Shown here one piece after another: positions 1-64,000 of a DNA stretch of 64,000 nt. How positions within the stretch are numbered: position 1 is the first letter of the stretch; each line of letters begins with the position of its first letter. Both the position numbers and the translations under genes were made by a program. The notes under the pieces are model-generated. The model made no database searches. It had not been told where the DNA came from and saw only the letters and a program-made list of their open reading frames with translations. Where the stretch lies: NCBI RefSeq assembly GCF_058153355.1, contig NZ_CM177019.1, one strand, 5' to 3'.

Positions 1-830
1 CTGTTTTGCAGCAAATCGTAAAAGAGCAGAACACCATTATCGCGACCGATCGCCAGCTATATCAGAACGGGATTACTTCTTCAGTTGAAGGTGTGGAAAC
101 CGATATTAATGCTAGCAAGACCCGGCAGCAGCTCAACGATGCCGTGGGAAAAATGAAAATTATTGAGGCACGGTTAAGCGCACTTACAAATCACCAGATA
201 AAGTCATTGAAGCTTAAACCGGTTGAGTTGCCGAAAGTGGCAAGTCAGCTTCCTGATGAACTGGGGTATTCATTGCTGGCACGGCGGGCAGATTTGCAGG
301 CAGCGCATTGGTACGTTGAGTCATCGTTAAGCACCATTGATGCGGCAAAAGCGGCATTTTATCCTGACATCAACCTGATGGCCTTCCTGCAACAGGATGC
401 GTTGCACTTAAGCGATTTGTTCCGTCATTCCGCGCAGCAAATGGGCGTTACGGCAGGCCTGACGCTACCCATTTTCGATAGTGGTCGTCTTAACGCCAAC
501 CTCGATATTGCAAAAGCCGAAAGCAACTTGTCTATCGCCAGCTACAACAAAGCGGTGGTTGAAGCGGTGAATGACGTGGCGCGGGCAGCCAGTCAGGTTC
601 AGACGCTGGCGGAGAAAAACCAGCATCAGGCGCAAATTGAGCGCGATGCCTTGCGTGTGGTAGGTCTTGCGCAGGCCCGCTTTAACGCGGGTATCATTGC
701 TGGTTCCCGCGTCAGCGAAGCCAGAATCCCGGCGCTGCGTGAGCGGGCCAATGGCCTGTTATTGCAAGGGCAGTGGCTGGATGCCTCCATTCAACTCACT
801 GGTGCGTTGGGCGGGGGTTACAAACGCTGA
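1..830 (+). CDS. mdtQ: Outer-membrane efflux factor (NodT/TolC-like), C-terminal part; 5' end lies outside the window
   Basis: Reading frame is open from the window edge to the stop at 828-830; the translation (…GLTLPIFDSGRLNANLDIAKAE…) looks like the C-terminal repeat of outer-membrane factor proteins. Whether the gene is intact cannot be judged from this fragment. Confidence 0.65.
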   Translation, partial: VLQQIVKEQNTIIATDRQLYQNGITSSVEGVETDINASKTRQQLNDAVGKMKIIEARLSALTNHQIKSLKLKPVELPKVASQLPDELGYSLLARRADLQAAHWYVESSLSTIDAAKAAFYPDINLMAFLQQDALHLSDLFRHSAQQMGVTAGLTLPIFDSGRLNANLDIAKAESNLSIASYNKAVVEAVNDVARAASQVQTLAEKNQHQAQIERDALRVVGLAQARFNAGIIAGSRVSEARIPALRERANGLLLQGQWLDASIQLTGALGGGYKR

Positions 831-882
831 TGATATACGCCTTCTATACTTAACGTTTATTCAGCGTTAAGTGGAGAACTCG

Positions 883-1644
883 ATGGCACAGGTCGCGATT
901 ATTACCGCTTCCGATTCGGGGATCGGCAAAGAGTGCGCGTTATTACTGGCGCAGCAGGGTTTTGATATTGGTATTACCTGGCACTCAGATGAAGAAGGGG
1001 CAAAAGATACCGCGCGTGAGGTGGTTAGCCACGGCGTACGTGCGGAGATGGTGCAGTTGGATCTCGGTAAACTGCCAGAGGGGGCACTGGCGCTGGAGAA
1101 ACTTATTCAACGGCTGGGGCGCATCGATGTGCTCGTGAATAATGCGGGCACAATGACCAAAGCGCCGTTTCTTGATATGGCTTTCGATGAGTGGCGCAAG
1201 ATTTTTACCGTTGATGTTGATGGTGCATTTTTATGCTCGCAAATTGCGGCCCGCCAGATGGTGAAACAAGGGCAGGGCGGTCGCATCATCAACATTACGT
1301 CGGTACATGAGCATACGCCGCTGCCGGATGCCAGCGCCTATACAGCCGCTAAACATGCACTCGGTGGGCTAACCAAAGCGATGGCGCTTGAGCTGGTCAG
1401 GCATAAGATTTTGGTGAATGCAGTCGCGCCTGGGGCTATCGCCACGCCAATGAATGGCATGGATGACGGCGACGTGAAGCCCGACGCGGAGCCTTCGATT
1501 CCCCTGCGGCGTTTCGGCGCAACGCATGAGATTGCCAGCCTGGTGGCGTGGTTATGCTCTGAAGGCGCAAATTACACCACCGGGCAGTCGTTAATTGTCG
1601 ATGGTGGCTTTATGCTGGCGAATCCGCAGTTCAACCCAGAATAG
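883..1644 (+). CDS. yohF: Short-chain dehydrogenase/reductase family oxidoreductase
   Basis: N-terminal Rossmann glycine motif (TASDSGIGKE) and SDR catalytic YxxxK (YTAAK). Start chosen at the ATG preceded by GGAG (MAQVAIITA…) rather than the upstream ATG at 871. Confidence 0.85.
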   Translation: MAQVAIITASDSGIGKECALLLAQQGFDIGITWHSDEEGAKDTAREVVSHGVRAEMVQLDLGKLPEGALALEKLIQRLGRIDVLVNNAGTMTKAPFLDMAFDEWRKIFTVDVDGAFLCSQIAARQMVKQGQGGRIINITSVHEHTPLPDASAYTAAKHALGGLTKAMALELVRHKILVNAVAPGAIATPMNGMDDGDVKPDAEPSIPLRRFGATHEIASLVAWLCSEGANYTTGQSLIVDGGFMLANPQFNPE

Positions 1645-1654
1645 CACTGTGAGG

Positions 1655-1770
1655 TGCGTGGTTATTTCAATGGGTAATCTTTGGTAGGTATGATAAGACG
1701 CATAAGCGTCGCATCAGGCATGGTGCGACGGATGTCGGATGCGGCGCAAACCGCCTTATCCGAGGCAATG
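1655..1770. repeat. REP/BIME-like palindromic repeat cluster between convergent yohF and yohD
   Basis: Several imperfect GC-rich palindromes of the gcatc(a/c)ggc…gccttatcc type characteristic of E. coli REP elements. Confidence 0.45.
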
Positions 1771-1773
1771 GTT

Positions 1774-2352
1774 TTACGCCTGATCATCCGGCTTTTTCTT
1801 CCCGCGCCGTTTCAGCCACCAGCGCACGCCAACCACCAGAACCACGACCAGAATCAACCAGACCCAGTGCTTCAAATGCTGGTCGAGATTGTGCAACCAC
1901 GGCGCAATCACCTGACCACCAGCATAACCGATAGTGGTAAAAATCAACGCCCAGGCAAATGCGCCGAGAATATTCAGCGGCAGAAAGATTTTCGGCGGCA
2001 GCTGGCTGGCACCAATCAGCGTCGGGCCAATCACCCTAAAGCCATACATAAAACGCGTACCAATGACAAACAGATACGGATGGCGTTGGATAAGTTTCTG
2101 CGCCCGCTCAATTTTATCCTGATGTTTCGAGAAACGGCGTAATAGCTTGCCGCCAAAGCGCCGCCCGCACAGATAAAGCACCTGGTCGCCAATCATGCCG
2201 CCAAGCGCCACAGAAAGTACCACCAGCGGGAACTTTAATAGTCCCTGATGTGCCGCAACGCCTCCCAGCAAAGTCACGGTTTCACCTTCCGCCAGGCTAC
2301 CGATCACCAGCGCGGCATAACCATATTGTGAGATGAGTGTATTGAGATCCAT
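1774..2352 (-). CDS. yohD: DedA-family inner membrane protein
   Basis: 192-aa hydrophobic ORF with DedA-like core (…GDQVLYLCGRRFG…). Confidence 0.8.
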   Translation of the reverse strand: MDLNTLISQYGYAALVIGSLAEGETVTLLGGVAAHQGLLKFPLVVLSVALGGMIGDQVLYLCGRRFGGKLLRRFSKHQDKIERAQKLIQRHPYLFVIGTRFMYGFRVIGPTLIGASQLPPKIFLPLNILGAFAWALIFTTIGYAGGQVIAPWLHNLDQHLKHWVWLILVVVLVVGVRWWLKRRGKKKPDDQA

Positions 2353-2521
2353 AGGCCAGTCTGTCTCCCTTTAGTTGCCTGTAAGCATACACCCTGTGAA
2401 TAGTTAACGCTGAAAAAGGACATACATCAGACGGTGCAAATTACATGAGCGAACAAAAAATAATCACAAGCTGACTTATACTTGAACTGTCAGGTTCATG
2501 AACTCACAACAAGGGGGCGGT

Positions 2522-3109
2522 ATGAGCCATGTCTGGGGACTGTTTTCCCATCCCGATCGTGAAATGCAGGTGATTAATCGCGAAAACGAAACGATTTCTC
2601 ATCACTACACCCACCACGTTTTGCTGATGGCGGCAATTCCGGTGATTTGCGCCTTCATTGGCACCACACAAATTGGCTGGAATTTTGGCGATGGCACCAT
2701 CCTGAAGTTATCCTGGTTTACCGGACTGGCGCTGGCTGTCTTGTTTTATGGCGTTATGCTGGCTGGGGTCGCGGTGATGGGGCGGGTCATCTGGTGGATG
2801 GCGCGCAATTATCCGCAGCGTCCGTCACTTGCGCACTGCATGGTCTTTGCGGGCTACGTTGCAACTCCGCTGTTTTTAAGCGGTCTGGTGGCGCTTTATC
2901 CGCTGGTCTGGTTGTGTGCGCTGGTCGGCACGGTGGCGCTGTTTTACACCGGCTACCTGCTTTATCTCGGTATTCCGAGCTTCCTGAATATCAACAAAGA
3001 GGAAGGCCTTAGCTTCTCCAGTTCGACGCTGGCGATTGGCGTGCTGGTACTGGAAGTGCTGCTCGCCCTTACCGTTATACTATGGGGTTACGGTTATCGT
3101 TTGTTCTAG
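2522..3109 (+). CDS. yohC: Yip1-family inner membrane protein
   Basis: Multi-TM ORF; start placed at MSHVWGLFSHPDRE… (ninth codon of the track ORF). Confidence 0.8.
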   Translation: MSHVWGLFSHPDREMQVINRENETISHHYTHHVLLMAAIPVICAFIGTTQIGWNFGDGTILKLSWFTGLALAVLFYGVMLAGVAVMGRVIWWMARNYPQRPSLAHCMVFAGYVATPLFLSGLVALYPLVWLCALVGTVALFYTGYLLYLGIPSFLNINKEEGLSFSSSTLAIGVLVLEVLLALTVILWGYGYRLF

Positions 3110-3282
3110 CAAGTTCTTTTGTGTTGCATTGCTGGCGTAAATGTCAGCAATGCAGCATTTCCTCACGATTCTCCTTTGACGATCGCACTTTTTGCTCGTT
3201 ATGATGGCGTCGCTAGCCTCAGTAAATCCTTACTCCGGCGGTGCGCAACCTGTGCGCGTGAACCACTATCTGAATGCTCATC

Positions 3283-4215
3283 ATGCCGAAATTTCGAGTT
3301 TCTTTATTTAGCCTGGCCCTGATGCTGGCTGTGCCTTTTGCGCCGCAGGCCGTTGCGAAAACGGCAGCCGCTACCACCGCTTCACAACCGGAAATTGCTT
3401 CCGGTAGCGCGATGATTGTTGATCTGAATACCAACAAAGTGATCTATTCGAACCACCCGGATCTGGTGCGTCCGATTGCGTCTATCAGTAAATTAATGAC
3501 CGCGATGGTCGTGCTGGATGCGCGACTGCCGCTGGATGAAAAACTAAAAGTGGATATCAGCCAGACGCCGGAGATGAAAGGGGTCTATTCGCGCGTACGA
3601 CTGAACAGCGAAATCAGCCGTAAAGATATGCTGTTGCTGGCGCTGATGTCTTCAGAAAACCGCGCGGCGGCAAGCCTTGCGCACCATTATCCCGGTGGCT
3701 ACAAAGCCTTTATTAAGGCGATGAATGCGAAAGCGAAATCGCTCGGAATGAACAACACGCGCTTTGTTGAACCGACCGGATTGTCGGTGCATAACGTTTC
3801 AACTGCCCGTGACTTAACCAAACTGCTTATTGCCAGCAAACAATATCCATTGATCGGGCAGTTAAGTACTACCCGGGAAGATATGGCAACCTTCTCTAAC
3901 CCGACGTATACGCTGCCGTTCCGCAATACTAACCATCTGGTGTATCGCGATAACTGGAATATTCAGTTAACCAAAACCGGTTTTACCAATGCGGCGGGCC
4001 ATTGTCTGGTGATGCGCACGGTTATCAATAATAAACCGGTGGCGCTGGTAGTGATGGATGCGTTTGGCAAATATACCCATTTTGCCGATGCCAGCCGCCT
4101 GCGTACCTGGATTGAAACCGGTAAAGTGATGCCAGTTCCGGCAGCAGCGTTGAGCTATAAAAAACAAAAAGCCGCCCAGATGGCGGCGGCGGGGCAGACG
4201 GCGCAGAACGATTAA
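3283..4215 (+). CDS. pbpG: D-alanyl-D-alanine endopeptidase (PBP7, class C low-molecular-weight PBP)
   Basis: Signal peptide ([25 protein letters not shown]) followed by the active-site SxxK motif (ASISKLMTA) and an SxN motif (SSEN). Confidence 0.9.
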
Positions 4216-4224
4216 GGGTAGGCA

Positions 4225-4300
4225 GAATAAGGCGTTTACGCCGCATCCGGCATTCGGAGCACAATGCCTGATGCGATGCTTCTATTTGCATCAGGCATCC
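4225..4300. repeat. REP element between convergent pbpG and dld
   Basis: ggcgtttacgccgcatccggca … tgcctgatgcg palindromic units typical of REP. Confidence 0.55.
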
Positions 4301-4308
4301 AGCCGTAT

Positions 4309-6024
4309 TTACTCCACTTCCTGCCAGTTTTTCCGCTTACTGGTTTTACCGATCCCCGGATTCATGCTGTTGGTCGGATCGTTCTCGCGATAGAACTTCT
4401 GCAACGTCTCCGGTGCTTTATACAAATGACCGACGTTATGCTCGGCAGGGTATTGCGCGCCGCGCTGCTGTAGCAGTTCCAGCATCTGTTCTTTCAACGC
4501 ATGCACATCCACGCCTTTTTTAACGATGTAATCCTGATGGAAGACATAGCACATAAAATGGCCGTAATAGAGCTTGTGCACCAGCTGGCAGTCGATCTCC
4601 GGCGGTAAATGCTCATACCACTCGGTGTCGTTACGCCGCAGAGCGATATCCAGCGCCAGAATGTCTTCGACTTCATCGGAATGCACGGCCTGATAACGAA
4701 TTGCTGCGCCCGCAGCGGCGAAACGGTGTAAAAACGCTTTGCTGCCTTCCTCCGGCGTACAGACAAAGAAATCGCCCTCGGCCTGTTTGAAATAATCCAC
4801 CAGCCACGATTTAGCTTCGCCGACGCCATCGCCCGCCATTTTTAACAGCAGATGATGTTCATATTTATCGCGCCAGCTTTTCATGCGCGGTGGTAAATGG
4901 CTGGGGAACAAGTGACCGAATTTTTGCATCGCACGGTCGGTAAAATGCGGACGGAAGAATTTCACTTTCTCCAGCATCGCATCGGTGCGTCCCTTGAGAT
5001 TAAAGAAGAACGGCATCTTGTCGGTGCCTAACTTATCAATCATCAGGAAGGTATCTTTGCCGTATTTTTCCGCAATATCGTAGATATCCCGGTGCATATA
5101 TTCCCCGGCAACTGGCAGATTTTCGAAATTAGCCAGAATATGACGGCGGATTTCGGTCAGTACTTCCGGCTGGTTGGTGCCGATATAAAACACCTGCTGG
5201 TTTTTTTCCGCTTCGAAGGTATCAAGACGTACCGCAAAGACGGCCAGTTTACCGGCGCAACCGGAGGATTCAAACAGGCGATCCGGGTCGGCGTTATAAC
5301 GTGCGGGTGTGTCGGCTTCAATATCACGAACGCGGTGGACATAGTCATAATCGTGGGCGTGACGACCATCGTGGCGAATATCATCTTCTTTGATGCGATC
5401 GTCATCCAGCTTGCTAAGGATCTGCTCCGGCGTTTCGCCCAGATCAATCCCCAGATGATTCACCAGCGTCAGTTTGCCTTCTTCATTTATACGCGCGAAT
5501 AACGACATTTCGGTATACGCCGGGCCACGCTGCACCAGCGAGCCGCCGGAGTTGTTACAAATACCGCCGATGACCGATGCGCCTATACACGATGATCCAA
5601 TCACTGAGTGCGGTTCGCGTCCCAGCGGTTTGAGGGCTTTTTCCAGCGAATAGAGTGTGGTGCCCGGATAGGCCAGCACCTGTTCGCCCTTACCGAGTAC
5701 GTGCAGCTTGTCGAGACGCAGGGTGCTGATGATCACGATATCGCGATCATAATCGTTACCGTTTGGCGTCGATCCTTCGGTCAGACCTGTATTGGCGGCC
5801 TGCATCAGAATAATTTTGTCGGCGGTGACGCAGGCTTTCAGCACCCGCCACAATTCCAGTAGTGAGCCAGGGAAAACGACAGCCAGCGCGTCGCCCTGAC
5901 CAGAACGGAAGCCCTTGCGATAGCGGGCCGTTTTTGCGGGATCGGTGAGCAGGTGTGAATGACCGACCAGACGGGCAAGTTCATTCAAAAAGGCTTTATT
6001 ATCAGTTGTTGTCATGGAAGACAT
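4309..6024 (-). CDS. dld: FAD-dependent membrane-associated D-lactate dehydrogenase
   Basis: 571-aa ORF recognised as Dld; start set at MSSMTTTDNK, which has an AAGGAG ribosome-binding site 6 nt upstream (the track ORF begins 11 codons earlier). Confidence 0.9.
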   Translation of the reverse strand: MSSMTTTDNKAFLNELARLVGHSHLLTDPAKTARYRKGFRSGQGDALAVVFPGSLLELWRVLKACVTADKIILMQAANTGLTEGSTPNGNDYDRDIVIISTLRLDKLHVLGKGEQVLAYPGTTLYSLEKALKPLGREPHSVIGSSCIGASVIGGICNNSGGSLVQRGPAYTEMSLFARINEEGKLTLVNHLGIDLGETPEQILSKLDDDRIKEDDIRHDGRHAHDYDYVHRVRDIEADTPARYNADPDRLFESSGCAGKLAVFAVRLDTFEAEKNQQVFYIGTNQPEVLTEIRRHILANFENLPVAGEYMHRDIYDIAEKYGKDTFLMIDKLGTDKMPFFFNLKGRTDAMLEKVKFFRPHFTDRAMQKFGHLFPSHLPPRMKSWRDKYEHHLLLKMAGDGVGEAKSWLVDYFKQAEGDFFVCTPEEGSKAFLHRFAAAGAAIRYQAVHSDEVEDILALDIALRRNDTEWYEHLPPEIDCQLVHKLYYGHFMCYVFHQDYIVKKGVDVHALKEQMLELLQQRGAQYPAEHNVGHLYKAPETLQKFYRENDPTNSMNPGIGKTSKRKNWQEVE

Positions 6025-6219
6025 TTTCCACTCCTTGTGGTGGCGAAAAAATATCACAAACTAGAATAGCGCCTTGTATGACAATTCAGCGAGTGAATAT
6101 TTTGAAAATTCAGACAATAAACTGAGCATTCTTTTTCTCTCTCTATCATGCTTATGGCAAACTACGGTTTTTGCACCATTTTCGCTGCCTCGTCGGGCAA
6201 CAGAGGAAGAAAAATCCAT

Positions 6220-8517
6220 ATGAAATGGCTATGTTCAGTAGGAATCGCGGTGAGTCTGGCCCTGCAGCCAGCACTGGCGGATGATTTATTCGGCAACCAT
6301 CCATTAACGCCCGAAGCGCGGGATGCGTTCGTCACCGAACTGCTTAAGAAAATGACAGTTGATGAGAAAATTGGTCAGCTGCGCTTAATCAGCGTCGGCC
6401 CGGATAATCCGAAAGAGGCGATCCGCGAGATGATCAAAGACGGGCAGGTTGGGGCGATTTTCAACACCGTAACCCGTCAGGATATCCGCGCCATGCAGGA
6501 TCAGGTGATGGAATTAAGCCGCCTGAAAATCCCTCTTTTCTTTGCTTACGACGTGCTGCACGGTCAACGCACGGTTTTCCCGATTAGCCTCGGTCTGGCC
6601 TCTTCTTTTAATCTTGATGCGGTGAAAACGGTCGGGCGTGTCTCTGCTTATGAAGCCGCAGATGATGGCCTGAACATGACCTGGGCACCGATGGTCGATG
6701 TCTCGCGCGATCCGCGCTGGGGACGTGCTTCCGAAGGTTTTGGCGAAGATACGTATCTCACTTCGATTATGGGTAAAACCATGGTGGAAGCGATGCAGGG
6801 TAAAAGCCCGGCAGATCGCTACTCGGTGATGACCAGCGTCAAACACTTTGCCGCTTACGGCGCGGTAGAAGGTGGTAAAGAGTACAACACCGTCGATATG
6901 AGTCCGCAGCGCCTGTTTAATGATTATATGCCGCCGTACAAAGCGGGGCTGGACGCAGGCAGCGGCGCGGTGATGGTGGCGCTGAACTCGCTGAACGGCA
7001 CGCCAGCCACCTCCGACTCCTGGCTGCTGAAAGATGTTCTGCGCGACCAGTGGGGCTTTAAAGGCATCACCGTTTCCGATCACGGCGCAATCAAAGAGCT
7101 GATTAAACATGGCACGGCGGCAGACCCGGAAGATGCGGTGCGCGTGGCACTGAAATCGGGCATCAACATGAGTATGAGCGACGAGTATTACTCGAAGTAT
7201 CTGCCTGGGTTGATCAAATCCGGCAAAGTGACGATGGAAGAGCTGGATGACGCTGCCCGTCATGTACTGAACGTGAAATATGATATGGGGTTGTTTAACG
7301 ACCCGTACAGCCATCTCGGTCCGAAAGAGTCTGACCCGGTGGATACCAATGCCGAAAGCCGCCTGCACCGCAAAGAAGCGCGTGAAGTGGCACGCGAAAG
7401 CCTGGTGTTGCTGAAAAACCGTCTCGAAACGTTACCGCTGAAAAAATCAGCCACCATTGCGGTGGTTGGGCCACTGGCGGACAGCAAACGTGACGTGATG
7501 GGCAGCTGGTCCGCAGCCGGTGTTGCCGATCAATCCGTGACCGTACTGACCGGGATTAAAAATGCCGTCGGTGAAAACGGTAAAGTGCTGTACGCCAAAG
7601 GGGCGAACGTTACCAGTGACAAAGGCATTATCGATTTCCTGAATCAGTATGAAGAGGCGGTCAAAGTCGATCCGCGTTCGCCCCAAGAGATGATTGATGA
7701 AGCGGTGCAAACCGCGAAACAATCTGATGTGGTGGTGGTTGTGGTCGGTGAAGCTCAGGGGATGGCGCACGAGGCTTCCAGCCGTACCGATATTACTATT
7801 CCGCAAAGCCAACGTGACTTGATTGCGGCGCTGAAAGCCACCGGTAAACCGCTGGTGCTGGTGCTGATGAACGGACGTCCACTGGCGCTGGTGAAAGAAG
7901 ATCAGCAGGCTGATGCGATTCTGGAAACCTGGTTTGCGGGGACTGAAGGCGGTAATGCGATTGCCGATGTGTTGTTTGGCGATTACAACCCGTCGGGCAA
8001 GCTGCCGATGTCCTTCCCGCGTTCTGTCGGGCAGATCCCGGTGTACTACAGCCATCTGAATACCGGTCGGCCGTATAATGCCGACAAGCCGAACAAATAC
8101 ACTTCGCGTTATTTTGATGAAGCTAACGGGGCGCTGTATCCGTTCGGCTATGGTCTGAGCTATACCACCTTCACCGTCTCTGATGTGAAACTTTCTGCGC
8201 CGACCATGAAGCGTGACGGCAAAGTGACCGCCAGTGTGCAGGTGACGAACACCGGTAAGCGCGAAGGGGCGACGGTAGTGCAGATGTACTTGCAGGATGT
8301 GACGGCTTCCATGAGTCGCCCGGTGAAGCAGCTGAAAGGCTTTGAGAAAATCACCCTGAAACCGGGCGAAACTCAGACCGTCAGCTTCCCGATTGATATC
8401 GAGGCGCTGAAGTTCTGGAATCAACAGATGAAATATGACGTCGAGCCTGGCAAGTTCAATGTCTTTATCGGCACTGATTCCGCACGCGTTAAGAAAGGCG
8501 AGTTTGAGTTGCTGTAA
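6220..8517 (+). CDS. bglX: Periplasmic beta-glucosidase (glycoside hydrolase family 3)
   Basis: Signal peptide (MKWLCSVGIAVSLALQPALA) and GH3 motifs; start at the ATG after AGAGGAAGA (25th codon of the track ORF). Confidence 0.9.
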   Translation: MKWLCSVGIAVSLALQPALADDLFGNHPLTPEARDAFVTELLKKMTVDEKIGQLRLISVGPDNPKEAIREMIKDGQVGAIFNTVTRQDIRAMQDQVMELSRLKIPLFFAYDVLHGQRTVFPISLGLASSFNLDAVKTVGRVSAYEAADDGLNMTWAPMVDVSRDPRWGRASEGFGEDTYLTSIMGKTMVEAMQGKSPADRYSVMTSVKHFAAYGAVEGGKEYNTVDMSPQRLFNDYMPPYKAGLDAGSGAVMVALNSLNGTPATSDSWLLKDVLRDQWGFKGITVSDHGAIKELIKHGTAADPEDAVRVALKSGINMSMSDEYYSKYLPGLIKSGKVTMEELDDAARHVLNVKYDMGLFNDPYSHLGPKESDPVDTNAESRLHRKEAREVARESLVLLKNRLETLPLKKSATIAVVGPLADSKRDVMGSWSAAGVADQSVTVLTGIKNAVGENGKVLYAKGANVTSDKGIIDFLNQYEEAVKVDPRSPQEMIDEAVQTAKQSDVVVVVVGEAQGMAHEASSRTDITIPQSQRDLIAALKATGKPLVLVLMNGRPLALVKEDQQADAILETWFAGTEGGNAIADVLFGDYNPSGKLPMSFPRSVGQIPVYYSHLNTGRPYNADKPNKYTSRYFDEANGALYPFGYGLSYTTFTVSDVKLSAPTMKRDGKVTASVQVTNTGKREGATVVQMYLQDVTASMSRPVKQLKGFEKITLKPGETQTVSFPIDIEALKFWNQQMKYDVEPGKFNVFIGTDSARVKKGEFELL

Positions 8518-8526
8518 TGCTTTAGT

Positions 8527-8550
8527 AAGGGCGCGACGTCTGCGCCCTTT

Positions 8551-8552
<2 letters not shown>
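8527..8552 (+). terminator. Hairpin downstream of bglX
   Basis: aagggcgc-gacgtct-gcgccctt stem-loop followed by a short T run. Confidence 0.4.
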
Positions 8553-8650
<98 letters not shown>

Positions 8651-8789
8651 AACGCCGGGCAAAATATGCCCTTTAAGTATTTATCTGATTCTGCAACTGA
8701 ATCCTTCCGCTCAGGCTAACCCCGCCATTATCAACTATGCTTTTCTCTTAATTCGCTGAAAACAACAGTAAAAGAATGAGGAAAGCATC

Positions 8790-9707
8790 ATGCCACTCTC
8801 AAAGCTCTGGGCAGGTTCACTGGTTTTGTTGGCAGCCGTGAGCCTGCCGCTACAGGCGGCTTCCCCCGTTAAAGTCGGTTCGAAAATCGATACCGAAGGC
8901 GCGCTACTCGGCAACATTATTTTGCAAGTGCTGGAAAGCCACGGCGTACCGACGGTGAATAAAGTCCAGTTGGGAACCACGCCGGTGGTGCGCGGGGCGA
9001 TTACTTCCGGTGAACTGGATATCTATCCGGAATATACCGGCAATGGCGCGTTTTTCTTTAAAGATGAAAACGATGCGGCGTGGAAAAATGCCGGGCAAGG
9101 CTACGAGAAAGTCAAAAAGCTCGATGCAGAACAAAACAAGTTAATCTGGCTGACGCCTGCGCCTGCAAATAACACCTGGACCATCGCCGTGCGTCAGGAT
9201 GTTGCAGAGAAAAACAAACTCACTTCGCTTGCCGACCTGAGTCGTTATCTGAAAGACGGTGGCACCTTCAAACTGGCGGCCTCAGCAGAGTTTATCGAAC
9301 GCGCCGATGCCTTACCCGCTTTTGAAAAAGCCTATGGCTTTAAGCTCAGTCAGGATCAGTTGCTGTCACTGGCCGGTGGCGACACTGCGGTGACAATCAA
9401 AGCTGCTGCCCAGCAAACATCCGGCGTTAATGCGGCGATGGCTTACGGCACCGACGGCCCGGTCGCGGCGCTGGGGCTGCAAACCTTAAGCGATCCGCAA
9501 GGCGTGCAACCTATCTACGCGCCTGCACCAGTGGTGCGTGAATCGGTGTTGAAGGAGTATCCGCAAATGGCACAGTGGCTACAGCCAGTCTTCGCCAGCC
9601 TCGATGCAAAAACATTGCAGCAACTGAATGCCAGCATTGCTGTGGAAGGACTGGATGCCAAAAAAGTGGCTGCCGACTACCTGAAACAAAAAGGGTGGAC
9701 GAAGTAA
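8790..9707 (+). CDS. osmF: Periplasmic glycine betaine/osmoprotectant-binding protein of an ABC transporter
   Basis: Signal peptide plus substrate-binding protein fold; first gene of a binding-protein/permease/ATPase/permease operon. Confidence 0.9.
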   Translation: MPLSKLWAGSLVLLAAVSLPLQAASPVKVGSKIDTEGALLGNIILQVLESHGVPTVNKVQLGTTPVVRGAITSGELDIYPEYTGNGAFFFKDENDAAWKNAGQGYEKVKKLDAEQNKLIWLTPAPANNTWTIAVRQDVAEKNKLTSLADLSRYLKDGGTFKLAASAEFIERADALPAFEKAYGFKLSQDQLLSLAGGDTAVTIKAAAQQTSGVNAAMAYGTDGPVAALGLQTLSDPQGVQPIYAPAPVVRESVLKEYPQMAQWLQPVFASLDAKTLQQLNASIAVEGLDAKKVAADYLKQKGWTK

Positions 9708-9713
9708 TTTCCC

Positions 9714-10871
9714 GTGACTTATTTCCGTATTAATCCTGTTCTGGCGCTGCTGCTGTTGCTGACGGCAATCGCAGCGGCGCTGCCGTTTATCAGTTACGCG
9801 CCTAATCGTTTAGTCTCGGGTGAGGGGCGTCATCTCTGGCAGCTGTGGCCGCAAACGATCTGGATGCTGGTGGGCGTTGGTTGCGCCTGGCTGACCGCCT
9901 GTTTTATTCCCGGTAAAAAAGGCAGCATTTTTGCACTCATTCTGGCGCAATTCGTCTTCATATTGCTGGTGTGGGGCGCGGGAAAGGCGGCGACACAACT
10001 GGCGCAAAATGGCAGTGCGCTGGCGCGTACCAGCCTCGGCAGTGGTTTCTGGCTGGCTGCGGCGCTGGCATTGCTGGCCTGTAGCGATGCCATCCGCCGA
10101 ATCTCCACGCATCCGCTGTGGCGCTGGTTGTTGCATATGCAGATTGCCATTATTCCGCTGTGGTTGCTGTACTCCGGTACGCTTAACGATCTTTCGCTAA
10201 TGAAAGAATACGCCAACCGTCAGGATGTGTTTAATGACGCGCTGGCGCAACATCTGACGTTGCTGTTTGGTGCGGTGCTGCCTGCGTTAGTGATTGGTGT
10301 GCCGCTGGGCGTCTGGTGCTACTTTTCCACTGCGCGGCAGGGGGCGATTTTTTCTCTGCTGAATGTCATTCAGACCGTGCCTTCGGTGGCGCTCTTTGGC
10401 CTGTTGATTGCGCCGCTTGCCGCGCTGGTTACGGCCTTTCCGTGGCTGGGTAAGCTCGGCATAGCAGGAACCGGAATGACACCCGCACTGATTGCGCTGG
10501 TGCTCTATGCCTTGCTGCCGCTGGTGCGCGGTGTGGTAGTCGGCTTGAACCAGATCCCGCACGATGTGCTGGAGAGCGCCACAGCGATGGGCTTGAACGG
10601 AGCACAGCGATTCCTGCATGTGCAGCTACCGCTGGCGTTACCGGTATTTCTGCGCAGCCTGCGGGTGGTGATGGTGCAAACCGTCGGCATGGCGGTGATT
10701 GCGGCATTAATCGGCGCAGGTGGTTTTGGTGCGCTGGTTTTCCAGGGGCTGCTAAGCAGTGCCATTGATTTAGTGTTGCTGGGGGTGATCCCGGTAATCG
10801 TACTGGCGGTGCTGATCGACGCACTGTTCGATCTGGTTATCGCACTGCTGAAGGTGAAACGTAATGATTGA
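9714..10871 (+). CDS. yehY: ABC transporter permease (osmoprotectant uptake)
   Basis: GTG start; polytopic membrane ORF in the osmF operon. Confidence 0.85.
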
Positions 10872-11790
10872 ATTTAGCCATGTCAGCAAACTGTTCGGCA
10901 CACAAAAAGCCGTTAACGATCTCAATCTCAATTTTCAGGAAGGGAGTTTTTCGGTGCTGATTGGTACATCAGGCTCCGGTAAATCCACCACATTGAAAAT
11001 GATCAACCGTCTGGTAGAGCATGACAGCGGAGTGATCCGCTTTGCCGGAGAAGAAATTCGCTCGCTGCCAGTGCTGGAGTTACGCCGCCGGATGGGCTAT
11101 GCCATTCAATCTATTGGCCTGTTTCCCCACTGGAGCGTGGCGCAAAACATTGCTACTGTGCCGCAATTACAAAAATGGTCGCGGGCGCGGATCGACGACC
11201 GTATCGACGAATTAATGGCGCTACTGGGGCTGGAGCCGAATTTGCGTGAGCGTTATCCGCATCAGCTTTCCGGCGGTCAGCAGCAACGTGTGGGAGTGGC
11301 CCGCGCACTGGCTGCCGATCCGCAAGTCTTACTGATGGATGAACCCTTTGGCGCACTGGACCCGGTAACGCGCGGCGCGTTGCAACAAGAGATGACGCGT
11401 ATTCACCGTTTGTTAGGGCGCACCATTGTGCTGGTCACTCATGATATTGATGAGGCGCTACGGCTGGCAGAACATCTGGTATTGATGGATCACGGTGAAG
11501 TGGTGCAGCAGGGCAATCCGCTGACGATGCTGACTCGTCCGGCGAATGAATTTGTCCGCCAGTTTTTTGGCCGTAGTGAACTGGGTGTGCGCCTGCTTTC
11601 GTTACGTAGCGTGGCGGATTATGTGCGCCGCGAAGAGCGGGCTGAAGGTGAGGCGCTGGCAGAAGAAATGACGCTACGCGATGCGCTCTCCCTGTTTGTC
11701 GCGCGGGGATGCGAAGTGCTGCCGGTGGTGAACACGCAGGGCCAGCCTTGCGGTACGCTGCATTTTCAGGATCTGCTGGTGGAGGCGTAA
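10864..11790 (+). CDS. yehX: ABC transporter ATP-binding protein
   Basis: Walker A (GTSGSGKST), ABC signature (LSGGQQQR), Walker B (LLMDEP); overlaps the yehY stop by 8 nt. Confidence 0.9.
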
Positions 11791-11794
11791 GCGT

Positions 11795-12526
11795 ATGAAG
11801 ATGTTGCGCGATCCGCTGTTCTGGCTCATTGCTCTGTTTGTGGCGCTGATTTTCTGGCTGCCTTACAGCCAGCCGCTGTTTTCTGCCTTGTTCCCACAAC
11901 TGCCACGACCCGTTTATCAGCAAGAAAGTTTTGCCGTCCTGGCGCTGGCCCATTTCTGGCTGGTGGGAATTTCGAGTTTGTTTGCTGTGATCATTGGCGT
12001 TGGTGCCGGAATTGCCGTCACTCGACCGTGGGGTGCGGAATTTCGCCCACTGGTAGAAACTATCGCTGCCGTTGGGCAGACTTTTCCGCCCGTCGCGGTG
12101 CTGGCGATTGCTGTTCCGGTGATGGGGTTTGGTCTGCAACCGGCGATTATCGCCTTGATCCTGTACGGTGTGCTGCCCGTCCTGCAGGCGACACTTGCCG
12201 GGCTGGGATCGATTGATGCCAGCGTGACAGAAGTTGCTAAAGGTATGGGAATGAGCCGTGGTCAGCAACTGCGTAAGGTCGAGCTACCGCTGGCGGCTCC
12301 GGTGATTCTGGCGGGCGTGCGAACTTCGGTGATTATCAACATTGGTACGGCGACGATCGCCTCAACGGTAGGGGCCAGCACGCTGGGTACGCCCATCATC
12401 ATCGGGCTTAGCGGATTTAATACCGCGTATGTGATCCAGGGGGCGTTACTGGTGGCACTGGCGGCGATCATCGCAGACCGCCTGTTTGAAAGGCTGGTGC
12501 AGGCGCTTAGCCAGCACGCAAAATAA
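11795..12526 (+). CDS. yehW: ABC transporter permease
   Basis: Multi-TM permease ORF immediately after yehX. Confidence 0.85.
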
Positions 12527-12614
12527 AGGTATAACCTGCGAGCATGACGCCACCAATTCCGCCTAACGCCATAAACAGGAACAGGGCGATGACCCCAATT
12601 TTAGCTATGCGCAT
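12507..12614 (-). CDS. yohO: 35-aa small membrane protein convergent with, and overlapping, the 3' end of yehW
   Basis: Minus-strand [38 protein letters not shown] with one predicted TM helix; absent from the supplied ORF track because it is below the size cutoff. The gene name is from memory. Confidence 0.5.
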
Positions 12615-12673
12615 AATGCACTCCTTATGTTAACGAAAGGATTGTACAGTAAAGCGCATTTGTTAACGAATCA

Positions 12674-13405
12674 TTAAATGCCGAGTGGGAAAATATCATG
12701 GCCTTGTTCCTGCCAACTGGTAAGTTGCTGCTGTTGGGCAGAGGTTCGATTTTCACCGCACCACACCAGCAATGTACGGCCTTCGAACAGTTCAGGGCGT
12801 AGTTGATTGAGCGAGTGGGCGAGGACATCAATGCGCCAGCCCTGTTGACTGGCAATCCAGCCCTCTAGCCACAGACGGGTGGTATCCTGAATATTCCAGC
12901 CAACCACCAGCGCATCTTTACCCTGTTTTTTACGTGCCGAAGCCAGACAAATGGCGATGTAGTTGATCAGTACGCCGTCGAGGATCGCCAGCAGCGCCTG
13001 GAGAGTCGGTTGTTGGCACTGAAGTCGTCGGCGCAGAGGAATAAACAGGTGCGTGGTGAGTGTCTGGGCGGGGTAATCCTGACCGCGCTCTTTGATCCAC
13101 GTTCGCAGGCTATGCAGATTGCCGCTTTGCAGGTAAGTCAGTAATGTTTCTTGCTGATCGCGCCAGCCGTTCTGCACATCAACATTTTCATTACTGAGCA
13201 GCATTTTAACTTTGCTGACCTGCACGCCGTTGTCGATCCAGCGTTTGATCTCGCGGATCCGGTCAATATCGGCATCATTGAACAGCCGATGACCGCCGTC
13301 TGTCCGTTGCGGTTTCAGCAATCCGTAACGCCTCTGCCACGCGCGTAACGTGACAGGGTTAATATCACAAAGCAACGCCACTTCACCAATTGTGTAAAGC
13401 GCCAT
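12674..13405 (-). CDS. mlrA: MerR-family transcriptional regulator (activator of csgD)
   Basis: N-terminal MerR-type HTH (YTIGEVALLCDINPVTLRAWQRRYGLL). Confidence 0.85.
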   Translation of the reverse strand: MALYTIGEVALLCDINPVTLRAWQRRYGLLKPQRTDGGHRLFNDADIDRIREIKRWIDNGVQVSKVKMLLSNENVDVQNGWRDQQETLLTYLQSGNLHSLRTWIKERGQDYPAQTLTTHLFIPLRRRLQCQQPTLQALLAILDGVLINYIAICLASARKKQGKDALVVGWNIQDTTRLWLEGWIASQQGWRIDVLAHSLNQLRPELFEGRTLLVWCGENRTSAQQQQLTSWQEQGHDIFPLGI

Positions 13406-13626
13406 CGTCTCACCCTTGCTCGCGAGGTCCCAGTTTAACTTTAGACGCAGTTTTGCGAACCAGGTAGTTTTGCCCGTTTTTTGTTCATCTATAGGGTGAT
13501 TTTATTTTTGCCAGGCGATTTTGAGTGATCGTACTCACGAATTCTCATTTTTTTGCAAGAGTTCAAAGAAAGTTAAACGCAGGCAATGTATGTTACGCGT
13601 TTTAAAGGGAAGTGTGGTTTGCGGGT

Positions 13627-15312
13627 ATGTACGATTTTAATCTGGTGTTGCTGCTGCTTCAGCAGATGTGCGTTTTTTTAGTCATTGCGTGGTTAATGAG
13701 TAAAACGCCATTATTCATACCGTTAATGCAGGTCACGGTTCGTCTGCCGCATAAATTTCTCTGCTACATCGTCTTTTCCATCTTCTGCATCATGGGCACT
13801 TGGTTTGGGCTGCACATTGACGATTCTATTGCCAATACCCGTGCGATTGGTGCGGTAATGGGCGGCTTACTCGGCGGTCCGGTCGTCGGTGGGCTGGTTG
13901 GTCTGACCGGCGGGTTACATCGATATTCGATGGGGGGCATGACCGCGCTAAGTTGCATGATCTCGACCATCGTTGAAGGATTGCTCGGCGGCCTGGTACA
14001 CAGCATCCTGATCCGTCGCGGGCGCACTGATAAAGTCTTTAACCCCATTACCGCCGGTGCCGTCACGTTCGTCGCTGAAATGGTGCAAATGTTGATCATC
14101 CTGGCGATCGCCCGACCTTATGAAGATGCGGTGCGTCTGGTGAGTAATATTGCTGCGCCAATGATGGTCACCAATACCGTCGGCGCGGCGCTGTTTATGC
14201 GTATATTGCTCGATAAACGCGCGATGTTTGAAAAATACACTTCGGCTTTTTCTGCTACTGCGCTGAAAGTGGCTGCCTCGACGGAAGGCATTTTGCGCCA
14301 GGGGTTTAACGAAGTGAACAGCATGAAAGTGGCACAGGTGCTGTATCAGGAGCTGGATATTGGTGCAGTCGCGATTACCGATCGAGAGAAATTGCTGGCC
14401 TTTACCGGAATTGGTGACGACCACCATTTACCTGGTAAACCGATTTCTTCGACTTACACCTTAAAAGCGATTGAAACCGGTGAAGTGGTCTACGCCGATG
14501 GCAACGAAGTGCCTTACCGTTGCTCGTTGCATCCGCAATGCAAACTGGGTTCGACGCTGGTGATTCCGTTGCGTGGTGAAAATCAGCGGGTGATGGGCAC
14601 CATCAAATTGTATGAAGCCAAAAACCGTTTGTTCAGTTCAATCAATCGCACGCTGGGCGAGGGGATTGCGCAACTGCTTTCGGCGCAGATCCTCGCCGGG
14701 CAATATGAGCGGCAAAAAGCGATGCTCACCCAGTCAGAGATCAAACTGCTTCACGCTCAGGTGAACCCCCATTTTTTGTTTAATGCGCTTAACACCATTA
14801 AAGCGGTGATCCGCCGCGACAGCGAACAGGCCAGCCAGCTGGTGCAGTATCTTTCCACTTTTTTCCGCAAAAACTTAAAGCGGCCTTCGGAGTTTGTTAC
14901 TCTCGCCGACGAAATTGAACATGTGAACGCTTATCTGCAAATTGAAAAGGCGCGCTTCCAGTCGCGGTTGCAGGTCAGCATTGCTATTCCGCAAGAATTA
15001 TCCCAGCAGCAATTGCCCGCGTTTACCCTGCAACCGATTGTGGAAAACGCCATTAAACATGGGACATCACAACTGCTGGATACAGGGCGAGTAGCAATCA
15101 GCGCCCGACGTGAGGGGCAACATTTGATGCTGGAGATCGAAGACAATGCTGGCTTGTATCAACCGGTAACCAATGCCAGCGGGCTGGGGATGAATCTGGT
15201 GGATAAGCGTTTACGTGAACGGTTTGGCGATGACTATGGGATAAGCGTCGCCTGTGAACCTGATAATTACACCCGAATAACGTTACGACTGCCATGGAGG
15301 GACGAGGCATGA
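13627..15312 (+). CDS. btsS: LytS-type sensor histidine kinase
   Basis: N-terminal multi-TM 5TMR-LYT-like region followed by a histidine-kinase core; start at [12 protein letters not shown]… (ATG downstream of the GTG that opens the track ORF). Confidence 0.9.
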
Positions 15313-16028
15313 TTAAAGTCTTAATTGTCGATGACGAACCGTTAGCACGGGAGAACCTGCGCGTATTTTTGCAGGAGCAGAGTGATATTGAAATTGTCGG
15401 CGAGTGTTCAAACGCTGTAGAAGGGATCGGCGCGGTGCATAAACTGCGCCCGGACGTGCTGTTCCTCGATATCCAGATGCCGCGCATCAGTGGTCTGGAA
15501 ATGGTGGGAATGCTCGACCCGGAACATCGTCCGTATATCGTTTTTCTCACCGCGTTTGACGAATACGCCATTAAAGCCTTTGAAGAACATGCATTTGATT
15601 ATCTCCTGAAGCCAATTGATGAAGCGCGGCTGGAGAAAACGCTGGCGCGTTTGCGTCAGGAGCGCAGCAAGCAGGATGTTTCGCTGTTACCGGAAAATCA
15701 ACAGGCGCTGAAATTTATCCCTTGTACGGGGCATAGTCGGATTTATTTGCTGCAAATGAGAGATGTAGCATTTGTCAGCAGTCGGATGAGCGGTGTCTAC
15801 GTTACCAGCCACGAAGGGAAAGAAGGTTTTACCGAACTGACTTTGCGCACCCTGGAGAGCCGTACACCACTACTGCGCTGCCATCGTCAGTACCTGGTTA
15901 ACCTCGCGCATTTACAGGAGATTCGTCTGGAAGATAACGGCCAGGCCGAGTTGATTTTACGTAATGGCTTAACTGTTCCGGTCAGCCGCCGCTATCTGAA
16001 AAGTTTAAAAGAGGCGATTGGCCTGTAA
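15309..16028 (+). CDS. btsR: LytTR-family response regulator
   Basis: Receiver domain ([15 protein letters not shown]…DIQMP) plus C-terminal LytTR DNA-binding domain; overlaps the btsS stop by 4 nt. Confidence 0.9.
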
Positions 16029-16074
16029 AAGACTGCTAAAATGGTTTTTTGCCTCATCAACACCTGAAGGCCTC

Positions 16075-16545
16075 ATGCTAAGTAACGATATTCTGCGCAG
16101 CGTGCGCTACATTTTGAAAGCCAATAATAACGACTTGGTGCGCATTCTGGCGCTGGGTAATGTCGAAGCCACTGCGGAACAGATCGCCGTCTGGCTACGC
16201 AAAGAAGACGAAGAAGGGTTTCAGCGTTGTCCGGACATTGTTCTGTCTTCATTCCTGAATGGCCTGATTTATGAAAAACGTGGCAAGGATGAGTCAGCTC
16301 CGGCACTGGAGCCGGAACGTCGCATTAATAACAACATCGTGCTGAAAAAATTACGTATCGCGTTTTCGCTGAAAACTGATGATATTCTGGCGATCCTTAC
16401 CGAACAGCAGTTCCGCGTTTCGATGCCGGAAATTACGGCGATGATGCGTGCACCGGATCATAAAAACTTTCGTGAATGCGGCGATCAATTCATGCGTTAT
16501 TTTCTGCGTGGGCTGGCAGCGCGCCAGCATGTGAAGAAAAGCTAA
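16075..16545 (+). CDS. yehS: DUF1456-family protein
   Basis: 156-aa ORF; start at MLSNDILRSV… with GAAGG upstream. Confidence 0.8.
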   Translation: MLSNDILRSVRYILKANNNDLVRILALGNVEATAEQIAVWLRKEDEEGFQRCPDIVLSSFLNGLIYEKRGKDESAPALEPERRINNNIVLKKLRIAFSLKTDDILAILTEQQFRVSMPEITAMMRAPDHKNFRECGDQFMRYFLRGLAARQHVKKS

Positions 16546-16555
16546 GACGGGTATG

Positions 16556-16582
16556 GCGGCCATGCGAAGAACATGGCCGCCG
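16556..16582. terminator. Perfect 10-bp GC-rich hairpin between convergent yehS and yehR
   Basis: ggcggccatg-cgaagaa-catggccgcc. Confidence 0.4.
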
Positions 16583-16587
16583 ACAGA

Positions 16588-17049
16588 TTATTTCACTTCT
16601 TTAAAACCAGCGGCTTTCATCACCAGTTCCATTTGCGCCATAGTGATACCTTTTTTGGCATCTTCAGCAGAAACGTTGATACCTGAAATACCCTGCAGGG
16701 CTTTAAAATCAACTTTTTCCATATCGATAGTCACGTTTTCCTGAGCATAAGTATCGGTAAAGGTTAATTTTTCTTCAACGCCAGGGATGTTTTTATATTT
16801 GGCACTTAACGGCTCAAGTGTCTTGGCAGCATCTTCTTTGGTGGTTGCACCAATGGAAGCAAATTGAATTTTGGTTTCAGAAGATTGCTTAAGAACCTTG
16901 TCACCTTTGTAGACATAGGTAATAGCAATTTCAGTACCGTTCAGATTAGCGCTAAATTTCTTCGATTCTTCTTTGTCACCGCAGCCAGCAAGAGAGAAAA
17001 CCAGAACAGATGCAACAACAAGGGAAAACAGCTTATTGAAAGCCTTCAT
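16588..17049 (-). CDS. yehR: Lipoprotein (DUF1307 family)
   Basis: Lipoprotein signal peptide with lipobox (…VFSLAGCGDKEESKK). Confidence 0.8.
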   Translation of the reverse strand: MKAFNKLFSLVVASVLVFSLAGCGDKEESKKFSANLNGTEIAITYVYKGDKVLKQSSETKIQFASIGATTKEDAAKTLEPLSAKYKNIPGVEEKLTFTDTYAQENVTIDMEKVDFKALQGISGINVSAEDAKKGITMAQMELVMKAAGFKEVK

Positions 17050-17180
17050 GTAAAACTCCATTTTATTTAATCAAGGAACTGGTGACCACACCAGGGGCCA
17101 TATAGGATATGCCTAATACCTTGGCGTGAGCAGTCCGGAACTGGAGTAGAACTCTTTGTAAAAAGCACTATTTGTCCTTG

Positions 17181-19172
17181 TTACTCAAGCAAGGTTAATA
17201 ATTGTTCGCAAAGCAAAACGCAGTTATTCATTGCTTCTCCCCGTGCCTCGCCTTCTGTATTACGAAATTGTCCCAACACATGTGCCAGCCGATAAAAACC
17301 CATCGCGGTGAGTTCATTGACCAGCAACTCTGACTGACTAATGGCACTCTGTTCCTGATAGCGCCAGCCATTATGGAGCAGTTGAATAAGCAACGCCTGA
17401 CAGCGCATCAGTAACTGATGAGTGGTAGACGGTACAGGCAGAACGCTGGCAGAAGGTAGCGGTGCCACAGGCGCAGTTTCTGCGTCCAGCGCCCAGGCGC
17501 GGGTTTTTGTCATCATCACCCGTGGTTCCAGTGTCAATTGCCCCTCTACAAAACTGACAAAGCCAGAAACCAGACTCACGGGGTCGTCTGTTTGTTGTAA
17601 CAGAGCTGCCATGCGTTCAACGGCAAAAGGAGAACAGGCAGATGCCGGAAGGGATAACGTCAGCACATTATCGTCACCTTCGCCACTGATTACCTGCGCA
17701 TCCAGTGTCTGCCGACTGCTGTCCCAACCGAGTGAAATGCACTCTTCTACTGGCAGAATAAATAAGTTATCGACCTGGTTAAGCTGTCGTATGGCGGCTG
17801 GCGGACGTTGGCGTAAATATTCCCGCAAAGCCACAATGCCCGGCTGGCGCAGTGGTGCGCTCAACATTTGCCAGGCATCAGGCGACAGCGGAACAACACT
17901 GCTTAAGCGGTTGCGGGTAGCTAATAGCAACTCGCCATCAGCACTGCGTTTTGCTGCTTGTGAAACAATTTGCCCACCCGCCAGCGCGCCAGCCTGAAAA
18001 CTAAACAGCCGCCGTTTTGCCGCTGGAGAGTTATCCTGTTCACTTCTCGGCCAACTGCGCGAAAGATGCAAAATACTGCCGGTGTCGGGATCGGTGAACC
18101 AGATGCGTAAACCATACCGCTCATTATCCTGCCAGCAACGCATACCTAGTGACACCAGCCGCAAATGATCAAGCTTTGCTTCGCCAGCAATGCCTGCGCC
18201 AATGACCGTGCGCCACGGTATGGGCGGTACTTCACCGACACTGTCACGTCGCGCCATCTCTTGTGCACTGTTCAAGCGACTGGTTAACGCCGCAAGCTGG
18301 CACAAGCATTTTCCGGCATGATAGTAGCTGGCGCGGGCGTGGAAGGCATCAACGCTTGCCCGTAGCTGTCGTAGTGATTCACTTACCCAACGCCAGTTGC
18401 AGCGTTCCGCCGCTTGCTGCGCGCGGCTGAAAGCGGCCTCGTAGTGGATTGACGGTTGGCTGATGCCTCCCAGCCATAATGCCTGACTTAATTGCTGAAC
18501 ATATTGACGACATGCTTTACCTTCGTCGCTGGAAAACGGATCGTCAGATGATGTGACGTGTTCACTGTGCATCTGCCAGATCAAATGAGTAAATTCTGCT
18601 TGTTGATTTTTGGCCTCGACGAAGGCCTGCACAGCCAGTGCTACGTGTTCACACAGCGTTCCTTCAATACAATCACAACGGGCGAAACGAATGCTGCTGC
18701 GGGAATAAAAACGCACATCGCTCATCGGTAAGCGGGCAGAGGGAATTTCGCCCGGCGTGCAGAACAACTCAATGGTGATGCCTTTAGCGACCAGCGCCTG
18801 CGCGCGTTTGCGCGTGGTATTGGGCAGGGTAGCCAGTTCTTCCTGCCAGATTGCCGGATCCCACTCTTCTTCTTTTTCCGTAGGCTGGGCGGTGGCACAA
18901 AGTCGTTGATAACTTAACACCAGCATCACGCGATGACGGCACATGCCGCTGGCCCCGCAGCTGCATTGAGCCTCTTTCAGTGCCTGACTGTTCGCCAGCC
19001 GGGTACGGACACCGTCACTGAACGTGGCGATTAAAGCGCCGTTCTCATGGCAGATTTCCGGGACATTGCCATTTTCCAGTTCCTTAAGGCTGCGCTTCAC
19101 AAAACCAGCATTGCTTAACGCCGTCAGGGCCTGCGGTGTCAGTTCTAATAATTCCGGACGTAGTGAATTCAT
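17181..19172 (-). CDS. yehQ: SWIM zinc-finger protein with two CxC-x(n)-CxH motifs; last gene of the yehLMPQ operon
   Basis: Motifs CSCGASGMCRH and CDCIEGTLCEH. The start ATG overlaps the yehP stop as ATGA, so start is set at MNSLRPELL… (36th codon of the track ORF). Confidence 0.8.
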   Translation of the reverse strand: MNSLRPELLELTPQALTALSNAGFVKRSLKELENGNVPEICHENGALIATFSDGVRTRLANSQALKEAQCSCGASGMCRHRVMLVLSYQRLCATAQPTEKEEEWDPAIWQEELATLPNTTRKRAQALVAKGITIELFCTPGEIPSARLPMSDVRFYSRSSIRFARCDCIEGTLCEHVALAVQAFVEAKNQQAEFTHLIWQMHSEHVTSSDDPFSSDEGKACRQYVQQLSQALWLGGISQPSIHYEAAFSRAQQAAERCNWRWVSESLRQLRASVDAFHARASYYHAGKCLCQLAALTSRLNSAQEMARRDSVGEVPPIPWRTVIGAGIAGEAKLDHLRLVSLGMRCWQDNERYGLRIWFTDPDTGSILHLSRSWPRSEQDNSPAAKRRLFSFQAGALAGGQIVSQAAKRSADGELLLATRNRLSSVVPLSPDAWQMLSAPLRQPGIVALREYLRQRPPAAIRQLNQVDNLFILPVEECISLGWDSSRQTLDAQVISGEGDDNVLTLSLPASACSPFAVERMAALLQQTDDPVSLVSGFVSFVEGQLTLEPRVMMTKTRAWALDAETAPVAPLPSASVLPVPSTTHQLLMRCQALLIQLLHNGWRYQEQSAISQSELLVNELTAMGFYRLAHVLGQFRNTEGEARGEAMNNCVLLCEQLLTLLE

Positions 19173-20305
19173 GACTGAAGATTCTCCGCAAGCCAGGTAG
19201 CCAGTTCGCCCGGCGTCATTGCGGCTATTTGTGCGCCGACATTTACCAGCGCCTGGGCTGTATCGCGGTCGTAGCAAGGTGTTGCGGTGCTATCGAGCGC
19301 TGCCAGTCCCAGCACTTTGATGCCGCTCTGGACACACTTTTTCACCTGATGCGTCAGCAATGATGATGAACCCCCTTCATAAAAATCGCTCACGAGGATG
19401 ATGACGCTTTTCGCTGGTTGTTCAATAAGTTGCCGACCATATTCCACGGCGCTGGCGATATTGGTCCCGCCATCCAGCTGTACTTTCATTAATAACTCTA
19501 CCGGATCGGCAACGTCTGCCGTGAGATCGACGACGCTTGTGTCAAAAGCGACCAGATGGGTGCGGATACCGGGTAACTGCCATAAACAGGCCGCCATCAC
19601 CGCTGAGTGGATCACCGAATCGACCATTGAGCCGCTTTGATCAACCAGTAACACCAGCTGCCATTGTTCGCTATGGCGTTTAATTCGGCTGTTAAAGCGG
19701 GGGGATTCGATATACAACTTGCCGTGTTGCGGGTGCCAGTGTTGCAGGTTGGCGCGCAGAGTACTTTTGAAATCGAAATTACGTGCCAGTGGAATAAATG
19801 AGCGGCGACGGCGATCGCGGACACCTGAAAAAGCCTGACGAACTTCCTTTGCCAGTCGCGCCATAATTTCTTCAACAACCTGGCGCACTATCCGGCGGGC
19901 GGCAGCCAGCACTTCGGGATTCATCAGATGTTTGGTGTGCAAAACGGCGCGTAGCAGGCTTTCAGAAGGCTGCATACGCTCCAGCACGTCGAGATTCGTC
20001 ACCACATCTTCAATGCCGTAGCGCAGTACGGCATCGCTTTCCAGCCGCTCAATCACCCGTTGCGGAAATAGTGTGTGAATACTGTTGATCCACTCAGGGG
20101 TGGTGAGATTTGAGTCACCTAATCCACCGGAGCGTTCACCACGCTGGAGCCGTTCAGGATCGCGCCCATACAGCCACTCCAGCGCGTGGTCTATCTGCCG
20201 GGCATTGTCATCCAGCCCACAAAGCGTCGTTTCTGCCGCTTCGCCAAGAATTAATCGCCAGCGTTGTAGCTCACGAGTGGTCAGAAGATCGTTCAGTTCA
20301 GACAT
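19169..20305 (-). CDS. yehP: von Willebrand factor A domain protein with MIDAS motif
   Basis: DxSxS MIDAS motif (LLVDQSGSM); start at MSELNDLL…, 2 nt after the yehM stop. Confidence 0.8.
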   Translation of the reverse strand: MSELNDLLTTRELQRWRLILGEAAETTLCGLDDNARQIDHALEWLYGRDPERLQRGERSGGLGDSNLTTPEWINSIHTLFPQRVIERLESDAVLRYGIEDVVTNLDVLERMQPSESLLRAVLHTKHLMNPEVLAAARRIVRQVVEEIMARLAKEVRQAFSGVRDRRRRSFIPLARNFDFKSTLRANLQHWHPQHGKLYIESPRFNSRIKRHSEQWQLVLLVDQSGSMVDSVIHSAVMAACLWQLPGIRTHLVAFDTSVVDLTADVADPVELLMKVQLDGGTNIASAVEYGRQLIEQPAKSVIILVSDFYEGGSSSLLTHQVKKCVQSGIKVLGLAALDSTATPCYDRDTAQALVNVGAQIAAMTPGELATWLAENLQS

Positions 20306-22577
20306 GGAAAACTCCCCAGTGTTGCAGTGATGCCAGTGCCTGCTGTTCGAGTTGTTGATGATGTGCAATGGCTTGCGGTGGACAATGCAACGGCATTTGC
20401 AGCGCTGAAACGGGAAGCTGTGCGAGCTGGTAATGCTCAAGCACCTGATGCGCCAGCGTCCCGCGTTCTCGTGGTGGTAGCCAGGCCATCGCCGCGCGTA
20501 AATCGGGCAGGGCGTTAATAAAATCGTCGTCACTCAGTTGATTTAAATGACTACTGAAACCGGCGATAAATGCCGGCTGACAGGCCAGTTGATGGCGGGC
20601 CAGCGCCAGCAAACCGTGCAGCGCCTCGCCAGATTGTGCCGGGGATAATTGTGCCAGCATCGTCAGCGCCGCTTCGGCACTGGCGTTGGGATGTTCCAGA
20701 CGCATCAGCGCGCCAAGGGCCGCACCGCGATCCAGCGCTGGGGCATGAATCGCCTGACTGCGACGTTCCAGTAAGGCTACCGCCGCAGAAAGCGAAACGC
20801 CGGGTAAATTAACGCCGCTATTTAGATCGCGCAGGATATGGCAAAGCGCCTGCCAGCTATGCAGGTGAGCGTGAAACTCCTTCTCATCCGGCCTGCCGTT
20901 GGATTCACATAGCCACAGTGTGCGATCGATAGCCGCGTATAACGTCGTCTGTAATATCTGCGCGCCTTGCATACCGCTGATTTCATCGAGCTGCCACAAG
21001 GCGTAAAGCACTTCCAGCGCCTGGCCCATTTCGGCAAACTGATTTTCCTTGGCGATTAATAATGTGAGTTGTTCCAGTAATTGCTGACTGAAGGACGCCA
21101 GACCCGCTAACGCGGCCTGGCTAAGACATGTGGTGATGCCGCTGATTCCACCCGCGTCCAGCATATCGGCTTCTAATTTATTGCGTGCGGCCTCCTGGAG
21201 TGTGGCACCAAAGCAGGCGGCTTCAATCAATGCCGCATGTTGGCTAAGTGGCTGGGTTAATGTCCAGCGTTCTTCACCGTTGCCCGCCAGCGTCAGTGTA
21301 CTTCCTTGCTCGCGCACAATGCCGGGAATCTCCAGTATTACCAACTGATGTAGCACCTGACTTTGCGCCAGTCCATCGGGGGTAAAGCGATTTAAGGTAA
21401 GCTCCGCCGGAAGAGAGATTCCGGTACGTTCCAGTTCGTAGGTGACATCTTTTGGCAGAGGTGGCTGTGGCGTCGAGGGGGCAAGTTTACCGAATCCGTC
21501 ACCTGCTAATGTGTCTATCAACGTTACCAGTATCGGATCGGTATCGGGATGAATAACGTCGCGATAGCTCCACGGCAACGGCGCATTCAAGGCTTCTTTA
21601 ATCAGCGAGCCTGCTATGGCATCCAGCCAGTCAGTGCGTAACGGTAGTGTATGACCGCGCAACTGTGCCAGCGCCATCGCATGTAAATGAGCGGCAGCCA
21701 TATCCGCGGTTGAAGCAGGCAATTTGTGCTGGCGCAAACGGGTAAGAACCGTTTTTAGTAGTTGTTCACCTGCCTGCTGCAAGCCCCACCGCCAGCACCA
21801 GTTTTGCCAGACCGGGGCAGGCATTCCTGAAAGGTATCCTGCCAGCACATCAAGGCGCTTTTCACTGTATGGCGTGAGATAGCAACCTGTAACGGCATCA
21901 TCCTGTGAGAGCAATTCTGGCTTGTTAATTTCTTGCGGGCATTCGCGCCACATTTTTGCCAGTGCCGGAGCGTGCCAGCCTCCGCAGACGACTAATACGT
22001 CGCCATTATTTTGCTGCATCGCCCATGCAATCCAGCGGGCCATAAAGGCTTCGCGCTGACGATTGAGTGCATCGCCGGAGGCGTCGCCCCGCAGTTGTGC
22101 AAAATAGTGCGCCAGTGCAGAGGGTAATATAGTTTGCTGGCTTTCATCTTCGAACAAGTGATCCCACAAGGTGTCGCTGTTATCCATGCGGGTGGCACGC
22201 AGCAGAAAGGCCTGGCTTTCCTCTTGCATATCAGGCGAATCATCCTCTTCTTCACTTTGTGCCCAGCAAGGCAAATCGATGAAGTAAGTTTGTGCCTGAA
22301 TACGACGTGCGGCTTGTAGCGCCTGCCACTCCGGCGAAAATTCAGCAAATGGCGTCCAGGCACCACGCCCGGGGGCCGCACCGTCCTGATACTGGCAATA
22401 ACTGTAAATAGCTACCGGAAGCTGGTGGGCTAACAACAGTTCGTCTACCCGGTCATTAAAATCAGCCGGGCCTTCAATCAACACGTATCGTGGCCGCTGG
22501 CTTTCGATTAACGATTTCACCAGCCGGGCGCAGGCCGGACTATGATGCCGGATGCCGACAATTAACGGCTCGCTCAT
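20298..22577 (-). CDS. yehM: Large uncharacterised protein (759 aa) encoded between the MoxR ATPase and the vWA protein
   Basis: Start at MSEPLIVGIRHHSP…, 10 nt downstream of the yehL stop with GGAAAG upstream. I recognise no catalytic motif. Confidence 0.75.
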   Translation of the reverse strand: MSEPLIVGIRHHSPACARLVKSLIESQRPRYVLIEGPADFNDRVDELLLAHQLPVAIYSYCQYQDGAAPGRGAWTPFAEFSPEWQALQAARRIQAQTYFIDLPCWAQSEEEDDSPDMQEESQAFLLRATRMDNSDTLWDHLFEDESQQTILPSALAHYFAQLRGDASGDALNRQREAFMARWIAWAMQQNNGDVLVVCGGWHAPALAKMWRECPQEINKPELLSQDDAVTGCYLTPYSEKRLDVLAGYLSGMPAPVWQNWCWRWGLQQAGEQLLKTVLTRLRQHKLPASTADMAAAHLHAMALAQLRGHTLPLRTDWLDAIAGSLIKEALNAPLPWSYRDVIHPDTDPILVTLIDTLAGDGFGKLAPSTPQPPLPKDVTYELERTGISLPAELTLNRFTPDGLAQSQVLHQLVILEIPGIVREQGSTLTLAGNGEERWTLTQPLSQHAALIEAACFGATLQEAARNKLEADMLDAGGISGITTCLSQAALAGLASFSQQLLEQLTLLIAKENQFAEMGQALEVLYALWQLDEISGMQGAQILQTTLYAAIDRTLWLCESNGRPDEKEFHAHLHSWQALCHILRDLNSGVNLPGVSLSAAVALLERRSQAIHAPALDRGAALGALMRLEHPNASAEAALTMLAQLSPAQSGEALHGLLALARHQLACQPAFIAGFSSHLNQLSDDDFINALPDLRAAMAWLPPRERGTLAHQVLEHYQLAQLPVSALQMPLHCPPQAIAHHQQLEQQALASLQHWGVFHV

Positions 22578-22587
22578 GCATCTTTCC

Positions 22588-23676
22588 TCACGGCAGGCGG
22601 TGGCGAGCTTGATAATAAGCCTGCCAGTGAGCTTCTTTATGTGTAGCGACACGTTGTTCGAAGTAACGGCGCAGACGTGCGCGATCTTCTTCGTTATCTT
22701 TGACGATGGTTCCGGCAATACAGTCCACCAGGTCGGCTGGCTCCCCCGCGCGATTCGCTAAAAACCAGGCGCGGACGCCCACGGCGTGGGCCACGTTAAC
22801 GGCTTCAGCGGTGGACATAATCGCTGTAAGGGTATCCATTGACGTTTTCTTTTCGCCGTTGGCACGCAGATCGCGGAAGGTGCGTACCAGTAACTCAAGT
22901 ACCGCGTCAGGCACTTTATGCGGAATACCGCTATGGGCCAACAAACGCGCCGAAGCACTGGCGACCAGTTCCAGCTCCTGGGCGAAATCCATAATCGGAA
23001 AAACCGTTTCAAAATCGAATCGGCGTTTTAGTGCCGCGCTCATTTCATTAACGCCGCGATCGCGGGTATTGGCGGTGACAATAATATTAAAGCCTTCCCG
23101 CGCATAGAGCTGACTGGCTTCACCAGTGAGTTCCGGCACCGTCATAACCCTGTCAGAAAGCATACCTAACAGACAGTCTTGTACTTCCAGTGGTGTACGC
23201 GTTATCTCTTCAAAACGGACAATTTTGCCGTCGCGCATTCCCTGGTAGAGCGGGGCAGGGACCAGCGCTTCCGTTGACGGACCATGATTAATAAGCAGGG
23301 CGTAGTTCCAGCCGTACTTGATTTGATCTTCGGTGGTAGATGCGCCGCCCTGGATAGTTAACCCAGCATCGCCGCTAATAGCGGTTGCCAGTAATTCAGA
23401 CAGGAGAGATTTTGCGGTGCCAGGTTCCCCCACCAACATCAAACCGCGCCCGGTAGCAAGAGTGACTAACATGCGTTCGACAGCGGAGGGACTAATCACG
23501 ACTTTACGGCTGATATTTTGCGCGCTATCGCCAAGAATAAAAGAACGGGCCGCAGGCAAACTTAACTGCCAACCGGGCGGGCAAGGTGCGTTATCATTTT
23601 GCTTTAATTTTGCCAGTTCATCGGCGTATAACACAGCGGCAGGCGGACGCTGCAGATGATTATTCTGCGGTGACAT
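22588..23676 (-). CDS. yehL: MoxR-like AAA+ ATPase
   Basis: Walker A GEPGTAKS (codons at about 23407..23430); size and layout typical of MoxR/RavA-type ATPases that partner with vWA proteins. Confidence 0.85.
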   Translation of the reverse strand: MSPQNNHLQRPPAAVLYADELAKLKQNDNAPCPPGWQLSLPAARSFILGDSAQNISRKVVISPSAVERMLVTLATGRGLMLVGEPGTAKSLLSELLATAISGDAGLTIQGGASTTEDQIKYGWNYALLINHGPSTEALVPAPLYQGMRDGKIVRFEEITRTPLEVQDCLLGMLSDRVMTVPELTGEASQLYAREGFNIIVTANTRDRGVNEMSAALKRRFDFETVFPIMDFAQELELVASASARLLAHSGIPHKVPDAVLELLVRTFRDLRANGEKKTSMDTLTAIMSTAEAVNVAHAVGVRAWFLANRAGEPADLVDCIAGTIVKDNEEDRARLRRYFEQRVATHKEAHWQAYYQARHRLP

Positions 23677-23785
23677 ATATTCATCCCTGAAATGTATTAA
23701 TCAAATAAACGATATTTTACGCGCAATAAATGTTTGGCGCATTAGTTGTTTGAGCGGAAAATATCTGGAAAGCAGATCACAGTAA

Positions 23786-23867
23786 ATAAAAAAACCTGCT
23801 GGTGAGGCAGGTTCTTTTATTTACTACTTTGACGATAACTTGCTGATTGTGCAACATTTCGTACCAA
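23786..23867 (-). ncRNA. orzO: Putative OrzO-like antisense sRNA (type I antitoxin), about 80 nt
   Basis: Minus-strand promoter (-35 TTGCAA, 17-bp spacer, perfect -10 TATAAT), an 18-nt 5' segment complementary to the zorO-like 5' UTR with one G-U wobble, and an intrinsic terminator. Transcript ends are inferred. Confidence 0.5.
23793..23813 (-). terminator. Rho-independent terminator (stronger on the minus strand)
   Basis: 7-bp stem aacctgc/gcaggtt with loop tggtgag, followed on the minus strand by TTTTTTTATTT. Confidence 0.6.
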
Positions 23868-23874
23868 CGAATGA

Positions 23875-23903
23875 ATTATAACCATATCCACATCCCGTTG
23901 CAA
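23875..23903 (-). promoter_or_regulatory. Sigma70-type promoter for the putative sRNA
   Basis: -35 TTGCAA at 23898-23903, 17-bp spacer, -10 TATAAT (reverse complement of 23875-23880). Confidence 0.5.
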
Positions 23904-23925
23904 TTCACTAAGCGAGATTTATAAT
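23898..23925 (+). promoter_or_regulatory. Sigma70-type promoter for the zorO-like mRNA, sharing the palindromic -35 with the divergent sRNA promoter
   Basis: -35 TTGCAA at 23898-23903, 16-bp spacer, -10 TATAAT at 23920-23925; this predicts a 5' UTR of about 175 nt. Confidence 0.45.
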
Positions 23926-24106
23926 CGTGCCCGTTGGGAGGTTGTGCCGGATTGAACCAATTTCAAGTCCTGGCTGCCGGACGGGGGGTGCCGCAGGTGG
24001 TGCCCTGATCCGGAGAGCAACGTTTCGTACCAACATACGTAAACCAGTATCGACAGGCAGTGTAAGGGTAAGGTGCTGGTGTTGCGCTCCTTAATAAGGA
24101 GAGCGG

Positions 24107-24196
24107 ATGGACACGCTGACACAAAAGTCAACCGTGCTCATTGCCGTACTGGAGTTATTAGTGGCTCTGTTGCGGTTGATTGATTTGTTGAAGTAA
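24107..24196 (+). CDS. zorO: 29-aa hydrophobic peptide, type I toxin-like (ZorO/DinQ/TisB class)
   Basis: AAGGAG 5 nt upstream of ATG; translation MDTLTQKSTVLIAVLELLVALLRLIDLLK is a single amphipathic/TM helix resembling known type I toxins. Not in the supplied ORF track (below cutoff). Confidence 0.55.
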   Translation: MDTLTQKSTVLIAVLELLVALLRLIDLLK

Positions 24197-24217
24197 CGGG
24201 CAAATTGAAACGCATCT

Positions 24218-24241
24218 AAGGGGGAATACCGTTTCCCCCTT
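24218..24241. terminator. GC-rich hairpin between the zorO-like ORF and the 3' end of yehK
   Basis: aagggggaa-taccg-ttccccctt 9-bp stem; flanking T tract is weak. Confidence 0.4.
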
Positions 24242-24249
24242 TAATAAAG

Positions 24250-24570
24250 CTATTTTTCTATTTGTTGGATGAATATATTTTGTAGTTCACGATTAAAAAT
24301 TGCTATTACAGTTTTAGGTGATTCACCTCGTAATTTACGCTCATCAATAAATTCATCTCTTATATAAATCAACGCATCATTTATTAGCGGGTCGACATCT
24401 TCTCGATCACGTTGATGAAATGTTGGATGTAGCCGGAATCGCTCCAACCGGTAGACGGAACCAGTAAATAATTCAGAGCATTTATGGATCTCAAGTCTGA
24501 AGGAAAACGGATCTTCAGGTACAGGGACTTCATAATCATAAGTAGCGACCAGCTCTTTTTGCACGATCAT
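24250..24570 (-). CDS. yehK: Small uncharacterised protein (106 aa)
   Basis: Intact ORF 60 bp downstream of yehI on the same strand. Confidence 0.75.
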   Translation of the reverse strand: MIVQKELVATYDYEVPVPEDPFSFRLEIHKCSELFTGSVYRLERFRLHPTFHQRDREDVDPLINDALIYIRDEFIDERKLRGESPKTVIAIFNRELQNIFIQQIEK

Positions 24571-24630
24571 CGCTTTTCCCGGTGGTAAGTCGTGTTGATA
24601 ACGGGCAGTCGCATCACTGCCCGCTGTGTT

Positions 24631-27600
24631 TTAATGGAAAATGACGTCAGGTGCGCTTAACGCTTCACTCAAATCAAACGTATCGAGTTCGGCAAAAGTG
24701 ACAGATTTATTGTCACGGTACACTCGAAGAGAACGGAAGCTCATTAGCGCTTTGCTATCAGCACTGTAGTGGTTAAAACCGGGTGAAAACTTAAGGACCA
24801 GCCGATACTCGCCCAGGTCATAGACACATGCGTCCTCAAAACCTGACTCCCAGCCTTTGTATCGCATTCCCATAAGTTGCCCAACGGTTGCGGATTTACC
24901 TTCCCAGCGAGTCAGGCTGTTACTGGCTGACTCGTCAGGTGTGAGCAGCACTGTGCGCCGCATCAACTGGCGAAAAGGCGGCATAATTTCGTAATCGGCA
25001 AAAACCTGTGCAAATTCACTGCGCATTTCTGCTGTCATTTCTAACGGGTGGGCAATGCCAATCAGAGCATCCGCAGGCAGGTCAATTGGCTCATCTTGTG
25101 CGTTGCAGAACTCCCCCTCAGCGGCCACGCGAAAGGCGTTGAGTAAACGACGCGGTTCATTTGCCGGATAAACCGCCCATATTAATCGCTGAGTAACCAG
25201 GCGAGTAAAGGGATGATTAACAAACAGAGAATGAAAATCTGCCAGCGACCAGCGTCGGGTGGTGCGTAGGGCAGTTTCAAGACGCGGGAGCAGGTTTTTG
25301 CTCACCTGAGTGGCATCTTTTTTTAGCCCTTTTAGTCGGGCCAGTGCCTCGGGTGCTTTCAGCTGATCGTCATCGGCGCGCAACCGGGGAACACTTTTCT
25401 GGCGAACGTTTTGCTGATCAAAGATAACCGGGTTGAGGTTTTCATCGAAGCGAACGGTAAACTGCCGGGGTCCAAAATCAAATATCAACGCCTGCGGATC
25501 ATCCAGGCCCAGTGTTGGGACTAATCTGTCCGCTAACTCTTCCTGGCTTAGTCCACGATTTTCTGCGACCACCTGAAGAAATTCCGCCGCGTTATCACGT
25601 AAGGGACGGGATTTCGCCCGTTGCGATATATGATGCAGCTGTATCAGCGCCATATCATTATTCATCAGGGTAAGTATGTTCAGGCCACTGACGGCGCGGG
25701 CAGATTTGCCTTCCTGTGGCCAGGCGAGGATCTGTGTTGTCAGATCCCGAGCCGTGCTTTCGTCACCAAAGAGACTTAACGCCAAAAAAGCCCAGTTGTC
25801 TTTTGCGGGGGCGCCAGCCTGTTGCCAGGCGGTGAAGAGATCCCAGGCAAAAGCGGCCAGCGTTTGTGGCTGGCAGAACGTTTTCAGTTGTTCCAGCCCA
25901 CAATAAAAACGTCCGCCCTGGGTAAAGCGCAGCATTTCGCCGATAATTTCCAGAGCATCATCAGTAACATGTTGATTATTCGTGATAATTCTCGGTCTGG
26001 ACCACATTGTCGGATGCCAGAAATCAGGGGCTTTGGGAATGCGTGCCGGGTAAATGTCCATTGGACCCTGTTTAAGTAATTGCTCCAGGGCAGGCCATAC
26101 ATCTGTATGCTGCCAGCGGTTTGCCACGGTTTGCAGTAATTCGCCATGCCCTTGTTCATACAGTAAACGCAGAGCGCTGAGTGCCGCTTCGCTGTTATCG
26201 CCAGACCTGGCAAAGATTAATGGGATCAGCGCCGTAGCCGTATGCTCCGGCCATTGTAAAATCCACTGGCGAGCCAGATTACGCTGGCCCGCAAAACGAT
26301 GCCAGACGCGGGCAACGGGCAGCGCCAGTTCTGTTGCGCCAAAATGAATCAGCAGCGGAAATATCTCTTTGGGATGTCGGGCAAAGGCGGTGATTAATCC
26401 GGGCAAAGCATCGGTACCCAGGACACTTAACAGATATTCTACCCCGGTGTAATGAAAATCAGCCGCGACAATTTGTTGCCAGCACGATACCGCCATTTCG
26501 CGCGGCATTTGCGCGATAAGATACAGGTTCCATACTCCCCAACGCTTTTCATCAGTGTAATTAAATTTGCGTTGGAAAGTTCGCCACCCCTCCATCAACG
26601 CAACACTATCTTGTGCCAGTAATGCGCTGGCGGCCTCTTCCCGGTAGTGTTTATTTTCATTCTGTTTTGCCTGATAATTGAGCAATCTTCCTACTGAAGT
26701 ATGTGTCTCTAGTTGATCGGTATCCAGAGCATCCAATTGTCCTTTGAGAATAAACTCATTAAACTTCCACCTGTGATCTTCAAAACCTAATTCCCGCAAG
26801 AAGGTATCCGCCCCTCTGTTAGCAAGACGTTCGTCAAAAGACATGGCGCTAAAATGGTCAATTGCAGTTTGCTGTTCCGGCGTCCAGTGTTTATTCGGCG
26901 ACCTGTACGCTTGCGGTACAAGCGTAAGTTCAGGTAGCGAAAAGTGAGTTATGGAAGCCTTTTTCCTGCCACGCCACGGTGGTGAAACGAGGATTTCAGG
27001 CAGACTACTGTTATCGGTGCTATCAATAACCGGTTTTGGCGAAGCCGATAAATAACTATTCACCACTGCCCGGGCTTGAGTACTTAACGACGGGATCACC
27101 TCTTCTGCCAGTTGTGGCTGCGATGCCATCAGCGTTTGTAACAGCGTACGCCAGTATTCATCACGTGCTTTTTGCTGTGCAGGCAGCTTTTTGTCTTCGA
27201 TGATAGGATAACCAGGGCGCGTAGGGGGGGCTTTTAACGCCAGTAGTTCTGCCAGTGCGGCGAGCGTCGCATGGGGAAAGTTTTTACTGTATTTAGCCAC
27301 ACGCTGCAGGCTGGGTTTGTTTTTATCGGCAACTAACAGCAAGATGCGAATAACTTGCGGATGGTTAATTTGTACCAGCAGGCTACCGCAATCTTCTTTA
27401 TGGGCATACATCGCGAGGCGTGGAACGGCTGCAATTCCTTGTTCGCGCAAAAGGGCGGCGCAGGCCGCGTAGCCGAAGTGGTTTTCATGCGACATGTAGC
27501 TGGCTTCGCGATCGCTAAATATATCCTGGCTCCAGTAGCGTTCGAGTTTTCTCACCGCTCTGGGGTCATTAGCAACAACTTTTAACCACTCCTTAGAATG

Positions 27601-28287
27601 AAAATGAGTCCGCGGGCATTCAAGGCCTACCAACTCATTGGCGATTTCTGGTTTCTCCGGGAGGATGAGTGCAATAAAAGGACGGCGAACTTGGGGTAGT
27701 CCTGGCAGTGCGGCAATGAGTTTGTCGGCGCAACGCTGCCAGCAGCTTTCCTCTGCCAGAGAGAGAGGCTTACGCAGTCGGAGATCGAATTCGTTATAGG
27801 TTTCTGAGCGATAACCATAACCATAGCCATAGTCCTCCTTCTGATACTGCAATGTTACTACCAGAGGATCGTTCTCATAACACCGCGCAATAAACTGGCG
27901 TGCAATCACCACCTCAGTCGCATATTCCAGCCCCTCTTGTTGGACGATTTCGTCGAGCAACTGTTGGCTGTCATTTTGCGCGATACAGGCTAGCGCCGCC
28001 ATTGTCCGGGCCGGAATTGAGGGTTTGTGCTCGCCGATCAAGTTGATGGCTTGCGTAATGGCCGACTGCCACTCCAGTGAAAAATTTTCATAACGCCAGA
28101 CAATGTTTTTTTTCTTCTCAGCAATGTGTAGCAATTTATCACCCAGTGTCTGGATGAGGCTTTCAGTGATAACAGGCACCGGTTCGCCCGGCCAATTGCG
28201 ATGGCTGAGTGGTGTTTTGCCTTTTTTATATTTCAGTTCCAGTTGGGCGTTATCCGCCAGCCACGGTAATTCCTTGTCCATGCTCAT
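24631..28287 (-). CDS. yehI: Very large DUF4132-family protein, paralog of the two upstream MolR-like ORFs but lacking their N-terminal WGR-like domain
   Basis: 1218-aa ORF; central and C-terminal regions align visibly with the two upstream paralogs (for example …DFGPRQFTV.FDE.L.P… and …FADYE..PPF.QL…). Start lies 3 nt after the upstream gene's stop. Confidence 0.8.
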   Translation of the reverse strand: MSMDKELPWLADNAQLELKYKKGKTPLSHRNWPGEPVPVITESLIQTLGDKLLHIAEKKKNIVWRYENFSLEWQSAITQAINLIGEHKPSIPARTMAALACIAQNDSQQLLDEIVQQEGLEYATEVVIARQFIARCYENDPLVVTLQYQKEDYGYGYGYRSETYNEFDLRLRKPLSLAEESCWQRCADKLIAALPGLPQVRRPFIALILPEKPEIANELVGLECPRTHFHSKEWLKVVANDPRAVRKLERYWSQDIFSDREASYMSHENHFGYAACAALLREQGIAAVPRLAMYAHKEDCGSLLVQINHPQVIRILLLVADKNKPSLQRVAKYSKNFPHATLAALAELLALKAPPTRPGYPIIEDKKLPAQQKARDEYWRTLLQTLMASQPQLAEEVIPSLSTQARAVVNSYLSASPKPVIDSTDNSSLPEILVSPPWRGRKKASITHFSLPELTLVPQAYRSPNKHWTPEQQTAIDHFSAMSFDERLANRGADTFLRELGFEDHRWKFNEFILKGQLDALDTDQLETHTSVGRLLNYQAKQNENKHYREEAASALLAQDSVALMEGWRTFQRKFNYTDEKRWGVWNLYLIAQMPREMAVSCWQQIVAADFHYTGVEYLLSVLGTDALPGLITAFARHPKEIFPLLIHFGATELALPVARVWHRFAGQRNLARQWILQWPEHTATALIPLIFARSGDNSEAALSALRLLYEQGHGELLQTVANRWQHTDVWPALEQLLKQGPMDIYPARIPKAPDFWHPTMWSRPRIITNNQHVTDDALEIIGEMLRFTQGGRFYCGLEQLKTFCQPQTLAAFAWDLFTAWQQAGAPAKDNWAFLALSLFGDESTARDLTTQILAWPQEGKSARAVSGLNILTLMNNDMALIQLHHISQRAKSRPLRDNAAEFLQVVAENRGLSQEELADRLVPTLGLDDPQALIFDFGPRQFTVRFDENLNPVIFDQQNVRQKSVPRLRADDDQLKAPEALARLKGLKKDATQVSKNLLPRLETALRTTRRWSLADFHSLFVNHPFTRLVTQRLIWAVYPANEPRRLLNAFRVAAEGEFCNAQDEPIDLPADALIGIAHPLEMTAEMRSEFAQVFADYEIMPPFRQLMRRTVLLTPDESASNSLTRWEGKSATVGQLMGMRYKGWESGFEDACVYDLGEYRLVLKFSPGFNHYSADSKALMSFRSLRVYRDNKSVTFAELDTFDLSEALSAPDVIFH

Positions 28288-28290
28288 TCC

Positions 28291-31200
28291 TTATTCAAAC
28301 AGGGCTTCGATGTCGTTAATTAACTCGCTAGCGGTGATGTCATCGAGTGCGGAGAACTGCGCTTCCTGTGTTGAATTAATCCCCCAGCCATAGCTTTCTG
28401 CTTTGCCTTCCCATAGCCACAGCTTGCTTAAGAGTTGCTCGGCACTGAGTTCGGCTGGCGACATACCAACTGCAAATCCTTCATCGATTTCCATGATTAA
28501 TGACCAGCGGCCCAGAGGTTTGATCATCCAGCCGATCCAGCCACCGTCCTGCGGTTCACCACGCATCCAGCCTTTATTCGCCAGCCCCATTACCCGACCG
28601 CTCGGGCATTTTCTGCCTGCCCAGCGGGTCAATTCGCTGGCATTGCGCTCGGTTTCTGTCAGGGCGTAACTGTTACGGTCGAGCTGGCGGAACGGCGGTA
28701 GCAGTTCGTAGTCGGCAAAAAGCTGACCAAAGGCGGCAGCATCCGTGGGTGATATTTCCAGAACGTGAGGAATGCCAACAGAGATATCGCCTTCCGGCAG
28801 GGTGAAAAGATCATCGTCAGCGGTGCTGTAGCTGTTATCTTCCGCCACACGGAAGCACGCCAGTAACTGGTTGTCTGCGCTATAAATGCCCCAAATCAGA
28901 CGGCGGGTTAAGTGGCAGACCAGCGGATGCTCAACCAGAAAGAGCTGAAAGTTTTCTGGCGACCAGCGGCGGCGCAGGCACATGGCGGATTCCAGCCTTG
29001 CCACCTGCTGGGCGGCAACGGTACGCGCATCTTTTTTCAGCAGTTTGTAGCGGTTAACTGCATCGTTCGCTTGAGTTTCATCATCGCTTTTGTTCGGTTT
29101 AGGCAAGTCTTTCAGGCGGCTGCCGGAAGCATCACGCACAAACGGTTTTAAGGTTTCATCAAAGCTGACGGTGAACTGCCGTGGCCCGAAATCCAGCAGC
29201 AGCGAACCGTTATCATCCAGACCGAGATCCGGTGCTAACCGGTCTTCAAGCTCCGCCACCGTGAGTTCGCGGCTCTCGGCAATGTCGGCAATTTTTTCTT
29301 TTGCCCGCTCCTGTAATGCTTTGAATTTCAGTTTCTGGGCGATGCCGTTAAGCTGCATCAGGGCGATATCACTACCGATAGCAGCGAGAATATCCAGCCC
29401 GACGGTGGCGCGTTTATGCTGGGATTCACCAGGCCAGGCGCGAATCAAAGGCGTCAGTTTGCGGGCGGTATCATCGTTGCCGAGAACACCTAACGCAGTG
29501 AACGCCCAGCTTTCTTTCGACGGTGCGCCAGCGGTCTGCCAGGCGGTAAACAGATCCCAGGCAAATTCAGCCAGTGAGTCGGCGGTACAGGCATCTTTCA
29601 CCTGCAATAACCCCGCATACAGAGCCTCTTCCTGAGGGAAGCGGAGCATTTCACCGAGGTGGAGGAGGGCGTTATCTGGCAGTGATTGGGCGTTTGCTTT
29701 TAATACCGGGCGTGTCCAGAGCGATGGCTGATAAAAGGCCGGAAGTGTCGGGATTTTAGTCGGGTGATTATCTAAGGGATCGAGCGCAAGTAGAGCGTTC
29801 ACCGCATCGGTTACTTCCGGCTGGTTATAACGCTGGGCGATTTCTTGCAGTAATGACGGATAACCACTTTCAATCAACATACGTAAGGCGGCGCGGGCGT
29901 TATCCTGGGCTTCACCAGCTTTGCCGAGTGCCGCAGGCAACAGGCCGATAATGGCATGTTCCGGATATTTCAGCAGCCAGGTGCGGGCGTCTTGTCGTAG
30001 AGTTTTGAGTTTGTTAAAGGCGCGGGCGACGGCAGGAGCCAGTTCCGTTGCGGCAAAATAATTAGCAACCGCAAAACCTTCTTGAGGGTAGCGTGAAAAC
30101 GAGTGTAGAAAACCACTCATACCTGCCAGTCGCAAATAAAGCATGACAGGTTTTACCGCGGTATGCGGCTCTTTGCTGAGAAACTCCCATAGTTTAATCG
30201 CTGTTTGCATAGGTAAAAAGGGAAGTGAGTTGAGATGCCACTCCCCCTGATACGGTGCATGGTGGGCTTTAAACATTTGGATGAGTGTAGCGAAGTCCTC
30301 ACGTTCCCATGCGTCAATTGCCGAGTCAGAAGCGCCGATATATTTATATGTGTCAAAATCCCAGCGGCGATACCCCAGCGAGTAAAGGAAATCTTTAGCA
30401 CCTTCACCTGGCTTATGCGATTCCCAGTCCCAATGAGTTTGAAACTCTTTTGCTTCTGTGTCGGTTATTGTGCATATGGATTTGAGTTTGAGCGGTGCTA
30501 AATCCAACACCGGAATCGTCGATTTTTTCTTTTTCGAAAGCCAGGGAGGTAAGACTAATACGGCTGGCAGTAGAGCGGCGCAGGCATGGTTTGACGGTTG
30601 TATCAGTTGTTGCTGGCATGATTTCAGCACTTCAACTGCGGCTGTCGAGAGCCAGGGAGTGACCTGTTCTGCCAGTGCCGGTTGCGAGATAAGCATCGTC
30701 ATTAGCATAATGCGCCAAGTATTCTCTTCTTTTTGCGCAAGAAGTTCCGCCAGTGCCGCCAGTGCTGCGTGTGGGAACGCAGCGCAAGCTTTCGTCATCC
30801 GATCGTGACAGCGTTTAGTTTGCCCGGCTACACGTATGAGCAGTGTTAATGCGAACGGATGATTGATATGACGCAATACATCTGCGCAGTAGTCACTTGC
30901 GGCATAGGGAGCAAATCTGGGCAGGGCTGCAACACCTTGCTCCTGTAATACGGTGGCTGACAATATCGCACCACAATAGTAATCATCAAAAATGGCATAT
31001 GGCTCGTGATATTTTTCTAATGAGGCAAGAATGTGCTCATCAGTCGCCACTATTTTTAGCCACTCAAGCGAGGGTAATTTTTTTTTCCCCAGTAGACGCT
31101 GGGCAATTTCATGTGCAATTTCTGGTTTTTCGGGTAATAACAAAGCAATTAATGGTTGCCGCCATTCTGGAATATGTGGAATTGCGGCAATAAGTTTTTG

Positions 31201-32079
31201 TGCACATTTTTGCCAGAGAGACTCTTCCGCCAGTGATAAATGTTTCCGTAGGCGTAATTCAAAACTGGAATATTGCTGCAGGTTATCAGGTGCAATACCA
31301 GACGGCAGAATAATAATGGTATTATTCGCATAATCCCATTCAATATCAATCTGTTGAAGATGTATTACTACATCAGTAGCATATTCCAGGCCACCTTCCT
31401 GAACGAGCTGATCCATAACATCCTCACGCTCTTTATATCTCGTGCACTTCAGTTCAAGTGCCGTGAGTACAGCCATTACTGGTGATGGTAACTGTGTTGT
31501 TTTCAGGCAGTCGATCTGACTGAGCGCCTGGGAGATGGCGTTTTGCCATTCTAAAGAACAGGCGCTGAAGTCAAATGTGGCTGTTTTATTATCCCGTTGC
31601 AACACGCTACAGGCTAAGCGGCGTAACTGGGTCAATTCGTCTGCTTGCTGAACAGGAACTCCGGGAAAGCGGCGATGGCTTAACGTGGTGTGTACAACTT
31701 CGGGCGGAAAAACGACAGCAATATCTTTCGCCAGCCACGGTAAAACATCATCTGTATTTTTGTCAGCCACACGGGCTTCTGCTACGCAAAAGGGTTGTTC
31801 CTGAATAATGGTGGATAAGGCCGCTACCTTGAGAGAATCCGTTACCGTTTGGGAAGGTTGCAAAGAATTATCCTTCGCTTGCCCCACATACCCCTTCTTC
31901 ACCTTCTCCGCAATCAGCCTCAGTTCCGCTTTTTCCGCCGCCGCAGCATCAGCAAAGCTTTTTACCTGGCTTTGCCCGTTGGTACTGACTTTGCCCCAAC
32001 TAATATGCAGCTCGTTTCCCTGTTGCTCCACTGCCCAGAATTTATGTGATTTTTCGTCCTGATAAATATAGGTTTTCAT
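28291..32079 (-). CDS. MolR/YehH-family protein: N-terminal WGR-like domain plus DUF4132-type body (paralog A)
   Basis: 1262-aa ORF starting MKTYIYQDEKSHKFWAVEQQGNELHISWGKV…; ends …SVLDDITASELINDIEALFE. Its ribosome-binding site (AAGGAA) overlaps the stop of paralog B. Confidence 0.8.
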   Translation of the reverse strand: MKTYIYQDEKSHKFWAVEQQGNELHISWGKVSTNGQSQVKSFADAAAAEKAELRLIAEKVKKGYVGQAKDNSLQPSQTVTDSLKVAALSTIIQEQPFCVAEARVADKNTDDVLPWLAKDIAVVFPPEVVHTTLSHRRFPGVPVQQADELTQLRRLACSVLQRDNKTATFDFSACSLEWQNAISQALSQIDCLKTTQLPSPVMAVLTALELKCTRYKEREDVMDQLVQEGGLEYATDVVIHLQQIDIEWDYANNTIIILPSGIAPDNLQQYSSFELRLRKHLSLAEESLWQKCAQKLIAAIPHIPEWRQPLIALLLPEKPEIAHEIAQRLLGKKKLPSLEWLKIVATDEHILASLEKYHEPYAIFDDYYCGAILSATVLQEQGVAALPRFAPYAASDYCADVLRHINHPFALTLLIRVAGQTKRCHDRMTKACAAFPHAALAALAELLAQKEENTWRIMLMTMLISQPALAEQVTPWLSTAAVEVLKSCQQQLIQPSNHACAALLPAVLVLPPWLSKKKKSTIPVLDLAPLKLKSICTITDTEAKEFQTHWDWESHKPGEGAKDFLYSLGYRRWDFDTYKYIGASDSAIDAWEREDFATLIQMFKAHHAPYQGEWHLNSLPFLPMQTAIKLWEFLSKEPHTAVKPVMLYLRLAGMSGFLHSFSRYPQEGFAVANYFAATELAPAVARAFNKLKTLRQDARTWLLKYPEHAIIGLLPAALGKAGEAQDNARAALRMLIESGYPSLLQEIAQRYNQPEVTDAVNALLALDPLDNHPTKIPTLPAFYQPSLWTRPVLKANAQSLPDNALLHLGEMLRFPQEEALYAGLLQVKDACTADSLAEFAWDLFTAWQTAGAPSKESWAFTALGVLGNDDTARKLTPLIRAWPGESQHKRATVGLDILAAIGSDIALMQLNGIAQKLKFKALQERAKEKIADIAESRELTVAELEDRLAPDLGLDDNGSLLLDFGPRQFTVSFDETLKPFVRDASGSRLKDLPKPNKSDDETQANDAVNRYKLLKKDARTVAAQQVARLESAMCLRRRWSPENFQLFLVEHPLVCHLTRRLIWGIYSADNQLLACFRVAEDNSYSTADDDLFTLPEGDISVGIPHVLEISPTDAAAFGQLFADYELLPPFRQLDRNSYALTETERNASELTRWAGRKCPSGRVMGLANKGWMRGEPQDGGWIGWMIKPLGRWSLIMEIDEGFAVGMSPAELSAEQLLSKLWLWEGKAESYGWGINSTQEAQFSALDDITASELINDIEALFE

Positions 32080-32091
32080 TGCTAATTCCTT

Positions 32092-35000
32092 TTAATTAAA
32101 CAGTGATTCAATGTCGTTAATCAGCTCGCTGGCGGTGATGTCGTCGAGTACGGAGAAAGTGGGTGAGGATTGCTTACCATAGCGATCATAAGGGGCGATG
32201 ATTTTTACGCTTTCGACAGGCAGCAGGTCGCTATACCCCGTTTCGCCATAAATTAATGAAAAAGGTTCTGTTTCAAGTTCGAGAGCGCCATAAGGGGTAG
32301 ATTTGCGCATCGCATAGACGCTGCCGCTTTCTTCCAGACGTTGCCAGCCTCTGCGTTCCAGCCCGACAATGCGTCCGGCCTGGCAGAGACGTCCGTTCCA
32401 GCGTGACAATTCATGGACATTACGTTCGTTATCAGCAAGGTGGTAACTACCACGTTCGAGCTGTTGGAAGGGGGGAAGCAGTTCGTAATCAGCGTAAATT
32501 TGCCTGAATGCAGCGACAGATTCAGGGGGGATTTCCAGCATATGCGGAATACCGATGTTTCCTGCTGGTAGCGTGAATAGCTCATCCTGCATATCGCTGT
32601 AAGTGCTGTCTTCTGCGACCCGGAAGCAGGCAATCAGCGTGTTTTCCTCAGTATATACTCCCCATAACAGCCGTCGGGTTAAGTGACGTACCAGCGGATG
32701 CTCCACCAGAAACAGGCGGAACTGTTCTGCCGTCCAGCGTCTGCGCTGGCACATAGCCTGCTCCAGACGATCAATCTGCTGACTGGCAATGGCGCGCACA
32801 TCTTTCTTCAATTGTTTGAAGAGGTTAACGGCGTCAGTTGCCAGTGTTTTATCATCGCTCTGATTTGGTTTGGGTAAATCTTTCAGGACTTTGCCGTTTG
32901 CATCGCGCACTACAGGTTTTAAGGTTTCGTCAAAACCAACGGTGAATTGACGTGGGCCGAAATCCAGTATCAGCGAGCCACTGCTATCAAGCCCTAAATC
33001 TGGAGCCAGGCGGTCTTCCAGTTCAGCCATTGTCAGTCCGCGATTTTCGGCGACCATATTGATTTTGTCGCGGGCGTGTTCCTGCAATGCTTTGAATTTA
33101 ATTTTTTGTGCAATGCCATTAAGCAGCATCAGCGCAATATCGCTACCGATACTGGCTAACACATCCAGCCCAGAAACCGCACGTTTATGCTGGGATTCAC
33201 CCGGCCAGACCCGGATAAGCGGGGTTAGTTTACGCGCGGTGTCGTCATTGCCTAAAATCCCCAGCGAGGTAAATGCCCAGTTTTCTTTTGCGGGCGCGCC
33301 AGATTCCATCCATGCCGTGTAGAGATCCCAGCCAAAGTCAGCCAGTGATTCCCGGGTGAAGGTCTCTTTGATGATCGCCAGCCCAGCGTAGGAGGTAATG
33401 TCGCGTGGAAAGCTCAATATTGTGCCCAGGTGGCGCATAGCGTCATCGGGCAGAGGCAGGTTGTTACTTTTAAGCCGTGGTCTGCGCCATAAGGTGAACT
33501 GATAAAAGCCGGGCAGTGGGGCGATTTTTGCAGGATATTCTTCCAGTGGATCGCTATCGAACAATGTTGCCAGCGCAGCTAAAACATCAGGTTGATTATA
33601 TCCCCGGGCGATTTCCTCAATCGTTTCTCGCTGGTTTAAATTCACCAGCAGGCGAAGCGCCTGGCGGGCACAATCACGATCTTTTCCTTTTTTGCCCAGG
33701 GCCACAGGAAGTAGCCCGGCGGCGGCATGGTGTGGGAAGTTAGCCAGCCATTTTCGGGCATCTTCATAAGACATTTTTTTCTGTAATCGCTGCGCCATCG
33801 GTAATGCTAATTCGCTGACGCCCAGGAAAAGGGTGAATATCCACAACTGTTGTGGCTTACGTTGCAGACATTTCATAAACGCAGGAATGGCCGCATCACC
33901 AAAAATCGCCAGAATTTCTCTCTCGCCGGAGAATTGCTCTTCATTAATTATTTGATTGAGAAAAGAAATAGCATGCTGAGTGGGTAGGAAGCAGAGCGCG
34001 TACAACTGCCAGTGTCTGCTTCCTTTATTATGGTATTGCGCAAACTCTGCTTTCAGCGCGGGGAAATCGAAACGTAACAGGGCCTCAACTGCGCTTTGTG
34101 GCATTATTTTTTTTTCGTATTGTTCTTCTCCGGTTCTGCTCCATTCCTTAAACCCCAGTCGCCAAAGGATTTGCTGTTCTGGCGTTAAAGGGATGAAAGA
34201 CGTTTCCCAGCTTTCCTTTTCAATTAGTGGCAGATCGGTAAATAAGGTTTGCTGTGATGCCTGATATTTCGCGATTTCACTGAATCTGGATATGTCAGTG
34301 TGACTGATTAACTCTGTAATTCCAGGTGTGATGTCAGTGACGGAAGGGATGGGAAGTACCGGTAAATCAAATACGGGTATTACATTCTTTTTCTTATTTA
34401 TTGCCCACGGTGGAGCGACAAGCAGTTCTGGCAACATATTCGCAGTGGCATACTCACATTCTTTAGCTACTGACTGAGGACGACATTCAGATAAGATGCC
34501 TGCCGCTTTAGCATTAACCCAGGGAATGACGTCGCGTACTAACTCTGGCGTGACGGTAACCAGTTTGACAAGCGCGTTGCGCCACTGTGCATCTTCATGT
34601 ATTGCCAGCAAAGTAGCATAAGCGGCAATAGCCGCAGCGGGATGTTTTTGGCAGGCTTTGCTTAAGTATTCCAGGTGCTTTTTCTTGCCATTTACACCGA
34701 GGATCAGAATTTGAATCGCATCCGGGTGATTCGTTTTCCATAGCCATTTGACAAGATCTTCAGTCTCGCTGATGCGCTCGAAGAGATAAGTGGGATTGTC
34801 AGAATGCTCTTCCGTAAACTCAGTAAGTATCCGGCTTACACCGCGCCCCCCATTATTTGCCAGCAACATTGCCAGATAAGCGCGAAAATCACGATACAAC
34901 GGTGGGAAGTCGTATTTTTCTGCTGTAGTCAGAGCTATATCATCGGTTACTACCACTCTTAACCAGGTTATCGCCGGAACGTTTTGGTCTGCATAGCGTA

Positions 35001-35889
35001 GAGCCATAGCATTGGCAATATCCGGGCGTTCAGGGAGCAGTAACGCGGCAAAAGGTTGCCGTGCTGGGGATAGCGTCGGAATAGCAGTAAGCACTTTATC
35101 CACACAGCGTTGCCACTCATCTTCTGAAGCGAGTGAAAGATGATGACATAGACGTTGATGCCAACTCGGTAGCGATTCTGCTTCGTGATTAGGTGGAATG
35201 ATGGTGGTTACTGCGCCTTTTACTGGTTTATATTTGAGTTGAAGAGCGAGAAGGGCGATTTCAACGGCACTTTCCAGACCACAGCGAATGACTAAGTCAT
35301 CGACCAGTTCATCTTGAGAGTAAGAGTTCCAAAAGCCCCAGAGCAATGCCGCATCAGATTGCGCACTCCCTGTCTGTTTATTACCCAGAATTCGCATTTG
35401 TACCTCAGCAAAAGCCTGCTGCCAGTTTTCTGGATAAGAACGGTAATTGTTGTCGGGGTCATATGCCCTGGTGTTATTCGCGATGCGCTTCCATATTTGA
35501 CCATCTTTGTGCAGATAATTGATATCTCTGGGGCGAGAGCGATGTGGAAAAGCAAATCGGTTAATATCGTCGGTTAGCGGAATGACTGCATCATCAGCCA
35601 GCCATGGGCGTTTGTTTTTACTCTCGGGTGAAGTTTTAACGTCAGGAGTGACTTTGGTGACGGGGGATATATGCACGTTTGCCGAAGCGTCTTCCACATA
35701 GCCTTTTTTCGTTTTCTCTGCGATAAGCTTCAGTTCCGCTTTTTCCGCTGCTGCAGCATCAGCAAAATTTTTTACCTGGCTTTGCCCTTGGGTACCAACT
35801 TTTCCCCAACTGATATGCAAATCGTTACCTTGCTGCTCCACCGCCCAGAATTTATGCGATTTTTCGTCCTGAAAGATAAAGTGTCTCAT
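32092..35889 (-). CDS. MolR/YehH-family protein: N-terminal WGR-like domain plus DUF4132-type body (paralog B)
   Basis: 1265-aa ORF starting MRHFIFQDEKSHKFWAVEQQGNDLHISWGKV…; same architecture as paralog A, with a diverged middle and near-identical termini. Confidence 0.8.
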   Translation of the reverse strand: MRHFIFQDEKSHKFWAVEQQGNDLHISWGKVGTQGQSQVKNFADAAAAEKAELKLIAEKTKKGYVEDASANVHISPVTKVTPDVKTSPESKNKRPWLADDAVIPLTDDINRFAFPHRSRPRDINYLHKDGQIWKRIANNTRAYDPDNNYRSYPENWQQAFAEVQMRILGNKQTGSAQSDAALLWGFWNSYSQDELVDDLVIRCGLESAVEIALLALQLKYKPVKGAVTTIIPPNHEAESLPSWHQRLCHHLSLASEDEWQRCVDKVLTAIPTLSPARQPFAALLLPERPDIANAMALRYADQNVPAITWLRVVVTDDIALTTAEKYDFPPLYRDFRAYLAMLLANNGGRGVSRILTEFTEEHSDNPTYLFERISETEDLVKWLWKTNHPDAIQILILGVNGKKKHLEYLSKACQKHPAAAIAAYATLLAIHEDAQWRNALVKLVTVTPELVRDVIPWVNAKAAGILSECRPQSVAKECEYATANMLPELLVAPPWAINKKKNVIPVFDLPVLPIPSVTDITPGITELISHTDISRFSEIAKYQASQQTLFTDLPLIEKESWETSFIPLTPEQQILWRLGFKEWSRTGEEQYEKKIMPQSAVEALLRFDFPALKAEFAQYHNKGSRHWQLYALCFLPTQHAISFLNQIINEEQFSGEREILAIFGDAAIPAFMKCLQRKPQQLWIFTLFLGVSELALPMAQRLQKKMSYEDARKWLANFPHHAAAGLLPVALGKKGKDRDCARQALRLLVNLNQRETIEEIARGYNQPDVLAALATLFDSDPLEEYPAKIAPLPGFYQFTLWRRPRLKSNNLPLPDDAMRHLGTILSFPRDITSYAGLAIIKETFTRESLADFGWDLYTAWMESGAPAKENWAFTSLGILGNDDTARKLTPLIRVWPGESQHKRAVSGLDVLASIGSDIALMLLNGIAQKIKFKALQEHARDKINMVAENRGLTMAELEDRLAPDLGLDSSGSLILDFGPRQFTVGFDETLKPVVRDANGKVLKDLPKPNQSDDKTLATDAVNLFKQLKKDVRAIASQQIDRLEQAMCQRRRWTAEQFRLFLVEHPLVRHLTRRLLWGVYTEENTLIACFRVAEDSTYSDMQDELFTLPAGNIGIPHMLEIPPESVAAFRQIYADYELLPPFQQLERGSYHLADNERNVHELSRWNGRLCQAGRIVGLERRGWQRLEESGSVYAMRKSTPYGALELETEPFSLIYGETGYSDLLPVESVKIIAPYDRYGKQSSPTFSVLDDITASELINDIESLFN

Positions 35890-35996
35890 TCTGCATCCCT
35901 GTAATTTTATCCAGTTGAATGCAGATGCTACCAGTATTTATGCGGGTTAGAGAGAGACAAAATCGCAAGAAAACAACTTTAGGAATTTATAAAGAA

Positions 35997-36020
35997 AAGG
36001 CGCTGTCGATACAGCGCCTT
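35997..36020 (-). terminator. Rho-independent terminator downstream of metG
   Basis: aaggcgctg-tcgata-cagcgcctt hairpin followed on the minus strand by TTCTTTATAAATT. Confidence 0.55.
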
Positions 36021-36029
36021 GAAAGGAGA

Positions 36030-38063
36030 TTATTTCACCTGATGACCCGGTTTAGCACCGGCATCCGGGCTTAGCAGGAAAATATCTTTCCCGCCAGGAC
36101 CGGCAGCCATCACCATGCCTTCAGAGATACCGAAGCGCATTTTACGTGGTGCCAGGTTAGCCACCATAATGGTGTGACGACCAATCAGTGCCTGCGGATC
36201 CGGGTAGGCAGAACGAATGCCGGAGAAGACATTGCGTTTTTCACCGCCGAGATCCAGCGTCAGGCGCAGCAGTTTGTCAGAACCTTCAACAAACTCTGCG
36301 TTTTCGATCAACGCCACGCGCAGGTCAACTTTGGCGAAGTCGTCAAAGGTGATGGTTTCCTGAATCGGATCATCTGCCAGCGGGCCAGTAACTGGTGCGG
36401 CAGTGGCTTTCACTTCTTCTTTAGATGCTTCCACCAGTGCTTCAACCTGCTTCATGTCAATACGGTTATACAGTGCTTTGAACGGATTCACTTTATGGCC
36501 CAGCAGCGGTTGCTGGATACCATCCCAGGTCAGTTCCGTATTCAGGAATGCTTCCGCTCGTTCAGTCAGTTTCGGCAGTACCGGTTTCAGGTAGGTCATC
36601 AGCACGCGGAACAGGTTAATGCCCATCGAGCAAATCGCCTGCAGATCGGCATCGCGACCTTCCTGCTTCGCCACCACCCACGGAGCCTGTTCATCGACAT
36701 AGCGGTTAGCCAGATCAGCCAGCGCCATAATTTCGCGCACTGCTTTACCAAATTCGCGGCTTTCCCATGCTTCACCAATCACTTCAGCGGCATCCGTGAA
36801 GGTTTTGTACAACTGCGGGTCAGCCAGTTCGCTTGCCAACACGCCGTCAAAACGCTTGTTGATAAAGCCCGCGTTACGGGATGCCAGGTTTACAACCTTA
36901 TTAACGATATCGGCATTCACGCGCTGGACGAAATCCTCGAGATTGAGATCGATATCATCAATGCGCGAAGAGAGTTTCGCAGTGTAGTAGTAACGCAGGC
37001 TGTCAGCGTCAAAATGATTCAGCCAGGTGCTGGCTTTAATAAAGGTGCCGCGAGACTTGGACATCTTCGCGCCGTTCACCGTTACATAGCCGTGAACAAA
37101 CAGGTTGGTCGGCTTGCGGAAGTTGCTACCTTCCAACATGGCAGGCCAGAACAGGCTGTGGAAGTAAACAATATCTTTACCGATGAAGTGGTACAGCTCG
37201 GCGGTGGAGTCTTTCTTCCAGTATTCATCGAAGCTTACGCTGTCGCCGCGCTTGTCACACAGATTCTTGAAAGAACCCATGTAGCCAATCGGTGCGTCCA
37301 GCCAGACGTAGAAATATTTGCCCGGCGCGTTCGGAATTTCAAAACCGAAGTACGGTGCATCGCGGGAGATATCCCATTGTTGCAGGCCAGATTCAAACCA
37401 CTCCTGCATTTTGTTTGCCACCTGCTCCTGCAACGCACCGCTGCGGGTCCATGCCTGCAGCATTTCGCTGAAAGAGGGCAGATCAAAGAAGAAGTGTTCA
37501 GAATCACGCATTACCGGGGTAGCGCCAGAAACCACCGATTTCGGCTCGATCAATTCAGTCGGGCTATATGTTGCGCCGCAGACTTCACAGTTATCGCCGT
37601 ATTGATCCGGTGATTTACATTTCGGGCAGGTGCCTTTCACAAAACGGTCCGGCAGGAACATGCCTTTTTCCGGATCGTACAGTTGAGAGATGGTGCGGTT
37701 TTTAATAAAACCGTTTTCCTTCAGGCGAGTATAGATAAGTTCTGACAACTGGCGGTTCTCTTCGCTGTGCGTCGAGTGATAGTTGTCATAGCTGATGTTA
37801 AAGCCTGCAAAATCAGTCTGATGTTCCTGACTCATTTCGCCAATCATCTGCTCCGGAGTGATACCAAGCTGCTGAGCTTTCAGCATGATCGGTGTACCGT
37901 GGGCATCGTCGGCGCAGATGAAGTTGACCTCGTGGCCGCGCATTCGCTGGTAACGGACCCAGACATCAGCCTGGATGTGCTCCAGCATATGGCCGAGGTG
38001 GATTGAGCCGTTAGCGTACGGCAGTGCGCACGTCACCAGAATTTTCTTCGCGACTTGAGTCAT
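36030..38063 (-). CDS. metG: Methionyl-tRNA synthetase
   Basis: Class I aaRS HIGH motif (…NGSIHLGHM…), KMSKS motif, zinc-binding CPKC…CEVC knuckle; start at [10 protein letters not shown]…. Confidence 0.95.
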
Positions 38064-38194
38064 AGTAGGCATTACTTCTTAATAGTGAAAAGGGGTTAGA
38101 TAGTACCAAATGGGAAAATGTTAAGTAAGTACTTCTCTATATTCTTCAGGTAAACTATCAGCTGATGGTTTATCTATACAAAAAAGGAGTCGGG

Positions 38195-39304
38195 ATGAAC
38201 GAACAATCCCAGGCCAAATCACCAGAAGCCTTGCGCGCAATGGTCGCCGGGACACTGGCCAATTTTCAGCACCCAACCCTGAAGCATAACCTCACCACGC
38301 TGAAAGCGTTGCACCATGTCGCCTGGATGGACGACACGTTGCATGTGGAACTGGTTATGCCGTTTGTCTGGCATAGCGCGTTCGAAGAGTTAAAAGAGCA
38401 ATGTAGCGCCGAACTGCTGCGCATCACCGGGGCGAAAGCTATCGACTGGAAACTGTCGCACAATATCGCCACCTTAAAACGCGTGAAGAATCAGCCGGGA
38501 ATTAACGGCGTGAAGAACATCATTGCGGTCAGCTCCGGTAAAGGCGGCGTGGGTAAATCCTCCACGGCGGTAAATCTGGCGCTGGCACTGGCGGCGGAAG
38601 GGGCGAAAGTCGGCATTCTGGACGCCGATATCTACGGCCCATCAATACCCACCATGCTGGGCGCAGAAAATCAGCGTCCAACTTCGCCGGACGGTACCCA
38701 TATGGCACCGATTATGTCTCATGGACTGGCAACCAATTCAATTGGTTATCTGGTCACTGACGACAATGCGATGGTGTGGCGTGGTCCGATGGCGAGCAAG
38801 GCGTTAATGCAGATGTTGCAGGAAACCTTGTGGCCGGATCTCGACTATCTGGTGCTTGATATGCCGCCAGGCACCGGTGACATTCAATTGACACTGGCAC
38901 AAAATATTCCAGTAACTGGCGCGGTAGTGGTCACCACCCCGCAGGACATTGCGTTGATCGATGCGAAAAAAGGCATTGTGATGTTCGAGAAAGTCGAGGT
39001 TCCGGTGCTCGGTATTGTCGAGAACATGAGTGTGCATATTTGCAGTAACTGTGGTCACCATGAACCGATTTTCGGTACCGGTGGTGCAGAGAAACTGGCC
39101 GAGAAATACCACACGCAGTTGCTGGGGCAGATGCCGTTACACATTTCCTTACGTGAAGATCTCGATAAAGGCACGCCAACAGTTATCAGCCGTCCGGAGA
39201 GCGAATTTACTGCTATCTACCGCCAGCTGGCTGACCGCGTTGCAGCCCAGCTTTATTGGCAGGGAGAAGTCATTCCTGGCGAGATTTCCTTCCGCGCGGT
39301 CTGA
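38195..39304 (+). CDS. apbC: Mrp/ApbC-family P-loop ATPase (iron-sulfur cluster carrier)
   Basis: Deviant Walker A (SGKGGVGKSS) and CxxC (CSNCGH); start at MNEQSQAK… with AGGAG upstream. Confidence 0.9.
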   Translation: MNEQSQAKSPEALRAMVAGTLANFQHPTLKHNLTTLKALHHVAWMDDTLHVELVMPFVWHSAFEELKEQCSAELLRITGAKAIDWKLSHNIATLKRVKNQPGINGVKNIIAVSSGKGGVGKSSTAVNLALALAAEGAKVGILDADIYGPSIPTMLGAENQRPTSPDGTHMAPIMSHGLATNSIGYLVTDDNAMVWRGPMASKALMQMLQETLWPDLDYLVLDMPPGTGDIQLTLAQNIPVTGAVVVTTPQDIALIDAKKGIVMFEKVEVPVLGIVENMSVHICSNCGHHEPIFGTGGAEKLAEKYHTQLLGQMPLHISLREDLDKGTPTVISRPESEFTAIYRQLADRVAAQLYWQGEVIPGEISFRAV

Positions 39305-39334
39305 CGCGCATTAACCTTTTTGGTTGTTTTTCAT

Positions 39335-39376
39335 ACACCGCAGAGATGTTACATTGATGCGGTGTATTTGTTTTTG
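39335..39376 (+). terminator. Terminator downstream of apbC
   Basis: acaccgca…tgcggtgt stem followed by ATTTGTTTTTG. Confidence 0.5.
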
Positions 39377-39566
39377 CCGCATTAATGAACACTTATTTAA
39401 TGCTGCGAATATTCTGCGGACCTTCGTCCGAAACTCTATAAAGTCGATTGATCGTACAGGCAATGCTTCATTATCATCCTTCGTGGCTGTGTAGTGGATG
39501 TACAGCTATAGTTTGTTATGCACTCATTCTATCCAGGCATAACCTTTACTACAGGGATAACGTTCA

Positions 39567-39848
39567 ATGAATAAGTACTGGCTGTCAGGAATTATTTTTC
39601 TTGCCTATGGAATGGCTTCTCCCGCGTTCTCTTCACAGACTGCCACATTAACGATTAATGGCAGGATCAGTCCCCCAACATGCAGTATGGCTATGGTTAA
39701 TGGTCAACCTCAACAGCATTGTGGTCAGTTAACGTATGATGTTGATACCCGTCATCAGGTTTCTTCGCCAGTCAAAGGTGTGACGACAGAAGTGGTTGTT
39801 GCAGGTAGTGATAGCAAACGTCGAATCGTGTTAAATCGCTACGATTAA
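39567..39848 (+). CDS. yehE: Small exported protein preceding the fimbrial operon
   Basis: 93-aa ORF with signal peptide (…LAYGMASPAFSSQTA). Confidence 0.7.
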   Translation: MNKYWLSGIIFLAYGMASPAFSSQTATLTINGRISPPTCSMAMVNGQPQQHCGQLTYDVDTRHQVSSPVKGVTTEVVVAGSDSKRRIVLNRYD

Positions 39849-39879
39849 TTTGCCACCCTGGTTTTTTAAGCGGATTTAG

Positions 39880-39925
39880 AAAGCTGAAATCATTCGTGTG
39901 AATGATTTCAGCTTTTTTATTGATA
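39880..39925 (+). terminator. Strong Rho-independent terminator after yehE
   Basis: aagctgaaatcattc/gaatgatttcagctt long stem followed by TTTTTTATTG. Confidence 0.6.
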
Positions 39926-40143
39926 TTAATAATACCATTTAAAAAAATCTGCATTAATTAATAGATGTGATAAATATTTAATATGCTTAAGTATTTGTTG
40001 TATTTATATTGCAATAGTTAATTTGTTTTAAATCAATAAAACAATATGTTTACATTGCGGCAACTTTTTTGATGTGAGAAATTTGTTTCCAAGAGATACA
40101 GACTCTTAACAACCAAAAAATAAATTTTATTAAGGAACATATT

Positions 40144-40686
40144 ATGAAACGTTCAATTATTGCTGCCGCTGTCTTTTCTTCTTTTTTTATGAGCGCTGGG
40201 GTATTTGCCGCAGACGTTGATACCGGAACATTAACCATTAAAGGGAATATTGCAGAATCTCCGTGTAAATTCGAAGCGGGTGGCGATTCAGTAAGTATTA
40301 ATATGCCAACTGTACCAACCACTGTCTTTGAAGGTAAAGCTAAATACTCGACCTATGATGATGCAGTCGGTGTAACCAGCAGCATGTTAAAAATTAGCTG
40401 TCCGAAAGAAGTTGCTGGTGTAAAACTCTCGTTGATTACCAACGATAAAATAACCGGAAACGATAAGGCGATAGCCAGTAGCAACGATACCGTGGGGTAC
40501 TATCTCTATTTAGGTGATAACAGCGATGTCCTGGATGTTTCTGCGCCTTTTAACATTGAAAGTTATAAAACAGCGGAAGGTCAATATGCCATTCCGTTTA
40601 AAGCGAAATATCTGAAACTGACAGATAACTCAGTGCAATCAGGTGATGTGTTATCTTCTCTGGTTATGCGTGTGGCGCAGGATTAA
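40144..40686 (+). CDS. yehD: Fimbrial major subunit (chaperone-usher pathway)
   Basis: Signal peptide and fimbrial-subunit-like size and composition; AAGGAA ribosome-binding site. Confidence 0.8.
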   Translation: MKRSIIAAAVFSSFFMSAGVFAADVDTGTLTIKGNIAESPCKFEAGGDSVSINMPTVPTTVFEGKAKYSTYDDAVGVTSSMLKISCPKEVAGVKLSLITNDKITGNDKAIASSNDTVGYYLYLGDNSDVLDVSAPFNIESYKTAEGQYAIPFKAKYLKLTDNSVQSGDVLSSLVMRVAQD

Positions 40687-40720
40687 TAAATAAAATTTCA
40701 AATTTCTCCAGGTAATAAAC

Positions 40721-40750
40721 ATGGCCGCTATCCCCATGGCGGCCTTTTAA
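40721..40750 (+). terminator. Intra-operon hairpin/attenuator between the subunit and chaperone genes
   Basis: ggccgc-tatccccat-gcggcc stem followed by TTTTAATTT, between yehD and yehC. Confidence 0.4.
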
Positions 40751-40766
40751 TTTAAGAGGCATTAAG

Positions 40767-41441
40767 ATGAAAGGATTATTAGCTTTACTTATTTCTTCTA
40801 TGGTCCTTCCTGCGCATGCCGGAATTGTTATCTACGGGACGCGCATTATTTACCCGGCAGAAAATAAAGAAGTGATGGTGCAGTTGATGAACCAGGGAAA
40901 CCGTTCTTCGCTGCTGCAGGCGTGGATTGATGATGGCGATACGTCGTTACCACCAGAAAAAATTCAGGTTCCTTTCATGTTAACGCCACCAGTGGCAAAA
41001 ATAGGGGCAAATTCCGGGCAGCAAGTAAAAATCAAAATTATGTCGAATAAACTGCCCACTAATAAAGAGAGCATTTTTTATCTGAATGTTCTGGATATTC
41101 CACCAAATAGTCCAGAGCAAGAGGGCAAGAATGCACTGAAATTTGCAATGCAAAACAGAATCAAATTGTTTTACCGGCCTGCGGGTATTGCACCGGTAAA
41201 TAAAGCGACATTTAAAAAGTTACTGGTAAATCGCAGTGGCAATGGATTGGTGATAAAAAATGACTCAGCAAATTGGGTAACGATTTCGGATGTCAAAGCT
41301 AATAATGTTAAAGTCAATTATGAAATTATCATGATTGCACCATTGGAAAGTCAGAGTGTTAATGTCAAAACTAATAATGCGAATAGCTGGCATCTGACCA
41401 TTATCGATGACCATGGCAACTATATTAGTGACAAAATTTAA
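40767..41441 (+). CDS. yehC: Periplasmic fimbrial chaperone (PapD-like)
   Basis: Signal peptide (…VLPAHA) and PapD-like N-terminal sequence (GIVIYGTRIIYPAE…). Confidence 0.85.
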   Translation: MKGLLALLISSMVLPAHAGIVIYGTRIIYPAENKEVMVQLMNQGNRSSLLQAWIDDGDTSLPPEKIQVPFMLTPPVAKIGANSGQQVKIKIMSNKLPTNKESIFYLNVLDIPPNSPEQEGKNALKFAMQNRIKLFYRPAGIAPVNKATFKKLLVNRSGNGLVIKNDSANWVTISDVKANNVKVNYEIIMIAPLESQSVNVKTNNANSWHLTIIDDHGNYISDKI

Positions 41442-41456
41442 TTGCAGGAGCTACCT

Positions 41457-43937
41457 ATGTTGAGAATGACCCCACTTGCATCAGCAATCGTAGCGTTATT
41501 GCTTGGCATTGAAGCTTATGCGGCTGAAGAAACTTTTGATACTCATTTTATGATAGGTGGAATGAAAGACCAGCAGGTTGCAAATATTCGTCTTGATGAT
41601 AATCAACCCTTGCCAGGGCAGTATGAAATCGATATTTATGTCAATAAGCAATGGCGAGGGAAATACGAGGTTATCGTTAAAGATAATCACGAAGAAACAT
41701 GCCTGGAAAGGGAAATTATAAAGCGATTGGGTTTTAATACCGATAACTTTGCCAGCGGTAAGCAATGTTTAACATTTGAGCAACTTGTTCACGGTGGGAG
41801 CTATACCTGGGATATCGGAGTTTTTCGTCTCGATTTCAGTGTACCGCAGGCGTGGGTGGAAGAACTGGAAAGTGGCTATGTTCCACCGGAAAACTGGGAG
41901 CGGGGTATTAATGCGTTTTATACCTCTTATTATGTGAGTCAGTATTACAGCGACTATAAAGCGTCGGGTAATAGCAAGAGTACATATGTACGTTTTAACA
42001 GCGGGTTAAACTTACTGGGGTGGCAACTGCATTCTGATGCCAGTTTAAGTAAAACAAATAGCAATCCAGGGGTGTGGAAAAGCAATACCCTGTATCTGGA
42101 ACGTGGATTTGCCCAACTTCTCGGCACGCTTCGCGTGGGTGATATGTACACATCAAGCGATATTTTTGATTCTGTTCGCTTCAGCGGTGTGCGGTTGTTT
42201 CGTGATATGCAGATGTTGCCTAACTCGAAACAAAATTTTACTCCACGGGTGCAGGGGATTGCTCAGAGTAACGCGCTGGTAACTATTGAACAGAACGGTT
42301 TTGTGGTTTATCAGAAAGAGGTTCCTCCTGGCCCGTTTGCGATTACAGATTTGCAGTTGGCCGGTGGTGGAGCAGATCTTGATGTCAGCGTGAAAGAGGC
42401 GGACGGTTCGGTAACCACCTATCTGGTGCCTTATGCAGCAGTGCCGAATATGCTGCAACCCGGCGTGTCGAAATATGATTTTGCGGCAGGTCGTAGCCAT
42501 ATTGAAGGGGCGAGCAAACAAAGTGATTTTGTTCAGGCGGGTTATCAGTATGGTTTTAATAACTTATTGACGCTGTATGGCGGATCGATGGTCGCGAATA
42601 ATTATTACGCGTTCACTTTGGGGACTGGCTGGAATACACGCATTGGTGCCATTTCCGTCGATGCCACGAAGTCGCATAGTAAACAAGACAACGGCGATGT
42701 GTTTGACGGGCAAAGTTATCAAATTGCCTACAACAAATTTGTGAGCCAAACGTCGACGCGTTTTGGTCTGGCGGCCTGGCGTTATTCGTCGCGTGATTAC
42801 CGGACATTTAACGATCACGTTTGGGCAAACAATAAAGATAATTATCGCCGTGATGAAAACGATATCTATGACATTGCCGATTATTACCAGAACGATTTTG
42901 GCCGTAAAAATAGCTTTTCTGCCAATATGAGCCAGTCATTGCCAGAAGGCTGGGGTTCTGTGTCTTTAAGTACGTTATGGCGAGATTACTGGGGGCGTAG
43001 CGGCAGCAGTAAGGATTATCAGTTGAGTTATTCCAACAACCTGCGACGGATAAGCTATACCCTCGCGGCAAGCCAGGCTTATGACGAGAATCATCATGAA
43101 GAGAAACGTTTTAATATTTTTATATCGATTCCCTTTGATTGGGGTGATGACGTTACGACGCCTCGTCGGCAAATATATATGTCTAACTCAACGACGTTTG
43201 ATGATCAGGGTTTTGCCTCAAATAATACGGGATTATCGGGAACCTTTGGAAGCCGGGATCAATTTAACTATGGGGTCAACCTGAGTCATCAGCATCAGGG
43301 AAATGAAACGACAGCTGGAGCGAATTTAACCTGGAACGCGCCGGTTGCGACAGTGAATGGCAGTTATAGTCAGTCGAGTGCTTATCGACAAGCTGGAGCC
43401 AGTATTTCAGGGGGCATTGTCGCCTGGTCGGGTGGCGTTAATCTGGCGAACCGTCTTTCCGAAACGTTTGCTGTAATGAACGCACCTGGAATTAAAGATG
43501 CTTATGTCAATGGGCAAAAATATCGTACAACAAATCGTAATGGAGTGGTGGTATACGACGGAATGACACCTTATCGGGAAAATCACCTGATGCTGGATGT
43601 GTCGCAAAGCGATAGTGAAACAGAATTACGTGGTAACCGGAAAATTGCCGCACCTTATCGCGGCGCGGTCGTACTGGTTAATTTTGATACCGATCAGCGC
43701 AAGCCCTGGTTTATAAAAGCGTTAAGAGCGGATGGGCAACCATTAACGTTTGGTTATGAAGTCAATGATATCCACGGTCACAATATTGGTGTTGTCGGTC
43801 AGGGAAGCCAGTTATTTATTCGCACTAATGATGTACCGCCATCGGTTAATGTGGCAATTGATAAACAACAAGGGCTCTCATGCACAATCACCTTCGGTAA
43901 AGAGATTGATGAAAATAGGAACTATATTTGCCAGTAA
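41457..43937 (+). CDS. yehB: Fimbrial outer-membrane usher
   Basis: 826-aa beta-barrel usher; start at MLRMTPLASA… with GCAGGAG upstream. Confidence 0.85.
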   Translation: MLRMTPLASAIVALLLGIEAYAAEETFDTHFMIGGMKDQQVANIRLDDNQPLPGQYEIDIYVNKQWRGKYEVIVKDNHEETCLEREIIKRLGFNTDNFASGKQCLTFEQLVHGGSYTWDIGVFRLDFSVPQAWVEELESGYVPPENWERGINAFYTSYYVSQYYSDYKASGNSKSTYVRFNSGLNLLGWQLHSDASLSKTNSNPGVWKSNTLYLERGFAQLLGTLRVGDMYTSSDIFDSVRFSGVRLFRDMQMLPNSKQNFTPRVQGIAQSNALVTIEQNGFVVYQKEVPPGPFAITDLQLAGGGADLDVSVKEADGSVTTYLVPYAAVPNMLQPGVSKYDFAAGRSHIEGASKQSDFVQAGYQYGFNNLLTLYGGSMVANNYYAFTLGTGWNTRIGAISVDATKSHSKQDNGDVFDGQSYQIAYNKFVSQTSTRFGLAAWRYSSRDYRTFNDHVWANNKDNYRRDENDIYDIADYYQNDFGRKNSFSANMSQSLPEGWGSVSLSTLWRDYWGRSGSSKDYQLSYSNNLRRISYTLAASQAYDENHHEEKRFNIFISIPFDWGDDVTTPRRQIYMSNSTTFDDQGFASNNTGLSGTFGSRDQFNYGVNLSHQHQGNETTAGANLTWNAPVATVNGSYSQSSAYRQAGASISGGIVAWSGGVNLANRLSETFAVMNAPGIKDAYVNGQKYRTTNRNGVVVYDGMTPYRENHLMLDVSQSDSETELRGNRKIAAPYRGAVVLVNFDTDQRKPWFIKALRADGQPLTFGYEVNDIHGHNIGVVGQGSQLFIRTNDVPPSVNVAIDKQQGLSCTITFGKEIDENRNYICQ

Positions 43938-43952
43938 TAATCGGGTGGCTCT

Positions 43953-44987
43953 ATGAAAATTCGCATAATGTTATTTATATTAATTATGATGGTAATGCCT
44001 GTGAGTTATGCAGCATGTTATGGAGAGTTATCTGCCCAGCATAATTTTGCTGTTCAGGGGGATTTTGCACTTACTCAAACACAAATGGCAACATATGAGC
44101 ATAATTTTAATGATTCGTCATGCGTGAGTACAAATACTATCACCCCTATGAGCCCGTCGGATATTATTGTTGGACTTTATAACGATACCATTAAATTAAA
44201 TTTACATTTTGAATGGATCAATAAAAACAACATCACGTTGTCAAATAATCAGACCAGTTTCACCAATGGTTATTCGGTAACGGTGACACCTGCGGCCAGT
44301 AATGCAAAAGTGAATGTTTCTGCGGGGGGCGGCGGTTCAGTGATGATTAATGGTGTTGCGACATTATCCAGTGCTTCATCATCGACACGCGGGAGTGCTG
44401 CAGTACAATTTTTACTGTGTTTATTCGGTGGCAAGTCATGGGATGCATGTGTAAATAGCTACAGAAATGCATTGGCACAAAATGCAGGTGTCTATTCCTT
44501 TAATCTGACATTGTCATACAACCCGATAACCACAACCTGCAAACCGGACGATTTATTAATTACTTTAGAGAGTATTCCCGTTTCACAATTACCAGCTACA
44601 GGTAACAAAGCAACAATAAATAGTAACAAAGGGGATATTGTTCTGCGTTGTAAAAACTTATTAGGTCAACAAAATCAAACATCACGGAAAATGCAGGTGT
44701 ATTTATCAAGTTCTGACTTGTTAACCAACAGCAACACAATACTGAAAGGTGCGGAAGATAATGGCGTAGGATTTATTCTTGAAAGTAATGGTTCTCCAGT
44801 CACACTTTTAAATATCACTAACAGCAGTAAAGAATACACAAATTTAAAAGAAATTGCGGCAAAGTCAAAACTTACAGATACAACGGTTTCAATTCCGATA
44901 ACTGCCAGTTACTACGTCTACGATACAAATAAAATTAAATCTGGCGCACTGGAGGCAACCGCATTAATCAACGTGAAATACGACTAA
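43953..44987 (+). CDS. yehA: Fimbrial protein, adhesin-like
   Basis: 344-aa exported ORF, last gene of the chaperone-usher operon. Confidence 0.75.
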   Translation: MKIRIMLFILIMMVMPVSYAACYGELSAQHNFAVQGDFALTQTQMATYEHNFNDSSCVSTNTITPMSPSDIIVGLYNDTIKLNLHFEWINKNNITLSNNQTSFTNGYSVTVTPAASNAKVNVSAGGGGSVMINGVATLSSASSSTRGSAAVQFLLCLFGGKSWDACVNSYRNALAQNAGVYSFNLTLSYNPITTTCKPDDLLITLESIPVSQLPATGNKATINSNKGDIVLRCKNLLGQQNQTSRKMQVYLSSSDLLTNSNTILKGAEDNGVGFILESNGSPVTLLNITNSSKEYTNLKEIAAKSKLTDTTVSIPITASYYVYDTNKIKSGALEATALINVKYD

Positions 44988-45043
44988 TAACAAGCAAGAC
45001 GAGCAAGTGGCTAATAATAAAAAATAACAAGGTGTCTGCATTT

Positions 45044-45070
45044 CCCCCTCATGATGAGGGGGCTTTTTTT
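45044..45070 (+). terminator. Rho-independent terminator after yehA
   Basis: ccccctc-atgat-gaggggg stem followed by CTTTTTTT. Confidence 0.6.
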
Positions 45071-45407
45071 AGCGATGATAAAAAATCTCACCATCGTAGG
45101 CTTTAATGATTTTACCGTCGGTGTCGCTGATCAACACGTACGCGCCACCCATATAGGTCCAGTGCGTCCCGGCATCAGGCGCGGGCAGGTTACGTAACTG
45201 CCACTGCTTAATGTTGTACTCATCGGTGCGGTACATCTCTGGGACGGTATCGCCTGGTTTGAAATGCTTAAAGTCAGCAATGAAACTGCTTAACTCATAC
45301 TTAGAAATTCCCGAGGTATTGGTCGAACCCGCGGTGGCTGGTGCGGCCCAGGCGGCACTGGTAACCAGCAAAAGCACACCCAGCAACATCTTATTTTTAA
45401 TGGTCAT
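45069..45407 (-). CDS. rcnB: Periplasmic protein modulating Ni/Co efflux
   Basis: 112-aa product with signal peptide, MTIKNKMLLGVLLLVTSAAWA…; the track ORF extends 60 codons upstream of this start. Confidence 0.8.
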   Translation of the reverse strand: MTIKNKMLLGVLLLVTSAAWAAPATAGSTNTSGISKYELSSFIADFKHFKPGDTVPEMYRTDEYNIKQWQLRNLPAPDAGTHWTYMGGAYVLISDTDGKIIKAYDGEIFYHR

Positions 45408-45625
45408 AAACTCTCCACTTTGGGGATCTGTAATATCAGTCGCATATCTTTCCTGCCATACAATATAACTGACAAGCGATATTTTGTTAGTGATCCCATG
45501 ATTTCGTAAAAAGTGTAAATGAAAGGATGCCCTAAAAGCATCCTTAGCGAGCAGAGAGCCAGCGGAAATAGCTGATTTAAGAATCATCCTGGGCTGAAGA
45601 TAACATGCAAGCCTAAAGGATTGAG

Positions 45626-46447
45626 TTATCGCATTATGCCCATAAAGCCATGTACGCCCATATACACACCAACTAAGCCAATCAACAGACTGGAAAAATA
45701 GGGGGCGCGTTTAGCGAGAGTGTTAAATCCGCTCCAGCGTTTTGCGACCTGCTGAACGCTGATTGCTGCGCCAATGCCTACGGTGACCAGCGTTAACGCA
45801 AGGCCAATGCTGAAACTGACGACCAGTGTTGCGCCCAGTGTCAGGGCTTTCAACTGAATGCAAATCAACAGCACGGTAATTGCTGCCGGGCAGGGGATAA
45901 GGCCACCGGTTAAGCCAAATAACAAAATTTGCCAGTTGGTGACCTCTCTACCATCGAAGCGTCGTTTAATGTCATTGGCATGGGCTCGTGCATGAGCATC
46001 CTGATACTCCCCATGTTCGTGATGGTGATGATGTCCATGGTCGTGGTGATCTTCGTGATCGTGATGATACTCATGATCATGCCCGTGCATATTCTCCAGC
46101 CAGTTGCGTTCGCCGCGCCAGGTACGCCAGAACATCCAGAACGCGGTGCCAATAATGATCACCGCGGAAATCAACTGGAGCCACGGTTCTGCAGATTGAG
46201 CAGTAAAACGTTTGCTGATCACCATCCCGCCAAAGGCAATCAACCAGACCACCGCGGTATGCGAAATGGTTGCTGCCAGTCCGAGCATCACCGCCTGTTT
46301 AATGGTGCCTTTGATGGCGATGATAAACGCCGCCATCATCGTTTTTGAGTGCCCTGGTTCCAGGCCATGAAGCGCACCAAGTAAGATGGCGCTGGGGATG
46401 AAGAACCAGGCATTTCCTTGCTGAAGAAGAGTGGTAAATTCGGTCAT
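45626..46447 (-). CDS. rcnA: Nickel/cobalt efflux membrane protein
   Basis: Polytopic ORF with an extremely His-rich loop (HGHDHEYHHDHEDHHDHGHHHHHEHG). Confidence 0.9.
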   Translation of the reverse strand: MTEFTTLLQQGNAWFFIPSAILLGALHGLEPGHSKTMMAAFIIAIKGTIKQAVMLGLAATISHTAVVWLIAFGGMVISKRFTAQSAEPWLQLISAVIIIGTAFWMFWRTWRGERNWLENMHGHDHEYHHDHEDHHDHGHHHHHEHGEYQDAHARAHANDIKRRFDGREVTNWQILLFGLTGGLIPCPAAITVLLICIQLKALTLGATLVVSFSIGLALTLVTVGIGAAISVQQVAKRWSGFNTLAKRAPYFSSLLIGLVGVYMGVHGFMGIMR

Positions 46448-46484
46448 GATAATAATTCTTAGTATTAATTCGGCAATCCGATTC

Positions 46485-46518
46485 TACTCCCCCCCAGTAC
46501 CTGATACTACCCCCAGTA
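46485..46518. promoter_or_regulatory. Tandem RcnR operator sites in the rcnA-rcnR divergent promoter
   Basis: TACT-C7-AGTA at 46485-46499 and TACT-AC5-AGTA at 46505-46518, the G/C-tract inverted repeats described for RcnR/CsoR-family binding. Confidence 0.6.
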
Positions 46519-46566
46519 GAATAATAGTGCTATGATTTTTCATGTTCTTGTTAACCAGGTGTTGCC

Positions 46567-46839
46567 ATGTCTCATACAATCCGTGATAAACAGAAACTGA
46601 AAGCGCGTGCCAGTAAGATTCAGGGCCAGGTCGTGGCGCTCAAGAAAATGCTCGACGAGCCGCACGAATGCGCAGCTGTTCTACAACAGATTGCTGCTAT
46701 CCGTGGCGCGGTAAACGGCCTGATGCGCGAAGTGATTAAGGGGCATCTGACGGAACACATCGTTCACCAGGGGGATGAGCTAAAACGTGAAGAAGATCTG
46801 GATGTCGTTCTGAAGGTGCTGGATTCTTATATCAAATGA
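46567..46839 (+). CDS. rcnR: Ni/Co-responsive repressor (CsoR/RcnR family)
   Basis: 90-aa ORF recognised as RcnR. Confidence 0.9.
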
Positions 46840-46908
46840 AAGTGCCTAATATGGCCGTAGTTGAGGCAATAAATAGAGGGACAAGTGACGTTAAGCTGAA
46901 TTAGAGTA

Positions 46909-46932
46909 AATGGCGTGAGGACACACGCCATT
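46909..46932. terminator. Hairpin between rcnR and the convergent small-protein gene
   Basis: aatggcgtg-aggaca-cacgccatt. Confidence 0.4.
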
Positions 46933-46948
46933 CGAGGATATAGTTTGA

Positions 46949-47263
46949 TTAATTTTCGAAAAATTGCTTCACAGCCCAGCCACCATGACCACCTGGAGTT
47001 ATGAATGAAACAAAACCTTTGTCATCGACGCTCTGGATTTCTACTGTCATTGATTCATCTAACACGCGACATTTATTGGATGTAATGAGACTCAGCATAG
47101 CCTGTTGGTCATTGTCCTGGATGTAACTGATCATCTCGTAAAAGTCAGTTAACTTTTTACAGTTAAATGTACCTTCTTTAAGTGTTGCGCTGTCTCCGTG
47201 ACTTAGTGCGAATGCATTTGGCATCATTGCCACAAAGATGACGGTAACGAGTAGTTTTTTCAT
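46949..47263 (-). CDS. Small secreted hypothetical protein (104 aa)
   Basis: Signal peptide (MKKLLVTVIFVAMMPNAFA); lies in a visibly AT-rich segment. Confidence 0.55.
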   Translation of the reverse strand: MKKLLVTVIFVAMMPNAFALSHGDSATLKEGTFNCKKLTDFYEMISYIQDNDQQAMLSLITSNKCRVLDESMTVEIQSVDDKGFVSFITPGGHGGWAVKQFFEN

Positions 47264-47272
47264 TGTAGCCTC

Positions 47273-47620
47273 TTATAATTCAGAACATTCACTGATGTTG
47301 TAAGTGCCTTTTCTACCATCATCGTTTACGAGATGTAGCACGAAGATGATGGGATTGGCATCAATGAAAGATACAGAGACGTTCCCGCTTTCGGTGCTAT
47401 ACATCTTTGCAATCTGTTTTTCACCAATATATGAAAGATCCCAACTCACTCCGTTCAAGCTAAAATGCATCTGTTTGCCGTCAATATCGATGGAGGATTG
47501 TGCCGTAACGGTTTTCCCATTGCTGCCAATTTGACCCTGCTGAAGAGCATCACATTTATAGGAGCTTGCATAAGTAAATAGAGGTAGTAGCAGAAGTGCA
47601 GCAAAAATTTTACTCTTCAT
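47273..47620 (-). CDS. Small secreted hypothetical protein (115 aa)
   Basis: Signal peptide (MKSKIFAALLLLPLFTYASS), two Cys residues; 9 nt upstream of the 104-aa ORF, so probably a bicistron. Confidence 0.55.
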   Translation of the reverse strand: MKSKIFAALLLLPLFTYASSYKCDALQQGQIGSNGKTVTAQSSIDIDGKQMHFSLNGVSWDLSYIGEKQIAKMYSTESGNVSVSFIDANPIIFVLHLVNDDGRKGTYNISECSEL

Positions 47621-48258
47621 ATTTTCCCTTTGCTTGGATTTGAGTTACCTATTTTGGGGTAGTCATTATAAAACTATTAATTAGTAAAATGAACAAGTTT
47701 TCATTTGTTTAGTAATGGTATTGTTTAGGTTTGAAATTATTACGTACTTTCATAGCAATAGGTTGGATAAACAGCAGTTCAGAGAACAAGTTGCACTATC
47801 TACATACTTTCCCGCTTTCCATTGTATGTTAGGTAATAGATAGCCTTTGCCCGTAAGACTAAAAATATTAGAAATGACTCATTCGAATACCTTCTATTCA
47901 CCTTAATATAGGTTTGATTATTGTAATCGTTTAATGTGTCTTATGGATTTTTTCCTACTTTTCATTTGCATAATATAGGGGGCACAGCATGCTCTTGAAA
48001 TTAATTATTAAGATATTTAAATTTTACAGCACACAACTACTTTTCGTTGTCTTATGTGTTGAACGTACTTCGAGTATAGGTAGGGTTGTATATATATTGC
48101 GTGGGTAGAGTTAGAATAGAGGAGGCATCATTTATAGAATATTCAAGAACGTTAACCTGTGATCAATAAATAAAAATATCAAATGGTGTTCAAACATATT
48201 TTTCTATGAAAAATCCAGCCATCTATGATGAATTTTTAGATCCATTTTAATTAAAGTA

Positions 48259-48537
48259 TGATTATGAACCAATATTTAGCCAAGAATGGTGGTATAGCGC
48301 GTATCCAATGACACCGGAAAACGCATCTATGAAGTCCTTGTTTATCTCTATAAGAGGAAATCAACACTAATAAAATATAGTGATGTAACACATCGAGCAG
48401 GTTGCTCTGATGCTGGTCTTCAACTGTGGCTTAAACAGCTATCAAACTTCGGTGTTATTGAGATGAAAGAATTATCTTTCTCAACTTTCAATCTCAAAAA
48501 GCTAGAGGAAATAGACCTTAATTATTCCACTCTCTAA
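48259..48537 (+). pseudogene. Possible frameshifted gene remnant
   Basis: ATG-initiated frame MIMNQYLAKNGGIARIQ* continues after a +1 shift as …VSNDTGKRIYEVLVYLYKRKSTLIKYSDVTHRAGCSDAGLQLWLKQLSNFGVIEMKELSFSTFNLKKLEEIDLNYSTL*; no clean start or RBS for the long frame. Confidence 0.2.
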
Positions 48538-48673
48538 ACTTATCTCTTTATTTAAAGTAAAAATGAAAATATTATGGTATCAGCTACGTGGTGGTAACTG
48601 GTGTTTATGATCATAGGTACACATATACAGGGAACCCTGGAAAACAAAAGTAATATATTGATGATTTCGTTTG

Positions 48674-48913
48674 TTATAACTTCGTGGTATCAAGTCCGGC
48701 GGCTTTGAGTCGCTCGGTAAGATTTCTCATTTTGCTGAACTCTGTACCAAAGCTGGCTTTAAGTCCTACACCTTCGCAAAACTCTTTTGCCGTGACGTTT
48801 TTAAGATGGTCAGCGTATTTGATCATCTGGAGGTGCATTTCCATCGTTTGGCTATTTCGTGGTGCGCTGCTAATGGCTTGCTTAATGTTCTCGTAGATCT
48901 GGGTTTCTGTCAT
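48674..48913 (-). CDS. Hypothetical 79-aa protein
   Basis: Intact ORF (MTETQIYENIKQAISSAPRNSQ…) with AT-rich upstream region containing tandem direct repeats. Confidence 0.5.
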   Translation of the reverse strand: MTETQIYENIKQAISSAPRNSQTMEMHLQMIKYADHLKNVTAKEFCEGVGLKASFGTEFSKMRNLTERLKAAGLDTTKL

Positions 48914-48934
48914 TTTTTATCTCACCTATCAAAT

Positions 48935-48964
48935 TTAGATAAATAATATAAATTAGATAAATAA
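48935..48964. promoter_or_regulatory. Two direct repeats TTAGATAAATAA (18-bp register) just upstream of the 79-aa ORF
   Basis: Exact 12-nt repeats at 48935-48946 and 48953-48964. Confidence 0.3.
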
Positions 48965-49129
48965 GATAATCAATAGTTTTTACCATATGAATAATGGATG
49001 TGGATTGTTTCTTTTTCATTTCTGATATGGAGTACAAAATGGGGTCACAATGAAGAAGCGATGAATGGAGGCGAGCTTGCATCTGCAAGCCTCTTCCCCT
49101 AATCTGGCACAAAATATAGAGATTCAACC

Positions 49130-49258
49130 AAACGACTCGGGGTGCCCTTCTGCGTGAAGGCTGAGAAATACCCGTATCACCTGATCTGGATAATGCCAGC
49201 GTAGGGAAGTCACGGACCACCAGGTCATTGCTTCTTCACGTTATGGCAGGAGCAAACT
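49130..49258 (+). ncRNA. TPP (THI-box) riboswitch in the thiM leader
   Basis: cggggtgcccttctgcgtgaaggctgagaaatacccgtatcacctgatctggataatgccagcgtagggaa matches the canonical thiM aptamer; the expression platform runs into the thiM ribosome-binding site. Confidence 0.8.
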
Positions 49259-50047
49259 ATGCAAGTCGACCTGCTGAGTTCCGCGCAATCTGCGCACGCG
49301 TTACACCTTTTTCACCAACATTCCCCTCTTGTGCATTGCATGACCAATGATGTGGTGCAAACCTTTACTGCCAATACCTTGCTGGCGCTCGGTGCATCGC
49401 CAGCGATGGTTATCGAAACCGAAGAAGCCAGTCAGTTTGCGGCTATCGCCAGTGCCTTGCTAATTAACGTCGGCACGCAGACGCAGCCACGCGCACAGGC
49501 GATGCGTGCTGCCGTTGAACAGGCAACACACTCTCAAACCCCCTGGACGCTTGATCCGGTCGCGGTTGGCGCACTCGATTATCGTCGCCGTTTTTGTCAT
49601 GAACTTTTATCTTTTAAACCGGCAGCGATACGTGGTAATGCTTCGGAAATCATGGCATTAGCTGGCGTTGCTAATGGTGGACGGGGAGTGGACACCACTG
49701 ACGCCGCAGCTAATGCGATACCCGCTGCACAAACACTGGCACGGGAAACTGGCGCAATCGTCGTGGTCACAGGCGAGGTGGATTATGTTACCGATGGTCG
49801 TCGCACCGTTGGCATTCACGGCGGCAATCCGTTAATGACCAAAGTGGTAGGAACTGGCTGTGCATTATCGGCAGTTGTCACTGCCTGTTGCGCATTACCA
49901 GGCGATATGCTGGAAAATATCGCATCTGCCTGTCACTGGATGAAACAAGCCGGAGAACGCGCCGTCGCCAGAAGTGAAGGGCCTGGCAGTTTTGTTCCCC
50001 ATTTTCTTGATGCGCTCTGGCAATTGACGAAGGAGGTGCAGGCATGA
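49259..50047 (+). CDS. thiM: Hydroxyethylthiazole kinase
   Basis: 262-aa ORF recognised as ThiM, directly downstream of the riboswitch. Confidence 0.9.
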
Positions 50048-50844
50048 AACGGATTAACGCTCTGACAATTGCAGGCACTGATCCCAGTGGTGGTGCGGGG
50101 ATTCAGGCAGATCTCAAAACGTTCTCGGCACTTGGTGCTTATGGTTGCTCAGTGATTACTGCACTGGTGGCGCAAAATACCCGTGGCGTACAGTCGGTGT
50201 ATCGCATTGAGCCTGATTTTGTCGCCGCCCAGCTCGATTCGGTGTTCAGCGATGTGCGAATCGACACCACTAAAATCGGTATGTTGGCGGAAACCGATAT
50301 TGTTGAAGCGGTGGCAGAACGGTTGCAACATTATCAGATCCAAAACGTGGTACTCGACACCGTTATGCTGGCAAAAAGCGGCGACCCTCTGCTTTCACCT
50401 TCGGCGGTTGCCACGCTGCGCAGTCGATTATTGCCACAGGTTTCATTAATAACGCCAAACTTGCCCGAAGCAGCTGCCTTGCTCGACGTGCCACACGCGC
50501 GCAACGAACAGGAAATGCTGGAACAAGGACGAGCGCTGTTAGCGATGGGCTGTGGCGCAGTGCTGATGAAAGGCGGTCATCTGGATGATGAGCAAAGCCC
50601 GGACTGGCTGTTTACCCGAGAGGGGGAACAACGGTTTACTGCACCGCGCATTATGACCAAAAACACCCACGGCACTGGTTGTACGATCTCTGCGGCGTTG
50701 GCTGTACTACGCCCGCGCCATACAAACTGGGCTGACACCGTTCAGGAGGCAAAAAGCTGGCTTTCATCGGCGTTAGCCCAGGCCGACACGCTGGAAGTTG
50801 GTCACGGTATTGGTCCGGTTCACCACTTCCACGCGTGGTGGTGA
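50044..50844 (+). CDS. thiD: Hydroxymethylpyrimidine/phosphomethylpyrimidine kinase
   Basis: 266-aa ORF; ATGA overlap with thiM. Confidence 0.9.
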
Positions 50845-50899
50845 GCACCTTACTATAGCTGCTTTGGTTATTGTCAGTATTTGGCGCTGACATTCAGGG

Positions 50900-51727
50900 A
50901 TGAAACCAATGCAGCTGAGAATCACCAGTCGAAAAAAATTCACCGCTTTATTATGCGCTCTTGGGCTAATTTCCATCGTTGCAATTTATCCGCGTCAGAC
51001 GGTGAATTTTTTCTATTCGACAGCTATTCAGATTAAAGACTACATCCACTTCTACGGTTATCGCCCGGTTAAATCTTTCGCTATTCGCATTCCTGCCAGT
51101 TACACCATTCACGGAATAGATGTTTCGCGCTGGCAGGAGCGGATCGACTGGCAGCGGGTGGCTAAAATGCGCGATAACGGTATTCGCTTGCAATTTGCCT
51201 TTATCAAGGCGACGGAAGGCGAAAAGCTGGTGGACCCGTATTTTTCGCGTAACTGGCAACTAAGCCGCGAAAATGGCCTGTTGCGTGGGGCGTATCATTA
51301 TTTTTCCCCGTCGGTATCCGCCTCAGTTCAGGCGCGATTATTTCTGCAAACGGTGGATTTCTCACAAGGCGATCTCCCTGCCGTGCTGGACGTAGAAGAA
51401 CGGGGAAAATTATCGGCAAAAGAATTACGCAAGCGGGTAAGTCAGTGGCTAAAAATGGTCGAAAAACGCACGGGAAAAAAGCCGATTATTTACTCAGGAG
51501 CCGTTTTTTATCACACCAATCTGGCGGGCTATTTCAATGAATATCCGTGGTGGGTGGCTCACTATTATCAACGTCGTCCGGACAATGACGGCATGGCCTG
51601 GCGCTTCTGGCAGCATTCCGACCGTGGACAGGTAGATGGCATTAATGGTCCGGTGGATTTTAATGTGTTTAATGGCACGGTGGAGGAGTTGCAGGCATTC
51701 GTTGGTGGGATTAAAGAAACGCCTTAA
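50900..51727 (+). CDS. yegX: Glycoside hydrolase family 25-like (lysozyme-type) exported protein
   Basis: N-terminal hydrophobic segment followed by a GH25-like sequence (…HGIDVSRWQERIDWQRV…); start codon is uncertain by 3 codons. Confidence 0.75.
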   Translation: MKPMQLRITSRKKFTALLCALGLISIVAIYPRQTVNFFYSTAIQIKDYIHFYGYRPVKSFAIRIPASYTIHGIDVSRWQERIDWQRVAKMRDNGIRLQFAFIKATEGEKLVDPYFSRNWQLSRENGLLRGAYHYFSPSVSASVQARLFLQTVDFSQGDLPAVLDVEERGKLSAKELRKRVSQWLKMVEKRTGKKPIIYSGAVFYHTNLAGYFNEYPWWVAHYYQRRPDNDGMAWRFWQHSDRGQVDGINGPVDFNVFNGTVEELQAFVGGIKETP

Positions 51728-51778
51728 ATAAGAAGCAGTGATATACTCCCACCAGACTCCCTGGCAGGAAAAAGACAA

Positions 51779-52525
51779 ATGGAACAAGCGCATACCCAGC
51801 TGATTGCCCAACTGAACGAACGTATTTTAGCGGCGGATAACACGCCGCTTTATATTAAGTTTGCCGAAACGGTGAAAAATGCCGTGCGCAGCGGGGTGCT
51901 GGAACATGGCAATATTTTACCCGGCGAGCGCGATTTAAGTCAGTTAACCGGCGTTTCGCGTATTACGGTGCGCAAGGCGATGCAGGCGCTGGAAGAAGAG
52001 GGCGTGGTGACACGTTCGCGCGGCTACGGCACGCAGATTAATAACATCTTTGAATACTCGTTAAAAGAAGCGCGAGGATTTTCTCAGCAGGTGGTGTTGC
52101 GCGGGAAAAAGCCCGATACGCTATGGGTTAACAAGCGAATGGTTAAATGCCCTGAAGAGGTGGCGCAGCAATTGGCGGTCGAAGCGGGTAGTGATGTCTT
52201 TTTGCTTAAGCGTATTCGCTATGTTGATGAAGAAGCGGTCTCTATTGAGGAGTCGTGGGTTCCGGCGCATTTAATTCATGATGTTGATGCCATCGGAATC
52301 TCTCTTTATGACTACTTCCGCAGTCAGCATATTTTTCCAAAGCGTACCCGTTCCCGCGTTAGCGCCCGGATGCCGGATGCCGAGTTTCAGTCACATATTC
52401 AATTAGATAGTAAAATACCGGTGCTGGTGATCAAGCAAGTGGCGCTTGACCAACAGCAACGGCCTATTGAGTACAGCATCAGCCACTGTCGCAGTGATCT
52501 ATACGTTTTTGTGTGTGAGGAGTAG
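51779..52525 (+). CDS. yegW: GntR/HutC-family transcriptional regulator
   Basis: N-terminal winged HTH (…SVRITVRKAMQALEEEG…) and UTRA-like C-terminal domain. Confidence 0.8.
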   Translation: MEQAHTQLIAQLNERILAADNTPLYIKFAETVKNAVRSGVLEHGNILPGERDLSQLTGVSRITVRKAMQALEEEGVVTRSRGYGTQINNIFEYSLKEARGFSQQVVLRGKKPDTLWVNKRMVKCPEEVAQQLAVEAGSDVFLLKRIRYVDEEAVSIEESWVPAHLIHDVDAIGISLYDYFRSQHIFPKRTRSRVSARMPDAEFQSHIQLDSKIPVLVIKQVALDQQQRPIEYSISHCRSDLYVFVCEE

Positions 52526-53464
52526 TTCCTCGCGGGTTGGCGCGCAATCACCGCCGCGATGCCCGACAACCCACGACGCCACTGCATTGCCCAGCAATAC
52601 GGCATCCGCCAGTGGCAAACCAGAGGCCAGTCCAGCTAATACGCCACCTGCATGACTGTCGCCCGCCCCAATGGTGTCTACAACTTGCGTTGGAAATGCC
52701 GGGATGCAGCCAGAAGCGTTATTGCTGAAATACCATGCGCCTTCTTTATCCAGACGGACGATCAACGACGCGGCAAATTTCTCCTGCCATTGTTTGCCAA
52801 GTGTTGTTATCTCTGCGGATAAAGCAAAACGTTCGGCGGCAATCTCAGCCTCTTGACGATTGAGTGACACTAAAGGTCGACAGGCCATGATCCGCGCCAG
52901 TAATGCATCCGGGATATCGCCAATACGTGGGCCAAAATCGATGAACGGCGTCACGTCTTGCAGACTCTCCAGCCATTCCACTAATAATTCACCGCAGGGC
53001 GAGGCCAGTTGATAACCGGAAAAATAGAGCAGGCTGCCAGGCGCAACGGTTAATCGCGCCAACCATTCGCGATTCCACTGATTTTCCACACCACTGAACG
53101 ACATAAACGTGCGTTCACCATCAGGCTCAACCAGCGCCAGACACCAGCCGTTATCGCCTTCGGCGTTATCGATGAGGCTGATTAATCCTTCTTTCGCCAT
53201 CCGGTTACGAATAATTTCCGCCCACACACCCTGGCCGAGCGGCAGGGCATTACCCGCTTCGATACCGAGGCGATTTAACGCCACGGCAATATTCAGTGCA
53301 CAGCCGCCAACGTTAACGCTCTGCTGTTTCAGTTCGATATCGCACCCACGCCAGGGTAGGGCATAAGCGTCGGCGATCACATCAATGACCGCCGCGCCGA
53401 CGACCATCACCGGCTGACGCGTGGTTAATTCAGGCAGCAGCGTGTGTAATCGAGCGCCGCTCAT
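52499..53464 (-). CDS. yegV: PfkB-family carbohydrate/nucleoside kinase
   Basis: PfkB-like motifs (DTIGAGDSHAGG); its 3' end overlaps the 3' end of convergent yegW by 27 bp. Confidence 0.8.
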   Translation of the reverse strand: MSGARLHTLLPELTTRQPVMVVGAAVIDVIADAYALPWRGCDIELKQQSVNVGGCALNIAVALNRLGIEAGNALPLGQGVWAEIIRNRMAKEGLISLIDNAEGDNGWCLALVEPDGERTFMSFSGVENQWNREWLARLTVAPGSLLYFSGYQLASPCGELLVEWLESLQDVTPFIDFGPRIGDIPDALLARIMACRPLVSLNRQEAEIAAERFALSAEITTLGKQWQEKFAASLIVRLDKEGAWYFSNNASGCIPAFPTQVVDTIGAGDSHAGGVLAGLASGLPLADAVLLGNAVASWVVGHRGGDCAPTREELLLTHKNV

Positions 53465-54465
53465 ACCGCCTCCCGTTGTTGGCGATACTTCGCCAGCGCC
53501 GTGGCGTAATGATTAAAATCAAGCTGATTTACCGCATCCAGCTCCGTCTTAAACGCAGGATCGATAGCGTTAACGCCATGCAATGCGCCGCAAATCGCCG
53601 TCGCCATAGCGCCGATGGTGTCTGTGTCGCCGCCAAGATTGGCGCACAGAATGGCGCAGCGATTCGGGTCGGTTTGTGCCAGTTCAACCAGCGCAATGGC
53701 GCACGGAACGGACTCAATAGTGCTGGTACCTGCGCCAATGACCTGGTAAAGCTGTTCGCTGGCGGATTCGGTGCCGTCGGCATTGCGCACAATTTTCAGC
53801 GCAATCTCCAGACGTGCTGCCAGTGAGGCGCTGAAGGTAGTGATGCGTTTTTGCTGTGCATGTCGCGCAATTGAAGGCAGTGAATCAACAATCGCTGACC
53901 AGCTTTCTCCGTCAATGGCACGAGAAACCGCCCATGCGATGACTACCGCGCCTGCCACCGCCAGATCGGATTTATGAGTCGGGCTGGACGCCAGCGCTAC
54001 ATCATCAATAAAGGAATCAACATCACGCGCCGGAAGCAAACAACCTAATGGCGAGACGCGCATCGCTGCGCCGTTAGTCACGCCATTGTTTTCCAGTTCA
54101 GCAACGGGTTTACCGTCGCGAATGGCGTTAAGCGCAATCTTCGAAGTTGGGCCAAGCACGTTTTTGTTAAAGGCGTTGAAACGCAGCGCCCAGTCGAGAA
54201 TATTACGCCCAATCAGATCCGGATCGATCTCGCCTTCACGTTCCAGTAACGCATCCGCCAGACACAGCGCCATTGAGGTATCGTCGGTGAATTCGGCGCG
54301 GTTAAAATAACAGGCCGCGTTATTCTCCTTTGGTCCAGGCAGAAAACGGTCAATCCAGCCAAAGTGTGCTTTAACGCGGCTGCGTGGCCAAAGCTCGGAG
54401 GGCATCCCCATCGCATCCCCTAACGCCTGCCCATAAAGAGCACCGAGAATACGTTCTGTTTTCAT
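53461..54465 (-). CDS. yegU: ADP-ribosylglycohydrolase-family protein
   Basis: 334-aa ORF with ADP-ribosylglycohydrolase-like N-terminus; ATGA overlap with yegV. Confidence 0.75.
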   Translation of the reverse strand: MKTERILGALYGQALGDAMGMPSELWPRSRVKAHFGWIDRFLPGPKENNAACYFNRAEFTDDTSMALCLADALLEREGEIDPDLIGRNILDWALRFNAFNKNVLGPTSKIALNAIRDGKPVAELENNGVTNGAAMRVSPLGCLLPARDVDSFIDDVALASSPTHKSDLAVAGAVVIAWAVSRAIDGESWSAIVDSLPSIARHAQQKRITTFSASLAARLEIALKIVRNADGTESASEQLYQVIGAGTSTIESVPCAIALVELAQTDPNRCAILCANLGGDTDTIGAMATAICGALHGVNAIDPAFKTELDAVNQLDFNHYATALAKYRQQREAV

Positions 54466-55739
54466 TTAACTTCCCCTTGTGTCAACGCAATATCGCGATC
54501 ATCGACCTTGATAGCCGTAATTTCGTTGTCGGATTCGCGGAAAAAAATCATGAACAGCACGGCGATAATGGCAATCATCACCGCGCCGAAAGTCCACATC
54601 CCGGACCAGTTGAAAGTCAGTCCGTTTACCGGTTCCGGATAAGCGAACATTTTCTCCATCATCACACCGCCAAGACGATAGCCGAGCAAACTGCCGAATC
54701 CCTGGCAGCAGAGCGTGATCAGCCCCTGCGCAGCGGTACGCATATGCACGGGGGCTTTTTTATCGACATAGATGTAAGCGGTAACGTAGTAAAAATCGTA
54801 ACTTACTCCATGCAGCAAAATGCCAAGGAACAGTAACGCGTAGGTGAAATATTCATCCGCACTACCGTAAATAAAGAAGCCATAGCGGATCGCAGCGGTG
54901 ACCAGACCAAGTAATAATACCTTTTTGATACCAAAGCGTTTGGTAAAAAACGGCAATGCCAGCATAAAGAAGATTTCAGAGAACTGGCCGAGCGTCATCC
55001 AGCCGGTGGCGTTTTTCATGCCGACTTCTGTCAGATAACCGTTGGCAAAGATGTAATAGAACGCCAGTGGCATCGCAAACAGGAATGAACAGAAGAAAAA
55101 GACGAGGAAGTTTTTATCGCGCAGCAGGATCAGCGCATCCAGGCCTAGCATGACTTTAATGTCCATTTTGCCGGTGCTTTTTGGCGGCGTGTCGGGCAGG
55201 AAAAACGCAAACACACCGAGTAATGCGGAGCTTCCGGCGGTAATTAATAGTGGAATATTGGTCGGTGAGATATCGTCATATCCCAGCATCTGAGGCAGGA
55301 ATCCGCAGACCAGGCCAGAGGCAATCCAGCCTATAGTCCCCAGTACGCGAATGCGCGGAAAATCGCGCTCCACATCCGGGACGTTAGCAAACGCGATGCT
55401 GTTAGTCAGCGCAATGGTCGGCATATAGGTCAATGAGTAGGCCAGCAGTAACGGGAAGAACCCGGCAAAAGTAGTCTGTTGCGCAGCGAAATACATCAGC
55501 ACCGCACCAGCGAACATCAATACCGCCAGCACTTTCTGCGCCGAGAAAAAGCGGTCAGTGATGGAGCCAACCAGAATTGGCGACAGGATCGCCGCAATGG
55601 CGGTACAGGCATACGACCAGCCAATTTCCCCGGCACTAAAACCGCTTTTACTTAACCACAACCACAATGGCACAAACCACGCGCCCCAGATAAACCATTC
55701 AACAAACATCATGAACGACAGCTTTGCTGTTGTTTTCAT
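54462..55739 (-). CDS. yegT: Nucleoside:H+ symporter-family transporter (MFS)
   Basis: 425-aa 12-TM ORF; ATGA overlap with yegU. Confidence 0.8.
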   Translation of the reverse strand: MKTTAKLSFMMFVEWFIWGAWFVPLWLWLSKSGFSAGEIGWSYACTAIAAILSPILVGSITDRFFSAQKVLAVLMFAGAVLMYFAAQQTTFAGFFPLLLAYSLTYMPTIALTNSIAFANVPDVERDFPRIRVLGTIGWIASGLVCGFLPQMLGYDDISPTNIPLLITAGSSALLGVFAFFLPDTPPKSTGKMDIKVMLGLDALILLRDKNFLVFFFCSFLFAMPLAFYYIFANGYLTEVGMKNATGWMTLGQFSEIFFMLALPFFTKRFGIKKVLLLGLVTAAIRYGFFIYGSADEYFTYALLFLGILLHGVSYDFYYVTAYIYVDKKAPVHMRTAAQGLITLCCQGFGSLLGYRLGGVMMEKMFAYPEPVNGLTFNWSGMWTFGAVMIAIIAVLFMIFFRESDNEITAIKVDDRDIALTQGEVK

Positions 55740-55995
55740 CTTTTAATTCCTTCATGACAGGTAATGTAAGGTACGCGATGACAATACCATTTAATAATAC
55801 CTTTTAAATACCTTTGCGGTGAAAACTTGACCGCGGTAACATTTTTTCTGATGAATCGAGCCAACAGAAAACGCTGAAAAAACATCCAAAAGATGGAAAA
55901 ACTCGCCTGTAACGACCAGGATTATGATTGCCCGCAAAAGGCGGGCCAGGACAATCCATAGCCGATATCCAATCGGAATTTACGGGAGCATAGTA

Positions 55996-57048
55996 ATGAC
56001 AGATATTGCGCAGTTGCTTGGCAAAGACGCCGACAACCTTTTACAGCACCGTTGTATGACTATTCCTTCTGACCAGCTTTATCTCCCCGGACATGACTAC
56101 GTAGACCGCGTGATGATTGACAATAATCGCCCGCCAGCGGTGTTACGTAATATGCAGACGTTGTACAACACCGGGCGCCTGGCTGGCACAGGATATCTTT
56201 CTATTCTGCCGGTTGACCAGGGCGTTGAGCACTCTGCCGGAGCTTCATTTGCCGCTAACCCGCTCTACTTTGACCCGAAAAACATTGTTGAACTGGCGAT
56301 CGAAGCGGGCTGTAACTGTGTGGCGTCAACCTACGGCGTGCTGGCATCGGTATCGCGGCGTTACGCGCATCGCATTCCATTCCTCGTCAAACTTAATCAC
56401 AACGAGACGCTAAGTTACCCGAATACCTACGATCAAACGCTGTATGCCAGCGTGGAGCAGGCGTTCAACATGGGCGCGGTGGCGGTTGGCGCGACCATCT
56501 ATTTTGGCTCGGAAGAGTCACGTCGCCAGATTGAAGAAATTTCTGCGGCCTTTGAACGTGCGCACGAACTGGGCATGGTGACCGTGCTGTGGGCCTATTT
56601 GCGTAACTCCGCCTTTAAGAAAGATGGCGTTGATTACCATGTTTCCGCCGACCTGACAGGTCAGGCGAACCATCTGGCGGCAACCATAGGTGCAGATATC
56701 GTCAAACAAAAAATGGCGGAAAATAACGGCGGTTATAAAGCGATTAATTACGGTTATACCGACGATCGCGTGTACAGCAAGTTGACCAGCGAAAACCCGA
56801 TTGATCTGGTGCGTTATCAGTTAGCTAACTGCTATATGGGCCGGGCAGGGTTGATAAACTCCGGCGGTGCTGCAGGCGGTGAAACTGACCTCAGCGATGC
56901 AGTGCGTACTGCGGTCATCAACAAACGCGCTGGCGGAATGGGGCTGATTCTTGGACGTAAGGCGTTCAAGAAATCGATGGCTGACGGCGTGAAACTGATT
57001 AACGCCGTGCAGGACGTTTATCTCGATAGCAAAATTACTATCGCCTGA
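55996..57048 (+). CDS. fbaB: Class I fructose-bisphosphate aldolase
   Basis: 350-aa ORF; start at [11 protein letters not shown]… with GGGAG upstream. Confidence 0.9.
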
Positions 57049-57064
57049 TACGCCTCATACGAAC

Positions 57065-57210
57065 AGCACTACCCCGTAGGGCGGATAAGGCGTTCACACC
57101 GCATCCGGCAACCTATGCCTGATGCGACGCTGAAGCGTCTTATCATGCCTACACAGCGCTGCCACGTATGCCGGATAAGGCGTTTACGTTGCATCTGGCA
57201 TAAAAACACG
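57065..57210. repeat. REP/BIME cluster (about three REP units) after fbaB
   Basis: Repeated ggataaggcgtt(c/t)ac(a/g)c(c/t)gcatc(c/t)ggca and tgcctgatgcgacgc units. Confidence 0.55.
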
Positions 57211-57217
57211 CGCACTT

Positions 57218-57248
57218 CGTTACGGCTTCCCCCGGGAGGCCGTTTTTT
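57218..57248 (+). terminator. Rho-independent terminator
   Basis: cggcttccc-cc-gggaggccg stem followed by eight T. Confidence 0.6.
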
Positions 57249-57298
57249 TTACCTGTCATTCTGATTAATTTTCATATTGTCGTTTTTGTGATCGTTAT

Positions 57299-58232
<934 letters not shown>

Positions 58233-58233
58233 A

Positions 58234-59510
<1,277 letters not shown>

Positions 59511-59519
59511 GGACGGTAT

Positions 59520-59969
59520 ATGACTAACCTGTTTGTTCGTAGCGGAATTTCTTTTGTCGATCGTAGCGAAGTTTTAACCCATATCGGTAATGAGATGATC
59601 GCGAAAGGTGTGGTTCATGAAACCTGGCCACAGGCATTAATTGCCAGAGAAGCAGAATTCCCCACCGGGATAATGCTTGAACAGCACGCCATTGCAATAC
59701 CGCATTGTGAGGCGATTCATGCTAAGTCGTCAGCTATTTATCTGTTAAGACCGGCGAATAAAATAAAGTTTCAGCAAGCTGATGATGATAACGACGTGGC
59801 GGTGTCGTTGATTATCGCGCTGATTGTCGAAAATCCGCAGCAGCAACTGAAGCTTTTGCGGTGCTTATTTGGCAAGTTGCAGCAACCAGATATCGTTGAA
59901 ACGCTAATCACCATTTCTGAATCGCAATTAAAGGAATATTTCACACAGCATATTTTAGATTCCGAATAA
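59520..59969 (+). CDS. gatA: Galactitol PTS enzyme IIA
   Basis: 149-aa ORF with PTS IIA-like sequence. Confidence 0.85.
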   Translation: MTNLFVRSGISFVDRSEVLTHIGNEMIAKGVVHETWPQALIAREAEFPTGIMLEQHAIAIPHCEAIHAKSSAIYLLRPANKIKFQQADDDNDVAVSLIIALIVENPQQQLKLLRCLFGKLQQPDIVETLITISESQLKEYFTQHILDSE

Positions 59970-60003
59970 CCAAAAACCTCTGTACCAATAAAAAGGATTG
60001 ATT

Positions 60004-60294
60004 ATGAAACGCAAGATAATTGTCGCTTGCGGAGGCGCGGTTGCGACCTCTACGATGGCGGCGGAAGAAATTAAAGAGTTGTGCCATAGCCATAATATCC
60101 CCGTTGAAGTAATCCAGTGTCGGGTTAATGATAATGAAATAGAAACCTATATGGATGGCGTACATCTTATTTGTACTACCGCCAGAGTTGACCGCAGTTT
60201 TGGCGATATTCCGTTAGTTCACGGCATGCCTTTTGTTTCTGGTGTCGGTATCGAAGCATTACAAAATAAAATTCTGACTATCTTACAGGGGTGA
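60004..60294 (+). CDS. gatB: Galactitol PTS enzyme IIB
   Basis: Small ORF with the active-site Cys near the N-terminus ([16 protein letters not shown]…). Confidence 0.85.
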
Positions 60295-60297
60295 CCT

Positions 60298-61653
60298 ATG
60301 TTTTCAGAAGTCATGCGTTATATTCTCGACCTCGGCCCTACGGTCATGTTGCCGATTGTCATCATTATTTTTTCTAAGATATTAGGCATGAAGGCAGGCG
60401 ATTGCTTTAAAGCGGGTCTGCATATCGGGATTGGCTTTGTTGGTATCGGCCTGGTGATTGGCTTAATGCTGGATTCCATTGGCCCGGCGGCGAAAGCAAT
60501 GGCGGAAAATTTCGACCTGAATCTGCATGTGGTCGATGTCGGCTGGCCGGGCTCTTCACCAATGACCTAGGCGTCGCAAATTGCGCTGGTGGCGATTCCG
60601 ATTGCGATTCTGGTTAACGTGGCGATGCTACTGACCCGTATGACGCGGGTGGTAAATGTTGATATATGGAATATCTGGCATATGACCTTCACCGGCGCAT
60701 TGCTGCATCTGGCAACCGGTTCATGGATGATAGGGATGGCGGGTGTGGTAATTCACGCGGCGTTTGTTTATAAGCTCGGCGACTGGTTTGCCCGCGATAC
60801 CCGAAATTTCTTTGAGCTGGAAGGCATTGCTATTCCGCACGGTACGTCGGCGTATCTGGGGCCAATTGCGGTGCTGGTCGATGTTATCATCGAGAAAATC
60901 CCAGGGGTTAACCGTATTAAATTTAGCGCCGACGATATTCAGCGCAAATTTGGCCCATTTGGCGAACCTGTCACCGTGGGCTTTGTGATGGGGCTGATTA
61001 TCGGCATCCTCGCGGGTTACGATGTCAAAGGTGTATTACAGCTGGCGGTAAAAACGGCGGCAGTTATGCTGCTGATGCCACGGGTGATTAAACCCATCAT
61101 GGATGGTTTAACGCCCATCGCTAAGCAGGCCCGTAGTCGTTTACAGGCGAAGTTCGGCGGTCAGGAGTTCCTGATTGGCCTTGATCCGGCGTTGCTGCTG
61201 GGGCATACGGCGGTGGTATCGGCAAGCCTGATTTTTATCCCGCTCACCATTTTAATTGCTGTTTGTGTTCCGGGTAATCAGGTACTGCCGTTTGGCGACC
61301 TTGCCACCATCGGCTTCTTTGTTGCGATGGCAGTTGCCGTGCATCGTGGAAATCTGTTCCGCACCTTAATCTCGGGTGTCATCATTATGAGCATCACCCT
61401 GTGGATCGCGACGCAAACTATTGGTTTGCACACCCAACTGGCGGCTAATGCTGGGGCGTTAAAAGCCGGGGGCATGGTGGCTTCAATGGATCAGGGCGGT
61501 TCTCCCATTACCTGGTTACTGATTCAGGTTTTCTCCCCGCAAAATATTCCCGGTTTCATTATTATCGGTGCCATTTATCTTACCGGTATTTTCATGACCT
61601 GGCGTAGAGCGCGCGGCTTTATTAAACAAGAGAAAGCCGTTCTCGCAGAATAA
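60298..61653 (+). pseudogene. gatC: Galactitol PTS enzyme IIC interrupted by an in-frame TAG at codon 91
   Basis: The two track ORFs 60298..60570 and 60589..61653 are in the same frame and separated only by TAG at 60568-60570 (…GWPGSSPMT*ASQIALVAIPIAILVN…). Confidence 0.8.
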
Positions 61654-61700
61654 TTTTTACCTGAGGGGGAGTTTATCCCCCTTAATAATCAGGAGTTTTT

Positions 61701-62205
61701 ATGAAATCAGTGGTGAATGATACTGATGGTATCGTACGCGTTGCCCAACGAGTCATTCCTGAAATTAAACATCAGGATGAGGTGCGGGTAAAAATTGCCA
61801 GCTCGGGATTATGTGGTTCCGATTTACCCAGAATTTTTAAAAATGGTGCACATTATTATCCAATAACGTTAGGCCATGAATTTAGCGGCTATATTGATGC
61901 TGTGGGATCCGGTGTTGATGATTTACATCCTGGCGATGCGGTTGCCTGTGTGCCGTTATTACCCTGTTTTACTTGTCCAGAGTGTCTGAAAGGGTTTTAT
62001 TCCCAGTGCGCAAAATATGATTTTATTGGCTCACGGCGTGATGGTGGGTTTGCCGAATATATTGTCGTTAAGCGGAAAAATGTCTTTGCTCTACCTGCGC
62101 ATATGCCTATTGAGGATGGGGCTTTTATTGAACCGATTACCGTTGGCCTGCATGCTTTCCATTTAGCGCAAGGTTGTGAGAATAAAAACGTTATTATTAT
62201 TGGTG
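61701..62205 (+). pseudogene. gatD: Galactitol-1-phosphate dehydrogenase, 5' fragment, truncated by IS4
   Basis: Zn-dependent alcohol dehydrogenase N-terminus (…GLCGSDLPR…HEFSGY…) ending …ENKNVIIIG at the IS junction. Confidence 0.85.
62193..62205. repeat. Target-site duplication, left copy (ATTATTATTGGTG)
   Basis: Identical 13-bp sequence recurs at 63632-63644, immediately flanking the IS. Confidence 0.8.
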
Positions 62206-63631
62206 TAATGCCAGTCAGTTAAGCAACTGACTGGCTCTTTTTCGGGGCTGTGGGGTATTTCCAGGGCCTCTCCTTTACCACTCTCGGGAAGGCCCTTTCC
62301 CTTCTTGTCGGTAATTTCACAAGTTGTCCCATACTTGCAAGATCGCGCATCAGCTCCGGTATACGTCCCGGTGAAGCGCCCTGCAATGTCATCAGCATTC
62401 TCATCACCATTCCGCATGATTCTGAGAAACTCAGTTGATTCGGCCAGTAACCTTTCAGATGTTCCGCCATTTTAATCATCTGATATCTCACCAGATTATA
62501 AGCCAGTAAGACACCCCACAGCTCTTGCTCCACAAGCTCCGGCTTTTTACTTCTCAGCGTCAGCCTGCTCAGTTGCATCGTCTGTTTTATCTCCCTGTAT
62601 CCCAGTTCGATTTCCCAGCGATGACTGTACAGATCCGCCATTTCTCCTCCGGGGAAGCGCATGGCGTCCGTCATCGACGTCAGCAGATGGCAGACTTTTC
62701 CTTTGCGCGTCACGGTCAGCAGGCGGGCTGTCACTTCATTTCCCAGTCCCGGCCACTTTTTTCGTGCCTGCGGGCTGGTTTTCAGCTTCACCAGATGATC
62801 GCCTTTACCCAGTTTTCTGATCTCTTCATATTGCGCTCCCTTTCTGAGAGGTATCATCCAGTGGCGGTGTTCTCCCGCCAGGCTCCAGGCATTTAACAGT
62901 CCCAGTGAGTAATAACCTTTATCCATTAACGTCAGAGTGTTATCGCCGGTTTGTTCTATAAGTTGCTCAGCAAGCTCATTTTCGCTGTTCTTCATCGTGC
63001 CGAAGGCTGCAGCCGTCAGCAGATGGCTGGTCAGTTCCATCTGGCAGACCATTTTGACCTGCGGGTAGAGCGCCGGGTTCCCGGCATGTGTCTGGCGGGG
63101 GAAGGCTGCATCGTTCTCTGGTGTATCCGGTGTGCGCCAGAACACACCATCGATGGCCAGCAGGGTCAGGCCGCACCAGTGCGGATGCGGCGTGGCGTTA
63201 TGCCAGAGCTGCGCTGTTTTCGTGAACACGCGGCGGACAGCCTCACTTCCCAGGCGCTGGCGGGCCTGAATAACGGCACTGGGGGCAACGAAGGGGCGAT
63301 TGCCCGGCAGCATGATGTCCAGGCGATTCACAATCTGGTGAAGAGGTTCTTTACGCTCAAGCGCCATGCCAACAATACACCAGACCATCATTTCGAGGGG
63401 AAGACGGCGCTTGCGTAGCGTTACAGTACCTGATTCGGCAAGGCAACGAGAGATGAGTTCGGGGTCGAGGTAATCCCCCAGAGAAGTCAGTGGGTTACGC
63501 AGAGAATCGTAACGGGATACCAGATCAAGAGCCTGTCCAATGTGCATAAAAAAATCCGGAAACAAGTGAGCGTTTCCGGATTCTTACACAGCCACTGGAT
63601 CGGTCAACTGATCCTTAACTGATCGGCATTA
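62206..63631 (-). mobile_element. IS4 insertion sequence (1426 bp)
   Basis: 18-bp imperfect terminal inverted repeats (taatgccagtcagttaag versus reverse complement taatgccgatcagttaag, 16/18), a single transposase ORF, 13-bp direct target duplication. Confidence 0.85.
62219..63547 (-). CDS. insG: IS4 DDE transposase
   Basis: 442-aa ORF from [15 protein letters not shown]…, recognised as the IS4 transposase. Confidence 0.85.
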
Positions 63632-63644
63632 ATTATTATTGGTG
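63632..63644. repeat. Target-site duplication, right copy (ATTATTATTGGTG)
   Basis: Exact repeat of 62193-62205. Confidence 0.8.
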
Positions 63645-64000
63645 CCGGAACCATTGGCCTGCTGGCCATTCAGTGCGCTGTCGCGCTGGGAGCAAAGAGT
63701 GTGACGGCTATCGACATTAGCTCAGAAAAACTGGCACTGGCAAAATCTTTCGGTGCGATGCAAACATTTAACAGCCTTGAAATGAGCGCGCCGCAAATGC
63801 AGCCCGTTTTACGCGAGCTGCGCTTTAATCAGCTTATCCTCGAGACGGCTGGCGTCCCGCAAACCGTCGAACTGGCGGTAGAGATTGCCGGGCCTCATGC
63901 CCAGCTGGCGCTGGTGGGCACGTTGCATCAGGATCTGCATTTAACATCGACAACGTTTGGCAAAATATTACGTAAAGAGCTGACGGTTATCGGCAGTTGG
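63632..64000 (+). pseudogene. gatD: Galactitol-1-phosphate dehydrogenase, 3' fragment (continues beyond the window)
   Basis: Reading frame resumes …IIIGAGTIGLLAIQCAVALGAKSVTAIDISSEKLALAKSFGA… (Rossmann GxGxxG). Confidence 0.85.

What the first reader, a model, noticed from the sequence alone, without database searches (positions are those of the whole stretch)
48674..48964. 79-aa ORF with tandem TTAGATAAATAA direct repeats in its promoter/5' region
The only intact ORF at the right edge of the islet (MTETQIYENIKQAISSAPRNSQTMEMHLQMIKYADHLKNVTAKEFCEGVGL…) has two exact 12-nt direct repeats 22-51 nt upstream of its start codon, spaced 18 bp apart. This is a plausible binding site for a dimeric or autoregulatory factor. 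The protein has no motif I can assign.
Basis: seen in the sequence. Interest (0 to 1): 0.35.

Follow-up and report, generated by a model that had tools for sequence, protein, structure and literature searches.

The report
Orphan RptR repressor with its operator
The 79-aa gene encodes a close relative of RptR, a small repressor of phage-defence islands described in 2025, and the two 12-nt repeats are its own operator sites over its promoter, so the finding is real but already explained; here the regulator has no defence genes left to control.

Summary
The ORF lies at 48674-48913 (-). Exact TTAGATAAATAA copies lie at 48935-48946 and 48953-48964, 22-51 nt upstream, and are rare in local shuffles (12/5000).

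The protein is not unassignable. It matches Pfam HTH_73 (E 6.5e-31) and is 70% identical to RptR of EPEC (PDB 9R2Z). The predicted fold superposes at TM 0.94. All published DNA-contact and dimer residues are kept.

RptR is a dimeric autorepressor. It binds 9-bp direct repeats (TTTAGCTAA; core TAGCTA, with TAGATA/TATCTA/TATATA tolerated) over its own -10 box.

Read in the gene's direction, the window shows TTTATCTAA-TTTATATTA-TTTATCTAA. That is two canonical cores 18 bp apart flanking a degenerate unit that is the predicted -10, the published "DR1/s/3" layout. The cores sit at the same distances from the ATG as in EPEC-type, Salmonella and Vibrio loci.

One-residue variants of this protein are already listed as RptR homologues in that paper.

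What differs is that no cargo follows the gene. In E. coli B strains the same slot holds a predicted methyl-directed restriction enzyme.

The islet is a decayed integrative element that targets the thiM TPP riboswitch.

Verdict: already known, low interest.

The parts
48674..48913 (-). rptR homologue, 79 aa (Pfam HTH_73; RptR family)
   Evidence: PGAP annotates the identical locus as 'HTH-like domain-containing protein'.
48921..48926 (-). Shine-Dalgarno-like GGTGAG, 8-13 nt upstream of the ATG
   Evidence: Read from the sequence.
48935..48943 (-). Proximal operator unit TTTATCTAA (core TATCTA = 48936-48941, -28..-23 from the ATG). It covers the expected transcription start.
   Evidence: A TATCTA core lies at -27 to -32 in the O157, B7A/HB42, ST12468, RRDM, Salmonella and V. 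cholerae loci. BL21 (degenerate TATCAA there) and plasmid locus L007 lack it.
48944..48952 (-). Middle unit TTTATATTA. Its core TATATT (48945-48950) is one mismatch from the tolerated TATATA and is the predicted -10 hexamer.
   Evidence: -10 TATATT at 48950..48945.
48953..48961 (-). Distal operator unit TTTATCTAA (core TATCTA = 48954-48959, -46..-41). It lies in the promoter spacer.
   Evidence: This position is TAGCTA in O157, BL21 and RRDM, and a degenerate TTGCTA in B7A/HB42.
48962..48973 (-). Predicted -35 TTGATT (48968-48973), overlapping a fourth in-phase near-site TATCTT (48963-48968). That position is a canonical TATCTA in BL21/ST12468.
48540..48673 (-). Empty 'cargo slot' downstream of rptR: no ORF and no predicted terminator. 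Homology to the BL21 rptR-DUF6998 operon ends 14 bp after the stop codon.
48307..48504 (+). 5'-truncated remnant of the element's 81-aa hypothetical gene, convergent with rptR
   Evidence: tblastn: residues 16-81 of the B7A protein, 82% identity. Not annotated in the identical RefSeq locus.
48232..49124 (.). Right arm of a thiM-riboswitch-targeting integrative element (87.7% identical to the B7A element). The whole islet spans 46840-49124.
49125..49206 (+). 82-bp att repeat, equal to the 5' part of the thiM TPP aptamer (Rfam TPP match 49128-49224)

Best explanation
The ORF encodes an RptR-family transcriptional repressor, and the repeats are its own operator.

RptR is a 79-aa, four-helix homodimer. 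Its two alpha-4 helices read a 6-bp core (TAGCTA, with G5/T5 and C6/A6 tolerated). Dimers bind cooperatively to cores spaced 9 bp apart that overlap the -10 box of the rptR promoter.

In the gene's direction the window promoter reads:
TTGATT(-35) ... TTTATCTAA TTTATATTA TTTATCTAA ... GGTGAG(SD) ... ATG.
Two canonical TATCTA cores (-46 and -28) flank a degenerate middle unit that is itself the -10 hexamer. A fourth near-site overlaps the -35. Occupation by RptR dimers would occlude RNA polymerase and give negative autoregulation.

Shown here: family membership by sequence and predicted fold, conservation of all published contact and dimer residues, and the presence, phasing and positional conservation of the sites.

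Inferred from the published EPEC experiments: binding and repression themselves.

In characterised loci rptR heads a defence operon (Type I R-M with or without DarTG2). In E. coli B and related strains the same thiM-adjacent slot holds rptR followed by a DUF6998 protein, a predicted methyl-directed restriction enzyme. In this window nothing follows rptR. The gene is therefore an orphan regulatory head left at the right end of a decayed integrative element, whose only evident target is its own promoter.
For: Protein family and residues:
- Pfam HTH_73, E 6.5e-31, full length.
- phmmer to PDB 9R2Z 'Transcription factor', E 2e-32. 9R2Z is RptR.
- 55/79 identity to an EPEC-type RptR.
- AlphaFold model pLDDT 93.8 with four helices. 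Foldseek top hits are 9r2z_B/A at TM 0.94/0.93 and rmsd 1.0-1.2 A, with nothing else below E 1.
- T57, E58, S60, K61 (DNA contacts) and E25, L65, R68, L69, A72, L74 (dimer) are all present. GTEFSKMRNLT is invariant in 21 homologues.

Published mechanism:
- RptR binds 9-bp direct repeats containing TAGCTA. C6A is tolerated.
- TAGATA/TATCTA/TATATA are counted as sites.
- Two sites suffice for repression, including when separated by a non-site (DR1/s/3).
- 9 of 21 natural two-site promoters have that layout.

Sites in this window and in relatives:
- Cores at 48936 and 48954 are the only pair at 9/18/27-bp spacing among 28 cores in 64 kb.
- A phased pair arose in 24/5000 local shuffles.
- The same register (-46/-47, -37/-38, -28/-29) holds in the O157, B7A/HB42, BL21/ST12468 and RRDM loci, plus a plasmid hsdMSR locus with sites at -48/-39. 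Phased arrays of 3-4 cores occur upstream of the Salmonella and V. cholerae homologues that precede hsdM-hsdS-...-hsdR.
- Predicted promoter TTGATT-17-TATATT overlaps the array.

Prior listing: alleles one residue away (WP_000141034.1, WP_000141032.1) and the BL21 allele (WP_001318412.1) appear in the paper's tables of RptR homologues.

Selection: synonymous changes dominate between alleles, dN/dS about 0.03 against B7A and BL21.
Against: - No binding or expression data exist for this allele.
- Both canonical cores here are the TATCTA variant, not the optimal TAGCTA. In the paper's two-repeat EMSA context any core substitution reduced binding, so repression may be weaker than in EPEC.
- The middle unit is a one-mismatch non-site.
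- The B7A/HB42 allele keeps only one canonical core. This suggests operator erosion where there is no cargo.
- The usual reason for RptR, a toxic defence operon downstream, is absent here.
- The low dN/dS may largely predate cargo loss, so it does not prove that the orphan is still under selection.
Confidence: 0.87

Rival explanations
1. The orphan RptR is retained because it acts in trans. It might repress RptR-type operators on other or incoming defence islands, by analogy with cross-regulation proposed for controller proteins of restriction-modification systems (from my own knowledge, not checked here). Alternatively it might drive regulated antisense transcription into the convergent element genes.
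For: The coding sequence is strongly conserved (dN/dS about 0.03). The DNA-reading helix is invariant across the family, so any RptR should recognise any RptR operator. No terminator is predicted after the gene. The thiM-adjacent orphan alleles occur in roughly 8% of complete E. coli genomes, including O157:H7.
Against: No second phased site pair exists in the 64-kb window or inside the intact B7A element. The near-identical genome NZ_CP098223.1 holds a single rptR place. The conservation could be inherited from cargo-bearing ancestors, or be hitch-hiking next to the element-derived thiM upstream region.
Confidence: 0.1
2. The repeats are a chance or slippage product of AT-rich, probably H-NS-bound, horizontally acquired DNA with no protein-specific role, and the ORF is a silent relic.
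For: The region is 80-83% A+T. The exact 12-nt identity is allele-specific: O157, B7A and BL21 differ in the distal copy. The neighbouring genes are decayed.
Against: A repeat of 12 nt or more arose in 12/5000 local shuffles, and phased cores in 24/5000. The cores fall at the same positions relative to the ATG as experimentally validated RptR sites in loci only about 65% identical at the DNA level. The ORF is intact with all functional residues.
Confidence: 0.03

Closest known systems
RptR (RMS-proximal transcriptional regulator) of EPEC E2348/69, WP_000343040.1, PDB 9R2Z (Zhang et al., NAR 2025, PMC12255303)
   Same: 79 aa, 70% identical, same four-helix fold (TM 0.94), identical DNA-contact and dimer residues. 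Own promoter carries 9-bp-phased TAKMTA cores at -46/-37/-28, overlapping the -10. One-residue variants of this very protein are in the paper's homologue tables.
   Different: No Type I R-M/DarTG2/M48 cargo downstream. The cores are TATCTA-(TATATT)-TATCTA rather than TAGCTA-TAGCTA-TATCTA. The predicted -35/-10 sit about 12 bp closer to the ATG. The gene lies at the end of a thiM-riboswitch-targeting element rather than an IS-flanked island.
rptR-DUF6998 pair of E. coli B/C strains (BL21(DE3) B21_RS10565/RS10570)
   Same: Same chromosomal slot next to the thiM riboswitch. The protein is 75/79 identical. The operator is in the same register, with up to four units.
   Different: The B-strain gene is followed 46 bp later by a 143-aa DUF6998 protein that matches PADLOC 'mREase_II', a Type II methyl-directed restriction enzyme, at E 7.6e-101. 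It is present in 89 genomes. In the window, homology stops 14 bp past the rptR stop codon.
Controller (C) proteins of Type II restriction-modification systems
   Same: Small dimeric autoregulators bound to repeated operator sites over their own promoter, gating expression of a restriction system. The RptR authors draw this comparison.
   Different: C proteins are lambda-cI-like HTH proteins that read longer sites across adjacent major grooves. RptR is modelled reading a 6-bp palindrome within one major groove and is unrelated in sequence and fold: no PDB neighbour other than 9R2Z scored below E 1.

Membership tests
RptR family (Pfam PF24718 HTH_73) | Single-domain protein of about 79 aa matching the family profile over its full length | tested here: met
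   PF24718 E 6.5e-31, 106.5 bits against a cut-off of 27, residues 2-71 of 79. phmmer to 9R2Z E 2e-32.
RptR family (Pfam PF24718 HTH_73) | Four-helix fold of 9R2Z with a long C-terminal alpha-4 | tested here: met
   Model pLDDT 93.8 with helices 3-16, 19-32, 42-49 and 55-71. Foldseek 9r2z_B TM 0.94, rmsd 1.0 A. This is a predicted, not solved, structure.
RptR family (Pfam PF24718 HTH_73) | Conserved DNA-contact residues Thr57-Lys61 (Glu58 and Lys61 invariant) | tested here: met
   T57 E58 F59 S60 K61 are present. The block G56-T66 is invariant in the 21-sequence alignment.
RptR family (Pfam PF24718 HTH_73) | Dimer-interface residues Glu25, Leu65, Arg68, Leu69, Ala72, Leu74 | tested here: met
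   All are present in the window protein. Dimerisation itself is not testable with these tools.
RptR family (Pfam PF24718 HTH_73) | At least two TA[G/T][C/A]TA cores in 9-bp register in its own promoter, overlapping the -10 | tested here: met
   TATCTA at -46 and -28, with the TATATT -10 at -37 in phase. Rare in shuffles. Same register as the RRDM, Salmonella and Vibrio loci.
RptR family (Pfam PF24718 HTH_73) | Sequence-specific binding to the repeats and repression of its own promoter | not testable with these tools
   Shown only for EPEC RptR by EMSA and GFP reporter.
RptR-controlled defence island (RRDM-type operon) | rptR is the first gene of an operon encoding a Type I R-M or other defence module | tested here: not met
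   No ORF or cargo remnant downstream. The next sequence is a 134-bp spacer and a convergent truncated gene. The association held for 54/117 homologues in the paper, so it is typical but not defining of the protein family.
   No adjacent co-oriented ORF. No PADLOC or NCBIfam match for the 79-aa protein.

The most novel reading that the evidence does not exclude
The cargo-less rptR may be kept by the element or the host as a trans-acting repressor. It could silence or delay any incoming RptR-controlled restriction or defence island, or time expression of a swappable cargo slot at the end of a thiM-riboswitch-targeting integrative element. The element family is itself unusual: its att site is the TPP aptamer, and its integrase sits 66 nt behind a still-recognisable aptamer copy. 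That arrangement could make integrase expression respond to thiamine.
Probability: 0.12. Interest if true: 0.5.

Novelty: already known. Interest (0 to 1): 0.17.

Why it matters
The finding confirms that a tool-free reader correctly spotted a real autoregulatory operator. It adds little new biology, because RptR, its structure, its 6-bp core and the two-sites-with-a-spacer layout were published in 2025, and alleles of this locus are in that paper's tables.

The small added value is descriptive. Roughly 8% of complete E. coli genomes, including O157:H7, carry a thiM-adjacent rptR with no defence cargo. B and C strains carry the same head in front of a predicted methyl-directed restriction enzyme. 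This suggests that rptR plus its operator works as a portable regulatory head with exchangeable cargo.

Tried and rejected
- NCBIfam gave no family for the 79-aa protein. PADLOC gave none either.
- PHROGs matched only an unnamed family, phrog_30666.
- tblastn against 50,697 phage records found nothing, so this is not a phage gene in that collection.
- Terminator scans and RNA folding downstream of the stop codon found no intrinsic terminator.
- An Rfam scan of 46500-49400 found only the thiM TPP riboswitch.
- A search for further phased RptR cores in the 64-kb window and in the B7A, BL21 and ST12468 elements found none outside the rptR promoters. A second cis target is therefore not supported.
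- tblastn of the BL21 DUF6998 protein and of B7A element proteins against 46800-49300 found no cargo remnant. It found only the truncated 81-aa gene and a 42%-identical paralogue of the 115-aa ORF.
- The antitoxin reading was rejected for lack of a partner gene.
- The 25-aa hydrophobic ORF seen in B7A/HB42 has no Pfam match.
- Two full-text searches for integration into the thiM/TPP riboswitch returned nothing relevant. That does not establish novelty.

Full report
**Setting.** The window is E. coli chromosome: yehA, rcnB, rcnA, rcnR, then an islet (46840-49124), then the thiM TPP riboswitch (49128-49224), thiM, thiD, yegX, yegW. A RefSeq genome (NZ_CP098223.1) is 99.9-100% identical across the islet. 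It annotates the 79-aa ORF as 'HTH-like domain-containing protein'.

**1.
- The ORF is 48674..48913 on the minus strand and encodes 79 aa.
- TTAGATAAATAA occurs exactly twice in 64 kb, at 48935-48946 and 48953-48964, 18 bp start-to-start and 22-51 nt upstream of the ATG.
- The repeat finder extends the pair to two adjacent 18-nt units that are 16/18 identical.
- Against dinucleotide-preserving shuffles of the local 80% A+T sequence, an exact direct repeat of 12 nt or more arose in 12 of 5000 trials.
- A sigma-70-like promoter on the gene's strand, TTGATT-17 nt-TATATT (48973..48945), lies directly over the repeats.

**2. What the protein is.**
- It matches Pfam PF24718 (HTH_73) end to end at E 6.5e-31.
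- It matches PDB entry 9R2Z at E 2e-32.
- A full-text search for 9R2Z leads to Zhang et al., NAR 2025 (PMC12255303), which defines RptR, the 'RMS-proximal transcriptional regulator'.
- The window protein is 55/79 (70%) identical to the EPEC-type protein.
- An AlphaFold model (pLDDT 93.8, four helices) superposes on 9r2z at TM 0.94 and rmsd 1.0 A. No other PDB neighbour scores below E 1.
- Every residue the paper implicates is present: DNA contact (T57-K61, with E58 and K61 invariant) and dimerisation (E25, L65, R68, L69, A72, L74). The alpha-4 block GTEFSKMRNLT is invariant across 21 homologues from Escherichia, Salmonella, Vibrio, Shewanella and others.

**3. What the repeats are.** The paper reports the following.
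- RptR is a homodimer that represses its own promoter.
- It binds three 9-bp direct repeats, TTTAGCTAA (core TAGCTA), 58-31 bp upstream of the start codon and overlapping the -10 box.
- Position 6 tolerates A, and by symmetry position 5 tolerates T. TAGATA, TATCTA and TATATA therefore count as sites.
- Two sites suffice for full repression, even when a non-site separates them (DR1/s/3). 9 of 21 natural two-site promoters have that layout.

Read in the gene's direction, the window sequence is:
...TTGATTATCTTA TTTATCTAA TTTATATTA TTTATCTAA ATTTGATAGGTGAGATAAAAA ATG.

It parses as follows.
- Their TATCTA cores sit at -46 and -28.
- The middle unit (TATATT, one mismatch from TATATA) is the predicted -10.
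- A fourth in-phase near-site (TATCTT) overlaps the -35.

These are the only two cores at 9/18/27-bp spacing among 28 cores in the window. Such a phased pair arose in 24/5000 local shuffles.

**4. Comparative support gathered here**.

| Locus | Cores and positions relative to the ATG |
|---|---|
| O157:H7 EDL933 | TAGCTA -45, TATCTA -27 |
| BL21 | TATCTA -56, TAGCTA -47 |
| ST12468 | TATCTA -56, TAGCTA -47, TATCTA -29 |
| Two RRDM islands as in the paper (rptR-hsdM-hsdS-darT-darG-hsdR-M48) | TAGCTA -47, TAGCTA -38, TATCTA -29 |
| Plasmid rptR-hsdMS-DUF262x2-hsdR | TAGCTA -48, TAGCTA -39 |
| Salmonella rptR-hsdM-hsdS-GmrSD_N-AAA_15-(no Pfam)-hsdR | three phased cores |
| V. cholerae equivalents | four phased cores |

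The exact 12-nt identity in the window is allele-specific, because the distal core here is TATCTA where O157 has TAGCTA. The underlying 9-bp array is conserved in loci that are only about 65% identical in DNA.

**5. Already in the literature.** The paper's supplementary tables of RptR homologues list three relevant alleles.
- WP_000141034.1, the O157 allele, is one residue from the window protein.
- WP_000141032.1, the B7A/HB42 allele, is also one residue away.
- WP_001318412.1 is the BL21 allele.

The locus is therefore a catalogued member of a characterised family.

**6. What differs: an orphan.**
- In the window no gene follows rptR. There is a 134-bp spacer without a predicted terminator.
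- After the spacer comes a convergent, 5'-truncated remnant of an 81-aa gene, at 48307-48504.
- In BL21(DE3) and 88 other genomes the same slot holds a 143-aa DUF6998 protein. It matches PADLOC 'Type II methyl-directed restriction enzyme' at E 7.6e-101.
- Homology between the two arrangements ends 14 bp past the rptR stop codon. rptR plus its operator therefore behaves as a conserved head with exchangeable or lost cargo.
- Between alleles, synonymous changes dominate. Window against B7A shows 7 synonymous and 1 non-synonymous change. Window against BL21 shows 24.5 and 4.5, giving dN/dS of about 0.03. That divergence may predate cargo loss.
- The B7A/HB42 operator has eroded to a single canonical core.
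- No other phased sites occur in the window or inside the related elements.

**7. Caveats.**
- Binding and repression are inferred from EPEC RptR, not shown for this allele.
- Both cores here are the TATCTA variant. In the paper's two-repeat EMSA any core substitution weakened binding.
- Expression is untested.

**8. Origin of the islet (side result).**
- In strain B7A a 7,796-bp element lies between rcnR and thiM. It is bounded by perfect 82-bp direct repeats that are the 5' part of the thiM TPP aptamer.
- The left copy still scores as a TPP aptamer (61.3 bits, gathering threshold 54.3). It sits 66 nt upstream of a co-oriented tyrosine integrase.
- The element also carries a Cro/CI-type HTH gene, a resolvase, 13-bp iterons and an HTH_36 protein. 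rptR lies at the right end.
- The integrase-bearing form is in 168 of 5426 complete genomes.
- The window-type islet, in 339 genomes including O157:H7, keeps only the right arm (48232-49124).
- Because K-12 homology resumes about 6 bp before the aptamer, the DNA immediately upstream of the thiM riboswitch is element-derived in these strains.

**Verdict.** The feature is an RptR-family autorepressor with its operator, here without cargo. It is already known and of low interest. The riboswitch-targeting element is a separate lead.

Noticed in passing
L017 (B7A, NZ_CP035812.1 2944000-2960000) 7507-7588 and 15303-15384; window 49125-49206: A 7.8-kb integrative element uses the thiM TPP riboswitch aptamer as its attachment site. 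Perfect 82-bp direct repeats of the aptamer's 5' part flank it. The integrase-bearing form is in 168/5426 E. coli genomes, and the window islet is a decayed derivative. Two full-text searches found no description of this target, which is not proof of novelty.
   Followed up: partly
L017 7510-7605 (attL aptamer) and 7672-8979 (integrase): The left-end aptamer copy still passes the Rfam TPP threshold (61.3 bits, with a weakened P1). It lies 66 nt upstream of, and co-oriented with, the element's tyrosine integrase, behind the native rcnR-thiM spacer. Integrase expression might therefore be read from the thiM promoter and respond to thiamine pyrophosphate.
   Followed up: partly
window 48964-49127: In islet-bearing strains the 91-bp K-12 rcnR-thiM spacer is replaced, and K-12 homology resumes only about 6 bp before the TPP aptamer. 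The thiMD upstream or promoter region is therefore element-derived. The simple sigma-70 scan finds no + strand promoter there.
   Followed up: partly
window 49029-49052; L004 (BL21) about 6340-6380; L017 about 7650-7668: Short GGTACAA/GGGGT repeats lie near both element ends: three copies in BL21, and one just before the integrase ATG in B7A. They are candidate arm-type integrase-binding sites. Next to them is a GC-rich hairpin, GCGAGCTTGCATCTGCAAGCCTC, at window 49073-49095.
   Followed up: no
L005 (B7A) about 5937-6014 +; window 48575-48598 +: B7A/HB42 carry an unannotated 25-aa hydrophobic ORF (MVIAMWWLLFFMLVETYASKSGKQK) with an upstream AAAGGAAAA. It is convergent with rptR and sits inside the would-be rptR 3' read-through. 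It looks like a type I toxin but has no Pfam match. In the window and in O157 it is cut to 7 codons by a stop.
   Followed up: partly
L017 12965-13081: About seven tandem 13-bp iterons (AAATAAGCCACTT) lie upstream of a 60-aa ORF and a 239-aa HTH_36 protein in the intact element. This suggests a replication origin and initiator module, so the element may be satellite- or plasmid-like. The region is absent from the window.
   Followed up: no
L004 (BL21(DE3)) 5537-5968, minus strand: E. coli B and C strains encode, directly downstream of rptR, a 143-aa DUF6998 protein that matches PADLOC 'mREase_II' (methyl-directed restriction enzyme) full length at E 7.6e-101. It is a candidate RptR-controlled solitary restriction enzyme in common laboratory strains.
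   Followed up: partly
window 46949-47263 and 47273-47620, minus strand: The left part of the islet holds two small ORFs with signal-peptide-like N-termini: 104 aa (annotated 'outer membrane protein') and 115 aa. The 115-aa protein is 42% identical to a 115-aa ORF of the B7A element. Neither has a significant Pfam family.
   Followed up: no

Follow-up and report, generated by a model that had tools for sequence, protein, structure and literature searches.

The thiMD locus

The window analysed here, meaning the whole 64,000-nucleotide stretch of contig NZ_CM177019.1 (RefSeq assembly GCF_058153355.1), is E. coli chromosome and carries thiM and thiD, preceded on the same strand by a leader with a TPP aptamer (Table 1). 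Blocks of homology to the E. coli K-12 genome end at 46837 and resume at 49125, the second nucleotide of the leader. The gap between rcnR and the riboswitch measures 2,287 bp in the window as against 90 bp in K-12, and it contains three small open reading frames (ORFs) on the minus strand. Leader positions are numbered as in the published '165 thiM' RNA, where nt n corresponds to window position 49123 + n.

Table 1. Features of the thiMD locus and of the DNA upstream of it, in window coordinates
Feature	Position	Strand	Evidence and remarks
Putative island remnant	46838-49124		2,287 bp in place of the 90 bp of K-12
104-aa ORF	46949-47263	-	81% amino acid identity to a Citrobacter island gene
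115-aa ORF	47273-47620	-	83% amino acid identity to a Citrobacter island gene, adjacent to the 104-aa gene there too
HTH_73 protein gene, 79 aa	48674-48913	-	PF24718, 106.5 bits
Predicted sigma-70 promoter, probably island-borne	49077-49105	+	-35 TTGCAT (49077-49082), 17-nt spacer, -10 TAATCT (49100-49105); predicted start ~49112
82-bp block (attL/attR identity block)	49125-49206		Single attR-type copy in the window
TPP aptamer	49128-49224	+	cmscan; P1 formed by 49134-49137 with 49208-49211
Pyrimidine-sensor junction UGAGA (U39-A43 pocket)	49162-49166	+	J3-2 contacts from PMC2018614
Switch region	49194-49248	+	Ligand-free: nt 71-86 (49194-49209) pair with nt 108-125 (49231-49248); hairpin nt 92-103
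Anti-SD CUUC, nt 108-111	49231-49234	+	Pairs with SD nt 126-129 when the aptamer pairs are enforced
Shine-Dalgarno (SD) GGAG	49249-49252	+	Sequence; six bases before the ATG; invariant in the 61-leader alignment
thiM start codon	49259-49261	+	Sequence
thiM	49259-50047	+	TIGR00694, 330 bits; ThiM 94.3% identical to the K-12 protein
Putative Rho-control region in thiM	49304-49385	+	K-12 termination positions map to 49354, 49360 and 49385; transferred by sequence identity
thiD	50044-50844	+	TIGR00097, 358 bits; ThiD 97.7% identical to the K-12 protein

Away from this locus, the window contains three further RNA matches. An OrzO-P antitoxin RNA (RF02083, 23788-23861 on the minus strand, 90.6 bits) indicates a zor-orz type I toxin-antitoxin locus, which K-12 is not known to have. 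The Peptidase-S11 RNA motif (RF03039) was matched at 3198-3278 on the plus strand with 73.1 bits (threshold 34.8), and naRNA4/CssrE (RF02564) at 57079-57149 on the plus strand with 60.0 bits (threshold 59.5), the latter looking like a REP-type repeat.

The thiM leader carries the K-12 riboswitch

An earlier note, made from the letters of the window alone, had labelled 49130-49258 a canonical thiM TPP riboswitch whose expression platform ends at the thiM ribosome-binding site, and had suggested an Rfam scan as the check. Scanning the whole window with cmscan against the 4227 families of Rfam 15 bore the label out: RF00059 (TPP) matched 49128-49224 on the plus strand with 71.2 bits (gathering score 54.3) and E = 5e-12 for the whole window, over the full model (1-105 of 105). 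The span given in the note begins 2 nt within this match and ends at the base before the thiM ATG, and the SD sequence lies where the proposed platform requires it. A permissive Rfam rescan of 48600-49450 returned no family besides the TPP aptamer. Furthermore, nine RefSeq genomes that are 100% identical to the window over 48900-49300 carry a TPP riboswitch annotation at the same place.

The description as canonical holds to the letter, as window positions 49125-49276 (leader nt 2-153) align base for base with the leader of K-12 MG1655. The three-way junction of P1, the pyrimidine arm P2-P3 and the pyrophosphate arm P4-P5 is present, with 21 of the 23 consensus pairs being standard and the other two C-A, and so are both conserved motifs, CUGAGA (49161-49166) and ACCUGAUCUGGAUAAUGCCAGCGUAGGGAA (49179-49208). 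The pocket includes the TPP contacts G40, G42 and A43 (PMC2018614), and the landmarks of '165 thiM' RNA, i.e. the ACCA loop 96-99, G117, U118, U119 and the SD bases G126-G129, fall on the expected bases (PMC1920254). The aptamer lies in the 5' leader of a thiamine gene and on its strand, thiM starting 35 nt past the aptamer match and being followed by thiD. Since leader nt 2-153 are the same as in the K-12 RNA of the published experiments, the published mechanism applies, and we infer that the window aptamer is a functional thiM TPP riboswitch, with TPP binding and the conformational change transferred from the identical K-12 RNA. As an RNA element it is already known, being the best-studied TPP riboswitch, the textbook one of E. 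coli thiM.

The identity of the 152-nt leader (49125-49276) to K-12 is complete, compared with 94.3% for the ThiM protein and 94.9% for thiMD DNA. Next to what appears to be a recombination hotspot (see below), such identity points to strong purifying selection or gene conversion acting on the riboswitch.

Expression platform and putative Rho control

The unconstrained minimum free energy (MFE) fold of nt 1-165 reproduced the published TPP-free model (PMC1920254), in which the anti-SD nt 108-111 sits on GAAG 83-86. When the aptamer pairs were enforced, nt 108-111 shifted to the SD at a cost of +6.1 kcal/mol, which TPP binding could plausibly pay. The folds of the window sequence thus hold the mutually exclusive pairing of the anti-SD, either with the P1 3' strand or with the SD.

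Without TPP, the P1 3' strand (GAAG, nt 83-86) and its neighbours would pair with nt 108-125, leaving the SD free and thiMD translated. With TPP bound, P1-P5 would close, and the freed anti-SD CUUC would take the SD GGAG and switch translation off, upon which Rho would terminate transcription in the untranslated, C-rich start of thiM. All these switching steps have been demonstrated in K-12 and are carried over to the window by sequence identity. In K-12, translational repression exposes a rut site near nt 200, and termination by Rho follows at nt 231, 237 and 262, which fall in codons 20-34 (Bastet et al., PMC5499598). The window shares with K-12 the C-rich, G-free tract at nt 181-205 (C 48%, G 0%, centred on nt 193) and keeps the stem-loop at nt 209-236 (49332-49359), in which one G-C pair of K-12 is now G-U. 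The window riboswitch thus has the same aptamer, anti-SD/SD platform, thiMD genes, rut-like tract and stem-loop as that of K-12 (PMC1920254, PMC5499598), and differs from it in the promoter and the first transcribed bases.

When nt 1-150 were folded without constraints, CGACU (nt 10-14, 49133-49137), which is the 5' strand of P1, paired with AGUCG (nt 141-145, 49264-49268). This partner corresponds to thiM codons 2-4, and the codons GTC GAC are specific to Escherichia, most other genera having CCT GAC. The predicted pairing could be due to chance or be an additional contact of the ON state.

Conservation across Enterobacterales

An exact-pattern scan with one genome per species, the pattern fixing the 3' half of the aptamer, yielded 120 Enterobacterales loci, in 95 of which ThiM follows 88-117 nt downstream. 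The remaining 25 showed no ThiM in the downstream DNA examined, which was shorter than 200 nt in a few. These 25 (e.g. loci L012, L013, L027, L034, L035, L043 and L046) come, with a few exceptions, from Morganellaceae (Photorhabdus, Xenorhabdus, Proteus, Providencia, Moellerella), and in them this aptamer variant appears to regulate another gene.

In the alignment of 61 distinct leaders, nt 11-88 and the SD were invariant and the anti-SD CUUCUUC nearly so. A CUUC able to pair with both GAAG and GGAG was present in 97-100% of the leaders. Per-sequence MFE folding recovered the ON helix in 75% of real leaders against 20% of linker-shuffled ones. For the OFF state, the SD:anti-SD helix was not enriched (34% real, 53% shuffled), the pairing potential alone being conserved. 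The full textbook ON/OFF pattern was obtained for 13 of the 61 leaders, mostly Escherichia-, Kluyvera- and Raoultella-like, as against 1.3% of shuffled controls. The support from per-sequence folding is mixed: that for the OFF helix across species is weak, and outside this group thermodynamic prediction alone does not confirm the OFF state. Aptamer covariation was uninformative, because the core pairs never vary in this pattern-selected set; their invariance stems in part from the search pattern fixing the 3' half, yet the 5' half was invariant too. The linker has indels, and overall covariation scores were no better than those of shuffles.

A different predicted promoter upstream of the leader

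The part of the locus on which the earlier note was silent is the DNA upstream of 49125: the riboswitch label stands, but the locus is not in the K-12 arrangement, and this DNA is most probably the remnant of an island. The window promoter and first transcribed bases are unrelated to those of K-12, whose candidate promoter TTTACA-N17-TACCAT and hairpin GCGAT-TTATC-ATCGC are absent. The K-12-type 90 bp occur in 5,011 of 5,426 complete E. coli genomes, and the window-type proximal 175 bp in at least 468 of the 5,426, including O157:H7 (84% identity), whose upstream architecture is the same as in the window. Among 5,424 complete E. coli genomes with the leader, 413 lack the K-12-type 90 bp, which leaves about 8% of E. 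coli genomes apparently reliant on a promoter of another type for thiMD. ThiD is required for de novo thiamine synthesis, for which reason the window-type promoter is presumably active.

We predict this promoter to be TTGCAT-N17-TAATCT. Sequences homologous to the proximal ~80 bp precede thiM, with the offset unchanged, in Raoultella, Pluralibacter, Enterobacter, Pantoea, Pectobacterium and Pseudescherichia, the cross-genus -10 consensus being TAAkCT; complete islands of E. coli and Citrobacter have the block at their right end too. A simple consensus promoter scan of the window did not call it, and the prediction is based on conservation. The supplements of PMC2760140 list thiM as a primer and a gene entry, no coordinate for a transcription start being found there, and Reg-Seq includes thiM but gives no particulars. 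CTGGCAC (49105-49110) and TGGAGG-N5-TTGCA were also considered as sigma-54 elements; this reading was discarded, since the -12 element is missing after TGGCAC and the cross-genus block fits sigma-70. Conserved structure in the island-type 5' leader extension was also considered and dropped, as the consensus fold recovered the aptamer alone.

Several further observations concern this stretch. A perfect palindrome, GCTTGCA-TC-TGCAAGC (49075-49090), overlaps the predicted -35; its left arm is invariant across genera and its right arm drifts without compensation. The palindrome may be an operator for an island regulator, e.g. the product of the divergent HTH_73 gene, rather than an RNA hairpin. 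A second widespread module upstream of thiM riboswitches consists of CTGGCATTAyCCT followed by the inverted repeat GATTAAC-N5-8-GTTAATC, with compensatory variants such as ATTAGC...GCTAAT, and is found in K-12 (L002, 4437-4490) and at many loci (e.g. L076, L125, L015 and L163). From its sequence, the K-12 allele GGACATTACCATCCT...GCGAT-TTATC-ATCGC looks like a shortened version of this module, which could be a 5' leader hairpin or an operator. An antisense, GTG-initiated ORF of 112 aa (48882-49220, minus strand) spans the promoter and the aptamer; having no Pfam or family match and no RefSeq annotation, it was treated as spurious and is probably not a gene.

Integrase islands at the aptamer

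In E. coli WL164 and EC581, which have the window-type sequence, two annotated TPP riboswitches flank 8.4-9.6 kb that start with an integrase. The order is rcnR, a K-12-type promoter, riboswitch copy 1, the tyrosine integrase gene (int), cargo (resolvase/invertase, XRE regulator, replication-initiator-like protein, GmrSD, IS3), an HTH_73 gene, the window-type promoter, riboswitch copy 2 and thiM. Aligning the empty site, attL and attR showed that the direct repeat of the E. coli island is exactly leader nt 2-83 (82 bp); in the Citrobacter island it measures ~73 bp. K-12 represents the empty site. Copy 1 (attL) runs to ...GCGTAGGG and is followed by the island arm GGCC(A/G)AAA..., the ATG of int lying 67-68 nt further on. 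Although it lacks the P1 3' strand, the attL copy still scores 61.3 bits for RF00059.

The integrase (434 aa; PF00589, phrog_1) was detected by megablast in 129 of 5,426 E. coli genomes, including ATCC 8739, and the riboswitch adjoins it in nearly all of the matches listed. Copies of the 82-bp block number 5,701 in 5,424 genomes, a surplus of ~277. Some E. coli genomes have three copies, and one copy is plasmid-borne; these may represent tandem islands or a plasmid-borne element. Relatives of the integrase with 78-83% identity extend to at least six genera (Citrobacter, Cronobacter, Enterobacter, Klebsiella, Kluyvera and Serratia), and 545 integrase clusters were retrieved at E <= 1e-30. In all six contexts inspected (Klebsiella, Cronobacter, two of Citrobacter and two of E. 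coli), a TPP aptamer scoring 60-63 bits ends 67-68 nt before int, and the junction ...GCGTAGGG|GGCC is identical, each time behind the flanking genes and promoter of the respective genus. Scanning metagenomes for this junction gave 47 contigs; the flank was long enough in 37, and in 34 of these the upstream promoters are diverse and of host type. Host flanks and cargo differ among the four genera and 47 metagenome contigs that share this junction. The island arms share a hairpin or palindrome directly after the junction, with a compensatory change between GGCCGAAATTCGGCC and GGCCAAAATTTGGCC. Cargo varies between islands and includes SIR2_2, HNH, AIPR, a methylase with HATPase_c_3/Ymh, and GmrSD.

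The complete Citrobacter island (9.9 kb) also has the window-type promoter at attR. Its P3 loop reads CTTCCTGG at attL, the host type, but CTTCTGG at attR. This difference implies that the promoter comes from the island, as do the first ~30 nt or more of the aptamer, with the crossover falling between nt ~31 and 83.

These data suggest that the aptamer DNA serves as the attachment site of tyrosine-integrase islands of ~8-10 kb or more, many of them with anti-phage genes. Insertion at ...GCGTAGGG (nt 83) would leave a P1-less aptamer behind the host promoter and before the integrase gene (attL), and the other end of the island would provide a promoter and the 5' part of an aptamer which, joined to the native 3' part and the platform, would make up a complete riboswitch at thiM (attR).

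Two patterns were seen among the metagenome contigs L154 and L164 and the loci of Siccibacter (L057) and Enterobacter (L036): an intact island joined to an aptamer that is already behind a window-type promoter and an IS3 transposase, and integrase fragments beside window-type promoters. We read both as traces of islands having inserted and decayed here more than once. With regard to the attP of the circular form, a single scan of IMG/VR viral contigs with an exact 34-mer gave 0 matches, and there was no clean attP among the 47 metagenome junctions nor a restored empty site within one strain. Three metagenome junctions behind a window-type promoter were considered as attP and rejected, as an IS3 transposase and unrelated genes lie upstream and there is no terminal overlap; a new island beside an older remnant is the more likely reading of their sequence.

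A probable decayed island in the window

The window has neither an integrase nor a second aptamer or repeat copy, which is why we class the element as a remnant rather than an island, and why its island origin is argued from homology to intact islands. The right end of the WL164 island matches positions 48232-49124 with 86% identity, and the HTH_73 ORF has 95-99% amino acid identity to the conserved last gene at the right end in WL164 and Cronobacter. No Pfam or NCBIfam match was obtained for the 104-aa and 115-aa ORFs, two small core genes of the island whose counterparts are in the Citrobacter island (Table 1). A deletion from just after rcnR into the island would have removed the native promoter, attL, int and cargo and kept attR, and the surviving right end would comprise three small genes and the promoter TTGCAT-N17-TAATCT. 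We therefore infer that thiMD of the window strain is transcribed from a predicted island-borne promoter, with the riboswitch unchanged. The joint reading, namely a functional K-12-like riboswitch, aptamer DNA used as an island attachment site, and a window that holds a decayed island with an island-borne promoter, has in our estimate a probability of about 0.85.

Alternative explanations

The alternative that comes closest to being a contender takes the window-type promoter to be the ancient, native thiM promoter of Enterobacterales, from which the K-12 type would be derived and which the islands would have captured from a host. Indeed, TTGCnn-N17-TAAnCT occurs at the same offset in many genera, including Pantoea and Pectobacterium, the homology of the block runs on into the leader (ATTCAA...), and most such loci have no island proteins in their short flanks, island genes being found in a few only. 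Those flanks, however, mostly end short of an integrase that would lie 8-12 kb away. Moreover, the K-12-type upstream sequence is common to E. albertii and two other Escherichia lineages (86-96% identity), the window-type promoter forms the right end of the island in all three complete islands, host promoters at attL are diverse (34 of 37 being of other types), and in the window the promoter is contiguous with island genes. We thus regard a native origin as unlikely for the window, while the strict matches to the window-type motif (20 of 94 thiM loci of other genera), together with the few flanks with island genes, mean that in some genera the promoter could be a resident one.

It is very improbable, in our judgement, that the locus is simply an ordinary thiM riboswitch whose upstream 2.3 kb are an unrelated insertion or IS debris with no role for the aptamer as a recombination site. 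Islands commonly insert between core genes, the window has one aptamer copy and no integrase, and a pan-genome survey gives the mobile-element type of the rcnR-thiM site as 'None', all of which would suit such a view. Chance insertion does not account for the break from K-12 at leader nt 2, which is the exact start of the 82-bp repeat bounding intact islands, nor for the recurrence of the aptamer-island junction in four genera and 47 metagenome contigs, nor for the homology of the upstream ORFs and the last ~900 bp to intact islands. Scarcely credible is the converse, that the window copy is itself a non-functional scar, a pseudo-riboswitch like the attL copies. Such copies do pass the Rfam threshold with 60-63 bits without a P1 3' strand, and a covariance-model match alone is thus no proof of function, but P1 is complete in the window (49134-49137/49208-49211), the score of 71.2 bits is like that of K-12, and the whole platform and the SD are kept, with thiM and thiD intact downstream.

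Possible control of the integrase by thiamine

The arrangement of the islands would put int behind the host thiM promoter when integrated and behind the island promoter when excised, in both cases via the aptamer, so that mobility could answer thiamine status; conversely, the window strain and O157:H7 may express thiMD unlike K-12. We consider this an improbable proposition. Restoration of P1 in the attL copies was looked for and discarded: a nearby AGUC is present in the WL164-type arm only, and a complement to GACUC is lacking from most of the 24 distinct arms, which makes canonical TPP control of int unlikely. Should the proposition be true, the difference in thiMD expression would be due to the foreign promoter and the first dozen or so transcribed bases.

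Related systems and significance

The closest likeness is to the dusA islands, in which a tyrosine-integrase island enters a conserved target at its 5' end and puts island sequence in place of that end, with putative promoters before and after insertion and short direct repeats at attL and attR (Farrugia et al. 2015, PMC4482086). Both groups replace the 5' end of the target, provide for promoters in both states and have repeats at their ends. The dusA target is protein-coding, with a 21-bp semiconserved repeat, whereas the thiM islands appear to use a cis-regulatory RNA aptamer with an identity block of 73-82 bp and, unlike the dusA islands, would have to rebuild a ligand-binding fold and provide a promoter. 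Excision of dusA islands has been seen by PCR (PMC4482086), while the thiM islands are known here from sequence alone.

Islands at tRNA and tmRNA genes split a target that is regenerated by the island, the displaced fragment marking the other end (Islander, PMC4383910), and a phage attB lies in ffs, the gene of 4.5S RNA (PMC12540744). What these islands at structured-RNA genes and the thiM islands have in common is a very conserved, dyad-rich, RNA-coding site. In the former it is usually the 3' end of a separate RNA gene that is regenerated, whereas the thiM islands would regenerate the 5' part of an mRNA leader plus a promoter, their displaced fragment lying before the integrase gene. The invariance of aptamer nt 11-88 in the 61 Enterobacterales leaders would allow a broad host range.

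Full-text searches, in a literature collection that leaves out most subscription journals, turned up no account of a riboswitch being used as an integration target. A 7,956-bp 'rcnR-thiM' segment listed in the supplement of a pan-genome survey (PMC10121019) carries a type IV restriction system; its mobile-element type is given there as 'None', and it has no hotspot number. Two papers on toxin-antitoxin systems had looked like a link between thiM and O157 and were set aside, as the term is absent from their main text. The new part is thus the context, in which the aptamer DNA appears to be the attachment site of a widespread integrase family and the thiM promoter of the window a likely leftover of it.

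Work on the thiM riboswitch has been done in K-12, and promoter-dependent properties, among them expression level, co-transcriptional folding and Rho coupling, may therefore not carry over to strains that lack the K-12-type promoter. The thiM islands would form a defined hotspot for anti-phage cargo (SIR2, AIPR, GmrSD, HNH, methylase-ATPase), and the integrase with its conserved att site is a candidate tool for site-specific insertion across Enterobacteriaceae. More generally, a riboswitch aptamer would join the short list of structured-RNA DNAs exploited by integrases (tRNA, tmRNA and 4.5S RNA), as the target of a mobile element that would have to rebuild a ligand-sensing fold and supply a promoter in order to spare its host.

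Follow-up and report, generated by a model that had tools for sequence, protein, structure and literature searches.

The yegTUV operon and the gene of its repressor YegW (GgaR) form an already catalogued Escherichia locus, not a new one. Of 5426 complete E. coli genomes, all but two (5424) have it, and where E. coli genomes match our window (the whole stretch of 64,000 nucleotides analysed here, from contig NZ_CM177019.1 of assembly GCF_058153355.1), their annotation gives the five genes described here. On the plus strand lie yegX (50900-51727; the RefSeq start is at 50909, three codons downstream of the ORF start at 50900) and yegW or ggaR (51779-52525, 248 aa), which codes for a GntR/HutC-type repressor of yegTUV with Pfam GntR (59 bits) and UTRA (122 bits) domains. 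The minus strand carries yegT (54462-55739, 425 aa), the first gene of the operon, coding for an NHS-family MFS transporter, yegU (53461-54465, 334 aa), coding for an ARH-fold hydrolase, and yegV (52499-53464, 321 aa), coding for a PfkB-family kinase. The start of yegU overlaps the stop of yegT, and that of yegV the stop of yegU, in an ATGA that reads as TCAT on the plus strand (54462-54465 and 53461-53464), while yegV and yegW converge with their 3' ends overlapping by 27 bp (52499-52525, from the ORF coordinates). A previous sequence-only reading of the window had described the five ORFs, their protein families and the three overlaps, and all of these were borne out, the Pfam scores of the five proteins far exceeding the cut-offs.

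The overlaps are conserved and not accidental, since the one between yegV and yegW does not vary in length among 22 enterobacterial species, and that of 4 bp recurs between yegT and yegU in 19 loci and between yegU and yegV in 26. The yegV-yegW pair is also among the excludons supported by RNA-seq (PMC12288877). Values of pN/pS against K-12 were between 0.02 and 0.09 for all five genes, indicating intact genes maintained by purifying selection. The same reading had taken yegX as part of the module, but among the 80 species examined it adjoins yegW only in E. coli and we therefore place it outside. Its product looks like a membrane-anchored, phage-type GH25 muramidase-like protein (Pfam GH25 187 bits; PHROG endolysin families E 1e-46; PDB 2wag E 1.6e-33).

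The description of the module as uncharacterised no longer applies to its regulator, and YegT now has a crystal structure (PMC11979927). At the amino-acid level YegW is 98.8% identical to its K-12 counterpart, which was reported in 2024 under the name GgaR and is a repressor with a single target and two mapped regions of binding. ChIP-chip, gel-shift and Northern-blot experiments showed that K-12 GgaR represses only yegTUV; its effector in vitro is ADP-glucose, a glycogen phenotype was reported, and a clear function was given for none of the three yegTUV genes (PMC10819704). That the substrate is not established, as had been stated, still holds: besides the GgaR paper, the UniProt entry for YegV in 2025 reads uncharacterised sugar kinase, and the NCBIfam search gave no equivalog at cut-off for YegU, YegV or YegW. 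Nor did we find an established biochemical assignment of these proteins to an unrelated function.

Phylogenetic footprinting predicts a GgaR operator of three AAWGGTATT direct repeats (55783-55815, minus strand), spaced by 11-13 bp and starting at -76, -65 and -52 from the yegT ATG. The footprint is conserved from Escherichia to Vibrio and falls within a fragment of 190 bp in front of yegT to which GgaR binds in vitro (PMC10819704). In the 64 kb, AATACCWTTT occurs four times against 0.29 expected for this motif, which was derived from the same data. Downstream of the repeats there are inverted GGTA half-sites on the minus strand (GGTAAT, 55760-55765, and GGTAC, 55770-55774), and the GTACC element is conserved as "G.ACC" columns in a 21-species alignment. 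A consensus scan predicted a promoter-like site for yegT (55794-55823, minus strand; -35 TTCACC, 18-nt spacer, -10 TATTAT), a pattern match alone with 9 of 12 positions agreeing; the operator repeats occupy its spacer and overlap its -10. Inside yegT, the operator-like sequence TTTGGTATCAAAAAGGTATTATTACTTGGTCT (54900-54935, minus strand; ORF nt 805-840) is probably the second and weaker of the published GgaR sites, and lies inside the published probe-5 (ORF nt 571-869; PMC10819704). This sequence is largely set by the coding sequence FGIKKVLLLG, and its third codon positions differ between genera.

YegT scores 606 bits with Pfam Nuc_H_symport and 651 bits with TIGR00889 (cut-off 446), and has the GxxxD motif (G311-D315), E255 and K267 as in the crystallised K-12 protein. 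The 2025 structure paper did not detect binding of U, A, C or G, and the NupG contacts to uridine are not conserved in YegT (PMC11979927). The repression, its single target, the in-vitro effect of ADP-glucose and the non-binding of canonical nucleosides by YegT are results of others.

YegU is covered by Pfam PF03747 (ADP_ribosyl_GH, 226 bits) over positions 1-285 of 287, and the best Foldseek matches of its AlphaFold model (pLDDT 97.6) were MJ1187, ARH3 and DraG. In the alignment with ARH3, E24, T60, D61, D62, D280, D282 and T283 correspond to E41, T76, D77, D78, D314, D316 and T317, so that all seven catalytic and metal residues are kept (roles from PMC7050489 and PMC8319183). However, the adenine-binding Phe143, Ser148 and Tyr149 of ARH3 have no counterparts in the aligned YegU, making the "ADP-ribose-related" character proposed for the module doubtful. 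Against the NCBIfam equivalogs YegU reached 82 bits for DraG (cut-off 337) and 72 bits for Tri1 (cut-off 490). A point against the model proposed below is that ARH1 and ARH3 act specifically on alpha-1'' linkages and the common nucleosides are beta; therefore, either the substrate would be an unusual anomer or the stereochemistry of YegU would differ. Characterised ARH substrates all have a phosphorylated 5'' position on the cleaved ribose (PMC7050489).

In YegV (Pfam PfkB 187 bits), the best named matches are still ribokinases (PDB E 8e-15; TIGR02152 E 2e-23), at 83 bits for an equivalog cut-off of 300. Alignment with E. coli ribokinase showed that Asp16, Gly42, Asn46 and Asp255, which contact the ribose cis-diol and the 5'-OH, are kept (D28, G54, N58 and D269), as they are in 60 relatives, whereas Asn14, Lys43 and Glu143 are changed to V26, C55 and A154. 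Lys43 is Cys in 57 of the 60 relatives, and Asn14 is V, F, M or I in 57 of 60; the column aligned with Glu143 is Glu in 15 of 60 family members, which counts against the model proposed below. In ribokinases the nucleobase pocket is blocked by Lys43 and Glu143, both of them "strictly conserved", and Ile10 of pseudouridine kinase, the equivalent of Asn14, lines that pocket (PMC7797080). By these residues YegV would be of the nucleoside-kinase type rather than the ribokinase type.

In 61 of 80 species, ranging from Proteobacteria to Firmicutes, a YegV-like PfkB gene adjoins the ARH gene, and nine of the ten long YegU relatives tested were ARH and PfkB fusions, in both domain orders. The ARH-PfkB pair is the conserved core of the module, and this adjacency, the fusions and the yegU/yegV overlap in 26 loci argue that both proteins are functionally linked. 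The transporter beside the pair varies: it is of the NHS family in 33 loci, NCS1 in 17 and PnuC type in 14 (the latter exceeding the TIGR01528 cut-off), and there are cases of ECF components and of an ABC system. The families that replace one another here are non-homologous, and their cargo is nucleosides, nucleobases or ribosyl vitamins. Transport by Pnu proteins combines facilitated diffusion with metabolic trapping by a kinase (PMC5749112), which suggests that the kinase acts on the intact imported compound. In the loci with swapped transporters the YegU homologues are only 40-57% identical and may differ in substrate, an observation that counts against the model. In Edwardsiella, Serratia marcescens and Brenneria the YegU homologue (61-68% identity) has no kinase or NHS transporter nearby and is mostly accompanied by a GntR regulator; the hydrolase there thus needs no adjacent kinase, which also counts against the model.

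The sequence-only reading had seen in transporter, glycohydrolase and kinase the logic of a pathway for a ribosylated substrate, and this finds support in the U-V coupling, transporter swapping, residue patterns and operator footprint that are new here. We propose, with about an even chance of being right, that yegTUV, normally silent under repression by GgaR, serves the uptake and breakdown of a non-canonical riboside, i.e., a ribofuranosyl compound other than U, A, C and G. YegT would take the compound in by proton symport and YegV, with a pocket of nucleoside-kinase type, would phosphorylate the 5'-OH of the intact riboside. YegU, with its complete binuclear metal site, would then hydrolyse the bond at ribose C1, giving ribose-5-phosphate and the free aglycone. 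We infer that the substrate is a riboside, that the kinase acts before the hydrolase, and what the products are. GgaR, on three GGTAT direct repeats overlapping the yegT promoter, would be released by a ligand related to the pathway; ADP-glucose releases it in vitro, and the physiological ligand may be the phosphorylated intermediate. The model has no direct explanation for the ADP-glucose effector and the glycogen phenotypes, the sole ones published (PMC10819704).

A clearly less probable order has the hydrolase first: YegU would release free ribose and aglycone from the riboside imported by YegT, and YegV would be a dedicated ribokinase making ribose-5-phosphate, much as RbsK works with the Rih nucleoside hydrolases and as in the Bacteroides ribose-utilisation loci. 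The ribokinases at the top of YegV's named matches fit this order, as do the Enterobacterales with YegU and regulator and no adjacent kinase, in keeping with a self-sufficient hydrolase, and the Bacteroidetes ribose loci that join ribokinases to nucleoside hydrolases or ADP-ribosylglycohydrolases (bioRxiv 10.1101/574913). Nevertheless, YegV is far under the ribokinase cut-off, E. coli already has RbsK, the PnuC-type partners imply that the imported molecule is trapped by the kinase (PMC5749112), and known ARH substrates bear the 5''-phosphate.

We consider it unlikely that yegTUV acts on or supplies ADP-glucose, with GgaR sensing it and setting glycogen accumulation (Saito et al. 2024), even though 10-100 uM ADP-glucose, and neither ADP nor glucose, frees the fbaB/yegT spacer of GgaR, deletion of ggaR raises yegTUV mRNA ~30-fold and glycogen 2-3-fold, and a yegV deletion is listed among the reduced-glycogen mutants (PMC10819704). 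An ARH-type hydrolase or a PfkB kinase would have no plausible route to ADP-glucose synthesis, and elsewhere the enzyme pair joins PnuC, NCS1 and ECF transporters, for nucleobase-, nucleoside- or vitamin-like cargo and not for nucleotide sugars. The published effector set left out ADP-ribose, other ADP-sugars and riboside phosphates. Moreover, growth of the ggaR mutant on glucose minimal medium is poor and slower growth raises glycogen synthesis, so the phenotype may be indirect, and for the authors themselves the enzyme functions remain unknown (PMC10819704). Very improbable, finally, is that YegU is a genuine ADP-ribosyl hydrolase acting on protein, nucleic acid or a small molecule, like DraG, ARH1, ARH3 or Tri1. 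The confidently predicted ARH fold, with ARH3 and DraG as nearest structures of known function, and the full catalytic and metal set would allow it, but there is neither an ADP-ribosyltransferase nor a target gene nearby, translation of yegU is coupled to that of a transporter and a sugar-type kinase and elsewhere the gene is fused to PfkB, the ARH3 adenine-binding residues are missing, and the DraG and Tri1 scores are low.

Like NupG and XapB, YegT is a full-length NHS member with the GxxxD protonation motif in TM10. It can be superposed on NupG at an rmsd of 1.57 A, although with ~27% identity and different uridine-contacting residues (PMC11979927). YegU has the all-alpha fold of ARH3, ARH1 and DraG (TM-score 0.75-0.82), and the shared residues imply that it hydrolyses at C1 of a ribose, with two metal ions holding the cis-2,3-diol (PMC7050489); unlike them, it is partnered by a transporter and a kinase and not by an ADP-ribosyltransferase. 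Its nearest structure, MJ1187 (1t5j), is itself uncharacterised. YegW shares the winged-helix GntR and UTRA effector domains of the HutC-subfamily repressors (NagR/YvoA, DasR, PhnF), YvoA being its best PDB match (E 3e-22), and like them represses an adjacent catabolic operon (PMC10819704). However, instead of a single palindrome its operator would have GGTAT in three direct copies, each roughly a helical turn from the next, and an inverted GTACC, and its reported effector is a nucleotide sugar. With RbsK, YegV shares the PfkB fold and the ribose contacts, but not the residues at Asn14, Lys43 and Glu143.

At the level of the pathway, the Salmonella enterica operon STM4065-4066-4067 joins a permease, a PfkB kinase and an ADP-ribosylglycohydrolase-family gene, and the kinase has aminoimidazole riboside kinase activity, phosphorylating the intact riboside (PMC3161100, citing Dougherty & Downs 2003), a precedent for YegV as a riboside kinase paired with an ARH-family gene. 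It is nonetheless a separate locus with other subfamilies, and a search of the PDB with YegV at E <= 1e-5 did not recover the structure of the aminoimidazole riboside kinase. Reportedly, this operon also involves a repressor gene, stm4068. The Bacteroidetes rus loci, thought to liberate ribose from varied ribosyl nutrients, also place ribokinase-family kinases beside a transporter and nucleoside-cleaving enzymes including ADP-ribosylglycohydrolases (bioRxiv 10.1101/574913), but they have the architecture of polysaccharide-utilisation loci with SusC/D-type outer-membrane components, ribose itself as the signal and a hydrolase-then-ribokinase logic. In pseudouridine catabolism (PsuK/YeiC and PsuG/YeiN of E. 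coli; PUKI and PUMY of plants) the kinase-first order that we only infer for yegTUV is demonstrated, and the dedicated glycosidase has the IndA/PsuG fold and cuts a C-C bond, whereas YegU would be an ARH-fold hydrolase with a binuclear metal site. There, a PfkB kinase that, like YegV, keeps the O2'/O3'-binding and catalytic Asp and has a hydrophobic residue at ribokinase Asn14 phosphorylates the 5' position of an intact non-canonical nucleoside, and the glycosidase splits the 5'-phosphate into ribose-5-phosphate and base (PMC7797080), as we propose for YegV and YegU.

The yegT, yegU and yegV genes, which almost all E. coli genomes carry, remain functionally unassigned, the only published physiological link of yegTUV being with glycogen, without an enzymatic explanation. 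ORF calling placed yegX (50900-51727) and yegW (51779-52525) on the plus strand and yegV (52499-53464), yegU (53461-54465) and yegT (54462-55739) on the minus strand, in agreement with the sequence-only reading. On the plus strand both junctions of the minus-strand operon read TCAT (53461-53464 and 54462-54465), so that they are indeed the ATGA start/stop overlaps that had been proposed. The convergent 27-bp overlap between the 3' ends of yegW and yegV was also found as described; it is identical across 22 enterobacterial species, and the pair is listed as an RNA-seq-supported excludon (PMC12288877). The 4-bp overlap recurs at the T/U junction in 19 loci and at the U/V junction in 26. All five protein families expected from that reading (GH25, GntR plus UTRA, PfkB, ADP_ribosyl_GH and Nuc_H_symport) were recovered as Pfam matches far over the curated cut-offs. 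Of 5426 complete E. coli genomes, 5424 matched the yeg stretch, with these five genes annotated in the match. For all five, pN/pS against K-12 was 0.02-0.09, so the genes are intact and subject to purifying selection. The yegTUV locus is already known, and the finding is therefore not a discovery. The label "uncharacterised" given to the module no longer applies to its regulator, characterised in 2024, and still fits its enzymes: literature searches on yegU/yegV, on ARH (ADP-ribosylglycohydrolase) with PfkB and nucleoside hydrolase, on ARH with PnuC and on ARH with riboside gave no biochemical assignment. The window itself comes from a divergent Escherichia lineage, as tested at 20000-30000 and 50900-55739. 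The yehK-yehP stretch was 90-95% identical to 5361 of the 5376 matching E. coli records (best match 96.8%), the yeg region was 95.3% identical to K-12 (best match 97.8%), and synonymous divergence from K-12 was 0.12-0.26.

An exhaustive search with YegU (E <= 1e-30) gave 239 clusters of relatives. Among the best 150 of these there were 14 long proteins of about 600-760 residues; nine of the ten scanned carried ARH and PfkB domains together (four PfkB-ARH, five ARH-PfkB), the tenth being a double ARH, and the kinase halves of eight fusions matched YegV (E 1e-14 to 1e-37). Scanning one genome per species, with ORFs called and clustered, provided 80 loci that span Enterobacterales, Vibrio, Aeromonas, Chromobacterium, Sutterellaceae, Dialister, Bacilli, Lactobacillales, Clostridia and Actinobacteria. 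A YegV-like kinase adjoins the ARH gene in 61 of them and a GntR regulator in 55, and one metagenomic locus has an added gene of the PNP_UDP_1 nucleoside phosphorylase family.

Several variants of this arrangement were seen. In two loci (L077 and L086; Bacillota, Blautia) the YegV-like and YegU-like genes are immediately preceded by a gene for a second and much larger ARH-domain protein (about 710-855 aa), whose long C-terminal extension is of no known family. In three others (L079, L083 and L085; Micromonospora, Bacillota and Marinimicrobia) the ARH gene is co-oriented with a GntR gene and lies a few genes downstream of it; an ECF S-component is found in L079 and L083 and an AIR-synthase-related (PurM/ThiL-like) protein in L083 and L085. 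The PfkB kinase is absent from these three loci, so it may have been replaced there by a non-homologous kinase. YegU homologues of 61-68% identity with no adjoining transporter or kinase were found in Edwardsiella and Serratia (L035, L038, L039, L049) and in Brenneria (L033). The Edwardsiella and Serratia copies adjoin a GntR regulator with 37-40% identity to YegW, and the regulator-like match in Brenneria is short (62 residues). Two genes that might have hinted at the aglycone were discarded as non-recurrent: a PncA-like isochorismatase-family gene, below cut-off, in L073 only (11119-11658, 1.25 kb downstream of ARH-PfkB-PnuC genes), and a GMP reductase gene in L051 only (6925-7911, 90 bp upstream of the ARH gene). 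Rfam scans of 18 loci lacking an adjacent GntR gene detected no riboswitch beside the ARH-PfkB genes, the matches being SRP RNA, tRNA and a distant TPP element only.

The genes on either side of the operon were assessed by synteny over the same 80 species. As functional partners thiM/thiD and fbaB were rejected, since they flank the operon in Enterobacteriaceae only. The TPP riboswitch annotated before thiM in K-12 would fall at about 49128-49224 of the window, by offset from positions 2630-2726 of the compared locus L087, and belongs to the adjoining thiMD operon, not to the yeg genes. The inclusion of yegX in the module, as originally suggested, was not borne out either: yegX lies between thiD and yegW in E. 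coli only, and it therefore looks like a lineage-specific insertion. Its product matches GH25 over profile positions 1-180 of 180 (187 bits), and its Asp/Glu motifs (GIDVS..., ...LDVEE) align with the B. anthracis GH25 protein 2wag. YegX is muramidase-like with an N-terminal hydrophobic anchor, and is similar to endolysins of phages (PHROG endolysin families, E 1e-46) and to 2wag. The RefSeq start of yegX is at 50909, three codons later than in the ORF call.

YegV matches the PfkB profile with 187 bits. D269 in its GAGDS motif (the catalytic Asp) and D28, equivalent to the cis-diol binder Asp16 of the E. coli ribokinase RbsK, are invariant in 60 of 60 relatives. RbsK contacts ribose through Asn14, Asp16, Gly42, Lys43, Asn46, Glu143 and Asp255 (PMC9604405), and at these seven positions YegV has V26, D28, G54, C55, N58, A154 and D269. 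Among 60 YegV-like neighbours the columns of Asp16, Gly42, Asn46 and Asp255 are invariant, that of Lys43 is Cys in 57, that of Asn14 is V/F/M/I in 57, and that of Glu143 is variable. Ribokinases show strict conservation of Lys43 and Glu143, which fill the space taken by the nucleobase in nucleoside kinases, and Ile10 of AtPUKI, two positions ahead of the diol-binding Asp, lines the base pocket (PMC7797080). YegV lacks both Lys43 and Glu143, with Cys55 and Ala154 in their place, and scores far under the ribokinase equivalog cut-offs (TIGR02152, 83.1 vs 299.65 bits; NF008353, 61.2 vs 341). YegV is a PfkB kinase that fails these two defining features of ribokinases, and since the base-blocking residues of RbsK are replaced in its pocket, it looks by sequence like a riboside kinase rather than a ribokinase. 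The 2025 UniProt entry lists it as an uncharacterised sugar kinase.

YegU covers positions 1-285 of 287 of PF03747 with 226.5 bits (cut-off 26.2). Its AlphaFold model (pLDDT 97.6) is all-helical, in keeping with the compact fold of the family and its 13-helix core. The best Foldseek matches were MJ1187 (TM 0.82/0.90), itself uncharacterised, and ARH3 and DraG (TM 0.75-0.78); the fold search returned ADP-ribosyl hydrolases and uncharacterised ARH-like proteins, and no ARH with a different known substrate. Aligned with human ARH3 (hARH3), YegU keeps all seven catalytic and metal residues, i.e., the binuclear-metal ligands and the Glu-flap glutamate: E24 corresponds to E41, T60/D61/D62 to T76/D77/D78 and D280/D282/T283 to D314/D316/T317. 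In 40 relatives D61 and D282 never vary, and conservation is at least 90% for T60, D62, D280 and T283. ARH3 binds adenosine through Phe143, Ser148 and Tyr149, which are not kept in the alignment: YegU has Asn126, a gap and Val129 there. This exclusion covers adenine binding of the ARH3 type, as distinct from the DraG and ARH1 modes. In ARH enzymes the cis-2'',3''-diol of ribose sits on two metal ions, and cleavage takes place at C1'' (PMC7050489). With the seven residues retained and the adenine-binding ones missing, YegU is predicted to be an active ribosyl-C1 hydrolase that does not bind ADP-ribose in the ARH3 manner. Its profile match, fold and catalytic residues make it a member of the ARH family, and it fails the sole substrate-binding feature examined. 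All of the 120 closest homologues are named only "ADP-ribosylglycohydrolase family protein", and none of YegU, YegV and YegW reached the cut-off of an NCBIfam equivalog.

YegT scored 651 bits against TIGR00889 (cut-off 446) and has the TM10 GxxxD protonation motif (G311-V-S-Y-D315) as well as E255. Its crystal structure, reported in 2025, has the NHS-family fold with the same TM10 motif; the uridine-contacting residues of NupG are not conserved in it, and no significant binding of U, A, C or G to the K-12 protein was detected by ITC (PMC11979927). Across the 80 loci the transporter is exchanged. It is of the NHS (YegT-like) type in 33, all from Enterobacterales, Vibrio or Gilliamella, NCS1 (PF02133) in 17, and PnuC-type (PF04973, with scores over the TIGR01528 cut-off) in 14 of the Clostridia type; ECF components flank one PfkB-ARH fusion and occur in three more loci, and an SBP_bac_6 ABC system is found in two loci of Sutterellaceae. 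The cargo of these families consists of nucleosides, nucleobases and ribosyl or heterocyclic vitamins.

YegW is 98.8% identical to the K-12 protein and has an N-terminal GntR winged-helix domain (residues 29-87, 59 bits) and a C-terminal UTRA domain (residues 108-242, 122 bits), the domain pair of the HutC subfamily of GntR regulators. Renamed GgaR in 2024, the K-12 protein gave a single peak genome-wide in ChIP-chip. Gel shifts placed its strong site within the 190 bp upstream of yegT and a second, weaker site in the yegT ORF itself, at nt 571-869; deletion of ggaR raised a single 3.3-kb yegTUV transcript about 30-fold (PMC10819704). When 21 species ranging from Escherichia to Vibrio are aligned, the clearest conserved feature upstream of yegT is a block of three direct repeats AAWGGTATT on the minus strand (55807-55815, 55796-55805 and 55783-55792, with starts at -76, -65 and -52 relative to the ATG), followed by a GTACC element. 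We predict that these repeats, which are inside the published 190-bp fragment, are the operator of GgaR. They fill the spacer of a promoter-like site found by pattern match on the same strand (-35 at 55823-55818, -10 at 55799-55794) and overlap its -10, an arrangement that would fit repression by occlusion of the yegT promoter. An operator-like triple repeat at nt 805-840 of the yegT ORF falls within the published weak-site region (probe-5); we do not take it to be a selected GgaR site, as it is mostly dictated by the peptide FGIKKVLLLG and its third codon positions vary. Distant regulator/ARH pairs have different tandem repeats with a spacing of about 11 bp. In Aeromonas lacus (L040) and Serratia oryzae (L041), where distant YegW-like regulators are transcribed divergently from the ARH gene, these are ACTGGAC (four copies) and TTGGAC (two copies), about 170 bp upstream of the ARH gene. 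Two clostridial loci (L057 and L058) have the palindrome ATAACTTATTATAATAAGT instead of tandem repeats.

Taken as a pathway, YegT would import a non-canonical riboside, YegV would phosphorylate its 5'-OH, YegU would split the phosphoriboside into ribose-5-phosphate and the aglycone, and GgaR would keep the operon repressed as long as no pathway-related ligand is present. We give this kinase-first order about an even chance. The nucleoside-type pocket predicted for YegV supports it, and so do the PnuC partners, because Pnu transporters rely on trapping by a kinase (PMC5749112). It is further supported by the 5''-phosphorylation common to every known ARH substrate (PMC7050489) and by the precedent of Salmonella STM4065-67, whose PfkB kinase phosphorylates an intact riboside (PMC3161100). 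That the glycosidase would act on the 5'-phosphorylated product of the kinase, as in catabolism of the PsuK/PsuG type, has only indirect support, from the pocket residues, the ARH-PfkB fusions and the PnuC coupling. Against the kinase-first order, YegU is retained in some Enterobacterales that have no kinase next to it, though in most cases a GntR regulator; the closest named relatives of YegV remain ribokinases; and Bacteroides rus loci pair ARH genes with true ribokinases (bioRxiv 10.1101/574913). The opposite order, with YegU acting before the kinase, would meet the same pocket residues and PnuC partners, and we regard it as unlikely.

The other two alternatives start from the regulator and from the ARH family itself. 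A direct role in ADP-glucose or glycogen metabolism draws on the release of GgaR from DNA by 10-100 uM ADP-glucose, and not by ADP or glucose, and on the ggaR mutant, in which glycogen is 2-3 times higher and growth on glucose minimal medium is poor (PMC10819704). The same authors note that glycogen synthesis rises when growth slows (PMC10819704), so the glycogen phenotype may, in our own reading, be secondary to a growth defect caused by the 30-fold derepression, and we find a direct role rather improbable. True reversal of ADP-ribosylation by YegU would agree with its fold matches and catalytic residues, and the predicted lack of ARH3-type ADP-ribose binding leaves it with very little probability. 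More broadly, and only tentatively, YegU and YegV could represent a widespread, uncharacterised catabolism of small-molecule riboside phosphates in gut Enterobacterales, Lachnospiraceae, Sutterellaceae, Bacilli and others. There an ARH-fold enzyme would cleave a riboside 5'-phosphate supplied by its own nucleoside-type PfkB kinase, and what has been reported on ADP-glucose and glycogen would be a secondary effect. The substrate would be a non-canonical riboside; it could be a pyridinium (nicotinamide-riboside-like) compound, as the PnuC partners suggest, or an alpha-linked riboside, e.g., a breakdown product of ADP-ribosylated macromolecules, ARH1 and ARH3 being specific for alpha linkages (PMC7050489).

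The question is in this way narrowed to a testable scheme in which a riboside kinase acts first and an ARH-type phosphoriboside hydrolase second; the classes of candidate substrates are listed and an operator is predicted. If the kinase-first model fails, yegTUV stays an ordinary orphan catabolic locus. If it is true, a nutrient would be identified that many gut bacteria import via four or five transporter types, and this would be the first catabolic, non-ADP-ribose role for the ARH family, which to our knowledge is so far known for ADP-ribose removal only. Compared to known systems, the yeg module is alike in logic to the PsuK/PsuG catabolism of pseudouridine and in gene content to the Salmonella STM4065-67 operon.

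Follow-up and report, generated by a model that had tools for sequence, protein, structure and literature searches.

The question raised by this locus is whether an in-frame stop codon in gatC, the gene for the galactitol PTS EIIC component, represents a genuine loss of the permease and, if so, how such an allele came about and how it relates to other inactive gatC alleles of Escherichia and Shigella. The gene is located in a 64-kb stretch of DNA (64,000 nt; contig NZ_CM177019.1 of assembly GCF_058153355.1), which was analysed over its whole length and is referred to below as the window.

A single amber codon interrupts gatC

The gatC frame extends over 451 codons from the ATG at 60298 to a TAA whose last base is 61653, and translation reveals a single internal stop, the in-frame TAG at 60568-60570. 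The interrupted gene comprises the following features:

60298..61653, plus strand: gatC (galactitol PTS EIIC) pseudogene, full-length frame with one internal stop, from translation
60568..60570, plus strand: amber codon 91, TGG to TAG, with G to A at window position 60569 (gatC nt 272); former Dcm site CCTGG at nt 269-273, now CCTAG
60298..60570, plus strand: N-terminal remnant ORF, 90 aa, covering model positions 1-82 of 407 and 2 of about 10 hydrophobic segments
60589..61653, plus strand: C-terminal remnant ORF, 354 aa, with a GTG start, a by-product of the stop

The initial annotation, made from the sequence alone, had described a single in-frame amber at codon 91 and had taken TGG to be the ancestral codon. 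Both points were borne out. The peptide around the stop reads ...SSPMT, stop, ASQIALVAIPIAIL..., as quoted there, and codon 91 is TGG in the closest intact gatC as well as in 5,056 complete E. coli genomes. Among the 5,426 complete E. coli genomes, the closest intact allele is that of E. coli R32_14_1F (locus L001), with 5 differences over 1359 nt (99.6% identity); the alignment with intact gatC that had been proposed as a check contains no gaps, and the TGG-to-TAG change at gatC nt 272 is one of the five differences. A 55-mer centred on the codon-91 base, in which any 28-nt seed is forced to span that base, matched 5,056 of the 5,426 genomes in its TGG form and none of them in its TAG form. 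A TAG-form 40-mer likewise had no match among species-representative genomes, indicating that the allele is absent from the GTDB representatives. W91 is conserved in the solved GatC structure 9u82, and the internal stop occupies a position that is a sense codon in orthologues, as in a nonsense pseudogene.

The same stop codon is present in independent assemblies

A trivial explanation would be a miscalled A at a position that is truly G (TGG), such as may result from methylation-motif errors at Dcm sites in long-read data. CCWGG-type methylation motifs are prone to systematic long-read basecalling errors, and the changed gatC base indeed sits within such a motif. However, the identical TAG is found in two independent read-archive assemblies. 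The SRR31441161 assembly (L010/L019) is 100% identical to the window over positions 53701-62231 and breaks 26 nt inside the IS4 element described below, the pattern of short-read graph assemblies at repeats, and the SRR28786219 assembly (L018) matches the window at 100% across 11,617 + 369 nt; both carry the TAG. There is no general miscalling of the methylation motif either, since the window contains 163 CCWGG and only 3 CCTAG motifs, and the occurrence of the TAG form in 0 of 5,426 complete E. coli genomes argues against a platform-wide artefact at codon 91. Furthermore, the W91 amber allele has also been deposited for Shigella dysenteriae 1617 and occurs on 410 contigs from many sources. 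A miscall at this base is accordingly a most improbable explanation; judging from these assemblies, the codon-91 TAG is not a sequencing or assembly error.

Predicted effect on the galactitol permease

The family identity of the interrupted gene is clear. The intact allele that differs from it by 5 nt reaches 709.8 bits with TIGR00827 (EIIC-GAT; cut-off 542.2), the gatC product matches the solved GatC structure 9u82 with E = 7e-244, and the two gatC fragments of the window match TIGR00827 model positions 1-82 and 90-407. A single G-to-A transition converted Trp-91 (TGG) into the amber codon (TAG), and translation is predicted to end after the first two hydrophobic segments, leaving 82 of the 407 family-model positions. 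No galactitol EIIC permease would then be made, and the strain would neither take up nor phosphorylate galactitol. On these grounds, we infer that the gatC allele is null.

Alternatively, gatC might still function, either by readthrough of the UAG, with a suppressor tRNA or naturally, or as a split permease composed of the 90-aa product and a re-initiated 354-aa product. The GTG of the 354-aa ORF is in frame, 18 nt past the TAG, and this ORF on its own reaches the family cut-off (546 bits against 542), its exact product being found on only 3 contigs, read from read-archive assemblies; in addition, the sister strain represented by L018 retains the rest of the operon together with an intact gatR. 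Nevertheless, no tRNA genes were found within the 64-kb window, and inspection of the sequence upstream of the GTG at 60589 revealed no obvious Shine-Dalgarno sequence. In E. coli, termination is efficient at a UAG with G as the next base. Moreover, an IS4 copy could subsequently persist in gatD of this clone, as expected of an operon that was already useless, and the W91 amber of the S. dysenteriae type resides in an operon riddled with IS1 copies, frame breaks, and a second stop. Retention of function thus appears very unlikely, and we proceed with gatC as a null allele. The initial annotation held that the gene would be functional only with amber suppression. This stands in so far as GatC could at best be restored in this way, but does not extend to the pathway: because gatD is broken by IS4, amber suppression alone would not restore galactitol use in this strain.

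Stepwise decay of the gat operon

The genomic neighbourhood of gatC contains the following features:

57365..60294, plus strand: gatY, gatZ, gatA, and gatB, upstream of gatC in the same operon, all frames intact
57365-58219, plus strand: gatY
58248-59510, plus strand: gatZ
59520-59969, plus strand: gatA
about 60004-60294, plus strand: gatB
61701..62205, plus strand: 5′ part of gatD (galactitol-1-phosphate 5-dehydrogenase), codons 1-168, then running into IS4; PRK10309 positions 1-169 of 347
62193..62205, no strand: left copy of a 13-bp target-site duplication, ATTATTATTGGTG
62206..63631, minus strand: complete IS4 of 1,426 bp inside gatD, with terminal inverted repeats beginning TAATGCC; NF033592
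62219-63565, minus strand: IS4 transposase ORF
63632..63644, no strand: right copy of the 13-bp target-site duplication, ATTATTATTGGTG
63632..64000, plus strand: 3′ part of gatD, running to the end of the window

All gat neighbours, that is, gatY, gatZ, gatA, and gatB on the 5′ side and gatD on the 3′ side, give NCBIfam equivalog matches, and the gat region is collinear with annotated E. coli loci. The splitting of gatD by an insertion sequence is a point absent from the initial annotation. IS4 is a 1,426-bp element that generates target duplications of 11-13 bp. The gatD insert is 1,426 bp long, has inverted repeats, encodes an IS4 transposase (NF033592 IS4 family, 304 bits), is accompanied by a 13-bp duplication, and is 99.9% identical to annotated IS4 copies.

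The relative timing of the two lesions can be read from the sister locus L018, which carries the TAG, lacks IS4, and is otherwise identical to the window, with full-length gatD (346 aa) and gatR (259 aa) genes. The stop therefore came first and IS4 represents later decay; on this comparison, the insertion in gatD is a very recent second hit. The operon is thus decaying stepwise, through a point mutation in gatC and then IS4 in gatD. The 64-kb window contains this one IS element, and 41 of the 43 genes annotated in the closest collinear genome, E200086, are intact in it; the damage is specific to the gat operon, given that gatC and gatD are the only broken genes among the 43 checked. Acquisition of IS4 in gatD after the stop, with the other checked genes of the window intact, is the pattern of relaxed constraint on the operon.

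The divergence from E200086 is uneven along the operon. At 59520-60294, gatA is only 91.4% identical to that of E200086 and gatB is 95.2% identical with a 6-nt indel, unlike gatC (99.3%) and the 5′ part of gatD (100%). Such a sharp mosaic boundary within the operon suggests recombination between gat alleles.

Other features of the window

Several features outside the gat operon set the window apart from E200086 and MG1655. At 17702-34045, yehQ, yehP, yehM, and yehL, together with three tandem ORFs at the position of yehH/yehI, are present and open; the tandem ORFs (24631-28287, 28291-32079, and 32092-35889, minus strand) encode products of 1,218-1,265 aa. The yeh stretch is deleted in E200086, with only partial SWIM and WGR pseudogenes left, and yehH is a pseudogene in MG1655. 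Compared with K-12, a run of three intact giant paralogues is unusual. Approximately 2.3 kb between rcnR and the thiM riboswitch (46838-49124) do not align to MG1655; in E200086, this segment encodes a small outer-membrane protein, a hypothetical protein, and an HTH-like fragment, and it looks like a strain-variable islet. Two RNA elements scored above the Rfam gathering score: a TPP riboswitch upstream of thiM (49128-49224) and naRNA4, a REP-derived nucleoid-associated RNA, in the fbaB-gatY intergenic region (57079-57149).

Relation to K-12 and to other lineages

Identity between the window and MG1655 amounts to 95.1% across 54.7 kb; among complete E. coli genomes, the best match reaches 98.1% across 21 kb, and most do not exceed 96%. 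By these identities, the window genome is not a K-12 stock. The values of 95.1% and 98.1% are compatible with either a poorly sampled Escherichia lineage or an unusually polymorphic chromosomal region. A classical Shigella was also considered as the source and seems unlikely, given the single IS in 64 kb and the intact frames of 41 among the 43 genes checked.

The initial annotation took the gatC lesion of a common K-12 stock to be a frameshift and thus different from the one described here, which proved correct: b2092 of MG1655 is a RefSeq pseudogene that is 2 nt longer than intact alleles (1361 versus 1359 nt, with one 2-nt gap), whereas the window gatC aligns to intact alleles without gaps and accordingly is not the K-12 frameshift allele. 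The same gene and operon are inactivated in both cases, resulting in a galactitol-uptake-negative genotype, but the MG1655 gene has a 2-nt frameshift in a sequence that differs by approximately 2%, as opposed to a nonsense codon in the window. The remainder of the pathway differs as well, K-12 having gatR::IS3 and an intact gatD, whereas the window has IS4 in gatD and its sister strain retains an intact gatR. The further proposal that the window carries an independent inactivating allele holds, as the MG1655 lesion is different, with the qualification that the allele is not private but occurs on 410 contigs. Taken together, the window very probably carries a genuine loss-of-function allele of gatC from a natural, non-K-12 Escherichia lineage, in which the stop came first and IS4 later.

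Another parallel is offered by the split gatC of S. dysenteriae type 1 (strain 1617, AHA65885.1) and other Shigella-type genomes, which have the identical TGG-to-TAG change at codon 91 and the same 90-aa product. However, the gatC background of the S. dysenteriae type is 46 nt from that of the window, and decay of its operon is far more advanced, with IS1 insertions, a split gatZ, truncated gatA and gatB, and a second amber codon at W406. Given that the nearest intact alleles of the Shigella-type genes differ from that of the window gene, the two ambers have independent origins. In L003, L005, and L007 (CP061527.1, CP026777.1, and CP026878.1), which are of the S. dysenteriae type, gatZ is split and separated from gatA by an IS1, gatA and gatB are shortened, and gatC has two ambers, W91 and W406, both at Dcm sites; in L003, another IS1 follows gatC where gatD would be. 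Decay of the gat operon extends to a more distant Escherichia lineage: at L033 (GCA_949813155.1), gatC is 108-119 nt from the other alleles, has a stop at codon 83 (TAG) and later frame damage, and is accompanied by a split gatZ.

Recurrent loss of gatC

The exact 90-aa product was found in 535 indexed blocks and on 410 contigs, including that of S. dysenteriae 1617. Carriers of the W91 amber comprise Shigella-type genomes and a small number of other lineages, but no complete genome under the name E. coli; the literature searched contained no previous account of the allele itself. All retrieved W91 amber loci read ACC-TAG-GCG, but the retrieved alleles differ from that of the window at 39-52 nt and from each other at 10-44 nt. 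Compared with intact alleles, the distances are much shorter:

L004: nearest intact allele AR_0017, 1 nt (the TAG base alone)
L009: nearest intact allele strain 104, 1 nt (the TAG base alone)
L002: nearest intact allele 214-4, 4 nt
L006: nearest intact allele 2014C-3011, 6 nt
window: nearest intact allele R32_14_1F, 5 nt

Because each TAG allele is much nearer to an intact allele than to the other TAG alleles, the W91 amber arose at least 5 times. The alternative is a single origin followed by spread among gatC backgrounds through short-tract recombination. The gat region is highly polymorphic and mosaic, with gatA 91% and gatC 99% identical to the same reference, and no clade marker separates the window allele across gatC nt 157-330, so that a tract under 175 bp is possible for the window. 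However, in two of the TAG alleles the TAG base is the sole difference from an intact allele, and a private SNP of L004 8 nt upstream of it (nt 264) confines the tract boundary to a 7-nt interval. At least 5 separate transfers would be needed, each without a marker. In addition, stops at W83 and W163 recur by different base changes (TGA and TAG), showing that independent mutation is common in gatC. A single origin is thus improbable, and we favour repeated mutation at codon 91.

Nonsense alleles of gatC are not restricted to this codon. In a survey with composite queries (25-nt flanks and N spacers, with no 28-mer shared with the wild type), 10 different transition-nonsense alleles turned up, in 31 of approximately 5,080 complete E. 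coli genomes. Each of the 8 early truncation products tested was also present, on 62-410 contigs, with the following counts for stops at the given residue:

W83: 249 contigs
W91: 410 contigs
Q94: 62 contigs
W124: 99 contigs
W127: 76 contigs
W143: 88 contigs
W163: 141 contigs
R169: 217 contigs

Among the matches listed, the stops at W83, which is not in a Dcm context, comprise six TGA and two TAG codons and fall on 5-8 distinct gatC backgrounds, compared with 5-7 for the W91 amber; W163 stops include both TAG and TGA on near-identical backgrounds, and the R169 stop is clonal. Since W83 stops recur as widely as the W91 amber, recurrence is a property of gatC nonsense alleles in general. As far as predicted products are concerned, the survey shows that gatC loss is common, yet usually rare within E. 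coli proper.

Dcm context of codon 91

The ancestral sequence at gatC nt 269-273 is the Dcm site CCTGG, and G272A corresponds to a C-to-T change at the inner cytosine on the bottom strand. Because the mutated base pairs with the methylated cytosine of the Dcm site, deamination of 5-methylcytosine is a likely origin of the change, and a Dcm origin of the W91 base change is plausible from its sequence context. Of the five Dcm sites in gatC, three overlap a Trp codon that the same kind of change would turn into amber (W91, W406, and W435), and natural TAG alleles exist at all three. The W406 amber, which is the second stop of the S. dysenteriae-type alleles, is also found in E. coli PCN061 and E4, with gatC genes 33-35 nt from those alleles, and arose at least twice independently. 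The W435 amber is present in 7.1994/NIST0056 and in five genomes with the same hit pattern. RefSeq annotates the W435 amber allele of E. coli 7.1994/NIST0056 (locus L020; NZ_CP116241.1) as an ordinary gatC CDS of 434 aa instead of a pseudogene; the last 17 residues of GatC are absent from its product. Conversely, TAG alleles were found at none of the six non-Dcm Trp codons in approximately 5,080 complete genomes.

Dcm sites are established hotspots of G:C-to-A:T transitions and of amber mutations (PMC12606429, PMC13250602, PMC3527292). A close precedent is provided by the lacI amber hotspots (Coulondre et al. 1978, reviewed in PMC12606429), at which the same G:C-to-A:T change at the second C of CC(A/T)GG yields UAG. 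However, the approximately 10-fold excess in lacI was measured in a defined dcm+ strain, whereas a possible gatC hotspot is deduced from context, with no site-specific excess in the controls.

Could the recurrence of the W91 amber then be driven mainly by a Dcm hotspot, that is, by deamination escaping very-short-patch repair, rather than by sampling plus selection? The base change is exactly the one predicted, TAG is found at 3 of 3 Dcm-context Trp codons (with W406 hit at least twice) against 0 of 6 non-Dcm codons in the approximately 5,080 genomes, truncation at W91 is the commonest early truncation product, and hotspot behaviour at Dcm sites has been established in the laboratory (PMC12606429, PMC13250602). 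Several observations count against this reading. The stop at the non-Dcm codon W83 is equally recurrent, and the contig counts for W91 and W83 (410 versus 249) differ only 1.6 times. Transitions at inner positions of Dcm sites showed no excess between the window and E200086 across 46 kb of natural divergence (5/242 versus 645/22,740), in a test that is crude in that codon position was uncontrolled. In the complete-genome survey, 2 of 3 Dcm sites and 8 of 29 non-Dcm sites had matches when all transitions were considered, a difference that is not significant; for TAG only, the figures were 2 of 3 Dcm against 0 of 6 non-Dcm Trp codons, with p of about 0.08. The W91 TAG itself is absent from the 5,056 complete E. 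coli genomes. The recurrence of W91, initially taken as strong evidence of a Dcm hotspot, was downgraded after the like-for-like control with W83, W163, and R169 stops. We regard a mainly Dcm-driven recurrence as possible, at rather less than an even chance. The broader proposition that W91, W406, and W435 are methylation-dependent weak points behind much of the parallel gatC loss in Shigella and some E. coli is somewhat unlikely. If it is true, the lacI amber hotspots would have an equivalent in natural populations, in a gene on which selection in the gut is known to fluctuate, and loss of galactitol uptake would be unusually accessible. The Dcm context thus offers a cheap, testable hypothesis on mutation bias shaping which null alleles appear, although the controls indicate that such bias is not required by the data.

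Selection on gat and implications

When K-12 colonises the mouse gut, gat-negative mutants are selected quickly and time and again, many through lesions in gatC, and galactitol metabolism can be growth-inhibitory (PMC5850726, PMC10878103). The window allele resembles these gut-selected mutants (Barroso-Batista/Sousa et al., PMC5850726; PMC10878103) in that gatC loss is recurrent among them and includes stop-gain changes. However, the experiments employed K-12 with constitutive gat expression (gatR::IS), whereas the window allele comes from a wild lineage with gatR intact in the sister strain; hence, the K-12-specific reason for selection, namely, constitutive expression, does not apply. The gut-evolved lesions comprise 1-bp insertions, IS insertions, and stops at other positions (PMC5850726, PMC10878103). 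Two listed stop-gain gatC changes are G to A on the reference strand (PMC10878103); provided that this reference has gatC on its minus strand, like MG1655, these are C-to-T changes in the gene and not TGG to TAG. Loss of galactitol uptake would seem, from the published gut-evolution experiments, to be repeatedly tolerated or favoured, and in the window lineage it may have been either selected or neutral.

For annotation purposes, both gatC and gatD are pseudogenes in this genome, none of the remnant ORFs (90, 354, and 173 aa) counts as a gene, and the strain is predicted to be galactitol (dulcitol)-negative. The locus also represents a two-step decay of a pathway in which the order of events, point mutation first and IS insertion second, is resolved through a sister strain. 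The window allele is a case of ordinary sugar-pathway loss, as has occurred repeatedly in E. coli and Shigella, and strengthens the case for gatC as one of the most frequently inactivated sugar-transport genes of Escherichia/Shigella, with several nonsense alleles of multiple independent origin.

Follow-up and report, generated by a model that had tools for sequence, protein, structure and literature searches.

The window analysed in this study, a stretch of 64,000 nucleotides, carries near its right end the genes for galactitol catabolism. They are arranged in the order fbaB, gatY-Z-A-B-C-D, followed by gatR and yegS, the last two of which were read from a contig of the Logan assembly SRR31441161. 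The same organization of the gatYZABCD operon at the fbaB-yegS locus is found in Escherichia coli 2013C-4282 and in K-12. Lesions are present in two genes of the operon, with an internal stop codon in gatC and an insertion sequence in gatD (Table 1).

Table 1. Features of the gat operon and of the element inserted in gatD, with positions given in the coordinates of the window.
Feature	Position	Strand	Basis and remarks
gatY (tagatose-bisphosphate aldolase subunit), intact	57365-58219	+	98.1% nt identity to 2013C-4282, 1 aa difference, no internal stop
gatZ, intact	58248-59510	+	98.8% nt identity to 2013C-4282, 3 aa differences, no stop
gatA (PTS EIIA-Gat), intact	59520-59969	+	99.8% nt identity to 2013C-4282, no aa difference
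gatB (PTS EIIB-Gat), open frame	60004-60294	+	in-frame 6-nt insertion, 96 vs 94 aa; blastn and translation vs 2013C-4282
gatC (PTS EIIC-Gat), pseudogene	60298-61653	+	90-aa N-terminal product, then 354-aa ORF; also A196V
Amber TAG replacing GatC Trp91 (TGG), G to A	60568-60570	+	comparison with intact gatC
gatD 5' part, codons 1-168, ADH_N catalytic domain	61701-62205	+	ORF and domain match
Target-site duplication ATTATTATTGGTG (13 bp), left copy	62193-62205		gatD nt 493-505: codons I165-G168 and first base of A169
IS4, complete, 1426 bp	62206-63631	-	transposase antisense to gatD; 3 mismatches vs annotated K-12 MG1655 IS4
Terminal inverted repeat, transposase 3' side	62206-62223		sequence read
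11-bp perfect hairpin followed by TCTTTTT, intrinsic-terminator-like	62210-62235	+	consensus match only
IS4 transposase gene (insG-type), 442 aa, intact	62219-63547	-	Pfam and motif
Promoter-like match of sigma-70 type (TTGACC-16-AAGAAT with TG), ahead of the transposase ATG	63580-63607	-	consensus match only
Terminal inverted repeat, transposase 5' side	63614-63631		sequence read
Target-site duplication ATTATTATTGGTG (13 bp), right copy	63632-63644		exact repeat of the left copy
gatD 3' part, Rossmann/ADH_zinc_N domain from the GAGTIG motif	63632-64000	+	runs past the end of the window

In gatB, the inserted 6 nt are located at 60127-60138 (AATGAT AATGAA) and add an Asp-Asn pair in comparison with 2013C-4282, which could represent a third change in a transport gene. 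The intergenic region between fbaB and gatY (57049-57364) exceeds that of 2013C-4282 by about 90 nt through an additional REP-type repeat, and one REP copy (57079-57149) was called as naRNA4 by Rfam at the gathering threshold.

As for the host, the window is, to judge by its nucleotide identities, a piece of chromosome of the E. coli group. Its divergence from all complete E. coli genomes is unusually high, the best identity being 98.1% at 3200-12600, 94.9% at 30000-54000 and 98.9% in the gat genes. The gat operon of the window shares only 90-95% identity with most of those in E. coli, pointing to two deep classes of gat alleles. Furthermore, metG presents a mosaic structure, with ends identical to K-12 and a diverged middle part, and a 47-mer from this gene had its sole match among GTDB representatives in Escherichia sp. 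MOD1-EC7003, which is only 92% identical. This part of the chromosome is located near the O-antigen cluster and is known for its unusual degree of polymorphism, and for this reason a deep-branching lineage is not claimed here.

Several other features of the window can be mentioned. An OrzO-P antitoxin RNA recognised by Rfam (90.6 bits) adjoins a 29-aa ORF MDTLTQKSTVLIAVLELLVALLRLIDLLK, the two being located at 23788-23861 (-) and 24107-24196 (+), respectively, between yehL and a yehK-like ORF. The ORF presumably resembles the ZorO toxin, and the locus may be a zorO-orzO type I toxin-antitoxin system. The segment 24631-35889 (-) is taken up by a tandem of three large DUF4132 paralogues (1218, 1262 and 1265 aa), all with open frames, which correspond to yehI and two molR/yehH-type genes; the annotation of this region in K-12 MG1655 holds yehF and a yehH pseudogene. 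Between rcnR (46567-46839) and the TPP riboswitch/thiM (49128-), a low-GC stretch (about 0.43) of ~2.2 kb at about 46900-49100 is present where K-12 has ~220 nt. It holds three small ORFs (104, 115 and 79 aa), of which two have N-termini resembling signal peptides, and NCBIfam gave no match for any of the three. Cis-regulatory RNAs were found where expected, namely the Peptidase-S11 leader before pbpG at 3198-3278 (+) and the TPP riboswitch before thiM at 49128-49224 (+).

The IS4 element and its insertion site in gatD

A first-pass annotation of the window had described an IS4 copy in gatD, a 1426-bp element with 18-bp imperfect inverted repeats and a 442-aa DDE transposase, flanked by a 13-bp duplication. 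Sequence comparison and Pfam searches bear out this description, and the boundaries agree with the IS4 reference, as the element has the length and the ends of the MG1655 copy and differs from it by three mismatches (1423 of 1426 nt identical). PGAP-annotated IS4 copies are matched with 100% coverage and 99.9% identity. The terminal inverted repeats, TAATGCCAGTCAGTTAAG and TAATGCCGATCAGTTAAG, are 18 nt long, match at 16 of 18 positions and begin TAATG...TTA. They carry the signature -AATR--------WTW that characterises the ends of the IS4 subgroup (De Palmenaer et al. 2008, Table 1; PMC2266710). The transposase is encoded by a single ORF of 442 aa counted from the ATG, or 448 aa from an upstream TTG in the program-made ORF list. 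It contains the Pfam domains Nterm_IS4 (7.6e-33) and DDE_Tnp_1 (1.1e-31), shows the Y(2)R(3)E(6)K motif at residues 307-321, and differs from K-12 InsG in two residues (G304A, R326L). Size, end signature and duplication length all fit the IS4 subgroup, and the element is IS4 itself and not a relative. With its ORF and both ends intact, and with the insertion fresh and undecayed, this copy would be competent for transposition. Full-length IS4 copies (at least 95% identity) are present in 2,479 of the 5,426 complete E. coli genomes, in many of them as copies 99.9% identical to the present one, and genomes with any match have a median of one IS4 place and a maximum of 24.

The direct repeat ATTATTATTGGTG at the two sides of the element is exact. 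It cannot be extended in either direction, as T faces A on the left and T faces C on the right, so its length is exactly 13 bp, within the span of about one helix turn (10-13 bp) of IS4-subgroup duplications. A flanking match of 13 bp would arise by chance with a probability of ~4^-13 = 1.5e-8. The 13-mer occurs once in gatD of 2013C-4282, at nt 493-505, and the same empty site is present in gatD of K-12. When IS4 and one copy of the repeat are removed, with the 3' end of the gene completed from the SRR31441161 contig, the reading frame is continuous over 1041 nt, and all 1041 nt agree with gatD of E. coli 2013C-4282, which is intact and annotated by PGAP. The restored gene also confirms the earlier statement that the host frame resumes right after the right copy of the repeat. 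This identity, together with the domains ADH_N and ADH_zinc_N distributed over the two fragments, shows the orthology to galactitol-1-phosphate 5-dehydrogenase.

With respect to the product, the frame of the 5' part continues from 168 GatD residues into five residues (VMPVS) encoded by IS4 and ends at a TAA inside the element (62220-62222). As the insertion lies where the GAGTIG dinucleotide-binding motif begins, GatD would be reduced to its catalytic domain without the NAD-binding domain, which would imply a loss of function. In addition, the hairpin located just inside the IS4 end faces transcripts coming from gatD and would probably stop the read-through, thus exerting polarity.

Six further IS4 insertions were compared with the one in gatD (bcsG, the ydfJ side, ecpA, ytfQ/R, rcdA and the K-12 site). 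Duplications at these sites are 11-14 bp long. Five of these sites are preceded by an A-run (the ydfJ side, ytfQ/R, rcdA, K-12 and, less clearly, bcsG), ecpA being the exception. Where the duplication borders the inverted repeat on the transposase 3' side, it reads TTGGTG in gatD, TTGGGG at two other sites and CTGGTG at one. As a minor point, IS4 targets appear to be alike in an orientation-specific way, mostly with an upstream A-run and with a TTGG(G/T)G-like end of the duplication, and by this comparison the gatD site is a typical IS4 target. A consensus in which some 20 bp separate an A-run from a T-run was reportedly published for IS4 targets in the 1980s; the T-run half is absent at the gatD site.

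The gatC amber codon and the distribution of the two lesions

The gat operon had been considered doubly hit, and the split gatD and the TAG at W91 of gatC indeed represent two lesions of the null type as far as sequence can tell. Around the amber codon, gatC reads ...SSPMT-TAG-ASQIALV..., leaving a product of 90 out of 451 residues. The downstream ORF of 354 aa starts with a GTG at 60589, where a convincing ribosome-binding site is not evident. The amber codon would remove both the uptake and the phosphorylation of galactitol; partial suppression of the amber, or complementation of the 90-aa fragment by the product of the 354-aa ORF, could count against such a loss. The nearest gatC allele is 99.6% identical, and the amber is thus not demonstrable as the sole change in the gene. 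The strain is predicted to be galactitol (dulcitol)-negative and galactitol-insensitive. In annotation terms, gatD and gatC merit pseudogene flags, the 1.4-kb element the label IS4 and the strain a dulcitol-negative prediction.

Regarding the distribution of the lesions, the IS4::gatD junction on either side is absent from the 5,426 complete E. coli genomes, and neither the genomes of GTDB species representatives nor the JGI metagenome contigs contain the junction. A 61-mer around the gatC amber has no exact match among the 4,950 E. coli genomes having that stretch, and genomes with a single one of the lesions were not encountered among the 5,426 searched for the junction and the 4,950 searched for the amber. 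Exact-protein look-ups of the two GatD fragments led to one contig each, both from the Logan assembly SRR31441161. The survey of isolates suggested in the first-pass annotation thus resulted in none of 5,426 complete genomes and in one Logan assembly with the junction. The contigs of this assembly align to the window without a single mismatch (10,531 and 399 nt), the gatC amber included, and as the read set may be the source data of the window itself, this match is not necessarily an independent confirmation. Both lesions are private, and the junction together with the amber codon offers a handy lineage-specific marker.

The SRR31441161 contigs also bear on the question of whether IS4 truly lies within gatD or was placed there by a mis-join during assembly. 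Both break off within IS4, after 26 and 30 nt, as a short-read assembly of a repeated element would. Copies of insertion sequences are classic sites of mis-assembly, and such contig breaks suggest more than one IS4 copy in the genome, which would give an opportunity for a chimera. However, a mis-join would not produce a target-site duplication, and here 13 bp that are single-copy in intact gatD are duplicated exactly. Excising the element in silico gives a perfect gene, and k-mers of both junctions occur in an assembly built straight from reads. Taken together, the junctions in SRR31441161, the perfect duplication and the perfect restoration of gatD rule out a chimera for practical purposes, and its probability can be regarded as very small. 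An assembly chimera, or boundaries unsupported by reads, had been named as what would refute the insertion; neither is likely here, with both junctions in the read-derived assembly and the duplication exact.

Regulation, order of events and selection

The first-pass annotation had placed gatR upstream of the window. The gene instead lies downstream of gatD, in the order gatD-gatR-yegS and beyond the right end of the window, as in 2013C-4282 and K-12. The suspicion that gatR could itself be disrupted does not hold for SRR31441161, where the gene is full length, encoding 257 aa with the single substitution S64N in comparison with GatR of both 2013C-4282 and K-12, and where the gatD-gatR intergenic region is unchanged. 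The gat operon is therefore probably repressed and regulated, and not constitutive. On the same contig, at 3694-6579 and thus outside the window, a P2-like prophage with integrase, Cox and RepB-type genes starts after yegR, downstream of gatR-yegS-yegR; in K-12, the cryptic prophage remnant PR-X (ogrK) is found at this position.

The state of gatR bears on the example given in the first-pass annotation, in which toxicity under constitutive expression of the operon would select for its loss. Such positive selection is known from K-12 in the mouse gut, where gat nulls, mostly IS insertions, sweep fast in the gatR::IS background, and IS insertions account for 79% of the gat mutations selected (PMC3945185). 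That the present lesions were selected in the same way is improbable. In the matching read set, the gatR gene that follows gatD is intact, which disfavours a constitutive operon, and gat-negative mutants failed to emerge in mice once gatR had been restored (PMC5850726). Moreover, a single null would be enough under this kind of selection, and the authors of the mouse study expect no gain from a second gat mutation (PMC3945185).

What is in our view highly probable is a real and recent transposition of IS4 into gatD, with the double lesion as an ordinary case of pseudogene formation in an operon that is dispensable and often lost. As gatD has acquired no further change (1041 of 1041 nt), the insertion is recent. 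In the proposed course of events, the DDE transposase would cut the target in the staggered manner of the IS4 family, the two cuts being separated by roughly one helix turn, and gap repair would generate the 13-bp duplication. Landing in the codons for Ile165-Gly168, IS4 would leave a GatD of 168 residues extended by 5 residues encoded by the element. Independently, the G to A change at Trp91 of GatC would create the amber codon and abolish the uptake and phosphorylation of galactitol. One gat null would come first, and neutral decay of the second gene would follow. In one possible order, gatC could have been lost first, either neutrally or under selection, leaving the operon uninducible and gatD a free target for IS4. 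The comparisons and searches show the identity and boundaries of the element, the duplication, the empty site, the nonsense codon, the rarity of the two lesions and an intact gatR in the matching read set. The loss of function, the polarity, the order of the events and the selective regime are what we infer.

The clustering of two hits in one operon had been taken as a sign of either selection or relaxed selection. About 50 other genes of the window are full-length ORFs by K-12 gene lengths, and for a second hit among about 50 genes to land in the same six-gene operon the chance is roughly 0.1. With such a chance, and with decay expected after a first null, the clustering is weak evidence for selection; relaxed selection, the other part of the suggestion, fits all the data. 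IS4 was found once in the 64 kb of the window. A genome decay of the Shigella type was also considered and rejected, with one IS in 64 kb and all other compared genes at full length.

Alternatively, the two lesions could be linked by sequential compensation. Here gatD::IS4 would be the first event, galactitol-1-phosphate would build up because uptake was still intact, making galactitol toxic, and the gatC amber would be selected as a suppressor blocking the uptake. Sugar-phosphate toxicity in dehydrogenase-negative, transport-positive hexitol mutants is said to be a classical observation of Lengeler's gat genetics and would agree with such a course. In the mouse-gut experiments, galactitol inhibited the ancestor expressing gat, and the relieving mutations that the main text names were in gatA, gatC, gatZ and the gatY regulatory region, gatD being absent from it (PMC3945185). 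That gatD is not among the relieving genes named is consistent with a gatD null alone giving no relief from the inhibition by galactitol. The unchanged sequence of gatD (1041 of 1041 nt) would also place both events close in time. However, with an intact gatR the expression requires induction, which would limit the exposure and with it the toxicity, and the reverse order, with gatC lost first and a neutral insertion of IS4 later, explains the same data without any toxicity. A genome with a single lesion, which could represent the intermediate, did not appear in either of the two genome searches, and the open literature gave nothing usable as direct evidence for galactitol sensitivity of gatD nulls. 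We consider sequential compensation possible but rather unlikely. If true, a suppressor pair fixed in an isolate from nature whose repressor is intact would be a case of natural compensatory pseudogenisation.

Comparison with known IS4 copies and gat losses

The preferred explanation, recent insertion and ordinary pseudogenisation, can be set against several known systems. The IS4 of K-12 (insG, MG1655 4502090-4503515), the type element of the IS4 family, has the same length, the same ends and a transposase of 442 aa, and the duplication in gatD falls within the 11-14 bp of other IS4 copies. In contrast, the K-12 copy is located in the yjgZ-nanX intergenic region, while the copy described here is in gatD and shows 3 nt and 2 aa differences.

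The gat locus of K-12 MG1655 is likewise multiply damaged, with gatC reduced to a pseudogene and a second gat gene hit by an IS, in a genome that is otherwise healthy. There, IS3E is inserted in gatR and makes the operon constitutive, whereas in the window IS4 is inserted in gatD and gatR is intact. Gat-null mutants of K-12 arise at about 1e-5 per generation (PMC5094792). The gat-negative K-12 mutants recovered from the mouse gut (Barroso-Batista 2014, PMC3945185; Sousa 2017, PMC5850726) carry IS insertions and small mutations as well, gatC nulls included. However, these were single hits in the constitutive gatR::IS background, in contrast to the two hits, one of them in gatD, next to an apparently intact gatR.

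Loss of galactitol use is also known from natural populations. The trait is polymorphic among gut isolates of healthy humans. Dulcitol is fermented by only about 60% of E. coli, and in STEC CC119 genomes 1-2 inactivated genes were found in each of four examined sugar gene sets, gat included (PMC10132054). CC119 is a natural lineage with 1-2 inactivated gat genes and without dulcitol fermentation (PMC10132054), comparable to the strain described here, although the lesions and the lineage are different and dulcitol-negativity is only predicted for the window strain. An IS4 insertion into an often-lost catabolic operon, accompanied by a nonsense mutation, is an ordinary event of an already known kind, and the locus adds one more natural case to the easy and repeated loss of the gat operon in E. 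coli.
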